A stretch of DNA of 64,000 nucleotides from a virus: IMG/VR virus record IMGVR_UViG_3300042401_001747, one strand, 5' to 3'. Of the stretch, positions 1 through 64,000 are shown piece by piece. The position numbers and the translations under genes were made by a program. The notes below the pieces were generated by a model. That model ran no database searches. It was not told the DNA's origin and saw only the letters and a program-made list of their open reading frames with translations. Numbering within the stretch: position 1 is the stretch's first letter; each line of letters starts with the position of its first letter.

Positions 1-1
1 T

Positions 2-199
2 CTTGATTCCGGATGGTGTGGCCCACCGGTTTGTTACACCCACGATGGATTACCAATGTCCGAAGAAGAAGAAACTGAATTCGAAGAAGGAGACCCATGC
101 GTACACGTGATTCGTATGTACGAGAGCGAAGAGCACAAGCAATCGGTAGAGGACGCGCACTCGCCGAGCCAATGGCGCAATCATTACTCGAAGGATTAG
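2..199 (+). CDS. conserved-looking small phage protein, 5'-truncated (not in ORF track)
   Basis: Frame +2 open from the window start: LDSGWCGPPVCYTHDGLPMSEEEETEFEEGDPCVHVIRMY...SKD*, Cys/His pattern; TAG at 197-199. Confidence 0.7.
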   Translation, partial: LDSGWCGPPVCYTHDGLPMSEEEETEFEEGDPCVHVIRMYESEEHKQSVEDAHSPSQWRNHYSKD

Positions 200-231
200 A
201 TACTCTCGCAGCGCTACTTAGACAGAGCGCA

Positions 232-378
232 ATGTTTCATTTATTGATGAGCTTGTTTGCCGGATACATGGGATTGATTACTCACTCGGATTTCTTGGCA
301 ACCATTGTTATCGCAACTGGCGCTTGCTGCTCTCTTAGAGCTTTGTATCTTGCTCGCATCCAGGGACTAATAGAGTAG
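232..378 (+). CDS. small membrane protein
   Basis: ATG 232; two hydrophobic stretches; stop TAG is part of the GAGTAGATAAC motif. The track start at 97 overlaps the preceding ORF. Confidence 0.5.
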   Translation: MFHLLMSLFAGYMGLITHSDFLATIVIATGACCSLRALYLARIQGLIE

Positions 379-462
379 ATAACCCCGAGATTTTAGTCGG
401 GGCTCCCAACGCCCCCAGGTCGATTTCGCTTTGCGAGCATGTGGGGGAATGAGAGATAAGTT

Positions 463-491
463 TTGGAAGTCTGTACTGTGCGTGGTACATT
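463..491 (+). promoter_or_regulatory. early promoter, family member 1
   Basis: TTGGAA-17bp-TACATT with TG extension; spacer starts GTCTGTAC; AGATAA motif just upstream. Confidence 0.75.
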
Positions 492-515
492 GGTGCTGTA
501 CCAGTGAAAGGGGAC

Positions 516-758
516 ATGATGAAAACAAGACTTTTATCAGACATTGCCAGTGACATTCGAGCCGATTGGGCTAACCCATACTTTGGGGCCGTTCCATACT
601 TGGATGCCATGAGCACATTGAGCAGTATCGACGATACTTATGGCATGGACGATGCGAAATACATCGTGGTGTATTTCTTGAGCAATGCTACGACATGGCG
701 TGGCCCAGTGGCACGAGACATCAAAAAGGAACTCAAGAAGTTGGCAGGCCTCAAGTGA
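516..758 (+). CDS. hypothetical phage protein
   Basis: RBS AAAGGGG before ATG 516; PYFGAVPYLDAM...YFLSNATTWRG. Confidence 0.8.
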   Translation: MMKTRLLSDIASDIRADWANPYFGAVPYLDAMSTLSSIDDTYGMDDAKYIVVYFLSNATTWRGPVARDIKKELKKLAGLK

Positions 759-907
759 AAGAAGCAACTACAAGTCGCATCAAAGAAGTGCTGGCAAGTC
801 ACGAGAATGTCATTTGCCTAGAATGTTTGCGATTGTTTGACTTGCTGAATGAGCAAGAAGCGAACGAATGGTTTTACGGCCACGATTGCGAAACTGTTTC
901 AGAGTAG
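755..907 (+). CDS. small Cys/His (zinc-binding-like) protein
   Basis: GTGA overlap with the upstream stop; CLEC...GHDC; stop lies inside the repeat motif. Confidence 0.65.
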   Translation: MKEATTSRIKEVLASHENVICLECLRLFDLLNEQEANEWFYGHDCETVSE

Positions 908-944
908 ATAACTTTCGCCCCCCCGACTCTCACCCTCATTGCGT

Positions 945-989
945 GAACAACCTCACGCAGTGAGGGCGTTAGTCAGTGAAGCCGGGGCT
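945..989 (+). repeat. about 45-bp intergenic repeat, copy 1 (others at 1703-1748 minus and 7227-7271 plus)
   Basis: GAACAACC-N-GAGGGCGTTAGYCRGY-AAGCCGGGGCT conserved in three intergenic locations. Confidence 0.85.
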
Positions 990-1034
990 TTTGTCCAAAA
1001 AGCAGAACTGCGCATGGGGGTGTGAGAGATAAGT

Positions 1035-1063
1035 TTGCAAGTCTGTCCCCTGGGTGGTACGAT
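1035..1063 (+). promoter_or_regulatory. early promoter, family member 2
   Basis: TTGCAA-17bp-TACGAT; GTCTGT spacer; GTGAGAGATAAG directly upstream. Confidence 0.8.
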
Positions 1064-1092
1064 AAAGGCAGACCAACTGAAAGGGGTTCACA

Positions 1093-1419
1093 ATGGAAAC
1101 GACCGACAAACTTGAAATGCTCAAAGAGCAACTGGAAGAAATGACAGACCAGGTGAAAAAAATGGCAGAGGCTCTAAGAACACCAACGCCATGCGATTGC
1201 TGTTTCACTCTCCAAGAAAACGCTGATAACTATCTTGACTTTGAGAACGCAGTTCTTGACATTTCCAACAAGTGCCAGGAAATTCACATGACAGCGAACC
1301 TGTGTTACTGGGCTGTTCTTTCCGTTCCACACGAGATTGCTCTTGCGAAACTACAAGCAGAAAATCGTGAACACTTTTACACACACCCTGACAGCAACGC
1401 TTTCATTTCCTGGGACTAA
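1093..1419 (+). CDS. hypothetical protein
   Basis: ORF track; RBS GAAAGGGG; own promoter. Confidence 0.75.
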   Translation: METTDKLEMLKEQLEEMTDQVKKMAEALRTPTPCDCCFTLQENADNYLDFENAVLDISNKCQEIHMTANLCYWAVLSVPHEIALAKLQAENREHFYTHPDSNAFISWD

Positions 1420-1436
1420 GAGAGAGTAGATAACTC

Positions 1437-1655
1437 ATGAACATAGAAAACAACTCATACACCAAGACGCACAACAAGTTTGTGTTGTGTCCTCGCTGTG
1501 AAGGTTTTATTCCGAACAACGAAACACCAGGCGCATACCCAGGTGCTATTTCTCGCATTGACAACAAGACCGAAATCTGTTCAGCCTGTGGTGTTTCAGA
1601 AGCGTTCCTTGATTACGAAGGCAGACTGACAGACTGGCGCAAGCCACAAGAGTAA
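1437..1655 (+). CDS. small zinc-finger protein
   Basis: CPRC...PGAISRIDNKTEICSACG. Confidence 0.75.
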   Translation: MNIENNSYTKTHNKFVLCPRCEGFIPNNETPGAYPGAISRIDNKTEICSACGVSEAFLDYEGRLTDWRKPQE

Positions 1656-1702
1656 ATCACTCACAACTTCATCATGAAGAGAGAGTAGATAACTTCACAA
1701 GG

Positions 1703-1748
1703 AGCCCCGGCTTCGCCGACTAACGCCCTCGCTTCGCTTCGGTTGTTC
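1703..1748 (-). repeat. about 45-bp intergenic repeat, copy 2 (inverted)
   Basis: Reverse complement GAACAACCGAAGCGAAGCGAGGGCGTTAGTCGGCGAAGCCGGGGCT. Confidence 0.8.
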
Positions 1749-1787
1749 TCGCTCTGAAAACGAGAGAACGGAGAGAGTAGATAACTT

Positions 1788-1816
1788 TTGAAAGTCTGTA
1801 CTCCCCGTGGTACATT
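1788..1816 (+). promoter_or_regulatory. early promoter, family member 3
   Basis: TTGAAA-17bp-TACATT; GTCTGTAC spacer; GAGTAGATAAC ends 2 bp upstream. Confidence 0.8.
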
Positions 1817-1844
1817 GTTGGTGTCTCAACGAAAGGGGATTCAA

Positions 1845-2186
1845 ATGTCGTCCGACATCACATTCATCAACAAGGTGCAGGAAGCACTGGAAGCAGGGGT
1901 CATCATTGCTGATGGTCACACGCTTTTCGCACCTGAGTTTTACGAGCCGTTCTTCACGGCAACAGAACTCGGACACCTCATCCGTAAGCACGAATCTCAC
2001 GGCTCGTGGAAATCCACCATCTTTGACGAGAACGGTGAAGTCATTCCTGAACTGGAAGCCATTTACAATCTCGACTTTTTGTACTGGCTCGCCAGCAAAC
2101 TCGGAGTCACGAAGCACACCACTGCGATGGGTCGTGGTTCACAGGCTGAACAACTGAAAGGCTTCATCCGAGAAGCAATCGCATAA
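1845..2186 (+). CDS. hypothetical protein
   Basis: RBS GAAAGGGG, ATG 1845 (the track TTG start lies in the promoter). Confidence 0.8.
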   Translation: MSSDITFINKVQEALEAGVIIADGHTLFAPEFYEPFFTATELGHLIRKHESHGSWKSTIFDENGEVIPELEAIYNLDFLYWLASKLGVTKHTTAMGRGSQAEQLKGFIREAIA

Positions 2187-2232
2187 GTTTGGTTCTCTCG
2201 GTTTCCTTCCCTCCGAGAGAACCCTCACGGGA

Positions 2233-2280
2233 AACGCCCCACAAGAGTTATCTACTCTCTTGTGGGGCGTTCTCTTTTTC
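2233..2280 (+). terminator. intrinsic terminator with the repeat motif in its loop
   Basis: 15-bp perfect stem AACGCCCCACAAGAG/CTCTTGTGGGGCGTT, loop TTATCTACT, T-rich tail. Confidence 0.8.
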
Positions 2281-2632
2281 TCAATCAAATGTGCTCACAG
2301 AAGTTATCTACTCTATTGGCGTGACGCAGGTGCACAGGTTCGCTTCGCAGTGCGCTCAATCCAGCGAGTGTGTGAAATCGGAAACTTATCTCTCACTCCC
2401 CCATCCTCAACTTTCCCCCTTCGGGTGAAAGCCCCGCTTATGGGCAGCAAGCTCTTGGTGGTCTGCGATGTAAGCGGCTGAATTTTGGAACGTCAGCGAT
2501 TGGAATAGCTTGCGGCTCTGGTTTTGGAGCTTCTGCTGGGAGTTGAGCTTCTGGTTCTTCGTTATTTTCTGTCATGTCCTATTTTCTCACAATTTCTAAA
2601 TTAGATGGGGCAGCAAGAGATAAGTCAGGTTT

Positions 2633-2833
2633 TTAAAAAAGAGGAACATCCATGGTTTGCGGCCGGTCGTTGCAATGTATGTGCTTGTATTCGTGGAGCT
2701 CTTCGACTACCCGATTAATGGCCTTGCCGCCCGATTTAAGCCAAACAATAGCCTTGCGCTCAACGGTGTTATCTCCAGGACGAAGCGATAGGCCGCAGAC
2801 GTAGCAGACAAAAAGAGGAGGCAATCCGGTCAT
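2633..2833 (-). CDS. small zinc-ribbon-like protein
   Basis: ATG 2833 with GAAAGG RBS; CYVC...HIHC. Confidence 0.6.
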   Translation of the reverse strand: MTGLPPLFVCYVCGLSLRPGDNTVERKAIVWLKSGGKAINRVVEELHEYKHIHCNDRPQTMDVPLF

Positions 2834-3021
2834 GTTGATGGACCTTTCATAGAGTAGATAAGGCATCCTAGCGCGAGGCCTAACTAAAATCTCAATAGTT
2901 TTGCCATTCACGAAGAAAGGTGACTAGGATGTCGGCATAGGAATTAACAGGGCTCTCGCAACCTCTCTCCTTTCGGTACATCCCCAGCGTGAGCCCTGTT
3001 GGTTTCTACTATGATGAACCC

Positions 3022-4938
3022 ATGAGGTTGTACTTAGATAAAAACGAGATAGTGCTCGACTTCCCATACGATGCACATCAGGTCTCGGAACTGAAACTAA
3101 TAAAAGGTTCGCGCTGGGATAAGCAAACAAAGCTATGGAGAGTTCCGGTTACCTCTCTGGAAGCTGCTCGAGATTTCGCCATCAAACACGACTTCACCGT
3201 GACTATTGATGTCCTCACATTTAACGCCCCCAAAATCAAAACTGGCAAAGCAAAAGTCTCACTCGAAGATGAAATGATTTCTATCCGTGTTCCGTACGAG
3301 CGCGTTGTTGTGAAAGCCGTGAAACAAATACCAGCAGTTTCGTGGAACGCCGATAAACACTGCTGGCAAGCACCCGTGTCGTCTGTTCTAAATACCATCG
3401 AATGGGCAGAGAAGTTTGATGTGGTAGTGGACCCTGCTGTTGCTGCACTATCGGACCAAGTAACGGCACGTATGAACGAGTTCGTTGAGGCCTCGCGCGC
3501 GACAGAAGCCCATGTTGACATCGCGGCATTACAAGGAGAACTGCTTCCCTATCAGCATGCCGGAGTCGTATACGCAGCCCGTGCTCGACGTACATTTATT
3601 GCCGATGACATGGGGTTAGGTAAAACTCTCCAATCAATAGCAACGCTCGAATACGTTATGGATTCGTATCCGGCCGTGGTCGTTTGTCCACCGAGCTTGG
3701 TTCTCAACTGGGTAACAGAATGGAACCGGTGGCTGCCTAATCGAAAGGTTGTACCGGTAACCAATCGCAAAGACTTCCCTGAACGTGGCTCGTATGACGT
3801 TGTTGTTGTTGGTTATAGCAACATTGCTCACTGGGAGAAGCGACTTACCGGACATCGTTCCTACATCTTCGACGAAAGTCATTACGCAAAAACACCAACA
3901 GCACAAAGAACAAAAGCAGCAGTAAAGATGGCTAAGTCTGCTCACAAAGACGGCCTCGTACTGTGTCTCACCGGAACGCCAGTGACTAATCGTCCGAATG
4001 AATACGCTTCTCAGTTAGAAATACTGGGAAGGTTAAAAGACTTCGGTGGTCTTTGGGGTTTTTATCGACGCTATTGCGCTGCCTACCAAGACAACTTCGG
4101 CCAATGGAACATCGCCGGCCATTCGCACCTCGACGAACTAAACGAGCGCCTTCGAGGTACGTGCTACATAAGAAGAACGAAAGACCAAGTGCTTTCAGAA
4201 CTTCCTCCCGTAATGCATAGCAAGCTGCTGGTAGAGGGAAGCTCTGCTGCAATGAAAGAATACAAGAAAGCAGAAACAGACATCCTGTTGTACATCGCTG
4301 AACGAGCACGACAACTCGCTCTCGAACAAGGAAAGCCGTCTTACGGTGCTGCTATTCACGCAATGATTAAAGCAGAAGCTAACGAACACCTAGTTCGACT
4401 ATCGGTACTTCGTAAGCTCGCTGCCAAAGCGAAGATGGAAGTCGTAGAAGAGTGGATAAACACCCGTATAGAGAACGGAAAGAAAGTTGTCGTTGCTGCT
4501 CACCATAGAGACATTGTCGATGAGTTGGCTAGGAAGTTTGGTAACTTGCGCATTCAGGGTGGCATGAGCGTAGAGGAAGTCGAAGAGAACAAGCATCGTT
4601 TTCAGACGGAAGACATCGAAAGCGCACCCGTAATTGTTTTGTCAATACAAGCTGCAAAGACTGGACACACATTGACGGCAGCAGAAGAGTGCTTGTTTGT
4701 TGAGTTGCCGTGGACGCCGGCCGATGTTGACCAGACTTACAGTAGATTGCACAGAATTGGACAAAAAGGAAGCGTAACGGCTACGTACATGCTTGCAGCC
4801 GGAACAATAGACGAAGAAATCTACGAGATTATTGACAAAAAACGTTCAGTAGTCAATGCTGCTGTTGATGGTGGGGAAGTAGATAACTCTGACTTTTCTA
4901 CCCAGATGATTCTTAGCTTGCTAGATAAGCTTTCTTAA
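3022..4938 (+). CDS. SNF2-family (SMARCAL1/HARP-like) helicase
   Basis: ADDMGLGKT (Walker A), DESH, LTGTPVTN, QTYSRLHRIGQ; two N-terminal HARP-like repeats; probable leaderless ATG 3022. Confidence 0.92.
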   Translation: MRLYLDKNEIVLDFPYDAHQVSELKLIKGSRWDKQTKLWRVPVTSLEAARDFAIKHDFTVTIDVLTFNAPKIKTGKAKVSLEDEMISIRVPYERVVVKAVKQIPAVSWNADKHCWQAPVSSVLNTIEWAEKFDVVVDPAVAALSDQVTARMNEFVEASRATEAHVDIAALQGELLPYQHAGVVYAARARRTFIADDMGLGKTLQSIATLEYVMDSYPAVVVCPPSLVLNWVTEWNRWLPNRKVVPVTNRKDFPERGSYDVVVVGYSNIAHWEKRLTGHRSYIFDESHYAKTPTAQRTKAAVKMAKSAHKDGLVLCLTGTPVTNRPNEYASQLEILGRLKDFGGLWGFYRRYCAAYQDNFGQWNIAGHSHLDELNERLRGTCYIRRTKDQVLSELPPVMHSKLLVEGSSAAMKEYKKAETDILLYIAERARQLALEQGKPSYGAAIHAMIKAEANEHLVRLSVLRKLAAKAKMEVVEEWINTRIENGKKVVVAAHHRDIVDELARKFGNLRIQGGMSVEEVEENKHRFQTEDIESAPVIVLSIQAAKTGHTLTAAEECLFVELPWTPADVDQTYSRLHRIGQKGSVTATYMLAAGTIDEEIYEIIDKKRSVVNAAVDGGEVDNSDFSTQMILSLLDKLS

Positions 4939-5381
4939 TCTTCTGCTGCTCGTGATTCGGAAGAATCGACGCCCGTAATAATTTCTTGCGCAATAAGCTT
5001 GGCGTACTTACGGCGTAAGCGCCAAATCTTTCTATTCATTTCGGTTAACCCACTACTCATGCGCGCCTTGATGATTGCGTCGTCGTCGAATACCCCGTAA
5101 GCATTAAACAACGCATCATGAAGTTCCGTGTCCTCGATTAGAATGTCCGAAATCCATCCGGCTTTCTTATCTATCGACATCATCAGTTCGCACATTCCTT
5201 CTGCACCGAACTCTTCCCAGAGGCGATTTACGACAATGTTGCAGTAATGGCTACGGTACAAGCGCTGAGCTTTCTGTGATTGAGACATGAACTCAGAGAG
5301 CCATACGGCAAGTTCGGCGCTCGATGGGCCTTCTTCATCCTCAAAGTCGAAGACTTCATCGTTATCGTCATTTTCATTCAC
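4935..5381 (-). CDS. hypothetical protein
   Basis: ORF track, acidic N-terminus. Confidence 0.7.
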   Translation of the reverse strand: MNENDDNDEVFDFEDEEGPSSAELAVWLSEFMSQSQKAQRLYRSHYCNIVVNRLWEEFGAEGMCELMMSIDKKAGWISDILIEDTELHDALFNAYGVFDDDAIIKARMSSGLTEMNRKIWRLRRKYAKLIAQEIITGVDSSESRAAED

Positions 5382-5425
5382 GATTGTTCCCTTCGGCTTT
5401 CTCTATCTAAATGATACAGCCGAGA

Positions 5426-6454
5426 TTAGGATACTCCTGACAATAGATAATCCTGAGCCTTTACTTTTGCTCGTGTCACCCATGAGTTGTTGCTCATAGA
5501 CGCGAGTGCTCGCTCGGTAGGTGTTGCTTCGCGATAGTGGTCGAGATACTCGCCGATTGCGTTGACCAAAGACCAGCCGTTGTACCCGTAGTTCTTTGCG
5601 TTGTTATCGTTTGCGTAAATTGCGCGTACCAATGCTGTTACTTCTTTGTGGTTTGTTTCTTGACGCGCTGTTGCGTCTTTGCTTATCGGGAATACTTGAT
5701 TCAGTGTCTTGTCAAGTATTTGAGAAGAAGCAGGAACATTTATTGACAGCAACTTTTCTGCTGTAAGCGTGAACTCGCGAGCCCATTCGGTCGAGATGTT
5801 GAGAACTTCGTTCGCTTGCTCCATTGCTCTATCTGCATTGCGTGTATGGCGCGCAGTAAAGACTCGCTTCGCTGATGAAACACCAGCAATAACTGTGTTT
5901 TTACATACGGCACGAATACTCGTGTTCGCAAAGGTAATCGCCGTTTTGCCGTCATGTCCATTGTGTACGAGTAGATAACGCTCAATCGAGTCATTGATTC
6001 CTGCTGGGTCGATTATCAGCGCACCCATGTCAATAGACGCAAAGAATTCACAGCCATCTCTCAGCACCCCACAGGTATCCACAACGGCGTCCCCGTCCGA
6101 AGCTCCAACTATGTCGAGGGCGTAATTGAGGCATTCCCGATTTTGCTGAACTACATAGCGAGTACCCACTGTTGCTAGTCCATTAAACGACCCGTCCGTA
6201 TTCACCCGTACCGTTGCTCTGCTATCTGGAACGAGGATTGTAGTTCCGTCTGGTTGGCGAATCGGCTCGCCTTCATCGTCACATACGGCTACCCGTGTCG
6301 TTACTACGTCGAAATCTGCCTGTGCTGCTGCGAGCATTGCCTCAGCCGTTTGTAGGCCTTTCATAGGCTGCCCAAGCTTGTGCCATGGAATCTGTCGGTC
6401 TGCGTACGCCATGCGTGCCGTGCCGTCTTTGTTGATTTCTATCTGATGAGCCAT
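5426..6454 (-). CDS. DUF932 / phage-plasmid TIGR03299-like protein
   Basis: MAH...PWHKLG, VGTRYVVQQN, YLLVHNGHDG, IRAVCKNT, WSLVNAIGEYLDH. Confidence 0.85.
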   Translation of the reverse strand: MAHQIEINKDGTARMAYADRQIPWHKLGQPMKGLQTAEAMLAAAQADFDVVTTRVAVCDDEGEPIRQPDGTTILVPDSRATVRVNTDGSFNGLATVGTRYVVQQNRECLNYALDIVGASDGDAVVDTCGVLRDGCEFFASIDMGALIIDPAGINDSIERYLLVHNGHDGKTAITFANTSIRAVCKNTVIAGVSSAKRVFTARHTRNADRAMEQANEVLNISTEWAREFTLTAEKLLSINVPASSQILDKTLNQVFPISKDATARQETNHKEVTALVRAIYANDNNAKNYGYNGWSLVNAIGEYLDHYREATPTERALASMSNNSWVTRAKVKAQDYLLSGVS

Positions 6455-6627
6455 AGCCGTCTCCGTCTCTGTTTTCTTATAGATAAATCTATCTGAAAGA
6501 TACCCAGTTCCAGTGCAACAGTTATTAGCGGGGCTCCCCCCTTGGGGGCGTTGCTCGCGCGTGGGGGTGGTGAGAGATAAGTCTGCTGGTTTGAGTGAAG
6601 TGGCGTACTAGCAGAGTAGATAACTCT

Positions 6628-6656
6628 TCGCAAGTCTGTACCCCTGCTGGTACGAT
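6628..6656 (+). promoter_or_regulatory. early promoter, family member 4
   Basis: TCGCAA-17bp-TACGAT; GTCTGTAC spacer; GAGTAGATAAC upstream; CCAACTGAAAGGG leader as at 1073. Confidence 0.75.
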
Positions 6657-6685
6657 TTGGGTATTCCAACTGAAAGGGGAACCCA

Positions 6686-7153
6686 ATGAGAACCATTATG
6701 AACGAGCACACAGGCGAAATCCCTGCCGACCAAAGTTTGGAGGCGTGCCGAGCACGCTCCTACACAAAGCGCAACACGCAGTGCGCCTCGGCTGACCTGC
6801 CTGAAGAATGGGAAAGCATCCACGATGCAACGCTGGAGCAAAAGTGCAATCGCCTCGCCACGGTGAACACAGGCAAATACGAGTTCGCCCGTAGCCTCGC
6901 TCAGCAGTTCAAGGACAAGGGAACACTTTCCGACAAGCAAATCGTCTGGGTCAATCGCCTCTACCACGAACACGCCGAAATCAATCGCATCGTGCGTAAT
7001 GTTCGTGGAGCACACGAATGGACAACGGTCGGTGCAATCACCCACAACCTAAACACAGTGCTCGGCACTTACGCCATTACCAACTTCCACAAGTGCGACA
7101 GATGTGGCGAATGGGGCGAGACCTACGAAAGCAACAACTACTCGGGCGACTGA
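6686..7153 (+). CDS. hypothetical protein
   Basis: RBS GAAAGGGA; FARSLAQQF...LSDKQ motif; C-terminal CDRC. Confidence 0.75.
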   Translation: MRTIMNEHTGEIPADQSLEACRARSYTKRNTQCASADLPEEWESIHDATLEQKCNRLATVNTGKYEFARSLAQQFKDKGTLSDKQIVWVNRLYHEHAEINRIVRNVRGAHEWTTVGAITHNLNTVLGTYAITNFHKCDRCGEWGETYESNNYSGD

Positions 7154-7226
7154 CCACCCCCCCCAAAAAAAAGACGGCACTCGGAGTAGATAACCCCCCA
7201 ACCCCGACCCTGCGTCGTCAGGGCGA

Positions 7227-7271
7227 GAACAACCTCGCGAAGCGAGGGCGTTAGCCAGCAAAGCCGGGGCT
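7227..7271 (+). repeat. about 45-bp intergenic repeat, copy 3
   Basis: GAACAACCTCGCGAAGCGAGGGCGTTAGCCAGCAAAGCCGGGGCT. Confidence 0.85.
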
Positions 7272-7366
7272 TTCGCTCAAACCTGCTGACATCGGGAGCG
7301 AAACGGGGGGGGTGAGAGATAACTCGGATTACCAAAAACAACAAACACACAGAGAGTAGATAACTT

Positions 7367-7395
7367 TTGCAAGTCTGAACCAGCGATGGTACATT
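7367..7395 (+). promoter_or_regulatory. early promoter, family member 5 (leaderless)
   Basis: TTGCAA-17bp-TACATT, ATG 6 nt downstream. Confidence 0.8.
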
Positions 7396-7401
7396 GTGTG
7401 C

Positions 7402-8610
7402 ATGAGACAAGTACCCACAGCATCACTAGCCCATAGCCTGCACACCGATTACCTGCAATACCGAGAAAGTCACCCAACGATGGACAGGCTCTTGCATCTC
7501 GGATACTTTCGCGCCATGTGGGCAGACAGCGATACGCCGATTTTGACCCGTGACGCATTGGAGAGCGAAGCAGAAAGAGGCGCAGTCCATCACGAAGTGC
7601 ATCGCGCACTAGATGACACAATCATCGCGCTCGGTGACACTGTGTTTCTCACTGACGACCTGCGTGAGTTGGTCAAGACGGCAGAAGCAACAATGCCCGA
7701 TGAAGTTTTATTTGAGACGGACATTTTTACCCCGTGTGGATTTATCGTGATGGAAACACCACTACACAAAAGCGTACGGTCACTCATAAGAGCCGAAGAT
7801 TTTGACGAAGTGCTAACGCTCGCAAAAAAGTATGGCGCAATAGTAAGTGGAACACGCAATGACAATGAACCCGACGAAGATGGAAACTATGTGGGCACGG
7901 AGAATTGGGAAGTGCAAGCGTTTGCATGGGCTGACGCGAACGCCGTAACACCCGTAGCACTTTTGGAAATAGAGAGACGGTTCGGCAAGGACAGTAACGA
8001 ATACGCTTTGGCTCAAAACATTTCTAAGAACTCAGAGAACGCCGATGCTATTCAGGTGCGCGTCTTTGGGACTCTTGTATCAACTACTGTCAATGGACTA
8101 ACGATAGAAGTGCCACAACTACACATTGCTCCGTTACGACTAATGGACATGTATGTGTTTTTCTATGGCGAAGACGGAATGGAAATAGAACGCGAAGCAA
8201 GTGGAGTAGATAACTCCTCAGAAACAGAACTAAACGAGTCTTCATGGGAACGAAGCAGGGAAGTGCGTCGTTTTCTTGTTGCTCTCTTTCGCTTGATGGA
8301 GGAGTATGTAGACAAAGACACAACCGTTCTCCCTCGCGCTTTCGGAAGACGCGCTACCCGTGGTGGTCGTAAGGGTGATACAAAAAGTGTCACAACACTT
8401 TCATTGCGTCGCGCCCTCTATGACGAAACAGACGGAACGGGAACAGGAGTGAAAGTAACTCTCGCTCACCTAGTCCGTGGTCACTGGCGTAATCAGTGGT
8501 ATCCATCACGAAAGATGCACCGTGCAAAATGGATACAGGCTCATCGCCGTGGTGGAAACATCACAGACGAAGTGACACAACGCCCACGCGTTATCAAGGT
8601 AGACCGATAG
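7402..8610 (+). CDS. conserved actinophage-type protein with C-terminal VRGHWRNQW motif
   Basis: HLVRGHWRNQWYPSRKMHRAKWIQAHRRG; leaderless ATG 7402. Confidence 0.8.
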   Translation: MRQVPTASLAHSLHTDYLQYRESHPTMDRLLHLGYFRAMWADSDTPILTRDALESEAERGAVHHEVHRALDDTIIALGDTVFLTDDLRELVKTAEATMPDEVLFETDIFTPCGFIVMETPLHKSVRSLIRAEDFDEVLTLAKKYGAIVSGTRNDNEPDEDGNYVGTENWEVQAFAWADANAVTPVALLEIERRFGKDSNEYALAQNISKNSENADAIQVRVFGTLVSTTVNGLTIEVPQLHIAPLRLMDMYVFFYGEDGMEIEREASGVDNSSETELNESSWERSREVRRFLVALFRLMEEYVDKDTTVLPRAFGRRATRGGRKGDTKSVTTLSLRRALYDETDGTGTGVKVTLAHLVRGHWRNQWYPSRKMHRAKWIQAHRRGGNITDEVTQRPRVIKVDR

Positions 8611-8618
8611 GAACGCAA

Positions 8619-8672
8619 AAGCGCCGTGCCGATACTTATCTACTCTCATAGGTAAGTGCCGACACGACGCTT
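8619..8672. terminator. imperfect hairpin between convergent genes, containing the repeat motif
   Basis: AAGCGCCGTGCCGATACTTATCTA-CTCTCA-TAGGTAAGTGCCGACACGACGCTT. Confidence 0.55.
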
Positions 8673-8692
8673 ACGTCGTGTACCGAATGTGT

Positions 8693-9013
8693 TTACTTAG
8701 TCCGTGCGTGTTTCCCGTAAGGATACGAAGGGTGCGCCCGTCGTGCGTCGTGACGCATGCCCTTGATTTCTCCGTATGCCCAAACGCCAAGCAGTGTTCC
8801 CGTCACAGTGCCCGTGACGGTCAGAAACAAACCAGCGAAAAGGTCGTAAGCAGTGTGGCTCTGATACGAGAGCGATGCGAGATACAGACCAAGCACGGTG
8901 AACACCCATGGCGTTCCTGCGAGAAGTTTGTAAATCAGTGTCGGATAGTTTTCTGAAAGCCAGTTAGTAGTCCGTGCTTCTATTTGGTCTAGGTGGTTGA
9001 TGATGTTTGTCAT
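8693..9013 (-). CDS. membrane protein
   Basis: Two hydrophobic segments; own promoter at 9047-9075. Confidence 0.75.
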   Translation of the reverse strand: MTNIINHLDQIEARTTNWLSENYPTLIYKLLAGTPWVFTVLGLYLASLSYQSHTAYDLFAGLFLTVTGTVTGTLLGVWAYGEIKGMRHDARRAHPSYPYGKHARTK

Positions 9014-9046
9014 GATGGTTTCCTATCAGTTGGTGGTGACACACGA

Positions 9047-9075
9047 ACTGTACCACTCACAGTACAAACTATCAA
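9047..9075 (-). promoter_or_regulatory. early promoter, family member 6
   Basis: TTGATA-17bp-TACAGT; GTTTGTAC spacer; GTGAGAGATAA upstream; CCAACTGATAGG leader. Confidence 0.75.
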
Positions 9076-9272
9076 GGATTATCTCTCACTCCCCCGACAT
9101 TGGGGACAGTGGCTGTGGTGGGAGCCCCGGGTTTTGTTGGTTATCTTGTGTAGATAGAGGGTCACGGCAAGGTTTACTATTCCAATCGACCAGCCAACAT
9201 AGTTTCTCATGCTTCACATTTTACAAGCACGGTCTCGGCCATCTAGAAGGAAATGACGACTGTGACGGTTAT

Positions 9273-9533
9273 CTACTCTGTGTCAGTATCGCCACGCAGG
9301 TAGTTGGCACGCATCACCTCAGTGGTGGCCTCTCCAATTTGGTCAAGTGTTGTGATGTCGTAGATACAACCACAGCGACAGCAGAGATACGAACGGCTAT
9401 CCCACAAACCGTTAGCAACGGGTTCTACCATTTCGCCTGATAGTAGACATGCGTAGAAACCGTCTATGTCAGGTTCGTTACCACATTCACATACAAGCCA
9501 GTCGGCTACTGTTCTGTCGAGATTGAGTGTCAT
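9273..9533 (-). CDS. small Cys-rich protein
   Basis: CECGN...CCRCG; stop TAG inside GAGTAGATAAC. Confidence 0.75.
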   Translation of the reverse strand: MTLNLDRTVADWLVCECGNEPDIDGFYACLLSGEMVEPVANGLWDSRSYLCCRCGCIYDITTLDQIGEATTEVMRANYLRGDTDTE

Positions 9534-9982
9534 GACTGTTCTGTTTCCTTTGGTTTTTCGGTGATTAGGAAAGCCCTATCATAGGGGTTATGTGGGGGGT
9601 CATCGTGCCACACGCCATCAGGCCATGCTGTACGAGAGTGAACGCCATAAATGTTTTGTCCAAACAGTTCAGTGCTCTGCCAAGCGTGTGTACAGCAAGG
9701 AATAATGTCGCTGTTCGAATGACAGTTCTGACCAACCGTCTGAGCGAGCAGAGGGAATGTAGTAAGAAACTTAGCAACGCAGTCATGACACATAATCCAT
9801 TCACGAGAACGAACCCTGCCTGAGAGAACATCAAGGTTGTCATCGAAGCCACCATAGTAACCAAAGGTGTCGAAGGGTAAGACCCAGCCGTCATCGGGGT
9901 AACTATCTTGTTGAGTACAGATGACCTGTTGAGCACATGCTGAGCAGGTTGCGTATTTGTTAGGTGTGTAGGGTTGGTTCAT
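9530..9982 (-). CDS. Cys-rich hypothetical protein
   Basis: CSAC, GYYGGFDD, CHDC; leaderless after TACCAT -10 (9990-9995). Confidence 0.75.
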   Translation of the reverse strand: MNQPYTPNKYATCSACAQQVICTQQDSYPDDGWVLPFDTFGYYGGFDDNLDVLSGRVRSREWIMCHDCVAKFLTTFPLLAQTVGQNCHSNSDIIPCCTHAWQSTELFGQNIYGVHSRTAWPDGVWHDDPPHNPYDRAFLITEKPKETEQS

Positions 9983-10055
9983 GTAGAGAATGGTACCACC
10001 ATGAGTACAGACTCCCGTAGGGTACCCGTGGCACTTTGCGTGACCATCGAGAAAA

Positions 10056-10421
10056 TCAAGAAATAATGTTTCCTGATGTCATTCGGTAAAAGATGGCATA
10101 GCAGTACCGTCTGCGTCGTGTCTGTTCTCTCTCGACCTTGTACCTATGCCACCTGTTGAGCATTTCCATGCTGGCAGGTGAACGATAGCAACCTGCCTCT
10201 GTCTCTGCCTCTACCATGAGGGAGTAGAGGTTCACCTCACTACCCGTGGCACTCTGCGTGTTCACCTTCGCTTCACGCAATCCCTGAAATACTTTTGACA
10301 TGAACAGAGAGGCAACGAGCATCTGTTCGAGGTTCTCATCGTCTGTTAGGTAGTCATCGACGATACGTGACACACGAATAGCCTGATGGACACTATGTGA
10401 AGGGAAATAGATGCCTGCCAT
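10056..10421 (-). CDS. hypothetical protein
   Basis: ORF track. Confidence 0.6.
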   Translation of the reverse strand: MAGIYFPSHSVHQAIRVSRIVDDYLTDDENLEQMLVASLFMSKVFQGLREAKVNTQSATGSEVNLYSLMVEAETEAGCYRSPASMEMLNRWHRYKVEREQTRRRRYCYAIFYRMTSGNIIS

Positions 10422-10457
10422 CTGCGCAGAGTATCACTCCACTAACGAGAGGGGTGG

Positions 10458-10631
10458 CTATCCCCACTTGATTTCTTTGGTCTGTTTGTCTTGGGGCTCT
10501 ACTGATAACACTTCGAGCATGTCTCCTTGACTGAGAAGGTTGCGCACTAGGGATAGTGCCTCATCTACTGATGATGGTATGTCAAGGTCACTGCGCTGAC
10601 CTACTGTAACGGTGATTCGGTATGTGTTCAT
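10458..10631 (-). CDS. hypothetical protein
   Basis: ATGA overlap with the upstream gene. Confidence 0.6.
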   Translation of the reverse strand: MNTYRITVTVGQRSDLDIPSSVDEALSLVRNLLSQGDMLEVLSVEPQDKQTKEIKWG

Positions 10632-10861
10632 GCCTTGTACCATACAGCCTTAGATAGGCGAGCGATGCTAGATGCCTGCTGAGGTGATGAGCAAGGGATA
10701 CGCCTAATGATGCGATGCGTATCATCTGATGTCGTTACTGATAACCACACCTCCACGATGTTACCTATGGCATTGATGTAGGTGACTGTCCCCTCTGATG
10801 CTAGGTCAATGATGGGTGAGGTGAGTAGATGGTCTATTGGTGATGAGGTGATGGTGTTCAT
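10628..10861 (-). CDS. hypothetical protein (C-terminal 77 aa of the 209-aa track ORF)
   Basis: TTTACT-17bp-TACTGT promoter 7 nt before ATG 10861; sequence upstream is low-complexity. Confidence 0.65.
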   Translation of the reverse strand: MNTITSSPIDHLLTSPIIDLASEGTVTYINAIGNIVEVWLSVTTSDDTHRIIRRIPCSSPQQASSIARLSKAVWYKA

Positions 10862-10899
10862 GTGAAGGACAGTACACGAGGGGTGGTACACAGTAAAGG

Positions 10900-12260
10900 G
10901 GGTGAGGGGCAAGGGTGATGATGTTTCTAAATACGAGGGGTAGTGAGATGGGTAATAGATAGGGGGTGATGAGGTGAGGGGTAGATGATGAATGATGAAT
11001 GAGTGAGAGGTATGAGTGATGAGAGGGGTAAGAGATGATGAGGTAATGATGACTAGGTAGGTAGGTAGGTAGGTAGGTAGGTAGGTAGTGATGATAGGTA
11101 GAGGGGAGGGCAAGAGGTAAGAGGTAGAGATGATGATGAGTAGAGGGGGTAGGGGTAAGGGGTAGCAATGATGGAGAGTAGAGAGAGGTAGAGGTAGAGG
11201 GGTAGAGGTGATGAGAGGTGATGATGAATGATGATAGGTATCCAATCGGATACGCACTAGGTAGGTGATGATGATGGGGTATGTGTACTACTACCCGTGA
11301 GACACCCATGGCACTTGCGAAAAAGGTGAGGGGGTAGAGGTGAGGTGAAAGGGTCAAGGGGTGAGGGGGTGATGATGATGATGAGGGGTGATGGTCAAGG
11401 GGGTAAGGGGTGAAGGCATGAGGTGAAGGGGTGATGAGTAGAGGGGTAGGGGTAGGTAGATGATGAGGTAGGTATGGGTATGGGTATGTATGTGTAGGGG
11501 TATGTACTAGTACCCGTGTACTACCCGTGGCACCTGCGAAAAAACAACACAACAAATGATGACGATGATGACGATGACGAATGGTCAAGGGGTGATGGGC
11601 ATAGGGGGTAGGGCATAGGACATAGGGGGTAGGGGTAGTGATGACGATGGTCAATGACCAACGATGATGATGCGATACACAATGCGTAATGACAATGATG
11701 ATGATGCGATAGGCATAGGCATAGGCAATGCGATAGTCAATGCGTGATGATGCGATGCGATACACGATGCGATACGCAATACACAATGATGACGAACAAT
11801 AATAAATGCGATGATGTAATGCGATACGCAATGCGATGCGATGATGTAACGATGATGCGATGACGATGAACGAATGATGATGTGTCAATGCGATGACGAT
11901 GCGTAATGCGATGACGATGTGCGATAGTCAATGCGATGTGATGTGATGACATCGTGCGATGCGATGACGATGCGTCAATGAATGATGAACAACAATGATG
12001 ATGATGTGATGACGATGTGTCAATGCGATGTGTGTATGTCAATGAATGATGTGATGTCACAACTCTACTGATGGTGATAGAAGTGTGACTATGTGTCACG
12101 CTTCTGTGTGTGTGCGTGTGGTGGCGTGTGTAATAGCGTGCCTATGGGGCGCGCTTCTGTGTATGAACAGGCAGTGTGTGTTCTGTTGTGTATGCCATAC
12201 ACAGGGGAGTAGGGGGGTGGGGGTATAGCCCCGCGAGCTTTCAACCGAGGTCCGAATACC
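10900..12260. repeat. strand-asymmetric low-complexity non-coding tract
   Basis: G/A/T-rich block (GAT, GAGG, GGGGT, (TAGG)8 at 11054-11085), then a GATGCGATGAC-type block, then GT-rich and G-run sequence. Confidence 0.9.
11276..11544 (+). repeat. two about 48-bp direct repeats, each with tandem YACCCRTG boxes
   Basis: 11276-11324 and 11497-11544; the core TACCCGTGGCAC-N-TGCG also occurs at 10023 and 10241. Confidence 0.8.
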
Positions 12261-12358
12261 GGGGGCCACCTGAAAATCAAAATTTATGCTTCATCTTTTT
12301 TTACTTAAATTTATCCAAACCGCTTGCATGTGGCAGCCTGTCTGTGTAGCCTTGTCCC

Positions 12359-12625
12359 ATGAGCACTATCTACAACTACGACGAGTTCCTTATCTTTGTG
12401 AAACAAGAGCATGACGAGCTCTCCAAGAACGACCCCACGATTCGTTATGGGCAGACGTTTTTCAACTGTTTGTGGGAATTCCGGCCAAGTATTGCCTCTG
12501 AGATTCGTGCCACGAAAATGGACCCTTTCCACATGAGCGAAGTCTCCCCTCTAATCCATGTGCATGTCCAGGGTTTATGGGACGAAATGAACGCCAAAGT
12601 GCTGAAAAGCATTCAGGAGAGCTAA
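12359..12625 (+). CDS. hypothetical protein
   Basis: TTGCAT-17bp-TAGCCT promoter, leaderless ATG; RYGQTFFN...DPF motif. Confidence 0.8.
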   Translation: MSTIYNYDEFLIFVKQEHDELSKNDPTIRYGQTFFNCLWEFRPSIASEIRATKMDPFHMSEVSPLIHVHVQGLWDEMNAKVLKSIQES

Positions 12626-12632
12626 ATAAACC

Positions 12633-12830
12633 ATGAATACCGATGTTCTTTCTGTTTTTTTTATTGTTTTATTGGGGTTGGGTGGATTTTTCGTGTTGGT
12701 GGGACTCTGGTCTGACGACAAGAAGTGCACAGGCTGCAATCGCCTCGGACCCTCTGAATATATGTCCAAAGACACAAGAGGCCGTTATTGGCACTATTCT
12801 TGCTACAAAGATGGTTATTTTTTTGAGTGA
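12633..12830 (+). CDS. small membrane-anchored zinc-finger-like protein
   Basis: N-terminal TM segment; CTGC...HYSC. Confidence 0.6.
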   Translation: MNTDVLSVFFIVLLGLGGFFVLVGLWSDDKKCTGCNRLGPSEYMSKDTRGRYWHYSCYKDGYFFE

Positions 12831-13247
12831 CTACTTTGTTGTTCTTTGCATTGTGGTTCTCTTAATCGTCTTTGCCTTGACCGGTAACGCTCAGGGCCTC
12901 TGAAAGCCTCCTGTAAGCAATTCTGAGCCCCTGAAGCCGCGTCTAGTACGTGGAAGGCCGTAATGCTAGAAAAGGGGCGCACGGATTTTCCCCCAGCCCA
13001 AATATAGGGCACCCCCACAAATTTTGAGGTCCTGGACCGCATTAGGATAAATTTATCCAAAAAGAGGGTCTCAGAAAAAAAATCGCGTTGGTTCATCACT
13101 TTTCTATTCAATGGAGTTACCCGCAGGGTGGGGCTTGCGGACTGGGTGTTTGGAGGGTAGAGTGAATGGATGGTAGAATTAACTACTACCGATAATGAAC
13201 TTACTACTAACAGAGTTCACCGTATCCGCCTAACACAGGAGTAACCC

Positions 13248-14213
13248 TTGAAGCACCCCGTACGCCTTTTGGCTATATCTCTATCTATCGTTTCCTTAAT
13301 TGGACCGCTCAAGAAAGCCGAGGCTACGGATTCACCTCCGACTACAAACACACCTTCGTCTTCCACTGTCGTACAGGAGGGCGATACTCCGAAAGTAAAA
13401 GTAACGGCGTACACCGGAATGCCTCCAGAGTTGGTCACGCAACTCAAGTCAAAAAAGGGCGGCTCAATTAGATTTTGGGAAGCCGTTTCATGGTGCGAAA
13501 CAAACCACAACTGGAATAACGGTGGCTACTTTGCTGGTGGACTAGGAATGGCACAATCAGTCTGGATTAATTACGGGGGGAAACAGTTCGCTTCTCGGCC
13601 ACCTAAAGCCACAAAGCACGAACAGATAATTATCGCCAACCGTGCTGCCTTCTTTGGTTTTCAAACTAAAAACATATTTAGAACTCTTGACGATAAAGAA
13701 AACAACAAGCCCTTCTTTCGACCAGCAGTTGGTTGGAGAAGCATGAAGAACTGGGGTAGGGGTTGTGCCAATTGGGAAACACGTAAACCATTACGAGACC
13801 GGTACACAGAGGCAGGTGTGGCTGAGTGGAAGAAAACTCGGCCAGGATACAAGGCCCCTTCGGGCAAGGTTTCATCTCAAAGTCTTCGTCCTGAAGCTGA
13901 AGTTAAAAGCTGTCCTCAGTGGGAAAGCAAACTGAAAGCACAAGGACTTGTTCCAGTGAAGAAGTTCTCATACATAATGTGGCGTGAAAGCCGTTGCCAA
14001 GAAAAAGTAATTTCTAAGAAAAACTCTAACGGTACGCGAGATTACGGATTACTGCAAATCAACTCTTCATGGCGGACGGTTACAAGGAACGTATGTGGTG
14101 TCAAAAATATTGACGCGCTACTTGACCATAAGTGCAACTTGAAGGTCGCTCGGTACCTGTTCGACAACGGCGGAATCGGTCACTGGAAAGCAACGTCCGG
14201 ACGTTCAAGCTAA
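13248..14213 (+). CDS. secreted muralytic enzyme: Rpf-like domain plus SLT/lysozyme-like domain
   Basis: Signal peptide; WEAVSWCET...GGLGMAQSVWINYGG...EQIIIA (Rpf); MWRESRC...DYGLLQIN...CNLKVA...HW (SLT). Confidence 0.82.
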   Translation: MKHPVRLLAISLSIVSLIGPLKKAEATDSPPTTNTPSSSTVVQEGDTPKVKVTAYTGMPPELVTQLKSKKGGSIRFWEAVSWCETNHNWNNGGYFAGGLGMAQSVWINYGGKQFASRPPKATKHEQIIIANRAAFFGFQTKNIFRTLDDKENNKPFFRPAVGWRSMKNWGRGCANWETRKPLRDRYTEAGVAEWKKTRPGYKAPSGKVSSQSLRPEAEVKSCPQWESKLKAQGLVPVKKFSYIMWRESRCQEKVISKKNSNGTRDYGLLQINSSWRTVTRNVCGVKNIDALLDHKCNLKVARYLFDNGGIGHWKATSGRSS

Positions 14214-15050
14214 AAGTTTTTTAACAAGTCTCTCCATCGGAACAAGATGATGGTCGAGCAATGTTATTTTTTCATCTTCCATTCTCTTGTTTCTTAGAAC
14301 AGAGTTAAGTGGACGATGAGCTGGTCTTTGGCTGCGGATGTCTTCAGTTTTTACGGGTTTCACGGGGGTACTGATGCCGGCGAAATCTAGTACATTCTTT
14401 GCGAAATCATACCAAGACGTTTGTCCTTGATTTGTCACGTGCCAAATGCCGGGAGAATTAGAAATTGACATCTCAAGTATTCGTAATGAAGCATCGTCTG
14501 CAAATGTAGGGTGACCAATCTGGTCGTCGACAAAAGATAATTCCGAAGAGCCTTCCGCTATTCGAAGAATTGTCTTAACCATATTTGAACCATTCTTGCC
14601 GTTCACCCAAGACACGCGTATTACCGAGTCTGTTGGTCTCATGCATGTTTCTCCTTGAAGCTTTGTTAAGCCATATGTAGAGATAGGGGAAGGCGAATCG
14701 TTTTCTTCGTAAGGCGATTTTTTGTTTCCGTCGAAAACATAGTCTGTCGAGATGTATGTTACGTGCGCGTCAACTTCTGCAGCGGCCTGTACTACGAACC
14801 TGGTGCCATCAGCGTTTATTGACTCTGCCTTGACTTGATGTTTTTCGCACTCATCCACGGCTGTCCACGCTGCACAGTGAATAATATGTGTTGGCTGGTG
14901 TTTTCTTATTGAATCAATTACGTCTGCTTGATTGCTGACGTTTAGTCCTCGTTTATCAAGCGCGACAGTTTCGTATCCGTGCTCGATGCTACGTTCTACT
15001 ATTTCTGAGCCAAGCTGTCCACCAGCTCCAGTAATGAGGACTTTATACAT
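14205..15050 (-). CDS. rmlD: dTDP-4-dehydrorhamnose reductase
   Basis: LITGAGGQLG, AAWTAVD, ISTDYVFDG, YGLTK; ATG 15050. Confidence 0.95.
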   Translation of the reverse strand: MYKVLITGAGGQLGSEIVERSIEHGYETVALDKRGLNVSNQADVIDSIRKHQPTHIIHCAAWTAVDECEKHQVKAESINADGTRFVVQAAAEVDAHVTYISTDYVFDGNKKSPYEENDSPSPISTYGLTKLQGETCMRPTDSVIRVSWVNGKNGSNMVKTILRIAEGSSELSFVDDQIGHPTFADDASLRILEMSISNSPGIWHVTNQGQTSWYDFAKNVLDFAGISTPVKPVKTEDIRSQRPAHRPLNSVLRNKRMEDEKITLLDHHLVPMERLVKKLLA

Positions 15051-16002
15051 TCTTGAGCGGTTCCCACCACCAACGATTAGACCGATACCAGTCAATCGTG
15101 TGGCTAAGGGAGTCTTCGATGTTGTGAACAGGCTTCCAGCCAAGTGCAGTAATTTTACCTACGTCCACCGAATAGCGTCTGTCGTGTCCTTTTCTATCCT
15201 CAACATGCTCAATCCAGTCTTTAGGGTCCTGTTCAAAGTAACGAAGAATCATGTCCACGAGCTGAATGTTTGAGGTGCCGTTGCCTGCGCCTATGTTATA
15301 AATTTGTCCGCTTTCACCGTGCGTGAGGACTCTATGTATGGCGGCACAATGGTCAAAAACGTCAATCCAGTCTCTTTCGTTGAGACCGTCTCCATATAGA
15401 GGTATTTTTTTGTTTTGAAATATGTTCGTGGCGAATAGCGGTATTGCTTTTTCTGGAAACTGATACGGCCCGAAGTTGTTGGTGCACCTAGTAACTGACA
15501 CTGGGAGCCCGTGTGTATGGAAGTGGGACAGCGCTATAAGGTCTGAGCCTGCCTTGGATGCTGAATAAGGAGAGCGCGGCTCTAGTGGGTCTGTCTCTAG
15601 TGAAGAGCCGGTCTCAACGGAGCCATACACCTCGTCGGTGCCGATATGCACAATTCTCTTCACCCCTAGTTGATAAGCAACATTCATTACAGAGTCTGTA
15701 CCAGTGCAGTTTGTGCGCACAAAGTCATCGGAAAGAAGTATTGACCTGTCAACATGTGTCTCTGCCGCGAAATGGACTACGTAGTCGGACCCTTTCATGG
15801 CTGCAAGGAGAGATTCCTTGTCACAAACGTCTCCGTATGCAAAGTGGACTCGTGGAGAATCTATGAAGTCGCTCATCGTCGTCAATAATCCTGCGTAAGT
15901 CAGCATGTCGTAGACTGTTACTTCGTCGTCTGTATTGTTTAGTACGTAGCGAACGTAGTTGGAGCCTATGAACCCGGCTCCGCCGGTTACGAAGTGTTTC
16001 AC
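15043..16002 (-). CDS. rmlB: dTDP-glucose 4,6-dehydratase
   Basis: TGGAGFIGSN, AAETHVDRSI, TDEVYGS, YSASKA, DRKGHDRRY. Confidence 0.96.
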   Translation of the reverse strand: MKHFVTGGAGFIGSNYVRYVLNNTDDEVTVYDMLTYAGLLTTMSDFIDSPRVHFAYGDVCDKESLLAAMKGSDYVVHFAAETHVDRSILLSDDFVRTNCTGTDSVMNVAYQLGVKRIVHIGTDEVYGSVETGSSLETDPLEPRSPYSASKAGSDLIALSHFHTHGLPVSVTRCTNNFGPYQFPEKAIPLFATNIFQNKKIPLYGDGLNERDWIDVFDHCAAIHRVLTHGESGQIYNIGAGNGTSNIQLVDMILRYFEQDPKDWIEHVEDRKGHDRRYSVDVGKITALGWKPVHNIEDSLSHTIDWYRSNRWWWEPLKNV

Positions 16003-16003
16003 G

Positions 16004-16570
16004 TTATGTCCTTGAGTCGTACATTGGTTTTAGTGTTGCTGGAATGTCTAATATTAGTGGATTGTTTTTGTCCCTATCGGAAACGATGGGGTTCTCAATA
16101 ACTTCGGCAATGTTTATGTCTGGGTCGTTCCAGAGTATTCCTAGCTCGTCGTTTTTGTTGTAGTAATTATCAACCATATAGGTGATGGTCATGTCTGTTA
16201 TTGAGTAAAACCCATGTGCCACGCCGGGTGGAATAAATACGCCGCGGTGGTCGTGGGTGTTTTCATCTATCATTCCAAGCCGTGTCGTGTAAGTGTTTCC
16301 GTAAGTAGGGGAACCTTCTCTAATGTCGTGAAGAATAACTAAACACGTCCCAAATGGGACATACCAATAATCTGCTTGATGTAGGTGATAATGGAGACCC
16401 ACTAGGCAGCCGGCTTTTCTGTCTCCTCTATTTCCTTGAATCATCTCTCGACCTAGAGGCAACCAGCTTCGCCTGTATGTTTCTACGAAGTACCCGCGCT
16501 CGTCTCCGTGCTTGTCGGGGTGAACTATTAGTACGTCTTTTATTTCCGCACACTCTTCAAATTTTGGCAT
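16004..16570 (-). CDS. rmlC: dTDP-4-dehydrorhamnose 3,5-epimerase
   Basis: DERGYFVE, GLHYH, IPPGVAHGF, WNDPDI. Confidence 0.94.
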   Translation of the reverse strand: MPKFEECAEIKDVLIVHPDKHGDERGYFVETYRRSWLPLGREMIQGNRGDRKAGCLVGLHYHLHQADYWYVPFGTCLVILHDIREGSPTYGNTYTTRLGMIDENTHDHRGVFIPPGVAHGFYSITDMTITYMVDNYYNKNDELGILWNDPDINIAEVIENPIVSDRDKNNPLILDIPATLKPMYDSRT

Positions 16571-17628
16571 TACTCTACCTCTACTACGCTGTAGTCACTT
16601 ATCATCAGTTTTAATGCTGATGGCTTCTGTTCTGATTGTTTCACGATAGCCGAACGGCCTACTAGAGAGTCGCTCATTCTTGCAATGTCTGTAACCGTGC
16701 TGCCTTTGAGAAGAACGGAGTTTTGAATTTCTGAATTTCTCACAACACAGTCAGGGCCTATGGATGTGTATGGCCCTATATACGAATCGGAGATTATTGC
16801 ATTATCCGCTATGGATACTGGCCCAATAATTCTGGAATTGTATATCTGAGACTTTCCTATCTTTACTTTTCCGTCTGCCGTAAAAGAGTTAAGAGGGTTA
16901 TCGTATATATCTCGTTCGATTGCGTCAAGAACGAGTCTATTGCACTCAAGAAGAGGGTCTTTTTTGCCAGTATCAATCCACCAGCCATCGAGTATCTCGT
17001 AAGCCACTCTGCTGCCAGAATCTATTAAGTTTTGTATGGCGTCCGTTATCTCAAGTTCGCCTCGTGGTGAGGCTTTGATTTTTTTGATGCTTTGATGTAT
17101 TTCTTTTGAAAACATGTAAACACCAACTAGCGCCAAATTGGATTTTGGGTTGGCTGGTTTTTCTACCAATGTTTTTATTCGGCCGTCATCACCTATTTCA
17201 GCAACTCCGAACTGGCTAGCATCTTCGACTTCTTTCAGAAGAAGTTTTGCGTCGAAACCGGCCATACCGTCAAGTACAAAAGAGGTAAGACTGGACTCAA
17301 TCATGTTGTCTCCTAGATACATGACGAAATTATCTTCACCTAGAAAATCTGAAGCGATATATACGCAATGAGCTAAGCCAAGCGGAGCGCCCTGAGTTAT
17401 GTAAGTTATTTTTGCACCAAAAGCCGAACCGTCCCCAACGGCCTCAATTACTTCGTTCGCCGTAGAGCCAACAATGATTGCAATGTCGTTTATTCCAGCA
17501 TTAACCATGTCTTCTATGCCGTAAAAAAGTATCGGCTTGTTGGCAATGGGGACTAACTGTTTTGCGCTCGTGTGTGTTATTGGCCTAAGTCTCGTTCCAG
17601 AGCCGCCAGATAAAATTAAACCCTTCAT
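16570..17628 (-). CDS. rmlA: glucose-1-phosphate thymidylyltransferase (long form)
   Basis: GGSGTRLRPITH...KQLVPIANKP, EKP, RGELEITD, WIDTG; C-terminal hexapeptide-like repeats. Confidence 0.96.
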   Translation of the reverse strand: MKGLILSGGSGTRLRPITHTSAKQLVPIANKPILFYGIEDMVNAGINDIAIIVGSTANEVIEAVGDGSAFGAKITYITQGAPLGLAHCVYIASDFLGEDNFVMYLGDNMIESSLTSFVLDGMAGFDAKLLLKEVEDASQFGVAEIGDDGRIKTLVEKPANPKSNLALVGVYMFSKEIHQSIKKIKASPRGELEITDAIQNLIDSGSRVAYEILDGWWIDTGKKDPLLECNRLVLDAIERDIYDNPLNSFTADGKVKIGKSQIYNSRIIGPVSIADNAIISDSYIGPYTSIGPDCVVRNSEIQNSVLLKGSTVTDIARMSDSLVGRSAIVKQSEQKPSALKLMISDYSVVEVE

Positions 17629-17831
17629 GAGCGTGGGTCCCGTGTCTGATTGGTATTTTTTGTACGCTCGTTGGCTGCATGATTTAGTGATGTAACAACA
17701 ATTTGAGCTATCTGTCGGTCAAGAGTGCCCACAACCTCCCATGCGTCCACTTCTGCGGTTGAACACAGCAGGTAACAAAAGGACGGATTTTCTGGGGGGA
17801 ACGAGTATGCGTAAACTGGACTATTTGTCAT
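17625..17831 (-). CDS. hypothetical protein
   Basis: ATG 17831; overlaps its neighbours in operon fashion. Confidence 0.55.
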   Translation of the reverse strand: MTNSPVYAYSFPPENPSFCYLLCSTAEVDAWEVVGTLDRQIAQIVVTSLNHAANERTKNTNQTRDPRS

Positions 17832-18015
17832 CTTCTTCTTCAATCCAACCATCGATTATTTTCATTATATGTTCTTCTGACATATTTAGACTTTCGGCAG
17901 TTGGTCCCCACAGCCATTCTCCGTCTTCGTTCATGCCTTTTATTTCAATCAAGTTTGCTTTTCTAAGATATTCCATATCGTCAAACAAGTCTTGCTTTGT
18001 GTATTGTTCTTCCAT
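17821..18015 (-). CDS. hypothetical protein
   Basis: ORF track, AGGA RBS. Confidence 0.7.
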   Translation of the reverse strand: MEEQYTKQDLFDDMEYLRKANLIEIKGMNEDGEWLWGPTAESLNMSEEHIMKIIDGWIEEEDDK

Positions 18016-18042
18016 GTTCCTATGTTTCTATTATCTTTCTAG

Positions 18043-18116
18043 TGGGCCCTCTGGGACTTGAACCCAGGACTGACGGATTATGAGTCCGGCGCTCTAACCA
18101 ACTGAGCTAAGGGCCC
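18043..18116 (-). tRNA. tRNA with CAU anticodon, probably Ile2 (lysidine type) rather than Met
   Basis: GGGCCCTTAGCTCAGTTGGTTAGAGCGCCGGACT-CAT-AATCCGTCAGTCCTGGGTTCAAGTCCCAGAGGGCCCA; canonical cloverleaf, no encoded CCA. Confidence 0.9.
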
Positions 18117-18136
18117 GTTTTAGGCTGGTTTAATTC

Positions 18137-18379
18137 CTAAAGCGCGCAACATTTCTGATGTGCCATGAAAGCAATATGGTTTACCTGGTCTGCCAAACGG
18201 TCCGCCACGCTTGCTGGGTTATCCATTCCAAGCTCGTCCATAAGCCATTCAAACATTTCAAAAACGGCATACTCTAGTAATTCAATTTGTTTTTCTGGAG
18301 ATTTAGGGATAGGTCCAAGTTTGTACCTGCCGGTTTCCCATTCATTATAAGTGGTGTGGGTAAATTTTGTTTTACTCAT
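18137..18379 (-). CDS. hypothetical protein
   Basis: ORF track. Confidence 0.7.
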   Translation of the reverse strand: MSKTKFTHTTYNEWETGRYKLGPIPKSPEKQIELLEYAVFEMFEWLMDELGMDNPASVADRLADQVNHIAFMAHQKCCAL

Positions 18380-18401
18380 TGTTTTTTTTCTTTCTTTCTT
18401 T

Positions 18402-18704
18402 TTATTTATGCGTGCTTGGATTAGACATCACAGATTTAGGCGGGATTGGCAGTCCTCCGGCGTTCATTCGTAGCCATGTTTTTTCGTTGACTATTTCGTA
18501 TGCCCATGCATCCTGGGTATAGCCGTGATTTGCAGGGTGTGGTCGCCTGTCAATTAGTGACTTTAGAATTGCTCGCTCTTTGGTTTCTTCGATTGTTACA
18601 AACCATCTTTCTGCTGGGTCTGACGTATGCCATATGACGTAAACGACATCGTTATCAATTCCTGCTTGTGTAAATTTTCCTATGGTTCCTTTATTGTTTG
18701 GCAT
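18402..18704 (-). CDS. hypothetical protein
   Basis: ORF track, AAGG RBS. Confidence 0.7.
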   Translation of the reverse strand: MPNNKGTIGKFTQAGIDNDVVYVIWHTSDPAERWFVTIEETKERAILKSLIDRRPHPANHGYTQDAWAYEIVNEKTWLRMNAGGLPIPPKSVMSNPSTHK

Positions 18705-18713
18705 TTTTACCTT

Positions 18714-19070
18714 TCATAGTGCTTTCGATGGGGGTGAGTATGTTCGCCAAGTTGCATGTTTTTCGGGGTCACTATTTCCATCCCAGTAGGTAGGGATTTC
18801 TCCAAGAATTATTGCTGCGTCGTGTATGTCTGAATCCATCTTAGGGAGTTCCGTATCGAGAGTGTCAAGCCATCCGGCGGCCCAGTAGTCTTGCGAGCGT
18901 GCACTCATTACTTCAGGCATCCAAATTTTGAGAAGACTTTTTAATTGAGCTATTTCCGTTTTTGTTTGCGAAAGTTTTTCTTCAAGACCGTGGCAATGGT
19001 CAATCCAAAAATTTAGAGCCCTGCGCTCTTCTTCGCGTTTTTGCTCTGGTGGCAGGTCAGGCATTTCCAT
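18714..19070 (-). CDS. hypothetical protein
   Basis: ORF track, GGGA RBS. Confidence 0.7.
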   Translation of the reverse strand: MEMPDLPPEQKREEERRALNFWIDHCHGLEEKLSQTKTEIAQLKSLLKIWMPEVMSARSQDYWAAGWLDTLDTELPKMDSDIHDAAIILGEIPTYWDGNSDPEKHATWRTYSPPSKAL

Positions 19071-19083
19071 TTTTTATTCCCTT

Positions 19084-19242
19084 TTATTTTTGATTGCTGT
19101 TTTTATCTAGGTACTCGTGTATTGCTTTTCTGAGAAGCGAGCCTACTGATAGTTTTTCTTTTTCCGACACCAATACCAGACGGTCGTGAAGCTCTCGCGA
19201 TATGTGTAGTACTAGTTTTTCGTAATCTGTTAATTTTTTCAT
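19084..19242 (-). CDS. ribbon-helix-helix-like DNA-binding protein
   Basis: KLVLHISRELHDRLVLVSEKEKLSVGSLLRKAIHEYL; ATG 19242 with GAAGGA RBS. Confidence 0.65.
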   Translation of the reverse strand: MKKLTDYEKLVLHISRELHDRLVLVSEKEKLSVGSLLRKAIHEYLDKNSNQK

Positions 19243-19255
19243 AATTCCTTCTTTG

Positions 19256-19332
19256 TGCTGGAGGCGAGATTTGAACTCGCGTGTCACCATCTACCCTTTC
19301 TACACTTTATAAGAGTGAGGGGATACTCCAGC
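19256..19332 (-). tRNA. non-canonical tRNA-like RNA, anticodon UAU (Ile), no D-arm
   Basis: Acceptor GCTGGAG/CTCCAGC, T-arm GCGAG-TTCAAAT-CTCGC, anticodon arm CACT-CTTATAA-AGTG; only 8 nt between acceptor and anticodon stems; 22-nt variable region. Confidence 0.7.
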
Positions 19333-19347
19333 CATCGCTTTTTGTGG

Positions 19348-19677
19348 CTAAAGAGCGATGGCTATTCGAATGTTTTCTGTTAAGCGGCTTTTGCTGTAAC
19401 CGCCCCTCGAAGGAACTAGTCCGCCGAATACGCCGTCTTTAAACATTGCAAAAGCAGGAATTGACATTACGGAGTATCGCTTGCCAAATTCTGGAAACTC
19501 TTCTATGTCCATTTTTGCAAATATTACTTCTTCGGCCATTTCTGTTGACAGTTCATCGATGAGTGGTGCAATTATCCTGCAAGGCCCACACCAGGGTGCC
19601 CAAAAGTCAACAATGACTGGTTTATCTGCGCTTTGGATAAATTCATCAAAAGTGTTTGCGTTTAGTTCTGTTGTCAT
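19348..19677 (-). CDS. trxA: thioredoxin
   Basis: DFWAPWCGPC, VMSIP. Confidence 0.93.
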   Translation of the reverse strand: MTTELNANTFDEFIQSADKPVIVDFWAPWCGPCRIIAPLIDELSTEMAEEVIFAKMDIEEFPEFGKRYSVMSIPAFAMFKDGVFGGLVPSRGGYSKSRLTENIRIAIAL

Positions 19678-19715
19678 TTTTTTAATACTGCTTTCGTGTC
19701 TTGATATCTTTTAAT

Positions 19716-20165
19716 CTAGTCGTAGATTTGATTGATTAGCAAATCCTGAACGTGTTCTTTCATTAGAAGAAAACCACGAGCAGGGTTGTCGTTTCCGCCA
19801 AGATTTATCTTGGTCGACTCATTGAATGTTTCATGGTTTGCTCGTAGGTATCTTTTCACGCGAGCAACATCCACAACAACAAAACCCTGCGACGGAGAAA
19901 AAACGTAGACCCACCATTTGGCTGTAGTTACGTTTATGCCACTTTTGTGCCAGATTCTATTTCCGTCTGCGTCTGTTATTGCTCTGGGGTTCTGGTCAGT
20001 TTCTATAACCATTCTTCCGTTTCGGTAACGGTCTGTTTTTACCTCAAAGGAACCGTTAGACAAATCATCAAGAAACCCCTCTATCTCTTTTTCGCTTTGT
20101 AACCCAAACTCTAAGTCTTTTTTGAAGTCAAAAGACCGAGCTGGGATATCGAATGATTCCTTCAT
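19716..20165 (-). CDS. putative PD-(D/E)xK-like phage protein
   Basis: FEVKTD, SGINVTTAKWW. Confidence 0.6.
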   Translation of the reverse strand: MKESFDIPARSFDFKKDLEFGLQSEKEIEGFLDDLSNGSFEVKTDRYRNGRMVIETDQNPRAITDADGNRIWHKSGINVTTAKWWVYVFSPSQGFVVVDVARVKRYLRANHETFNESTKINLGGNDNPARGFLLMKEHVQDLLINQIYD

Positions 20166-20419
20166 TATCCTGCTACTAATTGATATTCTTCGGGTGTTTC
20201 ACGGCTCATCGTTACGCTCATTTCACCCTTTTCATTGAGGCCATCATCAACAGCTAATCCAAGCATTCCTGCTATCAGTTCAGAAATGTCTTCAGCAGCC
20301 ATTTGCGTTTCACGAGCCTCTTCCAGACTATCTGATTCTAGCCCCATAAAGTTAGATATTGTTTCGGCAAATAGGTCTATGAGGGAGAGTCGAAGTTCTG
20401 TTCCGTTTTTTGAATTCAT
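20165..20419 (-). CDS. acidic hypothetical protein
   Basis: ATG 20419; stop overlaps the next start. Confidence 0.6.
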   Translation of the reverse strand: MNSKNGTELRLSLIDLFAETISNFMGLESDSLEEARETQMAAEDISELIAGMLGLAVDDGLNEKGEMSVTMSRETPEEYQLVAG

Positions 20420-20506
20420 GGTTGACATACTAGCGCAGGACGTGTATCGTGTGCTTGTCCAGGAATGACCCATTCCGAAGGCAACCATATAGAAAAGAGA
20501 TAACCC

Positions 20507-20983
20507 ATGAATTTGGCCCCAATTACAGTGGTCGGGAACCTGACAGCAGACCCCGAACTCACCTACACAACATCAGGACAAGCAAAACTGAGCTTTTCCG
20601 TAGCATCAACCCATGTTTGGTACGACCAGGCTGGAGAGAAGCAAGAGAAGACAAGCTACTTCAACATCGCCGCTTGGCGTTACTTGGCTGAGAACTCAGC
20701 TCGCACTCTCGAAAAGGGAATTGGCGTCATCGTGTACGGCCGCCTAGAGCAGCGTTCATACGAAGACAAAGAAGGCATCAAGCGTTCAGCAGTTGAACTC
20801 GTAGCAGAAGAAGTTGCTATTTCAACAAAGTCACTTGAGACAATTGAGCGTCGTCAGCGAAGCGAGAATGCCCAGTCGGCAGCTCCTCGTGGACAATCAG
20901 ACCAGCAGCGCAGAACCCGCCCAAATACCGCAAAGGTACCTGCTGGCGGTCTTCTTGAGGAAATTGACTCAGACCCGTTTTAG
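20507..20983 (+). CDS. ssb: single-stranded DNA-binding protein
   Basis: VGNLTADPEL, GRLEQRSYEDKEG, acidic DSDPF tail. Confidence 0.95.
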   Translation: MNLAPITVVGNLTADPELTYTTSGQAKLSFSVASTHVWYDQAGEKQEKTSYFNIAAWRYLAENSARTLEKGIGVIVYGRLEQRSYEDKEGIKRSAVELVAEEVAISTKSLETIERRQRSENAQSAAPRGQSDQQRRTRPNTAKVPAGGLLEEIDSDPF

Positions 20984-21033
20984 TCCGCTCATGGGCGCAC
21001 TGAGCGCCTGAGAACGGTTTACAGAACCAATAG

Positions 21034-21080
21034 AACACCCAGCTGGCGAGATTTCCTCAAAGGCTGGGTGTTTTGTTTTG
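21034..21080 (+). terminator. intrinsic terminator after ssb
   Basis: AACACCCAGC...GCTGGGTGTT followed by T-rich sequence. Confidence 0.65.
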
Positions 21081-21194
21081 TCCAAGCTTACATAGATATA
21101 TATTTTTAAAAAATGTTTGAAATATGTTGCAAAAAACCAAAACCTTGTTTATGATTTCCTTACCCATCCACCTACATAAAACTGGGAGTCAATA

Positions 21195-21443
21195 ATGTCA
21201 GAATATAGCAAGCTTCGCGAAAAGGGAATCAACCGAGGTCGGCCTAAGCACAGTCCTGAACAAAAGGCCGAATCACAGATGCGCAACTCGGTCCGGCAGG
21301 AAGCACGTCGAAGGGCTCATATGGTTCTCAAGGCACGTCATGCCGAAGAGTTCAATGCGATTTATGAGGCAGAGATGAAAGACCTCGTTAAAGAGCTTTC
21401 GACACCTCAAAAAAGCGCACCGAAGAAGTCCTCGAAAAACTAG
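21195..21443 (+). CDS. basic hypothetical protein with an AT-hook-like RGRP
   Basis: TTGCAA-17bp-TATGAT promoter at 21127-21155; GGGAG RBS. Confidence 0.75.
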   Translation: MSEYSKLREKGINRGRPKHSPEQKAESQMRNSVRQEARRRAHMVLKARHAEEFNAIYEAEMKDLVKELSTPQKSAPKKSSKN

Positions 21444-21601
21444 TCTTCTGTTTCGGCTTCTTTTTTAGCATTCCTATAGGAGTGTTCTAAAGCGGCTATC
21501 AAATCAAGCCCTCTTTCTTCTCCGTCATGATTTCTTTTTGAGTCAAGGGCGTTTAGGTCAGCAAGGAGTTTTATGTCTGCATCTATTCCAGGGAAGGTCA
21601 T
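21440..21601 (-). CDS. hypothetical protein
   Basis: ATG 21601 next to the upstream stop. Confidence 0.55.
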   Translation of the reverse strand: MTFPGIDADIKLLADLNALDSKRNHDGEERGLDLIAALEHSYRNAKKEAETED

Positions 21602-21602
21602 G

Positions 21603-21788
21603 TTAGGAGTCCTTGTCTTTGTGATTCTTGGTGTTTCTTTTAAGTGCTTTTTTTCTTGAAGAACCATAGCTTATTTCTAGCCAGTCATCAAAGTCTTCGT
21701 ATGTCCCAACGCTGTGCTGCACGTATCTTTCGTATTGAGATAAGAGACTTAAGTACTCTTCGTTGTTTTCATCAAAACGTGATGGCAT
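21603..21788 (-). CDS. hypothetical protein
   Basis: ORF track. Confidence 0.65.
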   Translation of the reverse strand: MPSRFDENNEEYLSLLSQYERYVQHSVGTYEDFDDWLEISYGSSRKKALKRNTKNHKDKDS

Positions 21789-21797
21789 AGGAATACC

Positions 21798-22286
21798 TTA
21801 TTGTCTTTTTCTTGCTTTTTTAGCAGCTTCAGTGTTTGAAACAAACTGGCTACCTTTTCGGCTGCCAAGTATTTTCTTCCTGTTTGTCGCAGCTCTTTGT
21901 GCTGGCGTCAGTTTTGCCCACGCTTTTGCTGGAAGATACCTACGAGTTCCGCCCTTGCGTATCGCTGGCTTGCCATCTGACGTGCTCCACTTCTCGCGAG
22001 TCCACGTCTTTAATGAGCGCTGTGCCTTACGTGGGGCTCCTTTATAGCCTCCACCAGCCTTCCGGTACTCCATGGCCAGTAATTGAGCCTTGCGTGCGCT
22101 CCACTGTCCAGGCTTGCCGCCTTTTGAGCCAGCCATGATTCTGTTCTTTATACGTTCACGAACATCTGGTTTTGTGTAGGACATCTTTGCTGTTTTTTCA
22201 AGAACATCAGGCGCTCCTTCTGTAAAAACAGATGCAGCCTCTTCGACCCATGCTGGTGAATCTGGGGAATTTTTATGGTCTCTCAT
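21798..22286 (-). CDS. basic phage protein (DUF5872-like)
   Basis: YTKPDVRERIK...GGKPGQWSARKAQLLA..YRKAGGGY...WTREKW...RYLP. Confidence 0.7.
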   Translation of the reverse strand: MRDHKNSPDSPAWVEEAASVFTEGAPDVLEKTAKMSYTKPDVRERIKNRIMAGSKGGKPGQWSARKAQLLAMEYRKAGGGYKGAPRKAQRSLKTWTREKWSTSDGKPAIRKGGTRRYLPAKAWAKLTPAQRAATNRKKILGSRKGSQFVSNTEAAKKARKRQ

Positions 22287-22570
22287 TTTTCATTTTCTTT
22301 AATCGCTTTTTCCGCTTCACCTATTATCCATGCAGTTTCGGCGTTTAACGTGTAAAGCCATGGATGGGATTTTGCGAAGTCAACGATTACTTGTGAGCCG
22401 TCTTCCCCACTGAAGTCAATCCCTACGAATCTAAGCACATCGTAGATGCTCTCTACTCCAGGAATGTCGATTTGGCGATACTTGGCCCAGTCGGCATTCT
22501 CTTGAGAATCGTCAATGTTTACTCTATTCGTCGCCATCTTTTTTCTTTCGGGTCTTGAGTGGCTTGACAT
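22283..22570 (-). CDS. hypothetical protein
   Basis: ORF track; the start may be the internal ATG (MATNRV). Confidence 0.6.
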   Translation of the reverse strand: MSSHSRPERKKMATNRVNIDDSQENADWAKYRQIDIPGVESIYDVLRFVGIDFSGEDGSQVIVDFAKSHPWLYTLNAETAWIIGEAEKAIKENEK

Positions 22571-22757
22571 ATCTGGATGGCATCGGAGTATTTAAGGACG
22601 GGATATCCAGGAAAGAGGGTTTGCTCTCTTCCGGTTCGGGCTTTGATTTATTTTTCCCGGTTGTGCGTATTTTTGCAGTAGGCAAACCCCTGGCTCCTAT
22701 TTGGTCCAGTTCTAAGCTAAAAACTTTTTTCTGTTCGTCTTTTTTACCAAGGGCCAT
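22524..22757 (-). CDS. hypothetical protein
   Basis: ORF track; overlaps the giant ORF stop. Confidence 0.55.
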   Translation of the reverse strand: MALGKKDEQKKVFSLELDQIGARGLPTAKIRTTGKNKSKPEPEESKPSFLDIPSLNTPMPSRYVKPLKTRKKKDGDE

Positions 22758-25700
22758 AGTGTTGACTTTCTAACATGTTTGCTTCTGCTTCTTCAATGTC
22801 GTACCTAAGCACGTCTGCTTCTTCAATATTTCCAATGCCGTAGTAGAGAATCTGTGGAAACTCTACCCTATTGCCGTTTGAGTAATCTCTGACCCACACA
22901 AGACCATCTCTCTCAAATTCGGTCCAGGCATGAGGGAATCTAAGCCCCTCTGCTTCTCCTCCGGTACCAAGAGGATAGCCGTGTACTATTTTTACCTTGT
23001 CGTAGGCATCGGCCAGTTTTCTAGCCTGCTGTATTGCTTCACTAAAGCAGTCACCCTCTCCGTCGGGGACTTTTTGATTAAACTTTTTCTCAAATTCGTC
23101 GTCATGAAGCTGAACGCTCTTTGGTTTCGCTTTTTTAACCGGTTTTTTACCAGAAGACAATCTCGTGTTGTTTTCTCCGTCGGTTTTGATAACCAAAGCA
23201 CCCTTTTCTTGTGGGTCAAAAGCACCAACTTGACGAAGTGTGATTATTTGCCTGTAGGCCTTTGACTCATCTGGCTTCACGCTCACTACTTCAAGTCTGC
23301 CTCCGGAAACAAACTCTCGTGGAGTCATTCCAGCGTCCTCGTCATCCATAGCATCGTAATACTCTTCATGGTCTTCAGGTAGCGGCTCGCCTTGCCATTC
23401 ACGTTGGATGGTTTCGTTTCCGACTTCATCTAGCGCTTCTTCTATGTCTATTTTTATGTTTGACTTCTCTAGTGGGGTTTTGGCTTCTCTATAGTCTTCG
23501 ACAAGCTTAATTAGTTTGTCAGCAAACTCTTTATCATAATCAGCGTTATCTTCATCTACTTCTCCATTTTCTACATCAGCCAGTATCGCTTCTGCAAATT
23601 CGTTGATGTTGTAGAGAGTGTCGCTTTCGTGTCTATTGGAGAAAACCGGTTCAAACGTTCCTCCAGTTTGATAAGAACCAGGGAAGTCCTCCAACACCAA
23701 AAGGGCATCGCTGCCGAACCTGGTCAAGAAATGGTCTCCTCTAGGAGATGGTCCAATTTCAACAAAAGCAAGTAGAGGGATATCCACCTGACTACCAACC
23801 TGCATTGCATCAAAGAACTGTTTTCCTTCTTCTGGTGAAGAAAACATCATGGCTCTATATAGATAGGGTTGTCTATCATATTTTCTGCCATTAATCAAAG
23901 AATCAACAACACTCGCCATTAGGTAGCGTGCTTGCTCGGTTCTCTTTTCGGGAGACACTGTTGTTTGAAATTTTGAGTTTCCAAAAAATCCACCGCTTTG
24001 GCTAATATTCGGGTCTCTCTCCGAGTACTCGTCTATTCCGGCAAGTTCATATGCTGCTGTTCTTATTTCGCGACATGGGTCCCATTGCATCCAGTCTCCG
24101 CCAACAGACTCTTTAACTATGTCGTCCCTGTCTTCTTCACTATCGTCTGGAGACGCTCCAAGAACTTCGAAATCAACAATCTCTTCAACTGTTTTCCATT
24201 CTGGAGTATGAGATTTCTTGCCTGAAGAAAGTTTTTGAACTGATTCGACGGGCTGGTCATTGGTCATGACGTTTCCATCGGGCATGATTGCTCCAGTAAG
24301 GTTTGCACCAGTCAGGTTTGCATTAGAAATGCGTGCTCCAGACAGGTTTGCTCCTTCCAGGTTTGCCCCGGTTAAGTTTACGTCAGTTAGGTCCACTCCC
24401 TCAAGGTTCGCCCCAGACAGGTTTGCGCCCTCCAAGTTAGCACCTCTGAAAAGTGTTATGTTTGTAAGAATTGCTTTAGACAAGTCTGCGCCCCTAAGGT
24501 CCGCGCCAAGAAGATTTGCACCAGTCAGATTTGCACCAGTGAAGTCTGCATTCTTTAAGTTTGTATCAGACATTTGCGCGCCAATCAATCTTGCAAGCTT
24601 TAGGTTTGCACCTTCAAGGATTGCCTGAAACATGTTTGCCATTTCTAGGTTTGCGTATTCTAGGTTTGCCCTGGTCAGGTCTGCATTGGTCATCACGGAC
24701 TGGCTCATGTTTGCTCTGGTTAGGTTTGCTTCGGTAAGGTTTGTATCATTAATGTTTGCTTTAATCATGCTGGCTTCAGTCAGGTTTGCCCCGCTCAGGT
24801 CTGCCATGTATAGGTCTGCGCGAGCAAGTTCGGTTTCCGACATGTTTGCTCCACTGAGATTTGCCTTAAATAGGATGGCGTCTTCCATGACCGCGCCAGT
24901 CAAGTCTGAATTACTCAGGTCTATCTCTCTCATTACTGAAAACTGCATATTTGCTCCAGATAGATTTGCTCCAGCCAATTTTTTACCTTCAAGTAAAGTA
25001 TTGCTTAAATCCATGCCTCTTATGTCTGAGCCAGAATTAAAGAGTTCTTCTATTGTGTCGGAGTTCTCGAAAATAGTTTCTCTTCTTTGTGTGATACTTT
25101 CAAACGCTTTATCAATATTAGCGATATTTACATTTTTTAATTTTTCCAACAATGATGGTTTCTCCATGCTGCCCACACTTTCTGGCTGAATAGCGTCCGT
25201 GCGTACAGCCAAGACCCTCATTGGTTTACCGAAAAGAACAACCTCATCTTCATTTAGACATCCAAAACCGGTTAAAGCATTAGAAAACACGTCCTCGACT
25301 GGTACAAAAGTTTTAATCAACGTAGGAGTGCCCGTGCCGGCGGTGCTGTATGTACTACTGAATGAGCGAGCAACGTCCATACTTGTGGCCCACGAAGACA
25401 AAGGTCTCATTGTGGTGTCCATTGACTCAATCTCGCCCGCCAGCAACCGAGTGTCTGATTGCGTAAATCCTCTATATGCAGGAATGTGCGTAATTCCCTT
25501 GGTTTTGTAATACAGCTGAGTGGAATCGTATATTTTTTGGAGAATAGGTCTAATCATTGCTACTTGTGCATCGATTAGTTCGGGGGCTCCGTCGAACTCA
25601 TGGGCCGGCATGCCTTCTTTTTCATCTAGACGTCGAGCCCGAAGAGGCGACGTCGACCAGCCAACGGCTTCGTCCAAGCCAAACATTTTTCTTATTTCGT

Positions 25701-28700
25701 GCTGTATTGCAAGAGCAACGGGGTTTGCGTTATTGGCAGATATGGCCCAAGTATGAATAAGGTCAGAAACTAGGGCTTCTCGAACAATGCGTTTTCCTTC
25801 AGTGGTTTCCACATCAAAGAACACAACCCCTGTCTCCTTTGTGTAACTTTCTAGTTTCGACTCATAATTTCCAGCCCTAGAACGTACGTTTCTCAACAGG
25901 TGTTCTTTTAGTGCTTTTTGAACTTCTGGCGAATCAATGCTTGAACTATCAACTTTAACTAGTCCTGATTTTATTATTTCTTTTAACTTTTCTAACGTGA
26001 GCTGATTTTTAAACTCGGGCATAATATCCGAAAGTTTTTCAAGGTAATCTTCATCGTTAACGTCAAGAGACGCCATTGCATCTATTACCTTACTGCTTAC
26101 TCCGCGACCCAATAATGAAATTAGTTCATACCCTTGCTCGCCTGTTTTGGGATTAGGTTCACCTATTTTAGCGAGTCCAAAAGCCTTGCCTTCGTTTTCT
26201 TTAATTTCGGCAATAAGATTATTTAAAAGCCCGCGTCGTGGAATTAACTCATCTAGAAACTCTCTTCTAATATCGTCAGTTCCAAGTTTTGTCATCAAAT
26301 AAGGAGTAAAAAGTGACCTCATGCCGCCATCTGTAGCCATTAATTCAGCAAAAGATGAAGAACCAAAAAGTTCACCAAACTCTTCTGTTTCTAATTTGTC
26401 CAATATTTCGTCGTAATACCGTGCTCGACCAAGAATGTCGTCATGTATTTTCGCTGCAATAACACGTCCGCTTTTTGTATCAAAGGCAGCTCTAGCGGCT
26501 GCTCTTCTTTCTGTGCTTGTAGCATCGACCGGCAAGTTTTCTAAAGTTTTATACAGTCTTTGTACTGCTGCAAAAGTCTCCGTGGTATGAAAGCCGTGAC
26601 CTGCTTTGTCTGTAGCAAAAACGTTAATAAATTCTTGAACGTCAAAATCTACTGAGCGAGAGAGGTTTGCTGCAATTGTTATTTTAGCAATTGCAGAGGC
26701 TTTTGCGTTAGATGGAGTACCGCTTAGCTCTTGGAAAGAATCAAACTCTAAAGCCAAGGCTTGTACATCTTTCAATACTTCGTCCCTTAAAGTTTGTTCA
26801 TCGGGTACCGGTGAGGCTTTGAGTAATTCTTCAGATGGTTCAGGAGCGAACGAAACAAGACCTTCAGGCCTCTCCACCACTGGAGGCTTACTCTTTTCCT
26901 CAACGGTTTCTTCTTCGGTTTCTTCTTTTCTAAATCTTGAGAAAATTGTTTTACGTTTGCCCTTTTTGGCACCCGAAGAAAGACGGTTTTCTGAGCCAGC
27001 TTCAGAATCGCTCCACGGAAGGTCCTTTTCATCAACGCCAATTAGTGTATAAATATCTTTTCTAAGTTTCTTGCTTAGAGTCTTTTCTGGCATTTCCTTG
27101 TTTGGATGCATTATTGCAACAAAGGCTTCCGCCATAGCCTCTCTTTTGTTTATGTTTCCGTAAGAGGTGGATAAGAGAGGCTCGTCGGGGTGGGCTCTGA
27201 ACATTTCTTCAGGGCTTCTCCCTGTGAGGTCGATGAACTGCGAATAGATTTCTATTCTCTTGTCGTCAGTTTCGTAGTCACCATATTCTTCTGCAACATC
27301 AAGTGAAGCCACGTATCTTGGGTCAGAGAGTTTTCCGGTTCCGTAATATGAGCGCATTTTTCCTGATGCGCCGTTTGTTTCCGTATCCCAAAGTGCTCTG
27401 TGATGTATCCAGTGTCCGAACTCGTGAACAAGTGTTCCTTCTAGGGACCTGTCGATATGAGCGTCTCGCGGTGCTGGAACCCGGTCTGGGTCAAAACTTA
27501 TTGGATAAACATCCTTGTCGTCATTAAGTAGCGACTCTCTGTCGATTAATGCTCGAGGGGAAATTCCTATAGAACCCAGGGAACGGTTAGCAAGGCCGCT
27601 TATGAATGGTATTTTCTCCGTTCCGCGCTGCTTAGCAAGAAGGGCAAGACGTTCCTTCATGTCTGGGCTGTTTTCGTAGGCATCCATTCCTTCGCGAGTA
27701 AACGGAACAATCAATGGTGCTCCGAAGTTTTGCATTACCCACATAACAGAAGGAGAGGAATCCAGCAGGTCTTTTACTAATTTTTGTGTAGCAGCTATTG
27801 ATTCTGGAGAATAATCAACAGGAATATTGGTTGAGTCTTTTTGTAGCTCCGCATAGTAGTTCCTAATGAACGTTTCGCGATTTTTATCGGTGCGCCATGT
27901 TGGTCCAGCAATATCATCAGCCCACATCTCAAAATACTCTTCAGCATTTGTTGGAATAATAACCTTAGATATTTCATCAGAGTTAAGGTCTGCAAGCCAT
28001 GTTGAAGAATCTCTGCGAACTATTTTTCCTGAGGAACCCTGTGTCCCGTAACCGGAAGCGTTGGGGCCTTCTTGCTCCCTCTTTGACGGAACGTTCATAG
28101 GTATCATTTCGCGCTGTCTGCCAGAGGAAAGACGGTCGTTCTTTCCCAAAATATCGTGCGCAAGAGCTAATTCAATATCTTCTTCGTTGGCTTCATAAAT
28201 TGGCTTGCTTCCAGAAGACAGTCGTCCACTAGTAGATGCTGCATCAAGCTTCTTAAGAACTGAATTAAAATCACCAGCATATATACGCGTTTCGGAGTCA
28301 GATACGCCTTCAATATTGAATACGGTTCTTGGTCGATTACGGTAGCCCATTGTTTCATTCATATTTAGGTCGTACTCGTCAAGTCTGCCAACCCTGAGCA
28401 TTCGTTCGGCGGAGTACATCATGTAATGAAGATGCTTAACGACTATTTTTTCTTGAGGCGTTAGAGGTGAGTCTGGGTGGTCCGCAAGGGACATCATGGC
28501 AAGGTCGTTTGCCCATTCTCCATGGCGGTCAAAAGCTCTACCGGTTCCGAGATGTCCGAATAGGTCATGGGTGTCTTGAAGTGCCTTGCCATAGAGTCCC
28601 ATATTGAATTTATGCGGGTCAGTTATTCCACCTATGTAGCCACGAAGATATGTATCCGTGCTGTGGCTGATTCTTGAACCTGGAAGAAAAAACTCCTCGT

Positions 28701-31700
28701 CACCCATTAGTTCGCCCGCACGGCGCGTAAGTTCCCTAACAAACTTGCTATGTTTTTTCCACGCTTCAAGATACGGTTCCGGCAATGTGTCTTGAGTTAA
28801 TGCTGGCAAACTAATACTGTCGCCCCTGATGACAAATCCTTTTGGAGCCAACATTTCCAACAGGGGGAATCTTTCCCTCGCCTCGTCGTTTTCAAATTCT
28901 AAAGTAGAAGCGTCGTTTTTGTATATTTTTCTTGCAATAATGTTTCCGTCGGAATCTTTCCATACGGAACCATTGAAAACAACGACGTCATTCATTGCTT
29001 CGTCAAGTATTGAAACAATGTCGTCTCGTTTTGGTAATTCGACCGTGCGCCAGTCGCGCTTGTCTGGTATCTGTTCTGCTAGTTGAGGTATTGGGTCGGC
29101 GGATACAAAAGGAATTCCGTCTGAAGCAATATCAATCGATATTGATTCAAGTAGCTGTTTTCCGGTTTCGGAAAACGCATCGTCTACTTCAACGTCAAGT
29201 AGTGTTTTCCCAGCAATTTCTCTGGTCAAGCCGGGAATAGCATCTTCAATAGAATATTTCTGTTGTTTTGTTAGTTCTTTTCCTGTCGTTTCTTCTATTT
29301 TTTTAATTATTCTCTCGGCAACTTTTTTACCTGTTAAAGACTCTCTAGTTAGGCCTATGTCGGCGGCTTCTTGCTGAGTTACTTCTGTGGGTTCATTAAA
29401 TGCTTCAACTACATTTGCGCCAGAAGCAAGACGGTCGTAGACTCGAATATTTAAACCGGTACGATTTGCTCTTATCTCTTCTTGGGTTTCAAGTGGTGTT
29501 CTCCAATCAAAATCCTCGGGATAGTCGTTTTCGCTGTTTACGACAAGTTGCCTATCGCGAGCCCAAGAATCAAGTTTACCAACGAAGTCGGCAGCATCAT
29601 CGTCATCGTTTTCTCCCTTCAATGGAATCGTAAATGACACCGACCCTTCATTGTCTTGAGTCATCTTGGTTACAGATATTCCGCTATCTTTTATGAACGC
29701 ATTAAGCTTTCTGGTTGTTGGCGGTCCGGCAAATTTTGAATCATCCTTTTTTGGGAGACTATCACTAACGAGAAGCACGTGTTCCGAATTGTAACTACGT
29801 TGACGTCCTACTGCTCCCGTATACATGTTGACTGTTCTGACCCAGGGCCCATTTTCATCGGAACCGTCGAACTCATCTGTAAGGTAATCACCAATACGAA
29901 TTTTTTCCCGATTATTTTTATTTTTTTTGAATATTGCAATAAGTTCTTCAGATGATGGAAGTCTCCATCTTGGCTCCCCTGGTCTTGCCTTGTCATTTAA
30001 TTCAGATATTAAATAAAATGCTTCATCTTGCGAAATATTTTCTGGGGAATATTCTCGTGAGCTTAGTAAATCTTCTGACCGTACTTGTATTTTTTTAGGT
30101 GTTCTACCTTTTTTTACTGGCCCGATAGTGACCACTTGATTGCGACCAGAAGAAAGCCTTGCACTTCCCTCTTCTTTTTGGGCTGCAACAAAAGACTCTT
30201 TGTCTGATTCAAACTTTTCTACATCTGCGTTAAATTTATCGTTGTCGGCTTTTAGCTTTGCGTCTCTTTTTTCTTTATCCAAGACGTCAGTAGACCATCC
30301 GTTTTCAATCGCTCTATCGATTATCTTCTGCATAACCTGACTGGTTGCAAAAGCGTCAGCATCGGCGTTGTGGTGACCCTCACCTAATTCAACATCCAAA
30401 TATTCGGTTATTGCAGCAAGACTGCTGGATGGTTTCTTATTTCCATCTCTATCGATTATGTATGGGCCTTCCGGGCTTTCTTCACTCCATACAGGCAAAG
30501 TCATTGCGCTTATATCTCTCGTGTCAAGATAGCCAGAAGGACGCCAATCTATTCCTTCTCTTTCTAACGCGTCTTCAAGCACCCTTTTGTCAAACGTTGC
30601 ATTCTGTACACCAATGATTGCGTCTGGTCCAATAAACTCAGCAACTTGTCTATGAGCTTCCGCCATTGGCATTTGCGTAGCAAGCCATTCGTTGGTTATT
30701 GGGCTACCGTCTGCATCTTTAAGGTTTGCTAAAGACCATTCACCAAGAGGCTGTTCGGGATTCATGAAAAGATTTAAGCGGCCTATCTCTTTGCCGTTCC
30801 TCATTCTCACAAGACCAATTTGTGTCGGGTTGCCGTTTGTGGTTGCTTTACCGAATTCGTCGAAATCTAATCCAGTTGTTTCGTAGTCAAGAAATACCAT
30901 TTCGGTTTCGGCATAGCGTTCCCTGAACTCTTCCCAAGAATTAACGCCATCAAATCTTTCTTGCGCTCCTTCAAGGAAAGCACCAAGCGTTGGTTCGCGT
31001 GGGTATCTTGGTGCCCTGCCGCTAGCCAGTCTTGCCGATGAACCAGATAGTGAATCGTCGTCTTTTAATTTTCTAGACGTAGAAACCCAAGTGTTTTCTT
31101 TTCTGTTGGCTATTCTAAGTAATGCGTTTTTGCTTGCTTCTTGAAAGAATGACGTACTGGATGGAACGTCTGCATACCGTCTTTCGGCGGAGATGTGTGT
31201 ACGATTTACCTGTTCTAGATTTGCTAGCGTCAAGTCGGACGCAACATTTGGAGAAACGCCAAGCATTTGTGCCCTGATTCTTCCAGCATTATCTGCTCCC
31301 GGCGTTCCAGAATTGCGCTCTCCTCCGACCAGCACATCTATGCCGTCGGCCCTCAATATATCTTCTACTTTTTTGCGCCCGTCTTCGCCCTTTTTTATTT
31401 CTACCAATTTGTAACTGCCTGGAGGAAAACGCAGCCCATCTCCTGGTGGCGGCGATGCCGCAGTATCAACTATATTAAAGTTTTCTAAACTGTCTGGGTT
31501 TTCCTTAATGAAGGAATCCAGCGGTGCAATAACTACGTAAGACTCGCCTTCTGTTTCCTTTCTAAACAAGTGTCCTTCAGCTAGATGGTTTACAGCAAAA
31601 TGAAGTGTTGTTCTATTAACCGTAACTTCTGTGCCGTCTTTGGCGGTTTGTGGAAAGTCTTCCAATGGACGAAGAACTAAATAACCTTTTTCATCTATTG

Positions 31701-33573
31701 TCGGTTTATAGGAAGTTTGATGAATCATTCGTGCATCAAGAGAAAGAGCTTTTTCTGGATTGTCTACTGCGGGGAGCTTGCTGTCTAGTTTTTCCAGAAG
31801 CGAGTCGCTGTATTTTGCAAATTCATCAAATTCTTTTTGTGCGTCTTTATCGCCTTTTGATGCCGCATAAAGAAGGGCGCTTACATAGCTTGAAGCGTTG
31901 AAGTCGCTACTTTCCGCAAGTACAGAAACATCTGCACCATGAACCGCTGAATACCATTTTTGTGCTGCTTTTCTTCCTTCTGCGGAAGAGGGGTCGAGTT
32001 TAAGTATTTCAAAAGGGTTGAGCGGCAGTTTTTTTATTCCATCACCAAACTCGGCCTGTTCATGGGCTCCAAAAACTATCGATTCGTTGCCAATTTTAAA
32101 AACTTGACCTGTCCATATGTATTCTTTTGGAGTAAAGCCTTCCTCCACTACCGGTGAGGAAGAGACGTTTGACGTTTTTAATAAAAGGTCAGACTCAAAA
32201 GTGTAGTCACCATCACGAAGAACGTCTTCACCGTCACTATATTTTGCAAAGAAGCCATATTTTCTGAATCCTTTTGCTCCGTAATCCGCTGTTCCGTTGT
32301 TTACATAATTAAACCATCTTCTAGTTTCTGCACTGGAAGTAATGTTTGTATCTGGGTTTTTGATAAGAACATGGTCAAGAAGGGCTTCTAGGACTCCTGC
32401 TTTTTGCGATTCCTTGCTTGCATTGTAAGAAAGAAGCTTAGTTGCTTCTCCTGTCGGGGGTTCGGAAAATGTAAGGCTTGCGATTTGTCCGCTTTCGTCC
32501 TCGATAAATACAGAAAAACCATCTTCTGATTGAGAAGTTTTTATGTCATATCCATCGCCGTTAAAACGAATAGAAGAATACTCTTTGCCGTCCCGAGAAG
32601 TTTCTAGAAGTTCTGACGGGTTGCGCTTGTCGTTATAGTCCGCTGATTCGTCGTAGATATTTTGTGCGTTATAGCGCCTAGCTGCACCGCTAGAGAGTCT
32701 TCCCGACGAGGGAGTGGCTGCAGAAAATGCTTTTCCATCTTCGCTCAGTGCGTCGCTATGCTGAAGGTCTCTTTCTGGAAAAACCTCACGGTGGGTATTA
32801 AACATTTCAGCAGCAATGCCTCTTCGCCTATGGCCGCCGCGTGTATTTATTTGAAAAACTTCGTTTCTGTCTTCTACATACCATGTCTCTAATGCCGCAA
32901 TGATTTTCATTTTTTCGTCACCAAGCGCGCTACGTAGTGCATCCTGCATATCTACGTCATCTATAGATAGTGGTGATTTTTTCCCATTAAAAGGGTTTTC
33001 TCCTTGTTGATTAAAATTATCAAGAAGTTTTTTGCGCTTTTCATCTACCGCAGAAGATGAGTAAGCCCTTACTTCGCCATCTTTATCCAGAACTATCCAG
33101 TAGTCTTCTTCTTTACCCTTTGGCTGAGTTGACCTAACTTTTTTTGCAGCTTTTAAGTTTCCATAGTCATAAACTTCAATCTCCGAGAGTTGAGTCATGC
33201 CGCTAGATAGTCTTTTTGGCGAGGGTGTCTTGTCAGAAGACGAAGACGCTATTGAATCCGGAGTCCCTGGCTTTTTCCCTTGACCGTCAATTCCGACCCA
33301 TACTGGCTTTGTTGTTCCCTCATCTGCCCAGCCATCACCGTCAACGTCCATTCTGGAGCCGGTAGGTTTTCTTTTTCCCGGCTTACCGCCCGTGGGGAGC
33401 TCGATATTTCCGAGTCTTCTTCTTTTACGTCCTTCGCCAATTGTCGGTCTATTTACTCCGCGAGAAGCTAAATACTGACCAAGTCGCCCTACGGCCGCTT
33501 TTTCCTCTTGGTTGGCCGCCAGACCGCGTCTGGACTCCTCGAAAGGGATGGGGAATTCATTATCGGAAGACAT
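22744..33573 (-). CDS. 3609-aa polyvalent protein / putative polyprotein (GNAT, DEDDh exonuclease, DUF1566-like, zincins, ART, pentapeptide repeats, Cys-His-Asp domain)
   Basis: RRRGIA (GNAT); FLDYETTG...HNADAD; WRLPSSEEL; HDLFGH; HEFGH...EAMAEAF; YRGF/SSWATS/EDE; A(N/D)LxG repeats; GDCF...HAWTE; ten (R/K)L(S/A)SG motifs. Confidence 0.88.
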   Translation of the reverse strand: MSSDNEFPIPFEESRRGLAANQEEKAAVGRLGQYLASRGVNRPTIGEGRKRRRLGNIELPTGGKPGKRKPTGSRMDVDGDGWADEGTTKPVWVGIDGQGKKPGTPDSIASSSSDKTPSPKRLSSGMTQLSEIEVYDYGNLKAAKKVRSTQPKGKEEDYWIVLDKDGEVRAYSSSAVDEKRKKLLDNFNQQGENPFNGKKSPLSIDDVDMQDALRSALGDEKMKIIAALETWYVEDRNEVFQINTRGGHRRRGIAAEMFNTHREVFPERDLQHSDALSEDGKAFSAATPSSGRLSSGAARRYNAQNIYDESADYNDKRNPSELLETSRDGKEYSSIRFNGDGYDIKTSQSEDGFSVFIEDESGQIASLTFSEPPTGEATKLLSYNASKESQKAGVLEALLDHVLIKNPDTNITSSAETRRWFNYVNNGTADYGAKGFRKYGFFAKYSDGEDVLRDGDYTFESDLLLKTSNVSSSPVVEEGFTPKEYIWTGQVFKIGNESIVFGAHEQAEFGDGIKKLPLNPFEILKLDPSSAEGRKAAQKWYSAVHGADVSVLAESSDFNASSYVSALLYAASKGDKDAQKEFDEFAKYSDSLLEKLDSKLPAVDNPEKALSLDARMIHQTSYKPTIDEKGYLVLRPLEDFPQTAKDGTEVTVNRTTLHFAVNHLAEGHLFRKETEGESYVVIAPLDSFIKENPDSLENFNIVDTAASPPPGDGLRFPPGSYKLVEIKKGEDGRKKVEDILRADGIDVLVGGERNSGTPGADNAGRIRAQMLGVSPNVASDLTLANLEQVNRTHISAERRYADVPSSTSFFQEASKNALLRIANRKENTWVSTSRKLKDDDSLSGSSARLASGRAPRYPREPTLGAFLEGAQERFDGVNSWEEFRERYAETEMVFLDYETTGLDFDEFGKATTNGNPTQIGLVRMRNGKEIGRLNLFMNPEQPLGEWSLANLKDADGSPITNEWLATQMPMAEAHRQVAEFIGPDAIIGVQNATFDKRVLEDALEREGIDWRPSGYLDTRDISAMTLPVWSEESPEGPYIIDRDGNKKPSSSLAAITEYLDVELGEGHHNADADAFATSQVMQKIIDRAIENGWSTDVLDKEKRDAKLKADNDKFNADVEKFESDKESFVAAQKEEGSARLSSGRNQVVTIGPVKKGRTPKKIQVRSEDLLSSREYSPENISQDEAFYLISELNDKARPGEPRWRLPSSEELIAIFKKNKNNREKIRIGDYLTDEFDGSDENGPWVRTVNMYTGAVGRQRSYNSEHVLLVSDSLPKKDDSKFAGPPTTRKLNAFIKDSGISVTKMTQDNEGSVSFTIPLKGENDDDDAADFVGKLDSWARDRQLVVNSENDYPEDFDWRTPLETQEEIRANRTGLNIRVYDRLASGANVVEAFNEPTEVTQQEAADIGLTRESLTGKKVAERIIKKIEETTGKELTKQQKYSIEDAIPGLTREIAGKTLLDVEVDDAFSETGKQLLESISIDIASDGIPFVSADPIPQLAEQIPDKRDWRTVELPKRDDIVSILDEAMNDVVVFNGSVWKDSDGNIIARKIYKNDASTLEFENDEARERFPLLEMLAPKGFVIRGDSISLPALTQDTLPEPYLEAWKKHSKFVRELTRRAGELMGDEEFFLPGSRISHSTDTYLRGYIGGITDPHKFNMGLYGKALQDTHDLFGHLGTGRAFDRHGEWANDLAMMSLADHPDSPLTPQEKIVVKHLHYMMYSAERMLRVGRLDEYDLNMNETMGYRNRPRTVFNIEGVSDSETRIYAGDFNSVLKKLDAASTSGRLSSGSKPIYEANEEDIELALAHDILGKNDRLSSGRQREMIPMNVPSKREQEGPNASGYGTQGSSGKIVRRDSSTWLADLNSDEISKVIIPTNAEEYFEMWADDIAGPTWRTDKNRETFIRNYYAELQKDSTNIPVDYSPESIAATQKLVKDLLDSSPSVMWVMQNFGAPLIVPFTREGMDAYENSPDMKERLALLAKQRGTEKIPFISGLANRSLGSIGISPRALIDRESLLNDDKDVYPISFDPDRVPAPRDAHIDRSLEGTLVHEFGHWIHHRALWDTETNGASGKMRSYYGTGKLSDPRYVASLDVAEEYGDYETDDKRIEIYSQFIDLTGRSPEEMFRAHPDEPLLSTSYGNINKREAMAEAFVAIMHPNKEMPEKTLSKKLRKDIYTLIGVDEKDLPWSDSEAGSENRLSSGAKKGKRKTIFSRFRKEETEEETVEEKSKPPVVERPEGLVSFAPEPSEELLKASPVPDEQTLRDEVLKDVQALALEFDSFQELSGTPSNAKASAIAKITIAANLSRSVDFDVQEFINVFATDKAGHGFHTTETFAAVQRLYKTLENLPVDATSTERRAAARAAFDTKSGRVIAAKIHDDILGRARYYDEILDKLETEEFGELFGSSSFAELMATDGGMRSLFTPYLMTKLGTDDIRREFLDELIPRRGLLNNLIAEIKENEGKAFGLAKIGEPNPKTGEQGYELISLLGRGVSSKVIDAMASLDVNDEDYLEKLSDIMPEFKNQLTLEKLKEIIKSGLVKVDSSSIDSPEVQKALKEHLLRNVRSRAGNYESKLESYTKETGVVFFDVETTEGKRIVREALVSDLIHTWAISANNANPVALAIQHEIRKMFGLDEAVGWSTSPLRARRLDEKEGMPAHEFDGAPELIDAQVAMIRPILQKIYDSTQLYYKTKGITHIPAYRGFTQSDTRLLAGEIESMDTTMRPLSSWATSMDVARSFSSTYSTAGTGTPTLIKTFVPVEDVFSNALTGFGCLNEDEVVLFGKPMRVLAVRTDAIQPESVGSMEKPSLLEKLKNVNIANIDKAFESITQRRETIFENSDTIEELFNSGSDIRGMDLSNTLLEGKKLAGANLSGANMQFSVMREIDLSNSDLTGAVMEDAILFKANLSGANMSETELARADLYMADLSGANLTEASMIKANINDTNLTEANLTRANMSQSVMTNADLTRANLEYANLEMANMFQAILEGANLKLARLIGAQMSDTNLKNADFTGANLTGANLLGADLRGADLSKAILTNITLFRGANLEGANLSGANLEGVDLTDVNLTGANLEGANLSGARISNANLTGANLTGAIMPDGNVMTNDQPVESVQKLSSGKKSHTPEWKTVEEIVDFEVLGASPDDSEEDRDDIVKESVGGDWMQWDPCREIRTAAYELAGIDEYSERDPNISQSGGFFGNSKFQTTVSPEKRTEQARYLMASVVDSLINGRKYDRQPYLYRAMMFSSPEEGKQFFDAMQVGSQVDIPLLAFVEIGPSPRGDHFLTRFGSDALLVLEDFPGSYQTGGTFEPVFSNRHESDTLYNINEFAEAILADVENGEVDEDNADYDKEFADKLIKLVEDYREAKTPLEKSNIKIDIEEALDEVGNETIQREWQGEPLPEDHEEYYDAMDDEDAGMTPREFVSGGRLEVVSVKPDESKAYRQIITLRQVGAFDPQEKGALVIKTDGENNTRLSSGKKPVKKAKPKSVQLHDDEFEKKFNQKVPDGEGDCFSEAIQQARKLADAYDKVKIVHGYPLGTGGEAEGLRFPHAWTEFERDGLVWVRDYSNGNRVEFPQILYYGIGNIEEADVLRYDIEEAEANMLESQHYGPW
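24280..25030 (-). repeat. pentapeptide-repeat coding region (A-N/D-L-x-x)
   Basis: About 250 aa of ANLSG/ANLTG/ADLRG repeats inside the giant ORF. Confidence 0.93.
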
Positions 33574-33608
33574 TTAATTAAATAATACCATTAGAAGATA
33601 TGCGCAAA

Positions 33609-33935
33609 CTAAAGCCGATTACCGCATTTAGTGCATATCTTGGCCCAAGGATAGAAACGCATCATTTCCATTGGGTGGTCACATTCGAGCAATCTCTTGG
33701 CTTCGGAATTAAGAATGTTTCTAATCCACGCAGAAAGGGTCACCTGCTCTATGTTGGCAGCTTCTTTCCATCTGCCTCTTTCGTAGTCGTTGGTACGAAT
33801 AAGGACCTGTTTGTCTGCTGGACCGTCTGAAGCGTCAATTAAAGGTGAGACAGTGGGTGTCAAGGTTTCTGCAACCTTGTCCATAGCTACGCGAATATTG
33901 TCAAGTTCGTCATTTTCATTGTTCGATATCGTCAT
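33609..33935 (-). CDS. RHH-like protein with C-terminal zinc ribbon
   Basis: KQVLIRT...WKEAA...LSAWIRNILN; CDH...CTKC. Confidence 0.65.
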   Translation of the reverse strand: MTISNNENDELDNIRVAMDKVAETLTPTVSPLIDASDGPADKQVLIRTNDYERGRWKEAANIEQVTLSAWIRNILNSEAKRLLECDHPMEMMRFYPWAKICTKCGNRL

Positions 33936-34584
33936 CGCTTGGGTCCCTGTAGTTTGGCTCATCCGTTGAGTCAGATACTACTTCAGCGTCGATAATCAAA
34001 CCTTCATCTTCTTGGTTTTTTCTAAGAATTGCATAAACAGTCTCCTCTGGTAACACCCCAGAAATCGCCATTAATTCCAGCAACTTTCTTGCTTCTGATT
34101 CGGCATCGAAACCAACTGCAGGCATTGTTACGCCAGGCTGGCCCGCAATAGTCGCGCGAACTGTTTGATTTAGGGTTCCGTCAACGTTTACGTTTACGTT
34201 CGTCTGCTCCATGCCAAGCAATTTCGTTCTTCGGTCCATTATGGAGAGAACTTGCTGTATTGCCTTGAGGTCCGGCTCTATCTGCATTTCTGTTCCATCG
34301 TCACCGACTATGCGTCTGTGTTGCGTCATGGGCCATATTGCTTGCTGCAGGTTGTCTAAACGCTCCAGCTCCATTCTCAAGACTTCAGGGTAAGCGAGGA
34401 TGGCTTCCTTGTTCATCTTTTCAAGCTGACGTTGGATAGACCTGGACACTGAGGCTGAAGAAACACCAAATCTTCTGGCTATTTCATTTACGGAAGTTCC
34501 TGCTTGACGCATCTTGAAAATGCGCATGTCTCTTTCGTTTAGAAACTCTTTAGTAGTAATTGGTTTTGATTTTTCGTCACTCAT
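33916..34584 (-). CDS. HTH DNA-binding protein, possibly terminase small subunit
   Basis: GTSVNEIARRFGVSSASV; ELERLD...IMDRRTKLLG. Confidence 0.65.
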   Translation of the reverse strand: MSDEKSKPITTKEFLNERDMRIFKMRQAGTSVNEIARRFGVSSASVSRSIQRQLEKMNKEAILAYPEVLRMELERLDNLQQAIWPMTQHRRIVGDDGTEMQIEPDLKAIQQVLSIMDRRTKLLGMEQTNVNVNVDGTLNQTVRATIAGQPGVTMPAVGFDAESEARKLLELMAISGVLPEETVYAILRKNQEDEGLIIDAEVVSDSTDEPNYRDPSDDDIEQ

Positions 34585-36422
34585 TTAACAGCCTTAGACC
34601 ACTCGACGACCTCAAATGGAAATCTGACGCCTCTCTTAATTTTAGTAGGCCATTGGCGCTCGTCACGAGCACCTCTGAAATGGCGTACATCATAAACATA
34701 GCCTCCCAATGCCGTTGGGTCTGGCTGAAGAGAAATACCGAACTCTGGCCACCTAGACCAGACAGCCGAACCGAACGGACGCAGGTCCCTGCTTGTCATA
34801 CTTGTACCAAGAGGGGCGTGATGCTCAATCCATAGGGCGCATTTATAGATGGTTCTAATCGTGTCCAAGTATTTTGCAACTTCTAATGCGATTGACTCAG
34901 AAGTTCTGCCACCTGGGTCTAAGAACGCCTTATAAAGAGGACCTATGACCAAAAGCTCAGGCTTGACCGTATCAAGCGCTTCTTCAAGAATCGCCCTATC
35001 GCTAGCCTTCAGCAAATCCATTCCAGATGGACGAGTTAGCAATTCGGCGTTCAGGCGAGACACGCGACCCTGCGACATGGCTTGAAGCGCTATAGAGCGA
35101 CCAGTTCTTCTAATGATTCTGTCTGGGTTTTCAAGGTCAACCGTAAGTGTTGTGATTGGTTTCATGGGTTGAAACGAAAACGGATGTATTCCAGCCGCTG
35201 AAAGAAGCGCAACCTGTCTAGCCAACATTGTTTTACCGACACCTTCGGCAGCAACAACAATAACTCTTTCTCCTCTTTCAATAAGGCCAGGTATAGCCCA
35301 ATCGTAAGAGTCTCCATCGGATTCATTAATAAAATCGTTCCAGTGAACAAGACGGCCCGTATCTAAAGTAAAAGAAACAGTTGCCGTTGCGAGAATGAGA
35401 CCGCTTTTTGCTATCTTCTGTTTATTATTTAGGTCGCTTCTGTCTAAGATTTCTTGAATCTTGGTTAGAGCCAAGTCTTCAGGAGAAAGTTCGTCTGTAA
35501 TCTTTGATTCAGAAACAACTACTTCATTAAATCCATCCGCAGACATTTGTTCCGGTTCTGGTTCTTCTGGAATGTACGGAACTAGTTCGTCAATAGCTTT
35601 TCCAGCCTCAAGGTGGTCCGTTATGTCCTTGTGCTCTGGGCATACCCAGACTTGAGCGTCACATCCCACCGCTTTAAGTTTTTCACAAACATCTAAAGCG
35701 TGTTTTAATCCAACCTCGTCTTTGTCGGCGATTATCTCCACAACTAAACCAGCAAGGGGTTCGGTATGAATATCAAGCCATTTCCCAGCACCACCAGGCA
35801 TGGTTGTAGCAATATAACCAGCGTCAGTCAACGTGTCTACGTCTTTTTCGCCCTCTACAACCCATACGGCAGCATCAAACTTCTTTGAGTTTATAACTGC
35901 GGGAAGATTGTAAAGAACCTTAGGTATATCGCCGAGGCTGTACTCCCAGCCACCTCTAGAGTCGGGCTTTCGTTGACTAAATGTTTTCTTGCCGTTCTCG
36001 TCTACGTATCTAAGCTTTTGGAATAACAGTTTTCCATTTTCGTCCGTGTAGTCGTAGGTTGCTACCAATGTTTGCTTTGTTGAAGGTGTAGGTTTTGCGA
36101 CCACTGGTTTTTTCTGTTGCTCTGAGCTTTTTGGTGGAGAAACTGGACGATAATCTTTGTTCTGTAGATAGTCCGAATCGTCTTTTCGTGGCATCAAATC
36201 TGCAACACTCAAACCAACGGCAGTACATATCTCTTCTACGTTGCAGGACATTCCTCGATGACAGGTAACGAGAACTCGACCATCCATTCCTTGTCCAACA
36301 GAGAGAGACGGATTAGCGTCATCATTTCTGCAGGGACAGCGCGCAATCCATCCAGAGCCAGCCTTACGAACACCATCTAATAAGGCTAGAAAATTTTCAG
36401 TTTCTAAAGAAGGATTTGTCAT
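34581..36422 (-). CDS. DNA primase-helicase (Zn finger, TOPRIM, RepA/AAA helicase)
   Basis: CPCRNDD..SLSV; VVEGEKD; ADKDEVG; AAEGVGKT; HH...GSAVW. Confidence 0.9.
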   Translation of the reverse strand: MTNPSLETENFLALLDGVRKAGSGWIARCPCRNDDANPSLSVGQGMDGRVLVTCHRGMSCNVEEICTAVGLSVADLMPRKDDSDYLQNKDYRPVSPPKSSEQQKKPVVAKPTPSTKQTLVATYDYTDENGKLLFQKLRYVDENGKKTFSQRKPDSRGGWEYSLGDIPKVLYNLPAVINSKKFDAAVWVVEGEKDVDTLTDAGYIATTMPGGAGKWLDIHTEPLAGLVVEIIADKDEVGLKHALDVCEKLKAVGCDAQVWVCPEHKDITDHLEAGKAIDELVPYIPEEPEPEQMSADGFNEVVVSESKITDELSPEDLALTKIQEILDRSDLNNKQKIAKSGLILATATVSFTLDTGRLVHWNDFINESDGDSYDWAIPGLIERGERVIVVAAEGVGKTMLARQVALLSAAGIHPFSFQPMKPITTLTVDLENPDRIIRRTGRSIALQAMSQGRVSRLNAELLTRPSGMDLLKASDRAILEEALDTVKPELLVIGPLYKAFLDPGGRTSESIALEVAKYLDTIRTIYKCALWIEHHAPLGTSMTSRDLRPFGSAVWSRWPEFGISLQPDPTALGGYVYDVRHFRGARDERQWPTKIKRGVRFPFEVVEWSKAVK

Positions 36423-36430
36423 CTAGATGG

Positions 36431-36754
36431 TCACCGAGGCAGGAGTAGGTTGACGGGGACTTTAGGAATCATAATGATATTTAGTTTTCTTCTCATTTGA
36501 TGCCTCTCACGTTCTGACGCTCCACCCCATATACCAAAAGATTCGTGATACAAGCCGTAAGACAAACACTCTAAACGAACAGAACAATCTTTGCAAATGC
36601 TCTTCGCAAGTGCAGCATCTTTTTTTGCTTTGCGATAATTGTCTGAGAATTTTCCTGGCTGAGATTTGTCCGCCATAGGAAACCACATGTTGAGGTCTTG
36701 TCCAGTGCAACTACCACCCTCGGGAATACTGTCTATACGTTCAATATTGTTCAC
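36431..36754 (-). CDS. whiB: WhiB-family transcription factor
   Basis: C...WFP...AKSICKDCSVRLECL...GIWGGASERER. Confidence 0.93.
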   Translation of the reverse strand: MNNIERIDSIPEGGSCTGQDLNMWFPMADKSQPGKFSDNYRKAKKDAALAKSICKDCSVRLECLSYGLYHESFGIWGGASERERHQMRRKLNIIMIPKVPVNLLLPR

Positions 36755-36784
36755 TAGTAAACCCTGTCTTGCCGTGGGGAGAAG

Positions 36785-37195
36785 TTATTCTCCTGCGATA
36801 CGGATTACATCGCGAGATGAAAGATACACGACTGCGCTGCGAATCACAAGTTGACCGTTGATATCTTCTGAAGCAACATCTACTGCTTCCATCGGAACAC
36901 CTATTCTGGAAGCAATCGCTGCTCTGGTTTTTTCTATTCGAGTTTCTTGTTCTGCTAAATCATCATCGTAAAAAACGTTTGATGGAGAAGGTGCAGTAAA
37001 AGACTTAAGCTCTACTTGCTTTTCTTTGGCGCGCAAGCACCACATGCACGCAATATCACTTGATGAAGCTTTGCGTTTTCTAACATCAATATGACCACAA
37101 GAAAGCTTGTGCTGATACGTTAGTTGTCCCCATGCTCCTATTTTTTCAATAGAAATAATGGCCCTACGTGGGGCTTTTCGTCGTTCTGTTGTCAT
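36785..37195 (-). CDS. hypothetical zinc-binding protein
   Basis: LSCGH...CMWC. Confidence 0.7.
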   Translation of the reverse strand: MTTERRKAPRRAIISIEKIGAWGQLTYQHKLSCGHIDVRKRKASSSDIACMWCLRAKEKQVELKSFTAPSPSNVFYDDDLAEQETRIEKTRAAIASRIGVPMEAVDVASEDINGQLVIRSAVVYLSSRDVIRIAGE

Positions 37196-37222
37196 TTGGG
37201 CGAAGCTTTCCTCTCGGAAAGA

Positions 37223-37549
37223 CTAACGCTTAAACAGTTTTGAAAAGATTCTCTTCAAGGTGCCAACGCGAGCAGGGGCTTCCTTCTTCACAAGGTCTTT
37301 AATCTCGTTTGTGGTGGATGAAATGAAATCTTTAAATTCAGATGTTCCATCAACGAAATTAATTTTAATCGTTTCCAATTCGTGCAATGCTTCATGAATT
37401 ACTGCTGCTTCAACGGCAGGCTTAACGCTCTTCTTCTTTGGAGCCGCAGTTTTCTTGGCGGGAGCCTTTTTGGCGGGAGCCTTTTTCTTGGCTGCAGCCT
37501 TCTTGACTGGTGCTTTTTTTGATGATGTTTTTTTCTTGCTATCGCTCAT
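37223..37549 (-). CDS. histone H1-like PAKK-repeat protein
   Basis: KKAPVKKAAAKKKAPAKKAPAKK. Confidence 0.75.
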   Translation of the reverse strand: MSDSKKKTSSKKAPVKKAAAKKKAPAKKAPAKKTAAPKKKSVKPAVEAAVIHEALHELETIKINFVDGTSEFKDFISSTTNEIKDLVKKEAPARVGTLKRIFSKLFKR

Positions 37550-37641
37550 GGCTAAAACAATAGCGTACGGGTATGTCGTACAGGGTAAAACAACTTTATT
37601 TGTTTACCCGTATTCTGAGGGTCATTGACTAAGATTTTTTC

Positions 37642-38280
37642 GTGGAGCAATATGTAAATGATTTTAGTAAAATGGCACTGGCATTGACCTCGGCCCAAAT
37701 GGCTAAGGATGAAGCGGTCAGTGAACACGGACTAGGAGAAGAGCTCTCGATTCATTTTCTAGCTTGGCTAGACAACACCCTCATAGCGATTTGCCAAATG
37801 AACGGGGAAACTGGCAAGCTTGACCCTGAAACTAGGTTCAATAGATGTAAAGAGTTATGCAAAGTCCTCAGGACGGACTTGTGGTCAACTGCGATAACTA
37901 TGGTTTCAGAAGGATATTGCTCCCTAGACTCCTACAAGACCAAGAACATGGACCTTGCCACCGCTTTTGCTGACCAAAGTCTCCCGGTTTACGAGTGCAT
38001 AACCGTTAGTCATACGTCCATTGATGAAGATACTGACCACGTTTCTCCCGTTTCAATGGTTGCAGCGCCGTACAAGATTGAAATAGGCAGAAAAGTTAGC
38101 TGGAAAGAGGTGTTGGTTTATCCAGAAAAAGCTGACGAATACACTCGCCAGACCAAGTACCCGACCATGCTCCGCAGGGTTTTGCAGATGGACCCAGACG
38201 ATTCCGTTACTGGAGACAATCTAGCCACAGCGACATCCAAGATTTCCGACCTAGGGTTTATAATGCAGAGATTAATTTAA
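37642..38280 (+). CDS. hypothetical protein
   Basis: ORF track, 212 aa. Confidence 0.75.
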   Translation: MEQYVNDFSKMALALTSAQMAKDEAVSEHGLGEELSIHFLAWLDNTLIAICQMNGETGKLDPETRFNRCKELCKVLRTDLWSTAITMVSEGYCSLDSYKTKNMDLATAFADQSLPVYECITVSHTSIDEDTDHVSPVSMVAAPYKIEIGRKVSWKEVLVYPEKADEYTRQTKYPTMLRRVLQMDPDDSVTGDNLATATSKISDLGFIMQRLI

Positions 38281-38293
38281 GTAAACTTATATT

Positions 38294-38623
38294 ATGTCTG
38301 AATTTTATAATAGTGCTGGATTTGGTGAGTCATCCCTCTTTAGAAATGATGCGTCTGGAATAGATATCCACAGGGCAGACAGACAGCCATGCCCGGTCTG
38401 TGGTCACCCTACTGGAGACTGCGTAGGAGATACTCCCGCTCCGGAGACAATATGGGGATACAACACTTCGTCTTCGCTAGACAACTCGTTAACTTTCTAC
38501 ATTGAAGAAGATTATTTTGAAGAACGTGAAATTGCGCCCGGAATAATTACAAAGATTCTTGTCTTTAAAAAGGGAAAAAACATTCCTTTGGCCACTGCAA
38601 AAGAATACGGTTTCATAAAATAA
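38294..38623 (+). CDS. hypothetical protein
   Basis: CPVCGHPTGDC. Confidence 0.75.
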   Translation: MSEFYNSAGFGESSLFRNDASGIDIHRADRQPCPVCGHPTGDCVGDTPAPETIWGYNTSSSLDNSLTFYIEEDYFEEREIAPGIITKILVFKKGKNIPLATAKEYGFIK

Positions 38624-38714
38624 ATTTCATCGTCTCTCGACTTTTTCTTTATTCGTTTTTGCGCTACACTCATTTACTCACAGTTATTAAGTGACCCCTA
38701 CCTGACAGGAAATT

Positions 38715-40640
38715 ATGAACCTCATTGACGATGAATTTATTGCCTCATACGCGAACAAGCAAGTCCCTTGGGGCTTTAACGGAATGGGTGAAATCGTTTT
38801 TTTGCGCACCTATGGTCGCTTAAAAGAGAATGGCGATATTGAAACATGGGCTGAAACAATTCAGCGAGTTGTTAATGGAGCAATTGCTATTGGTGTTCCT
38901 TACACCAGAGAAGAAGCTGAAGAACTTTTTGACCACATGTACCACTTGAGGTGTTCAGTAAGCGGTAGAGCGCTTTGGCAGCTTGGAACTCCAATGGTTG
39001 AATCTTTTGGTGGAGCATCGTTGAACAACTGCTACTTCACAAACATCGAAAAGATAGATGACTTTGAGTTTCTCTTTAACTACTTGATGCTTGGTGGCGG
39101 AGTTGGATTTTCCGTAGAGCGTTCAAAGATTCATGACCTTCCCAAAGTGAAGTCTGGCGTTGTTATTTCACACGAACGAACAAACGATGCGAACATCATT
39201 GTTCCAGACTCACGAGAGGGCTGGAGCCGTCTACTACATGCCGTATTGAAGTCATACTTTGATACTGGTAAGTCTTTTACTTACTCAACAATTCTTGTAC
39301 GAGAGTACGGAGCAAAGTTAGGCAAGATGGGTGGAACTGCATCAGGTCCTGGTGCGCTTATTGAAGGCGTCGAAGACATTTGTAAAGTTTTGGAAAACAG
39401 AGTAGGAAAGAAGCTTCGGTCTATCGATGTTTTGGATATTTGTAACATTATTGGTCGCGTTGTTGTTTCCGGCTCGTCGCGTCGGTCGGCGCAAATAGCC
39501 GCAGGCGACCCTGATGACGTTTTGTTCCAGCGTGCCAAGAACTGGGGAAGTGGAAACATTCCTGCATGGCGAGCAAACAGCAACAACTCTATCTATGCCG
39601 ATGGTTGGGACGAGATTCCTGCTGAGATTTGGAAGGGCTACGACGGTTCTGGCGAACCATACGGATTCCTTAACAGAAAGCTTGCAAGAGCCGTCGGTCG
39701 ACTTGGTGAAAAGAACGTTGATAACTCAATCGAAGGTTTTAATCCATGTGCCGAAATCGGCCTAGCAGATGGAGAGTCGTGCAACTTGTCCACAATCTTC
39801 CTGCCGAACGTGGAATCCGTAAAACAGTTGATGTCTATCTCTCGTCTTCTCTACATGACACAAAAGCAAATAACACGACTTTCGTACCCGTTTGAAAAGA
39901 CAACCAAGATTGTTCGCAAGAACGCCAGAATTGGACAAAGCGTCACAGGAGTGCTTCAAGCCTCCGAACAGCAGGTTTCTTGGCTCTCCACGACATACGA
40001 CTACCTTCGTGACCTTGACGCCGAGTACTCAGCAGAAAAAGGCTTTCCGAAGTCCATCCGTCTTACCACCGTACAGCCCTCTGGGACGCTCTCTCTGCTT
40101 CCTGGGGTCACTCCGGGCATACATCCGGCCTTTGCAGCCTATTACACCCGTAGAGTCCGTTTTGGCTCGAATGACCCACTTGTGGAAGCCTGCCGTAAGA
40201 GGGGCTACAAGGTTGTCTGGGATATCGGTATCGATGGACGAGAAGACCACACCCGTTATGTTGTTGAGTTCCCTTGTGAATCACCGCAGGGGTCGATTCT
40301 GGTCAGTGAAATGACAGCGGTTCAGCAATTGGAGTGGGTCAAGAAGCTTCAGACAGAATGGGCAGACAATGCCGTATCGGTCACTGTGTATTACCGCAAG
40401 GAAGAACTTGAGGAAATCAAGCAATGGCTTTCAAAGAATTACAACGACAGCGTTAAGTCTGTTTCGTTCCTTCTTCACACAGACCATAACTTTGTTCTTC
40501 CTCCATACGAAGAAATCACAAAAGAAGAGTACGAAAAGACTGTCGCAAAGATTGACTTCACTATTCCGCTTGTTCAGTCAAAGTTCGATGGAGAAATTGA
40601 CATGGAAGATTGCGCAACAGGAGCCTGCCCAGTAAAGTAG
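38715..40640 (+). CDS. nrdJ: class II (adenosylcobalamin) ribonucleotide reductase, monomeric type
   Basis: SGRALW, LNNC, GGGVG, RRSA, NPCAEI, TTVQPSGT, C-terminal CATGACPVK. Confidence 0.95.
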   Translation: MNLIDDEFIASYANKQVPWGFNGMGEIVFLRTYGRLKENGDIETWAETIQRVVNGAIAIGVPYTREEAEELFDHMYHLRCSVSGRALWQLGTPMVESFGGASLNNCYFTNIEKIDDFEFLFNYLMLGGGVGFSVERSKIHDLPKVKSGVVISHERTNDANIIVPDSREGWSRLLHAVLKSYFDTGKSFTYSTILVREYGAKLGKMGGTASGPGALIEGVEDICKVLENRVGKKLRSIDVLDICNIIGRVVVSGSSRRSAQIAAGDPDDVLFQRAKNWGSGNIPAWRANSNNSIYADGWDEIPAEIWKGYDGSGEPYGFLNRKLARAVGRLGEKNVDNSIEGFNPCAEIGLADGESCNLSTIFLPNVESVKQLMSISRLLYMTQKQITRLSYPFEKTTKIVRKNARIGQSVTGVLQASEQQVSWLSTTYDYLRDLDAEYSAEKGFPKSIRLTTVQPSGTLSLLPGVTPGIHPAFAAYYTRRVRFGSNDPLVEACRKRGYKVVWDIGIDGREDHTRYVVEFPCESPQGSILVSEMTAVQQLEWVKKLQTEWADNAVSVTVYYRKEELEEIKQWLSKNYNDSVKSVSFLLHTDHNFVLPPYEEITKEEYEKTVAKIDFTIPLVQSKFDGEIDMEDCATGACPVK

Positions 40641-40644
40641 ACAC

Positions 40645-41193
40645 ATGTCTAAAAATATGTCCTACGAAGAGCGTTTTTTCCAAAAGGTAAACAAGACCGA
40701 ATCTTGTTGGCTATGGACGGGCGCTTTGAATTCCAAAGGCTATGGTTCCATGGGTTTTGAAGGCAAAACTACAAGCACGCACAAGCTCAGTTATTTATGG
40801 TTTAGAGGCGAAATACCAGAAGGAATGTTTGTCTGTCACACTTGTGACGTCCCGCCGTGCGTTAATCCTGAACATCTTTTTTTAGATACAAATTCAGGAA
40901 ACATGAAGGATATGTTCAAAAAGGGAAGAAACCCCCCTCAGACGAAAAAACAGACTCATTGTAAAAAAGGTCATTCTTTTGAGGAATTTGAACCGCTTGT
41001 ATACGTGAAGAAACAGGGTAGGCAAATTGGTAAAGAATACAGAACCTGCAAGGAATGCAAGCGCATAAGTGACTCAAAAAGAAGAGGCAAGAACCTTGAG
41101 TACATGCGCGAGTACAATCTGAAAAACAAAGAGAAGCTAAATGAACAGCAAAGAAACCTGTATCATGCTAAAAAGAATAAACAAAACCCCTAG
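40645..41193 (+). CDS. HNH homing endonuclease
   Basis: CWLWTG...GYG...H...VCHTCDVPPCVNPEHL...N; THCKKGH...CKEC. Confidence 0.9.
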   Translation: MSKNMSYEERFFQKVNKTESCWLWTGALNSKGYGSMGFEGKTTSTHKLSYLWFRGEIPEGMFVCHTCDVPPCVNPEHLFLDTNSGNMKDMFKKGRNPPQTKKQTHCKKGHSFEEFEPLVYVKKQGRQIGKEYRTCKECKRISDSKRRGKNLEYMREYNLKNKEKLNEQQRNLYHAKKNKQNP

Positions 41194-41265
41194 CGTCGGT
41201 GGCCCAAGGGATAAGGCAACAGACTTCTAATCTGTAGATTGCAGGTTCGAATCCTGCCCGACGCG
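41193..41265 (+). tRNA. tRNA-Arg(UCU)
   Basis: GCGTCGG/CCGACGC acceptor, ACAGA-CT-TCT-AA-TCTGT, GGTTCGAATCC. Confidence 0.93.
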
Positions 41266-41288
41266 CAATATCACTATAGGATTTAGCT

Positions 41289-41672
41289 ATGAATATCAAC
41301 ATAGGTTCAGACCCGGATTTCCAAAACATCCTTGACCGTTTTGCTGACGGCATACCGGCAACCATTGACTGCGGTTATGGCTGGGCGGAACTAATAATAA
41401 AATGCGATACTATTTTATTTACTCAGGACCCGAACTATACGGTTGCGCAGATAAAAGAAAAGTTTGGTGGACTGCGGTTTTACTTCAATCTTTCAAACAT
41501 GGAAGAATACAGTAAAGTTAATTCGCTGATTCTTGCTATCGAGCAGGATTCTTTCAGCGTGTGTGAGAAATGCGGTGAACCAGGATATCCACGCAAGGTG
41601 GAGACGTCAGGAATGCGTTATACGTCTTGCGACGAGCACGAAATCTATTCCCACATTTCAGGGTTGGGGTGA
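41289..41672 (+). CDS. conserved phage protein
   Basis: GW...QIKEKFGGLRFY...CEKCGEPG...C..H. Confidence 0.8.
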   Translation: MNINIGSDPDFQNILDRFADGIPATIDCGYGWAELIIKCDTILFTQDPNYTVAQIKEKFGGLRFYFNLSNMEEYSKVNSLILAIEQDSFSVCEKCGEPGYPRKVETSGMRYTSCDEHEIYSHISGLG

Positions 41673-41750
41673 CCCACTGCTTTTTTTATCTTTATAGCTG
41701 TTCTTGCCACAACAACGGCTGAAACAATTGCCGCTAGCCAGTTAATAACG

Positions 41751-42209
41751 TTATTTATTTTTTTCTTCACGTATTGGTCCTCCGGTGACCCAAGCGCGAC
41801 AAGTTCTCTTTGAAGCGCATTTAAAGTCGAATGCTTCACAGTATCCTAGTTCACCAGCTTCGTCTATTGCTCCCCATTCGTCTTTTCTGTCGTCTCCAAC
41901 AAGTCCGTCTTGTATGCATGACTTCATTTGTGGGGTGACAATAAAAACTGCGCAATTGCCGCATTTCTGCTTCTTAGCCTCTTCGGTGCTTACTTCCCAC
42001 TCGTTGGCAAGTTTGGACCAGAACTCTTCGTTTTTCTCTTCTGGATTAAGCGGGCCATAGTCGGCAACAGCAATTGCCTTTTTACGATTTAGTAGGTTTA
42101 CCGAAACATCTTTTGTTGCCGTTGGGCATTTAGCAGAATCGTCTGCCTTTTCTTCTATGCGTATTCCTTTAATTGGTCCACGATATGAAGCCCATGTATT
42201 GTTGTTCAT
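41751..42209 (-). CDS. Cys-rich phage protein, probably head-associated
   Basis: CPTAT...YGPLNP...CGNC...GYCEAFDFKCASKRTCRAW. Confidence 0.7.
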   Translation of the reverse strand: MNNNTWASYRGPIKGIRIEEKADDSAKCPTATKDVSVNLLNRKKAIAVADYGPLNPEEKNEEFWSKLANEWEVSTEEAKKQKCGNCAVFIVTPQMKSCIQDGLVGDDRKDEWGAIDEAGELGYCEAFDFKCASKRTCRAWVTGGPIREEKNK

Positions 42210-42604
42210 TTAAATTCTTCCCAGGTTTTGTCTCCTTGGCCGTAGTACTCACGAGCGTAGCCCGATGAAACTATGTCCTGATTAAGGCATGCGGTTAATT
42301 CGGATTTGACGTCCTTGTCGGAATATATTAAAGCCAGTACTCTTCCGTACTTATCGTCCTTGCCAGCAATCGTCTTTAAAAAGACCGTAGAGTGTCGCGC
42401 TGTCCAGTCCGTAGTAAAAGATTTTGCCTTGAGGCCCATTTGTTTTTCCGCTAAATCTTTGGTACGTGACTCCGGGGTATTTACCCCATAAAGTCTTACT
42501 CTGGCTTTGTGGTGAATACTAAACCCCAGGTCTATCATCACGTCCAGAGTGTCTCCGTCTATTACCTTGAGTACTTTTGCTGTGTACCAGTATTGCTCAG
42601 CCAT
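42206..42604 (-). CDS. SNase/thermonuclease-like protein
   Basis: KVIDGDT, RLYGVNTPE, KYGRVLA. Confidence 0.88.
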   Translation of the reverse strand: MAEQYWYTAKVLKVIDGDTLDVMIDLGFSIHHKARVRLYGVNTPESRTKDLAEKQMGLKAKSFTTDWTARHSTVFLKTIAGKDDKYGRVLALIYSDKDVKSELTACLNQDIVSSGYAREYYGQGDKTWEEFK

Positions 42605-43418
42605 TTTTTTGCTTAGCCTTGCGACGCTGTTTCATCATTTTTGCTGCCTTGGACATTCTTTTTAGTTCTTCTGAATCTTCCGAAACATAAGACTGCGATG
42701 CGGTTTTGGACGAAGGCGCTAGCTCGGAAATGTTTCTCCGAAGGGATGCGCGTATCGCTTGCTGCTCTTCGGACATGGATTCACTCAAGAACAACATTCC
42801 ATCAGGAGGTATAAGTCCTTTAAGTTCTTCTGAATTAATAAATTCGTTATAACTATCTGGCGAAAACTTATTAAAGTAGTCGTAAGAAAAATGTGATTTC
42901 TTAGATTTAGAATTCTGGTATCTTTCCAGCATTCTTCTTCCTTTTGCTGCAAGCTTCTTGGCATCTTCGATATTTTGAGGCACCGGTTCACCCCAGGCTG
43001 AAGCCGATAGAGCCAATCTAGTTGCTCTGCCCTTTTCGTCTTTCATAGGGCCTGATGGGTTTGTGAAGAAACGAGTCAAGAAAGAACCTTTTCTTCTCAT
43101 CTTTTCAGGAGTATCGGCAGCCCCCCTTACTCCTGGCTTCAAGCTAGCTCCTTCTTTTCTTTTGAAGTAAGCTCGTCCGGCAGCAGTCAGGCCACCCTTT
43201 GGGTCTTTAAGTACTGGTTTTTTTGAACCTTTGACTAGTACTTCCTGGAAAACAAAAGAGCCGTAATATTCATCGAATATTGGGTGCATTTCAATGTGCT
43301 TCAGCTCAATCATGGATTGGCTGGCTATCTGCTCAAGGGCTAGTTCTACCTCTATTTGGTCAGATAGGCCCTGGAGTTCTTCAAACGTTTTTTCGATGTC
43401 ATCAAATGGATTAGTCAT
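42597..43418 (-). CDS. phage protein with a DUF6321-like basic domain
   Basis: KDPKGGLTAAGRAYF...LKPGV...RRKGSFLTRF...AWG. Confidence 0.6.
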   Translation of the reverse strand: MTNPFDDIEKTFEELQGLSDQIEVELALEQIASQSMIELKHIEMHPIFDEYYGSFVFQEVLVKGSKKPVLKDPKGGLTAAGRAYFKRKEGASLKPGVRGAADTPEKMRRKGSFLTRFFTNPSGPMKDEKGRATRLALSASAWGEPVPQNIEDAKKLAAKGRRMLERYQNSKSKKSHFSYDYFNKFSPDSYNEFINSEELKGLIPPDGMLFLSESMSEEQQAIRASLRRNISELAPSSKTASQSYVSEDSEELKRMSKAAKMMKQRRKAKQKNG

Positions 43419-43449
43419 ATAAGATATCTTCTCATAGTTTTTGGGTTAT

Positions 43450-43493
43450 AAAAGGCAAAAACCCCGCCCACCCCCTAAAGGATGAACGGGGTT
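43450..43493 (-). terminator. intrinsic terminator after the major capsid gene
   Basis: AACCCCGTTCATCC...GGTGGGCGGGGTT followed by TTTGCCTTTT. Confidence 0.8.
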
Positions 43494-43507
43494 CCGCTTA
43501 GTGCTTA

Positions 43508-44875
43508 TCAGGCTGGTGCGCTGTTGAAGGTTACTTCGACGAATGCTTCTGGGCGCTTGACAGCGAGTGCAAGTCTTTGCTCTGCAAGGATAACGATTGC
43601 GTTGCGGACGAAGAAGTCCGAATGCTGTTCGCTGATGCGGATGCTTGCTTCTTCACGGTCGTACAACTGTGCTCCGGTACCGAAGGCTCCAACAAGTGCC
43701 TTACCTTCAGTCATTGCTGGAGTGTCAACGATTGGCATACGCCAGACGCGTGGCTCGCCACCCATTGCAACCGAAACTGCGATGAGGTACTGGCCGTTAG
43801 TGTCCTTGGTAAGCTCGATGTCTTCCCAGTCGTTCGGGTGAAGAACGATGCCGCTTGGCTCGTAGTACGCAAGGAACGACAAGGTTGCCGCACGACGAAG
43901 TGCATCTGCCTTGGTGTCTGGTACTGGCAGAGCTGCACCGCTTGACCAGTTGTATGTCTGAATGTTTGGTGTGTTACGAACGCCCAACAAGTTTTCACCA
44001 GCACCGTTACCGTTGAGGATTTGGTTATCCTCAAGGAGACGGAGACCGTACATCAATTCGTTGTCGATGATGCTGCGGAGCTGTGGCTCGTCTGCAAGAA
44101 CGTTACGGTGTGCTGCTTCCCAATGTGCAAGTGTACGCACTGGAGCCTGCTCACCAACGAAGGCGAACGAAGACTGTGGCTTGACACCGAATGCGGTATT
44201 GCCGGCGTTACGCTCTGCAACTGTTGATGCACTGTTTACGCCTGCTCCAGCCTGCAAGGTTGTGAAACCAAGTTGACGGAAGTATTCGATAACTGCAGCG
44301 TTTGTCTTGCGGACTGGGAACAAGTCACGAACACGCTTTGTACGTGTTGGTGGCAATACCATTGGGTCACGCTGTACGGAACCAAATGAACCAAGACGGC
44401 TATCGGTTACTGCTGTTGTTGGCAGACCCGAGTAAACGTCCTTTACGTTGTAACCAGAGGTGTATGAAGTCAACGATGCAGCAATTTGCCATGGTGAAAC
44501 CATGTTTGCTCCATTGCGGCCACCATTAAGTGCCTTGAACTCTGCTGAATCAGTGAACATTTGACCAATTGACTTGATTTCATGTGATGACAAGCTACCA
44601 AGGTCTGCTGCAGCGGCAGCATAAGCTGCTCCTGTGGAGCTACCTGATGGCTGTGATGCCCAGTTATCAACTTGGTTCATGGTCTCAAGGTCACCGATAA
44701 GGCCCTTGATTTCTTTGATGTCGCGCATGTTCTTGTCGAACGCTGACTTTTGCTCAGGAGTAACGACTACTGTGCCGTCCTCGATTTTGAATGAATCTGC
44801 GATGGTCTTATTGTCTGCCATCTTTGTGCGAAGAGCTGATTGTAGTTCTTCTGTACGTGCTTTGTCTTCCGACAT
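43508..44875 (-). CDS. major capsid protein, HK97 fold
   Basis: VRTLAHW...VLADEPQLRSIIDNELMYGL...EDNQILNGNG...LHPNDW...FVRNAIVILAEQRLALAVKRPEAF; N-terminal delta domain; AGGAG RBS. Confidence 0.95.
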   Translation of the reverse strand: MSEDKARTEELQSALRTKMADNKTIADSFKIEDGTVVVTPEQKSAFDKNMRDIKEIKGLIGDLETMNQVDNWASQPSGSSTGAAYAAAAADLGSLSSHEIKSIGQMFTDSAEFKALNGGRNGANMVSPWQIAASLTSYTSGYNVKDVYSGLPTTAVTDSRLGSFGSVQRDPMVLPPTRTKRVRDLFPVRKTNAAVIEYFRQLGFTTLQAGAGVNSASTVAERNAGNTAFGVKPQSSFAFVGEQAPVRTLAHWEAAHRNVLADEPQLRSIIDNELMYGLRLLEDNQILNGNGAGENLLGVRNTPNIQTYNWSSGAALPVPDTKADALRRAATLSFLAYYEPSGIVLHPNDWEDIELTKDTNGQYLIAVSVAMGGEPRVWRMPIVDTPAMTEGKALVGAFGTGAQLYDREEASIRISEQHSDFFVRNAIVILAEQRLALAVKRPEAFVEVTFNSAPA

Positions 44876-45031
44876 TGGGTTCTCCTCTTATGAGTTGGGT
44901 GGGGGTATTGGTATTTTGTCCAAGGCTTAGGTAAGCACCCAGCTCTTATGTATAAACAAAAATAACAGATAATTCACACCTCTCGGTGTAACTAATAATA
45001 TTTTGCAATTAAAGTACGTAAATAGATTACG

Positions 45032-45703
45032 TTACTTACTAATGAGCTCTCGCGTGAGGGATGTTTTCCTTGTGACGCTTGACTTTGGTTTTTCGCGTAA
45101 GACAGTCCTGACGGCGTTTCTGGTTTCCTGTTCACGCCTCTTGCTGACGTTTCTTCTGCCCAAAGATGTTGAACCAGTTCTATTGGAATAATCAGTCATA
45201 TTTGTGCACGGCATCCATACCGTGCGTCCTGACTTGCTCACTCTTCTACTGATTCCTATGCACCCAATCTGGCGAGAACGAGCCTTGGCGGATTCCGGGT
45301 CAATAAAGACGTCTACGTCGTTATCTCTTACAAACTCTGGGCCGACACCCTTTTCTTCGCAGCATCCAATGGATTTACCACTAAAAGACGTAGACGAGAC
45401 GATTCCTCCACCTTCCAGTGAGCCGATTCCTCGTATTGGTGCTTCCGTCAGGTTTTCCCATCCATCAGAGCGTCGTTTTCTCTTGTTTTTTCCGATGCTT
45501 CTTTTTGTTCCCGCTTCTTTAGCTCCTGGAACGACACTTCTCCATCTTGATGTCTCGGCAGTGTTTGAGATTCTTTCCATCTCTTCCATGGAAGCGCAAG
45601 GCATCCATCTACCTTCTGAATCTTTGTGTGCGCCGGAGCACCCTATGTCTTGAGCAAGACGCAGAGCCAATACTTTTGCTTTTGCTGGAGATTTACCTTG
45701 CAT
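45032..45703 (-). CDS. protein with two IGC...WMPC repeats (DUF3721-like)
   Basis: AQDIGCSGAHK...WMPC and SRQIGCIG...WMPC. Confidence 0.7.
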   Translation of the reverse strand: MQGKSPAKAKVLALRLAQDIGCSGAHKDSEGRWMPCASMEEMERISNTAETSRWRSVVPGAKEAGTKRSIGKNKRKRRSDGWENLTEAPIRGIGSLEGGGIVSSTSFSGKSIGCCEEKGVGPEFVRDNDVDVFIDPESAKARSRQIGCIGISRRVSKSGRTVWMPCTNMTDYSNRTGSTSLGRRNVSKRREQETRNAVRTVLREKPKSSVTRKTSLTRELISK

Positions 45704-46385
45704 GTTTTATTTCGTTTCTAGTGTAAGAAACCCGTGCTGAGATTGATTCCTTTTGGCCAGCCATCGATTCTCGGGTAATGCTTTCCAGGGTCTTGGCTCT
45801 GCGAGTTAATCGACGACTTGAAGAAGTTTCTGCTGTTTTTCTATTGGCTGTTTTTCTAATAAATCCTTGACCAAATTGTCCATATATGAGTTCTGTCTCT
45901 ATTTGTCCAAACTGCGCTTTGGGATGAGATTTCACAGAGCGAGATTTTTCGTCAAAAAAAACTTTTCCTGACTTTATTCTTCTCTTGAATTCTGATTTTT
46001 TCTTAAGGTTTTTAAAGTTGCTGGTCTTGAAAGAAATAGCGTTAAGTTTGTTGACTACAGAGGAAAACGACCTGATTGGCGTATTTTCTATAGGGTCACG
46101 ATTTGAGCTTTTATCGTTTTTTACAGTAGCTATATAGCGATACGATTTTTTATCAATTGCTTTAGAAACAGGCTCGTCCTCTACTATTTCTGAGTTTTCG
46201 AAGAATCCGGTAAAAATGAAACCGTCAGGCACTGTTGACTTAATGTTGTAAGCGTCAAAATTAAAATCAGAAACAATCGATTTGCCATATTCGGTAATTG
46301 CTTTTACCTGAATTTTGTCGTTGTTTGAGGTTGCCATAACATGAGGCATTCCTCCAAAAACGTCCTTGATAAAACCGATTTTCAT
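45693..46385 (-). CDS. hypothetical protein (head module)
   Basis: ORF track; translationally coupled. Confidence 0.7.
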   Translation of the reverse strand: MKIGFIKDVFGGMPHVMATSNNDKIQVKAITEYGKSIVSDFNFDAYNIKSTVPDGFIFTGFFENSEIVEDEPVSKAIDKKSYRYIATVKNDKSSNRDPIENTPIRSFSSVVNKLNAISFKTSNFKNLKKKSEFKRRIKSGKVFFDEKSRSVKSHPKAQFGQIETELIYGQFGQGFIRKTANRKTAETSSSRRLTRRAKTLESITRESMAGQKESISARVSYTRNEIKHAR

Positions 46386-48412
46386 TATATAGCTCCACTA
46401 ATTAATTTTTTAAGAGTATCTTTTCCAGCATTCAAGTTTTCTAGTCTTGCATCAAACAGTTTGCCAAGAATATTCAGATGTATTTTTTCACCCTCAGAAA
46501 GGCCGTATTTGGATAGAGATTTTTGAAATTCTAATGAGTTGAATTTTTTTGCTCTTTGAATCATTAAGGACAAAAACTTCATGAATGCAACTCTTTGTTG
46601 TGCTTTGAGCGACTGGTAGTAGTCGGAATATGAAGGAGTAAGTTGCGTTGCGTAGAAATCGTTTATTCGCATATTCATGCGCTTTGTAATTTCTATCTTG
46701 GACAAATCAACAAGTCCAGATGTTACGTTTTGTCCTGCTATAAGTCTTCTTGCGTCAGGAGTGTCTATGGTGTAAATAGACGTAAGTGGGCGTTCTCTTT
46801 GGTCGGTTAGGTAGTCCGACACCATTAATGCAGCAACATCAGAAGGCTCAAGTTCATTGAACTTTATCTCTGGGTTGAAGACGCCACCGGGGATTGCGCT
46901 CGTAACCTCTTGTCGTAAGAATCTTCTTACTTCTCCTGGTTTGTCAGCAAAAATTACGTCTGGAGACTCTAGTCCGAGCTGTTGTTGAACATCGGCAGCG
47001 AATCTTTCCCCAATGTGCTGAAATCTATTTGGTTTGTTGTAAAGAAATAACCGCTCTGTAGGGGTGGCGATAGCAACTATGTTGTTGGCAAGTTTCTGTT
47101 TTTGAATCACTCCAGATTTAGACAAAACTTTGGACATGATTTTTGGGTCAATATCTGACATTGAGCCACCATTTACGAGATGCTGAACTGCCGAATCAAC
47201 ATTGGATATCAGCTTTCTGCGTGGCCCGAAAGATTCCGTATCGCGCGTGGACGAAGACTGAGGTTGCGTCATCATGCGCTTTCCCCATACCTGTGATGCC
47301 CAGCTGATTCTGCCTTTGACTATTTCGTTTGGGTTCTTGACTCCTACGAAATCCTCGGAATAGAGCATGCCGTCACCGATGGCATCAGCAAGCGCTTTGA
47401 GGCGTTTTGAAGGGTCTCTTGAGTTATCGATTGCAATAACTTGATTTAGTGTTCTTCCAAGTTTTCTTCTTTCGCCAACTTCCAGTGCTCTGGCTTTTTC
47501 TAGCGTGACAGACGAGCCGCCCGGGAGTACGTAAATTAAAGAAGTCACTCCAGTATTCGAAAGAAGGCCAAGCTCCTCTCCTCCGATGTCTTTTGGAGAA
47601 AGGGCCGACATTACGAAATACGCCCCCTCCATGTCTCTGTTGTCAGGGATTGCTCTTAGTACTTTGTTGGGAACAACTGGTTCAAGCACGAAGCCATCAC
47701 GACGAATCATTCTTCTTACTTTTAAGCCCGATTCTTTATTGAACTTACCTATTGAACTTATTTCTTCTTTTAGCCTGCTTAGAGACGCACGACTATTGAA
47801 GGCTCCGACTTTAGGTATTTGAGGTGCGCGAGACAGAATAATTGAGCTGTCGTAAGGAGACCCCGTCAGGTCTCTTCCGCGTGTTTGTGAAGATATTCCT
47901 GAAGTAAGGGCTCCTCTGGCTGCCCCTATTGCTGCTCCTAGAGCAGAAGGTATTGCAAAGAGCTTTGCACCACAAGTGGAAAGCCTATTGTCTGTAAATC
48001 TTCCACCGTATTGATATCCCTCTGGGCATCGATGAGCCCTGTTTTGCCCAGGAAGCGAACCGCCACGACCCCCTGGGCGTCCTGGGGTTATTGTTCTGTA
48101 AATAGCAGAACGTACTGGTGAGCGCAGTGGGCCAGAATCTCCTGGGACCGCCACGCTTAACGCCGAGCTTCCCAACTGTCGCAAAGCGTTCGCCTTAAAC
48201 TGCATTCCACTAGATTGCTGATTACGCTGAATTCTTCTGGTGTTGCCGAATTTTCTAGACAAAGCTTTGTAATCGGTAATTTCTTGAGTTAACGTTTTTG
48301 TCCCGCGAATATAGTCAATATTTTGTTTTTGAGCAGGGTTAAACAGTAAAACCCTTGTTACCAGTATCTCATTCCCGCTACAGCAGTCGTTTGCGTTATC
48401 CACAGCACTCAT
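46385..48412 (-). CDS. head-module protein with RCPxG..FTD motif and a degenerate HipA/PI3K-like C-terminal domain
   Basis: RCPEGYQYGGRFTD; ERFAADVQQQLGL..PDV...DYLTDQRER. Confidence 0.6.
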   Translation of the reverse strand: MSAVDNANDCCSGNEILVTRVLLFNPAQKQNIDYIRGTKTLTQEITDYKALSRKFGNTRRIQRNQQSSGMQFKANALRQLGSSALSVAVPGDSGPLRSPVRSAIYRTITPGRPGGRGGSLPGQNRAHRCPEGYQYGGRFTDNRLSTCGAKLFAIPSALGAAIGAARGALTSGISSQTRGRDLTGSPYDSSIILSRAPQIPKVGAFNSRASLSRLKEEISSIGKFNKESGLKVRRMIRRDGFVLEPVVPNKVLRAIPDNRDMEGAYFVMSALSPKDIGGEELGLLSNTGVTSLIYVLPGGSSVTLEKARALEVGERRKLGRTLNQVIAIDNSRDPSKRLKALADAIGDGMLYSEDFVGVKNPNEIVKGRISWASQVWGKRMMTQPQSSSTRDTESFGPRRKLISNVDSAVQHLVNGGSMSDIDPKIMSKVLSKSGVIQKQKLANNIVAIATPTERLFLYNKPNRFQHIGERFAADVQQQLGLESPDVIFADKPGEVRRFLRQEVTSAIPGGVFNPEIKFNELEPSDVAALMVSDYLTDQRERPLTSIYTIDTPDARRLIAGQNVTSGLVDLSKIEITKRMNMRINDFYATQLTPSYSDYYQSLKAQQRVAFMKFLSLMIQRAKKFNSLEFQKSLSKYGLSEGEKIHLNILGKLFDARLENLNAGKDTLKKLISGAI

Positions 48413-49052
48413 CCTCTAGTGAAGACGTTTTCAGAACCTGAGAAAAGGATTTCTTTCCGGATTCGTCTTCACCCTCTATTTGCCAATTTTTGTCATTTCT
48501 TAAGAAGGTCACAAAATCTTTTTCCATCTCGCAAAACTCATTCAGAACCTTCATAGCGTGGAAAATATCCGACTCTGTTACGACCGAATTTTCGTTTGAT
48601 TTAAAATCGGTATCTGGTTGTTCGTAAAAGAACAAATCAGAACCAAATGGTGAATCAGATTTTTCTCCAGAAGTCCTAATCATATTTTTAGGCTTCTTTC
48701 CTGAAAGAGAAGTGTTGAATTGGGAATCCGTCCAGTTGGTCAGTTTCCGGAGCTTCTTCCTGCAGTTCTTCATACCTGGATGATGGCAACCTTCGTTTGG
48801 CCAAAGACCAGTAGTTTCGTGATGCAACCAAGCACAGATATTGTTTAGTGGGTACAGTTCTGGGTGATTAACCAGAATGACCCGACACCTGCGAAAGCCG
48901 CCTGGTTTCTTCATGATGGGACGCCAGTATCTGAGTAGGCGTTCAAGGTTTCCACGCCTTGGTCCTCTACCACGCAAGATGTCCCCAGTGACAAGCTCTT
49001 GGGGCAACAAACCGCCAAGAGGGTCTGCCTTGATTCCGTCACTGTTCATCAT
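48396..49052 (-). CDS. hypothetical head-module protein
   Basis: LLRYW...GGFRRC...CAWLHHETTGLWP. Confidence 0.7.
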   Translation of the reverse strand: MMNSDGIKADPLGGLLPQELVTGDILRGRGPRRGNLERLLRYWRPIMKKPGGFRRCRVILVNHPELYPLNNICAWLHHETTGLWPNEGCHHPGMKNCRKKLRKLTNWTDSQFNTSLSGKKPKNMIRTSGEKSDSPFGSDLFFYEQPDTDFKSNENSVVTESDIFHAMKVLNEFCEMEKDFVTFLRNDKNWQIEGEDESGKKSFSQVLKTSSLEDECCG

Positions 49053-49557
49053 TTATGGCCTTTTCTATACTTCTCATAGTCTTAACTGAAAGCCACGCAA
49101 AGTCGCGTTCTTCTAGCGACTTAAAGGCGTAATCGTTTACGTTTAACTGTACCACCTCGCTGCAGCACGAGTTGGAAAGCATGCGGCGAGTGATTTCGTC
49201 CAGTCGGAAAGACTTAACAGACTTTTCAGTTTTGTCTATCTTTTTCTTATTTTTACCAAGCGCTGAATGCATTGGCATCGAGTCCATGAGTGAATCGTTT
49301 ATTGGACGTGTTTTCTCAATAAAGGTTTCGTACCATGCTCCCGACAAGGGGTCTTTGGGGGAGTCCCATACGAATCTTTGAAAAGGAGTGTTTCGTAGTT
49401 TTGTAAGATTTCTAGCCGTACTTGACAAGTGCATTAAATCCATTTTTACAATCGAGCCGTCAGCCTTCTCAACAGCCGCATCCTTCTGGCCTCTTTTTGC
49501 GTCCACGTCGTAATAAACACGCGAGTCCCCAAGAAGCGCTACAAGTGCAGCTCTCAT
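49039..49557 (-). CDS. hypothetical protein
   Basis: ORF track; GGAGG RBS, ATGA overlap. Confidence 0.7.
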   Translation of the reverse strand: MRAALVALLGDSRVYYDVDAKRGQKDAAVEKADGSIVKMDLMHLSSTARNLTKLRNTPFQRFVWDSPKDPLSGAWYETFIEKTRPINDSLMDSMPMHSALGKNKKKIDKTEKSVKSFRLDEITRRMLSNSCCSEVVQLNVNDYAFKSLEERDFAWLSVKTMRSIEKAINDEQ

Positions 49558-52500
49558 AGCTTTCCTCCATATATGGATGTCACTTTTGGCTTATTTGTGG
49601 TTTTCATTTGCTTAAGTAAGTCTTTCGCTGCTGCAATAATTTCCTCAGCTATGGAGTCCTTAAGGGTTGACTCAACAGACTGGCCTGCTTTGGCACTCTT
49701 TGAATGAGAGCGAGCGTCTTCAATATTGAAACCATTCGGGTGAGCAAACTTGACATTATTCAGGCCACGCTTAGCAAAGTCGTCTTTCATCTTCTGCGAT
49801 GCTCTGTATTTACGGAGCATGGACATGCTTGCCGTGTCTAGCGATTGTCCTCCACCCATAGAGTAGAAGTATTCAATCTCTTCTTGAGAAAATCCAGCTT
49901 TTCTTAACTTGTCAGCAATCGATACGGCATCAACAACGTCGGAAATGTCTTCTTTCGCCGAGGCGGCTTCAATCTTGCTCAATGGAACGTTTATTTGTTC
50001 GATATCAGCAACGTCAAATCCGCCCAGAATCTGAGCCTCAAAAGGTTCCCTGGTGGAGCCTTCGGGTAGTTTCTTGTCGAACGAAGATGGCATTTTTCCA
50101 CTAGAGCTTCTTGATGCGTTTGCGTTCGAAAAATCGTTATTCAAAGAAGAAGAGAGCATATGTAGAAGAGCTTCTCGTTTTGTTTCTTCAGCGTTTACTC
50201 CGTCGGCATTAAGGATTGCGTCAGCTACGTCATCTCTGTTACGCGAGTTAAGCATTACGGGCCTGTGAGCCGAAGTGAGAGCATTGCCTCGTCCGTAGGC
50301 GACTCGGTTTGACACTCCAGGGCGCAAAACTATTTCCATGTCACCCAGAGCAGTTAGGCCGTCTCCAACCAAATCTTCGTCCCCTACTTCAAACACGCCA
50401 TCTGGTCTGAGGTTTCCAGGCATTCCGCCTTTTGTAATCTGGGCACGTTTTGCATCCATGTGAGATTTGTGAACTAGATATCCACTTACTGGCATCATGT
50501 CCGGGTCAAGAGAACCGGGAAGACCTATTCTTGAATAGTATTCGCTAGCGTAGTTTTTAGGAGACATTCCTACCGTCTTGCCTGAAGCAGGAGCCTCAGT
50601 AGTCTTTCCACTGCTCAGTCTCTTGCCTTTACGCATTTTTGCCAACCTGCCAACAGATTCTCTTTCTGCGGGAGCATCTGCCGAAGGTTTTGTTCTCACA
50701 TTACGAACGGCTGCGTCAAGTTCTGCCTCACGAGCCCGTGCTGCTGGACCAGCTCTTCTCGTCAGTGCATCTTGTTGCCGAGTCAATACTTCTTCTGCAT
50801 ATGCAGGGTTGTTTCTCATCCCGACTGAATCAATCTCGATAAAGTCACCTTCTGCATAGATTTCAGCCGCAAGGTCATCCATGCCGTCGTTGATTTCTTT
50901 CAGCACCCTGTCTCTTTCTCCAATTTTAACTTTCTTAACATCGCCTTCTTCGAAGTCAACAGCTCCAGTAAGTTTTGCGTCCTTGATTCCTAATCCTCTT
51001 TGAAGAACTTTTGTTAAAGTAAGACCACTAATGATGTCTGTCTGAACTTCGTCAACGTGTAAGGGGATTTGCTGGTCGTCGTCTACTTCTCCGTTAAATA
51101 CGGTTATTGCGCTCCATCTATGGTGTCCGTCAAGTAGCAACTTATCTGAGGTTGCCAGAATGGGGTCCATCATTGCACTGGTACCCCTTCTTTCAGAAAG
51201 TTTAGCCTTAGCATTGGTGTCTTCTTTTAGGGCTTGAATTAAAGCATCGGTGAATTCTTTTGTTCCCCTCTTGTATCTTCCGTCTTTTGTAAGAACTTCG
51301 GTGTAGTGCTTAACGGCAGCTTTCAGTGATTTGTGCATCCCATCGGTCTGTACGGCATCTAATTCCTGTTGAGAAGGAGTGTAATCATCCGGGTTAACAG
51401 CCAGGTTTTCTTTTATTGAATCGTCACCCAATTTCCCTCTAATTATTTCCTTAATCATTTCTTCTCCGGAAACTTCAAAAAGATTCCAGTCCATATTTTC
51501 TATTACGAACTGTCTGTCTTCATCTGATATAGAGGCAGCGGATTCTGGACTCTCCTGAATTTTTTCCATGATTCCTTCAAATCTTTTTTCACCGTCCCAT
51601 GTTTTTATTTTATAAGGGTCAACATGTTTATGAGGGGCCTCTTTGATAGGAATCTGTCCAGCAAGACCGAGCTCTGCTCCGCGAGTATTTGCTCCTGCTA
51701 AGCGTCCACCAGCCTGAGGCATTTTTGCTCGTGGAATACCAAAATTGTTTCCGCAGAAAACGTTTTCGTCTCCATCGTAGAAATTGCAAAGATTCGTTTT
51801 GTATTGGTCGCCAAACTTTTTTAAGAATTCTTTTTTTATTTTTTCTTGGAAAACGGAAGGGTCTACGCCGTCGGCACCATCGATTTTTTCTGCTTCTGCC
51901 TTAAAATCAAGCCATTCTTTTTCATTATTGGCAATAATGTCTTCACCCATTGTTTCGATGTCTTTGAAGAATTCTTGCTGGAGTGTTTTTGCAAAACGTA
52001 AAGACTCTTTTTGTTTTTTAGCTATTGCTTCGTCGGAGGAGTACTCAAGGGTGACGTGATGACCCAGCGCCATCAATGCTATTGCTTGCCCGACATTGTC
52101 AACCTTATAAACAGCCATGTCCTTGGGGTCTGAGCTCGTAAATAACGGCTTCATGTCGCTTGGTTTTACCGAGTCACCAAAATCTTCTTTCAGCTCTTCA
52201 GGGGTGTATTCGTGAAGAGGTTTTCCGCGCTTACGAACTTTTGCTAGAACGTCTCCGGCTATTTTTCTAGTCGCATCCCTCTGGGCATTGACTTGTCTTT
52301 CTTTTGCCCTCGCTGCATAGTCTGGATTGTTTGAAAGACCAACCGAGCCAAGCTGAATAAAGTTTCCTTCGGCGTACTTGTCGTCCACAAGAGTTCCTAC
52401 GTTTTTGGTCAAGCCTTCCATGAGTTCAGATATTTCTTCCTTACCGATGTCGGTTATTTCTCCCTCTTTCCACTTGTTTTCAGCTCCGAGGCGCGCTTCC

Positions 52501-55500
52501 TTAATTCCCCAAGCGTCCTGAAAAATCTTTCCTAAAGTTAAAGCTTCAATTATGTCGGTTTGTATTTCATTAGCCTTCAAGGGGAGCTGTAGCTCTTCTG
52601 GGAGTGAATTATTTCCAACCCTTATTCCTGCCCATCTGTGATGGCCATCAACAATAAAACCATCGTTTGCTGTAAGAATTGGCTGCATGAACCACTGCTT
52701 GTTCATCTCTTCTATGTATTTTGTCCTAAAGTCTTCGTCCGATATTCCAGGATTGTCAGCTCTTATACCCTCGGCAACTTCTATCGCTTTTGTTTGTATT
52801 TGTCTAGCAGTAGCGTCTACTTTTGATGCAACTAGCTGTTGTTGCGAGGGGGCATAATCTTTAGGATTAACTTCTTTGAGAATTACTGAAGGTTTACCAT
52901 TTCCTGGCTCAATGACGCCATCTAGCCATTCTATAAACGGTGTCTCCAGGTTTACTTCTGTGTCGTTCCAGTCTGTATTTTCATATAGCCAGTTTTTTGA
53001 AGCATCAGACAATTTCTCATAAGACTCCGTCTTATGTTCCTGCTGTGTTTTGCCTCCGAATTGATTTCTTAGTGAGTGTTTTTCTGAAACTATCTCATAA
53101 AGTTGTTTTGAAATCTCTTCGTCTGTCAATTCTGGTTCGCCTTTTTTGACTCTACCAGCATTGGCTTTAGCTACTGCTGCGTTAAGCTCTTCTGCGAACT
53201 CTGCTTCAACGGCAGCATCTCTTTTTATTGTCTTTAGGGGTTCAAACTTTCCGGCAGCTTCTCCGGCTTTTAGCGCTCTTACTGCGACAGTATCGTGACC
53301 TGCAGACCTTCCGTTTGTCTGAGGCATTTTTTCTCTATCGATACCAATGTGTCCCGAACACAGCAAGTTTTGTAATGGGCTATATAGGGCACACAGGTCG
53401 GCCTGGTAGCTTTCTACATAATTCTTTTCCATTTCTTTAACAACTTTCGGGTCGTTAAAATCTAAATCTTTAAATTCTTTTTTATACTTTTCTTGATACT
53501 TGACCCATTTAGGGTGAGGATTTTTAGCATCAATATGCTTTTTTGCGGCATTTTTTACTTCTTCTTCAAACGCCTTTTGTGACTGCTCAGTCAGTCTCAG
53601 GTCCTGGTCCTTAACAGCAACGTGATGCCCCAGCATCATTAATGCAATTGCTGTTGGGACGTCGTTGACTTCATACAGTGTGTCGTTTGTGGCGCTGACT
53701 GATTTTTTCTTAGACTTCTTTACTTTTCCGTTGAAAGCCGCAAAGAGTTCCGCCTCAGACATGTCGTCAATGTTTTTGCCGTCTCCGCTTAAAACTTTGT
53801 CAAAAATGTCAAAAGCCTGTGTGGCGACTTCTTTTTCTTGTCTTTTTCTTTCAGCTAGATTGGCCGAGGAATCAATAACTCGACCGGATGAAAGACGTGA
53901 AGAACGCTCACTTGGCCCCATTCCCGAGTATCTTTGTGCTCTACGTGATGTTCTCTTTGCTTCATCGTCTGGAGAAGCAAAAGAGGACCTTATTGAACCA
54001 GTGGAAGATAGTCTCTCAATGTCGTCGTCGGTGGCGCGAACGCGAACTCTTCTATCAAAGCCTTCGTGCATTCTGTACGCAGTATTCTCGGCTCTCGCTA
54101 ACAAGTCTTCTTCGGGAGTGTCAGCGATTAAACGAGCTACGTCTGGATGAATGTCGCCCCTTGATAACGGGTCGGCCGAATCTCCCTGTCCTCCTCCAAG
54201 AATGGATTTAACTTCCCTAACCTGAGAAGACATTGATTTGTTTCTTGATTCTGTTCTTTGCTTGCGTGTGGCAGGAGCGCCCAGTACGTCTTTCTTTCCA
54301 GAAGACAAGCGGGAACTTGAGTCATCAGACGACAAGTGAGGGGGTAGTTCGTCAAAACCTTCTCCGAAAGAACCACCAGCGTCCACAACCTCGTCTACAA
54401 CCGTTTTGCTTGAGGTTTCTGAGACGGAATCGTAATCACTTCTAGAACCACTAGAAAGTCGCCCTGATTCACGGCGGGAGTTAACGTACTTGTCTGCTAC
54501 TGCTTTGATTTTTTTACCGTGACTTTGAGCCCAAATGGCGTCAGTTTTGTTTGTTTCCAAACTGTGAGCCATGGAGTCAATAACCTCAACAGAGTCTTTT
54601 TGATAAGACAACTCTGCTCTTACTGTTCCATCAGGGTCTATCCCCGTAATGCGAAGGCGTCCAGGTGGAGCAACGAAGCGTTGGTCGTCATCTCCCGCTG
54701 CAGGGAAGAGGCCCCTGTCTCCCTCGCGAACCTGTACAACCACACGGCGAGCGGTTTTCCCAGTTTCTTTGTCGCGAATTCCTTTTTCTGGCATGTCCAG
54801 TTTTTTTGTTTTTGTCGTCAGGACCTTGCCGGAAACAAATTGTGGCATTTCAATTTCTTTGCCTTCAATTTTTCCTCGTAAAACACCTGAATCGAAATCA
54901 ATAACTGTTTCCATCTCAAATGGGTCAGCAATAGACGTTCCGTCAATTACTTCCATGACTGGGATTAATAGATTCTCTACCTGCTGGACGACATCGCCTT
55001 CTTCAGATGATTTTTCATCAACCGTAAGTCCCAGTCTCTTGATTCTGGCGTTTCTTTTATTTATTGCTCTTCCGGCCCTGGTTTGAGCTACGGGGTCAAG
55101 TAGTTGTCCTACATCTGAAGATGCAATGTCCCCGAGTTCTTTGACTGCCTTTTTCTGCTCTGCTGTTCCGCGAACTCGACGACGTTCTTTTAACGCATGG
55201 TCTTTTGCTTCTTGCTTACTCTTTAAGGACACGTTCTTTTTCGCTGGAGGAGAAATCAAATCCTTAACACTCTGGTCCAGATTTTTCTTTATTTTGGCAG
55301 TTGTTGACTTGTCTCCTGCGTCACGCATATTTTGTACATACTGCTCTTTTATGACGTCTATCTTTTCAATTAGGTTTTTAGCCTCATCGGAAGAAGGGTC
55401 AAGAGTGCTTAGATATATTTCGTCATCAGCCAGGCGTCGAACTATCTTCTTTTCTGGCATTTTTTCTACAGACTTACGAAGGTCATCGAGGGCTGCTATT

Positions 55501-63000: not shown

Positions 63001-64000
63001 TGTACTCAAGGTGTTTGGTAAACTTTAAAAGTTCTTCGTGCTTGCTTAAAGGAATGACCACTTCTGGCATAATCGGCAGTCCGTTGTCGTCTTTTTTTGC
63101 ATTTGGACTATCGACAACAAGTTTAATAAACTTAAGAGTTTCATTAATGATTTCCGCGTTGGTTCTGCAGAGAATCATGGTTGGAAGATTTGGAACTTCT
63201 TTATTTGCTTCCTCAACCCTGTCTACTACTTTTCCGGCTTTCGGCTCAAGGACGGAGTCTCTTAATTCTCTAAGTTTTTCATCCTGCTCTTTACGTGTTA
63301 ATTTTTTTCCAGCTTGCTTTCCAACCGTATGTATAGAGAAATTCAAACGCTTTTCTGGGGTTGAGAATTTTTCTTCTATATCTCTAAGCAGGAACTCGCG
63401 CGTGGCATCGTCAATTTCGTCAACCGGCTCAAGTCCTTTTCTGTCTTTTTTAGGAAGCAGTGGGTCGAAGAGCCTGTGTACAACAACCTGAGCCTTGCCT
63501 TTAACGTGCTTCCACGGCAGTTGAGGGACCCCCTGCTTGTCAAGGTAGAGGTTTTGCATACCTAGAACAAGGTTTGTCAGGTGTCCAACCACTTCCCCGT
63601 ATCTAAAAGATTCTGTAATTGTTAATTCGTAGTCAGCGTTTAGAGACTCAAGGATATTTTTTGCGTTACGGAACGCATAAACGGCTTGTCTGTCGTCTCC
63701 AACAACAACTATTGGAAGATTGGCTCTATTGTTATCAAGTACTGTTTCAAGAATTTCATTTGAATCTTGTGCTTCGTCAACAAAAAATGCACTGAGTGGT
63801 TTTTCTTCTGTTGCCATTCTCTTAGTTAGAGTAACTTGAACGTTTTTGCCTTTACTCTTTTTTCTTGTCTTGACTATCCATGTTTCGCCTTCGAATTCAT
63901 ACTCATCACCAACCGCATATCTGTCTGGGAGGGTTTTTTTACGCTCTTGTGACTCGGTGTGCGTTATTAAGCCCGGGTCTGTGCGAAGGTCGGGCTCAGT
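60020..64000 (-). CDS. giant protein (5'-truncated) with a UvrD/SF1 helicase domain
   Basis: Frame stays open to the window edge; VDEAQD, VGDDRQAVYAFR, ESFRYG, LCRTNA, TIQLSKGRE, NLIHVAFSRAK; Walker A must lie outside the window; one RLSSG. Confidence 0.85.
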   Translation of the reverse strand, partial: TEPDLRTDPGLITHTESQERKKTLPDRYAVGDEYEFEGETWIVKTRKKSKGKNVQVTLTKRMATEEKPLSAFFVDEAQDSNEILETVLDNNRANLPIVVVGDDRQAVYAFRNAKNILESLNADYELTITESFRYGEVVGHLTNLVLGMQNLYLDKQGVPQLPWKHVKGKAQVVVHRLFDPLLPKKDRKGLEPVDEIDDATREFLLRDIEEKFSTPEKRLNFSIHTVGKQAGKKLTRKEQDEKLRELRDSVLEPKAGKVVDRVEEANKEVPNLPTMILCRTNAEIINETLKFIKLVVDSPNAKKDDNGLPIMPEVVIPLSKHEELLKFTKHLEYIFMPQAEKDKRGLPEVSGWIGPIFDQGGLNRVINQKAGQQARSAFKLIMQKPPAGGSALGISGMLTLLNGKQKIEIDAKTGKEKIIVIPASILPERKSITLENFRKEPEEIDAISKASKAADAPQAKDSQLERIVIIPPPSNSTDGRQAVYAQLEITGGDAKNPGKPTGKIIITGDGVDTGRPQTLPDGSEGKNIPPNQRVGNGRYRRDLEKIILNLGLSEKVKIMQDAERGGPKGGAKRRAFDGFVIEGENLEESTKILNDIGQAMRDAAQGPGGDVEITTIQLSKGRESDFVAVAEDLGDPRDSLAANIPQGQAGLAFMEETNLIHVAFSRAKKMIDPGWKGFKYYLHDESTKDVRAAIKKAVADGHIPPELDKGAFGDKDGVSLPKFYEELNQMSLDDIGEDNLPNRETPEEKEIEIDPDLVIDVDKDINDVVHDPDDYESEVDIDDLIDADEMGDDGDSQMRLSSGTSNYPGPGRRLSRRMGVRSSSRVTPGAISAQDLAAIRISGDPNSAKNRRLIDFAMQTWAGFRERGIEINAESKDKTKNAMAEVGKAMKARQNRVRVGRVGDNLVNDSPSAETWMLSVDALAEQLRIPESFSMNGKVIRSRSATRQEIASLLGLSGQNKQKIENPDAGINHDAVRLLIAELGNQPGLEAWRYFAPVSRDEIKKIIPSPEGNTESITSEVDMAMENAGRANMRDRFIIETFGKDAFPYWFDQDEEEAISPDEYSQLGEVDERAMFRATGRFAADDPFEGDSEAEIDLYGQSFDELLNSPSLPDDGDEVMKIDKTNRKDFDVEPLIKYLGIDKKEWISRLSEILSEAFGVESTGVNSDWAKKGIPTATIAHMIRKGVLPNAADIWKEGKTGQLFDEELQRPKYAVYEALNEFIDKSFSKANRLNSIASRNKIIGATDMATALNDAAAAKGSAWGIKKGTEVVFSVSEMQTMVDKFNEVFGTTHTLDDIFSAEQLRTAKERIENGQTLYEGTRNKKK

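Follow-up and report, generated by a model that had tools for sequence, protein, structure and literature searches.

The HK97 prohead protease gp4 is a free protein of ~225 aa that acts on the delta domain of the capsid protein. T4 gp21 cuts after the E of L/I-x-E, and the herpesvirus assemblin site, V/L-x-A, is cut before S. In T4 and SPN3US, prohead proteases cut proteins of the head as well as ejected proteins at a short motif that is specific to the phage (L/I-x-E for T4 gp21, A-x-E for phiKZ/SPN3US gp245), acting on N-terminal propeptides that include the capsid-targeting leaders of IPI-III and Alt (PMC10052503). Polyvalent proteins of phages and conjugative elements were described in 2017 by Iyer, Burroughs, Anand, de Souza and Aravind (PMC5512222). 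That paper already proposed that such proteins are delivered together with the DNA, that embedded peptidases process them and that they are analogous to RNA-virus polyproteins; among the passages returned by term searches of the paper, none was found that describes a recurrent inter-domain site.

Here we describe giant proteins of an uncultured freshwater phage (~157 kb), analysed in a window of 64,000 nucleotides. Like the polyvalent proteins of that paper, they mix unrelated effector domains (nuclease, zincin, ART-like, ArdC-N and helicase, with GNAT in relatives). They differ in that the assemblin-like peptidases described there are C-terminal, whereas a Peptidase_S78 domain is N-terminal here, and in that a countable motif bounds every cassette, is common to three proteins and changes by lineage. 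Our preferred reading, of moderate confidence, is that this motif, (R/K)L(S/A)SG, marks sites for cleavage in trans, that each lineage has its own version of the code, and that its reader is most probably the S78 prohead protease.

Ten copies of a short motif delimit eleven cassettes in P0001

Translation and scanning recovered the 3609-aa minus-strand ORF claimed by an initial annotation, with [RK]L[SA]SG at all ten residues it had given (aa 121, 292, 848, 1139, 1381, 1784, 1814, 2197, 3114 and 3471). Its nucleotide values were also correct, each being the low (plus-strand) coordinate of a 15-nt site, for example 33199-33213. The gene is outside the head module; it starts 35 nt after primase/helicase genes and is followed by sugar-nucleotide genes. 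The protein and its cassettes, from N- to C-terminus, are:

22744..33573, minus strand: P0001, polyvalent protein, 3609 aa, eleven motif-delimited cassettes (ORF translation; 32 homologues)
33199..33573, minus strand: c4, N-terminal leader, aa 1-125, ends RLSSG (33199-33213); candidate targeting propeptide
32686..33198, minus strand: c14, possible GNAT, aa 126-296, ends RLSSG (32686-32700); faint GNAT profile matches
31018..32685, minus strand: c10, no assigned function, aa 297-852, ends RLASG (31018-31032)
30145..31017, minus strand: c1, RNase_T/DEDDh exonuclease, aa 853-1143, ends RLSSG (30145-30159); PF00929, E 3.9e-10
29419..30144, minus strand: c19, Lcl_C/DUF1566-like, aa 1144-1385, ends RLASG (29419-29433); PF07603, E 4.6e-7 but under Pfam's cut-off
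28210..29418, minus strand: c5, HDxFGH domain, aa 1386-1788, ends RLSSG (28210-28224); high-confidence predicted fold
28120..28209, minus strand: c8, 30-aa peptide, aa 1789-1818, ends RLSSG (28120-28134); modelled as a helix packed on c5
26971..28119, minus strand: c0, HExxH zincin-like, aa 1819-2201, ends RLSSG (26971-26985); weak matches
24220..26970, minus strand: c2, conserved N-terminal domain plus pentapeptide repeats, aa 2202-3118, ends KLSSG (24220-24234); PF00805, E 1.6e-63
23149..24219, minus strand: c7, ADP-ribosyltransferase-like fold, aa 3119-3475, ends RLSSG (23149-23163); weak ART fold matches, model pLDDT 74.8
22747..23148, minus strand: c6, papain-like Cys-His-Asp domain, aa 3476-3609, C-terminal; Foldseek

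The module labels proposed earlier fared unevenly. Those of the DEDDh exonuclease (E 4e-10), the pentapeptide repeats (Pfam) and the Cys-His-Asp domain (papain-like fold) stand. The DUF1566-like, ART-like (aa 3119-3475) and HExxH zincin labels are weaker; for the last, c0 matches MPTase-PolyVal in Pfam at E 0.05 and a lethal-factor-type zincin in Foldseek with a probability of ~0.9 but an E of 0.04. The GNAT label at aa 126-296 draws faint profile matches only (RibT, E 0.07). Clear GNAT Pfam matches belong to another cassette, which P0001 is without; c14 is also found in a 4250-aa homologue, at aa 3352-3521. Neither Pfam nor a PDB profile found an ART within aa 2202-2830, although invariant R...S...ExE residues in the alignment of the c2 N-terminal domain are compatible with one.

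Ten copies of the motif compare with 0.034 expected from the composition of P0001, a ~300-fold enrichment, and 20,000 shuffles of the protein produced at most two. The codons vary between copies (R/K as AGA, AGG, CGT, CGA or AAA; L as CTA, CTC, CTG, CTT or TTG; S/A as TCT, GCT or TCC; S as AGC, TCT, TCG or TCA; G as GGC, GGT or GGA). Thus, as the initial annotation had claimed, conservation is on the level of the peptide and not of the DNA.

Most modelled motifs lie in linkers between predicted domains

In AlphaFold models, motifs 1381, 1814, 2197, 3114 and 3471 fall in segments of pLDDT <50 between domains of pLDDT 80-95. The expectation that the motifs occupy disordered linkers is therefore borne out for five of six modelled sites; the sixth, aa 1784 at the end of c5, is in a moderately ordered surface loop (pLDDT ~72). 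Motif flanks are hydrophilic and weakly conserved across 306 non-redundant sites.

A linker element of this kind might be left uncut. It would then serve in docking or recognition as a short linear element, bound for example by a packaging partner, by a chaperone or by an enzyme that modifies the invariant Ser, and the giant would work as beads on a string. Docking had been named as an alternative from the outset, and the partly ordered loop at site 1784 is in its favour. Against it, docking would not require the motif at every cassette boundary and directly after the conserved leader, and the motif is also present in the protease-bearing protein itself. The homologues described below bear on it too, and we regard it as unlikely.

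Homologues keep the motif and shuffle the cassettes

The 32 homologues of P0001 range from 2125 to 4703 aa, at 27-100% identity. LSSG is the top or a near-top repeated 4-mer in every one (32/32), with 4-13 copies each. Split at the motif, they resolve into ~25 cassette families of constant length that have been permuted, gained and lost, and breakpoints of homology lie a median of 12 aa from the nearest motif, compared with 94 aa for random positions. The homologues thus keep the motif while the content and order of the cassettes differ, as had been predicted. In 25 of the 33 family proteins the leader c4 comes first, and the position of c5 shifts. In the complete genomes of relatives G001-G003, the motif is nearly confined to three giants and one ORF of ~1600 aa.

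Enrichment, linker location and a conserved motif amid varying cassettes together give good support to a dedicated inter-module signal. The initial annotation had gone further, proposing a processing or docking site; of these we infer processing as the best reading, and cassettes that permute so freely are likely to function on their own, which speaks against docking.

If the sites are cut, one candidate within P0001 is c6, which would be a ubiquitin-like-protease-type enzyme cutting after RLSSG, by analogy with LxGG/RLRGG sites. Its fold is papain-like, and RLSSG superficially resembles RLRGG. The best fold matches are nonetheless deamidase/glutaminase-type enzymes (Foldseek probability 0.99 to protein glutaminase 8z3i and to SseI 4g29, with staphopain among the weak matches). 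The distribution contradicts such a role: just 16 of the 33 family proteins have c6, and it is absent from G001-G003, whose P0001 homologue still has 10-11 LSSG-core sites. We find this reading scarcely credible.

Two further giants carry the motif

Beyond P0001, a six-frame scan of the window located the motif in two other giant ORFs (four copies and one); the only further copy is in a 28-codon junk frame. These giants and the major capsid protein are:

49554..58247, minus strand: second giant, 2897 aa, four RLSSG (50607-50621, 53883-53897, 54297-54311, 54447-54461)
60020..64000, minus strand: third giant, C-terminal 1326 aa, one RLSSG (61592-61606); runs off the window
43508..44875, minus strand: major capsid protein, HK97 type; phrog_10, E 6e-57

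The full ORF of the third giant was taken from a 98%-identical locus (L001:1106-9925). Its full length is ~2916-2940 aa, and it begins, beyond the edge of the window, with a Peptidase_S78 prohead protease, an enzyme that the initial annotation had not linked to the motif; the domains at L001 are S78 (aa 32-175), ArdC-N, MPTase-PolyVal (E 9e-39) and UvrD. An HMM of the leader weakly matches aa ~545-588 of protease-led giants, ~70-135 aa upstream of their first site. Motif scans found zero copies in the major capsid protein, so the protein that an S78 protease usually cuts is not marked by the motif.

The embedded zincins (c0 and c5 of P0001, and the MPTase-PolyVal of the protease-led giant) could also cut the sites, in cis or in trans and possibly only after injection into the host. 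The HExxH cassette is present in 33/33 family proteins, though the search region included that cassette; c0 weakly resembles a lethal-factor-type zincin fold, and the MPTase-PolyVal match in the third giant is strong. At zincin sites the main determinant is usually a hydrophobic P1' residue, and the hydrophobic-x-small pattern here is closer to the sites of assemblin-fold proteases. Moreover, the motif system is kept without a detectable MPTase-PolyVal in the L016 protease-led giant and in G008 and G009 (88-91% complete); by tblastn, c0 has no match in G006, G008 or G009, and c5 matches G008 only. In the second giant, which bears four sites, no zincin could be recognised and no Pfam family was found. 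Zincin cleavage is the published prediction of Iyer et al. (PMC5512222), but we judge it improbable for these sites.

The motif switches in concert between lineages

Among relatives of the protease-led giant the motif is GFAS, GFSS, GLAS, GMAS, GLRS, GMRS (with GMRSR listed as a longer form), LGSR or STRS, each enriched roughly 50-250-fold. Aligned sites switch in concert. The homologous exonuclease cassette c1 is followed by LSSG, GLAS, GFAS or LGSR, matching the lineage. In complete genomes the lineage motif is common to giants 35-50 kb apart. Concerted switching, together with a motif common to distant giants, points to one trans-acting reader per lineage. The core common to lineages (GFAS, GLAS, GLRS, GMRS, LGSR) is hydrophobic-x-Ser and never Gly-Gly, which leaves the likeness to LxGG/RLRGG sites unsupported.

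The S78 domain occurs once per genome, always heading a motif-bearing giant. It matches Peptidase_S78 above Pfam's cut-off, has near-invariant His70, Ser134 and His166, and in one relative directly follows the portal gene. Five genomes yielded no ClpP, S49 or S77, and S78 is the sole known head-protease family present; in this phage it is the only capsid protease recognised. On the protease tree the motif classes cluster, LSSG forming one clade (support 99/97), a pattern that could be explained by shared descent alone. The domain is highly conserved (~110 near-invariant columns), whereas the motif differs among lineages; only four positions set the LSSG clade apart from the rest, so a change of specificity is not demonstrated.

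That conservation, and motif classes differing between phage lineages whose hosts may likewise differ, would also suit a host protease as the reader, the motifs mirroring the hosts. But every genome has a protease fused to a motif-bearing protein, and no bacterial housekeeping protease is known to have such a specific 4-5-residue site; we give this reading very little weight.

Discussion

The proposed reader resembles HK97 gp4 (MEROPS S78) in its Peptidase_S78 domain with conserved His and Ser. Unlike gp4, it occupies the N-terminal ~200 aa of a cargo protein that is 2300-4900 aa long, and the sites it is presumed to cut are in cargo, not capsid. With T4 gp21 and phiKZ/SPN3US gp245 the system would share a motif with a three-residue core, propeptides that target cargo to the prohead and a protease that cuts itself. 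In those phages most cuts trim a single N-terminal propeptide off a protein of one function, and the capsid protein is marked as well, whereas here up to ten internal sites would split one chain into enzymes and the capsid protein is unmarked; the protease is S78 rather than S77, and the predicted P1 is Ser rather than Glu. [quoted passage not shown] The proteases and domains are unrelated, this virus is a tailed phage with a dsDNA genome, and its products would be accessory effectors, not a replication core.

We propose that P0001 is made as a single 3609-aa precursor, an N-terminal leader followed by ten cassettes with enzyme or binding roles; the linkers between them would be exposed and disordered, each bearing a cleavage signal. 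A single phage-encoded protease, most probably the S78 (HK97 gp4-type) enzyme heading the third giant, would read the sites in trans and separate the cassettes. It would act likewise on the other two giants and on the chain to which it belongs. Because hydrophobic-x-Ser is likened to the sites of T4 gp21 and herpesvirus assemblin, Leu is the predicted P3 and the invariant Ser P1, giving a cut at RLSS|G. The P0001 gene is outside the head module, so timing and packaging are uncertain; processing would probably take place within the procapsid, with the leader as targeting propeptide. The freed enzymes may then be ejected with the DNA and act early in the next host.

The motif recurs in three giant proteins

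The minus-strand ORF at 22744–33573 is open across 3609 codons, and its product, the polyvalent protein P0001, carries [RK]L[SA]SG ten times, at aa 121, 292, 848, 1139, 1381, 1784, 1814, 2197, 3114 and 3471. These are the positions listed in the initial annotation, whose nucleotide values are the low plus-strand coordinate of each 15-nt site. The enrichment that it expected is found: 0.034 copies are predicted from composition, and none of 20,000 shuffles exceeded two. Among the ten copies, five codons are used at the Arg/Lys position, five for Leu, and three or four at each remaining position. Codon choice thus varies as had been claimed, and selection therefore acts on the peptide rather than the DNA. 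Because of this variety we also rejected a reading of the motif as a recombination joint at the DNA level. A literature search for 'RLSSG' returned only restless-legs-syndrome acronyms.

In a six-frame scan of the whole window, the only copies outside P0001 were four in a second giant protein, one in a third and one in a 28-codon junk frame. The features concerned are as follows.

22744–33573, minus strand: P0001, outside the head module
43508–44875: HK97-type capsid protein, head module
49554–58247, minus strand: second giant protein, 2897 aa, head module
60020–64000, minus strand: third giant protein, open to the window edge and running off it, head module

The same motif is therefore common to three giants, including one led by a protease, and recurs in several head-associated proteins, as is sought in substrates of a prohead protease. 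In the same window, neither the strict motif nor any relaxed version of it occurs in the capsid protein or the small head genes adjoining it, and relaxed versions are likewise missing from the other ordinary genes.

The window comes from an uncultured phage, and a 16-kb megablast query revealed no similar sequence among GenBank phages. The IMG/VR relatives include a 98%-identical fragment (L001) and three complete genomes of 156–159 kb with direct terminal repeats (G001–G003). The system to which P0001 belongs has a phage context of capsid protein, portal and S78 protease. Upstream of the P0001 gene lie a primase/helicase gene, two small genes and a 35-nt gap; downstream are genes without known function and sugar-nucleotide enzymes. 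A promoter scan around P0001 did no better than on shuffled sequence, and promoter and terminator scans were uninformative on timing. GC skew reaches +0.36 in one 2-kb bin (10001–12000) and is |0.1| or less elsewhere.

PHROG searches assigned no function to the second giant, to the 675-aa and 556-aa head-region proteins, or to a motif-bearing ORF of about 1600 aa in the relatives. The C-terminal part of the second giant (49554–53000, minus strand) gave weak matches to ParB-like nucleases (phrog_2159, E 1e-4; phrog_2859, E 1e-11); such domains are typical of polyvalent proteins. The 675-aa protein (46385–48412, minus strand), which has no family match, ends ...KLISGAI, whose KLISG, five residues from the C-terminus, departs from the motif at a single residue; its 677-aa counterpart in G003 has RLASG at aa 209. 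The ORF of about 1600 aa (plus strand; G002:48995–53782 and G003:119784–124604) has a KLSSG whose position in the open frame, aa 36 or 41, is where a short N-terminal propeptide would be expected.

Motif copies bound mobile cassettes

A search with P0001 aa 1386–2201 as query yielded 32 homologous giants of 2125–4703 aa and 27–100% identity. In all 32, LSSG (4–13 copies) ranks first or nearly so among repeated 4-mers, behind pentapeptide-repeat words only. Arg or Lys before the Leu is typical of certain lineages only. The extended logo from 306 non-redundant sites reads S(-3)-x-[R/S/K]-L-S-S-G-[K/R/A], with hydrophilic, poorly conserved flanks.

Cutting all 33 proteins at [LF][SA]SG gave about 25 cassette families of strikingly constant length: most exonuclease cassettes span 283–293 aa, c6 spans 132–138 and c7 357–371. 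The order in P0001 is c4-c14-c10-c1-c19-c5-c8-c0-c2-c7-c6, and cassettes are dropped, added and permuted among the other members. Thus c5 comes before c0 in some and after c2 in others, c7 lies ahead of c1 in three homologues (P0007, P0008 and P0010), and the c14 of P0001 is found at aa 3352–3521 of a 4250-aa homologue. BLAST homology breakpoints (6660, from pairs that are non-independent, though the effect is large) lie a median of 12 aa from a motif, against 94 aa at random, and 46% fall within 10 aa, against 7% at random. These results bear out the expectation that homologues would keep the motif while their modules vary.

The leader cassette, c4, is the first segment in 25 of the 33 proteins, and an HMM built on it weakly matches the protease-led giants at aa ~545–588 (E 5e-7 to 1e-3), about 70–135 aa upstream of their first site. 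In P0001 the leader (aa 1–125; 33199–33573) has a strongly conserved core, EFPIPFEESRRG ... LPTGGKPGKRKPTGSR-D-DGDGWADEGTT-PVWVG, which is kept even in P0033, the 27%-identical homologue, and includes a DxDGDG stretch resembling a calcium site. The 3009-aa homologue of locus L020 has two leader copies, at aa 1–107 and 332–444.

Domains and structure models

P0001 joins disparate domains: RNase_T, Lcl_C-like, pentapeptide repeats, ART-like and papain-like folds, and a zincin-like cassette. Its match to MPTase-PolyVal is weak (E 0.048; 14 bits against a cut-off of 27.5). Two AlphaFold2 models, built on family alignments, cover six of the ten motif sites.

Model 1, P0001:3099–3609: mean pLDDT 74.8; motifs 3114 and 3471 in segments of pLDDT below 50 (model positions 1–21 and 367–389)
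Model 2, P0001:1370–2215: mean pLDDT 81.1; motifs 1381, 1814 and 2197 at pLDDT below 50; motif 1784 in a loop at about 72

In model 1, the motif-bearing low-confidence segments lie between two confidently folded domains. In model 2, the loop with motif 1784 connects c5 with the 30-aa c8 peptide, which packs on c5 as a helix. The proposal that the motifs lie in disordered inter-domain linkers thus agrees with the models at five of the six sites and fails at the sixth, which is predicted to be an exposed loop. Beyond the modelled sites, two more flank the Pfam exonuclease domain from outside.

All fold matches were weak: c7 resembles ADP-ribosyltransferases, c0 a lethal-factor-type zincin, and c6 the papain-like Cys-His-Asp enzymes, with protein glutaminase and SseI at probability 0.99. 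Foldseek returned nothing at E <= 0.001 for either model, so the fold assignments are weak. PDB profile searches with c14, c2N and c10 gave faint matches only, and PF03496, which a precomputed listing reports for three homologues, was not reproduced in c2 or c9.

The motif changes by lineage

LSSG is absent from the giants of L016, a 50%-identical relative, which carry FASTS five times; when protease-led giants are aligned, FASTS/FGSTS stands opposite LSSG/FSSG sites. In IMG/VR, relatives of the protease domain number at least 480. Across 80 loci the giants carry DGFAS(R/S)G, GFSS, GLAS(T), RGMASR, GLRS(S), GMRSR, (P)LGSRS, STRS or GLSSG, at 5–17 copies of the lineage motif each against 0.04–0.16 expected, with the common core hydrophobic (L/F/M)-x-Ser. 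In complete genomes, the lineage motif is common to the protease-led giant and a second giant 35–50 kb away: GFAS occurs 13 and 6 times in the two giants of G006, and LGSR 17 and 4 times in those of G007. After the homologous exonuclease cassette comes RLSSG in the window, GLASR in G009 (where GLASS also stands in front), GFAST about 60 aa downstream in G006, and LGSR in G007.

Dozens of sites per genome therefore change together, which argues for one trans-acting reader per lineage. Since the sites of a lineage switch motif jointly, we also discarded the idea that they are relics of former gene ends.

Which enzyme may read the motif

The best reading of the motif is a processing signal, as the initial annotation proposed, and we think it quite likely that it is cut at all. 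The resemblance then drawn to the LxGG sites of ubiquitin-like proteases did not survive: no Gly-Gly is conserved, and relatives have GFAS, GLAS, GLRS, GMRS, LGSR and STRS.

Every motif-bearing genome examined has Peptidase_S78, and no other peptidase family is found in all of them; the domain is itself built into a motif-bearing chain. In L001, the third giant opens with an S78 prohead protease (aa 32–175; PF04586, 42.8 bits against a cut-off of 21), followed by ArdC-N, MPTase-PolyVal (E 9e-39) and a UvrD-type helicase. There is one S78 per genome, always heading a frame of 2300–3381 aa, and in a relative the portal gene is directly upstream of the protease-led giant. ClpP and S49 were not found in five genomes; S77 gave no match there either, a search that is uninformative because no control genome gave a match.

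Two other readers, both found within the giants themselves, fit less well. As to a zincin reader, the L016 giant lacks MPTase-PolyVal, as do G008 and G009 (88–91% complete), and tblastn with c0 gives nothing in G006, G008 or G009. A papain-like reader, c6, is present in only 16 of the 33 family proteins, and the predicted co-occurrence of such a protease with the sites does not hold: G001–G003 lack c6 yet keep 10–11 LSSG-core sites in this protein.

We therefore lean towards the S78 protease as the enzyme that cuts the motif, probably in the procapsid. By analogy, the cut would fall after the invariant Ser of the hydrophobic-x-Ser core, because this core parallels the P3-x-P1 rules of assemblin-fold proteases, which are L/I-x-E for T4, A-x-E for SPN3US and V/L-x-A|S for assemblin. 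The cut may instead fall before that Ser. A literature search on S78 specificity found nothing useful.

Across 46 S78 domains, His70, Ser134 and His166 are near-invariant and putatively catalytic. Against S78 as reader stand the unmarked capsid protein and the high conservation of the protease (about 110 near-invariant columns), in which the LSSG clade differs from every other motif class at just four positions: 26 (L/I), 141 (R/D), 143 (Q/I) and 154 (Y/K). These are candidate specificity residues. Three of them lie between Ser134 and His166 (domain at L001:1106–1800, outside the window). On the protease tree, motif classes cluster, LSSG forming one clade (99/97 support), and 18 class changes are needed against a mean of 28.4 with shuffled labels; this clustering may reflect shared descent alone. 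Co-folding the S78 domain with P0001:1770–1835, which holds two motifs, scored 0.00 and counts neither for nor against binding.

In the STRS lineage (L122:11385–11397 and L115:10637–10649; also L111 and L126), an S78 ORF of about 470 aa ends GGT GGT TCA AAA AAA TAA, and a giant of 2881–3080 aa carries on in frame -1, the two overlapping by 34 nt. The sequence A_AAA_AAA, a canonical slippery heptamer for -1 shifts, is conserved though nearby third positions differ. A programmed frameshift may thus operate here and determine how much protease is made free and how much as the protease-cargo fusion.

Relation to known systems and implications

Polyvalent proteins were defined by Iyer et al. (2017), who predicted that embedded peptidases, of the MPTase or assemblin-like kind, release the domains, and who likened these proteins to polyproteins; the paper's text on cleavage, processing and linkers describes no recurrent inter-domain site (PMC5512222). 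P0001 shares with those proteins several disparate effector or enzymatic domains in one chain. Their characteristic zincin, MPTase-PolyVal, is a strong match in the third giant (E 9e-39) but a weak one, below the cut-off, in P0001. Head-protease motifs that are specific to the phage, together with targeting propeptides, are already established in T4 and phiKZ/SPN3US, the motifs being L/I-x-E in T4 and A-x-E in SPN3US (PMC10052503). As in those phages, the genome here encodes a prohead protease, S78; there, however, the motif also marks the capsid or scaffold maturation site, whereas here the capsid protein is unmarked. What is new is that an explicit code stands at each cassette boundary in several giants, that cassettes are shuffled at it, that it has diversified into at least nine lineage variants, and that the protease forms the first module of one chain.

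A broader reading is offered tentatively, as a possibility that we would not yet favour. A common plug-and-play cargo system would be spread through hundreds of freshwater phages, represented by at least 480 stretches in IMG/VR. In it, effector cassettes drawn from any part of the genome would be linked by a lineage-specific, fast-diversifying hydrophobic-x-Ser code of 4–6 residues, co-evolving with the S78 head protease, which itself leads one of the chains. With processing specified by the linker code and not by the cassette, cassettes would be free to move within a lineage. At least nine code variants occur among proteases 65–90% identical, and such rapid diversification could possibly be an escape from host sensors that use protease-site decoys; CBASS is reported to use such a decoy with T4 gp21 (PMC12991175).

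If the motif is a cutting code, a simple sequence rule would divide giant, otherwise unannotatable phage proteins into working units, and the predicted processing of polyvalent proteins would become directly testable: site and protease are named, and the neo-termini are predicted. The lineages would also provide a natural series of protease–site pairs, with LSSG, GFAS, GLRS, LGSR and other sites set against a protease scaffold that hardly varies, usable for studying how specificity evolves. Tailed dsDNA phages would then be able to use polyproteins to an extent more commonly associated with RNA viruses.
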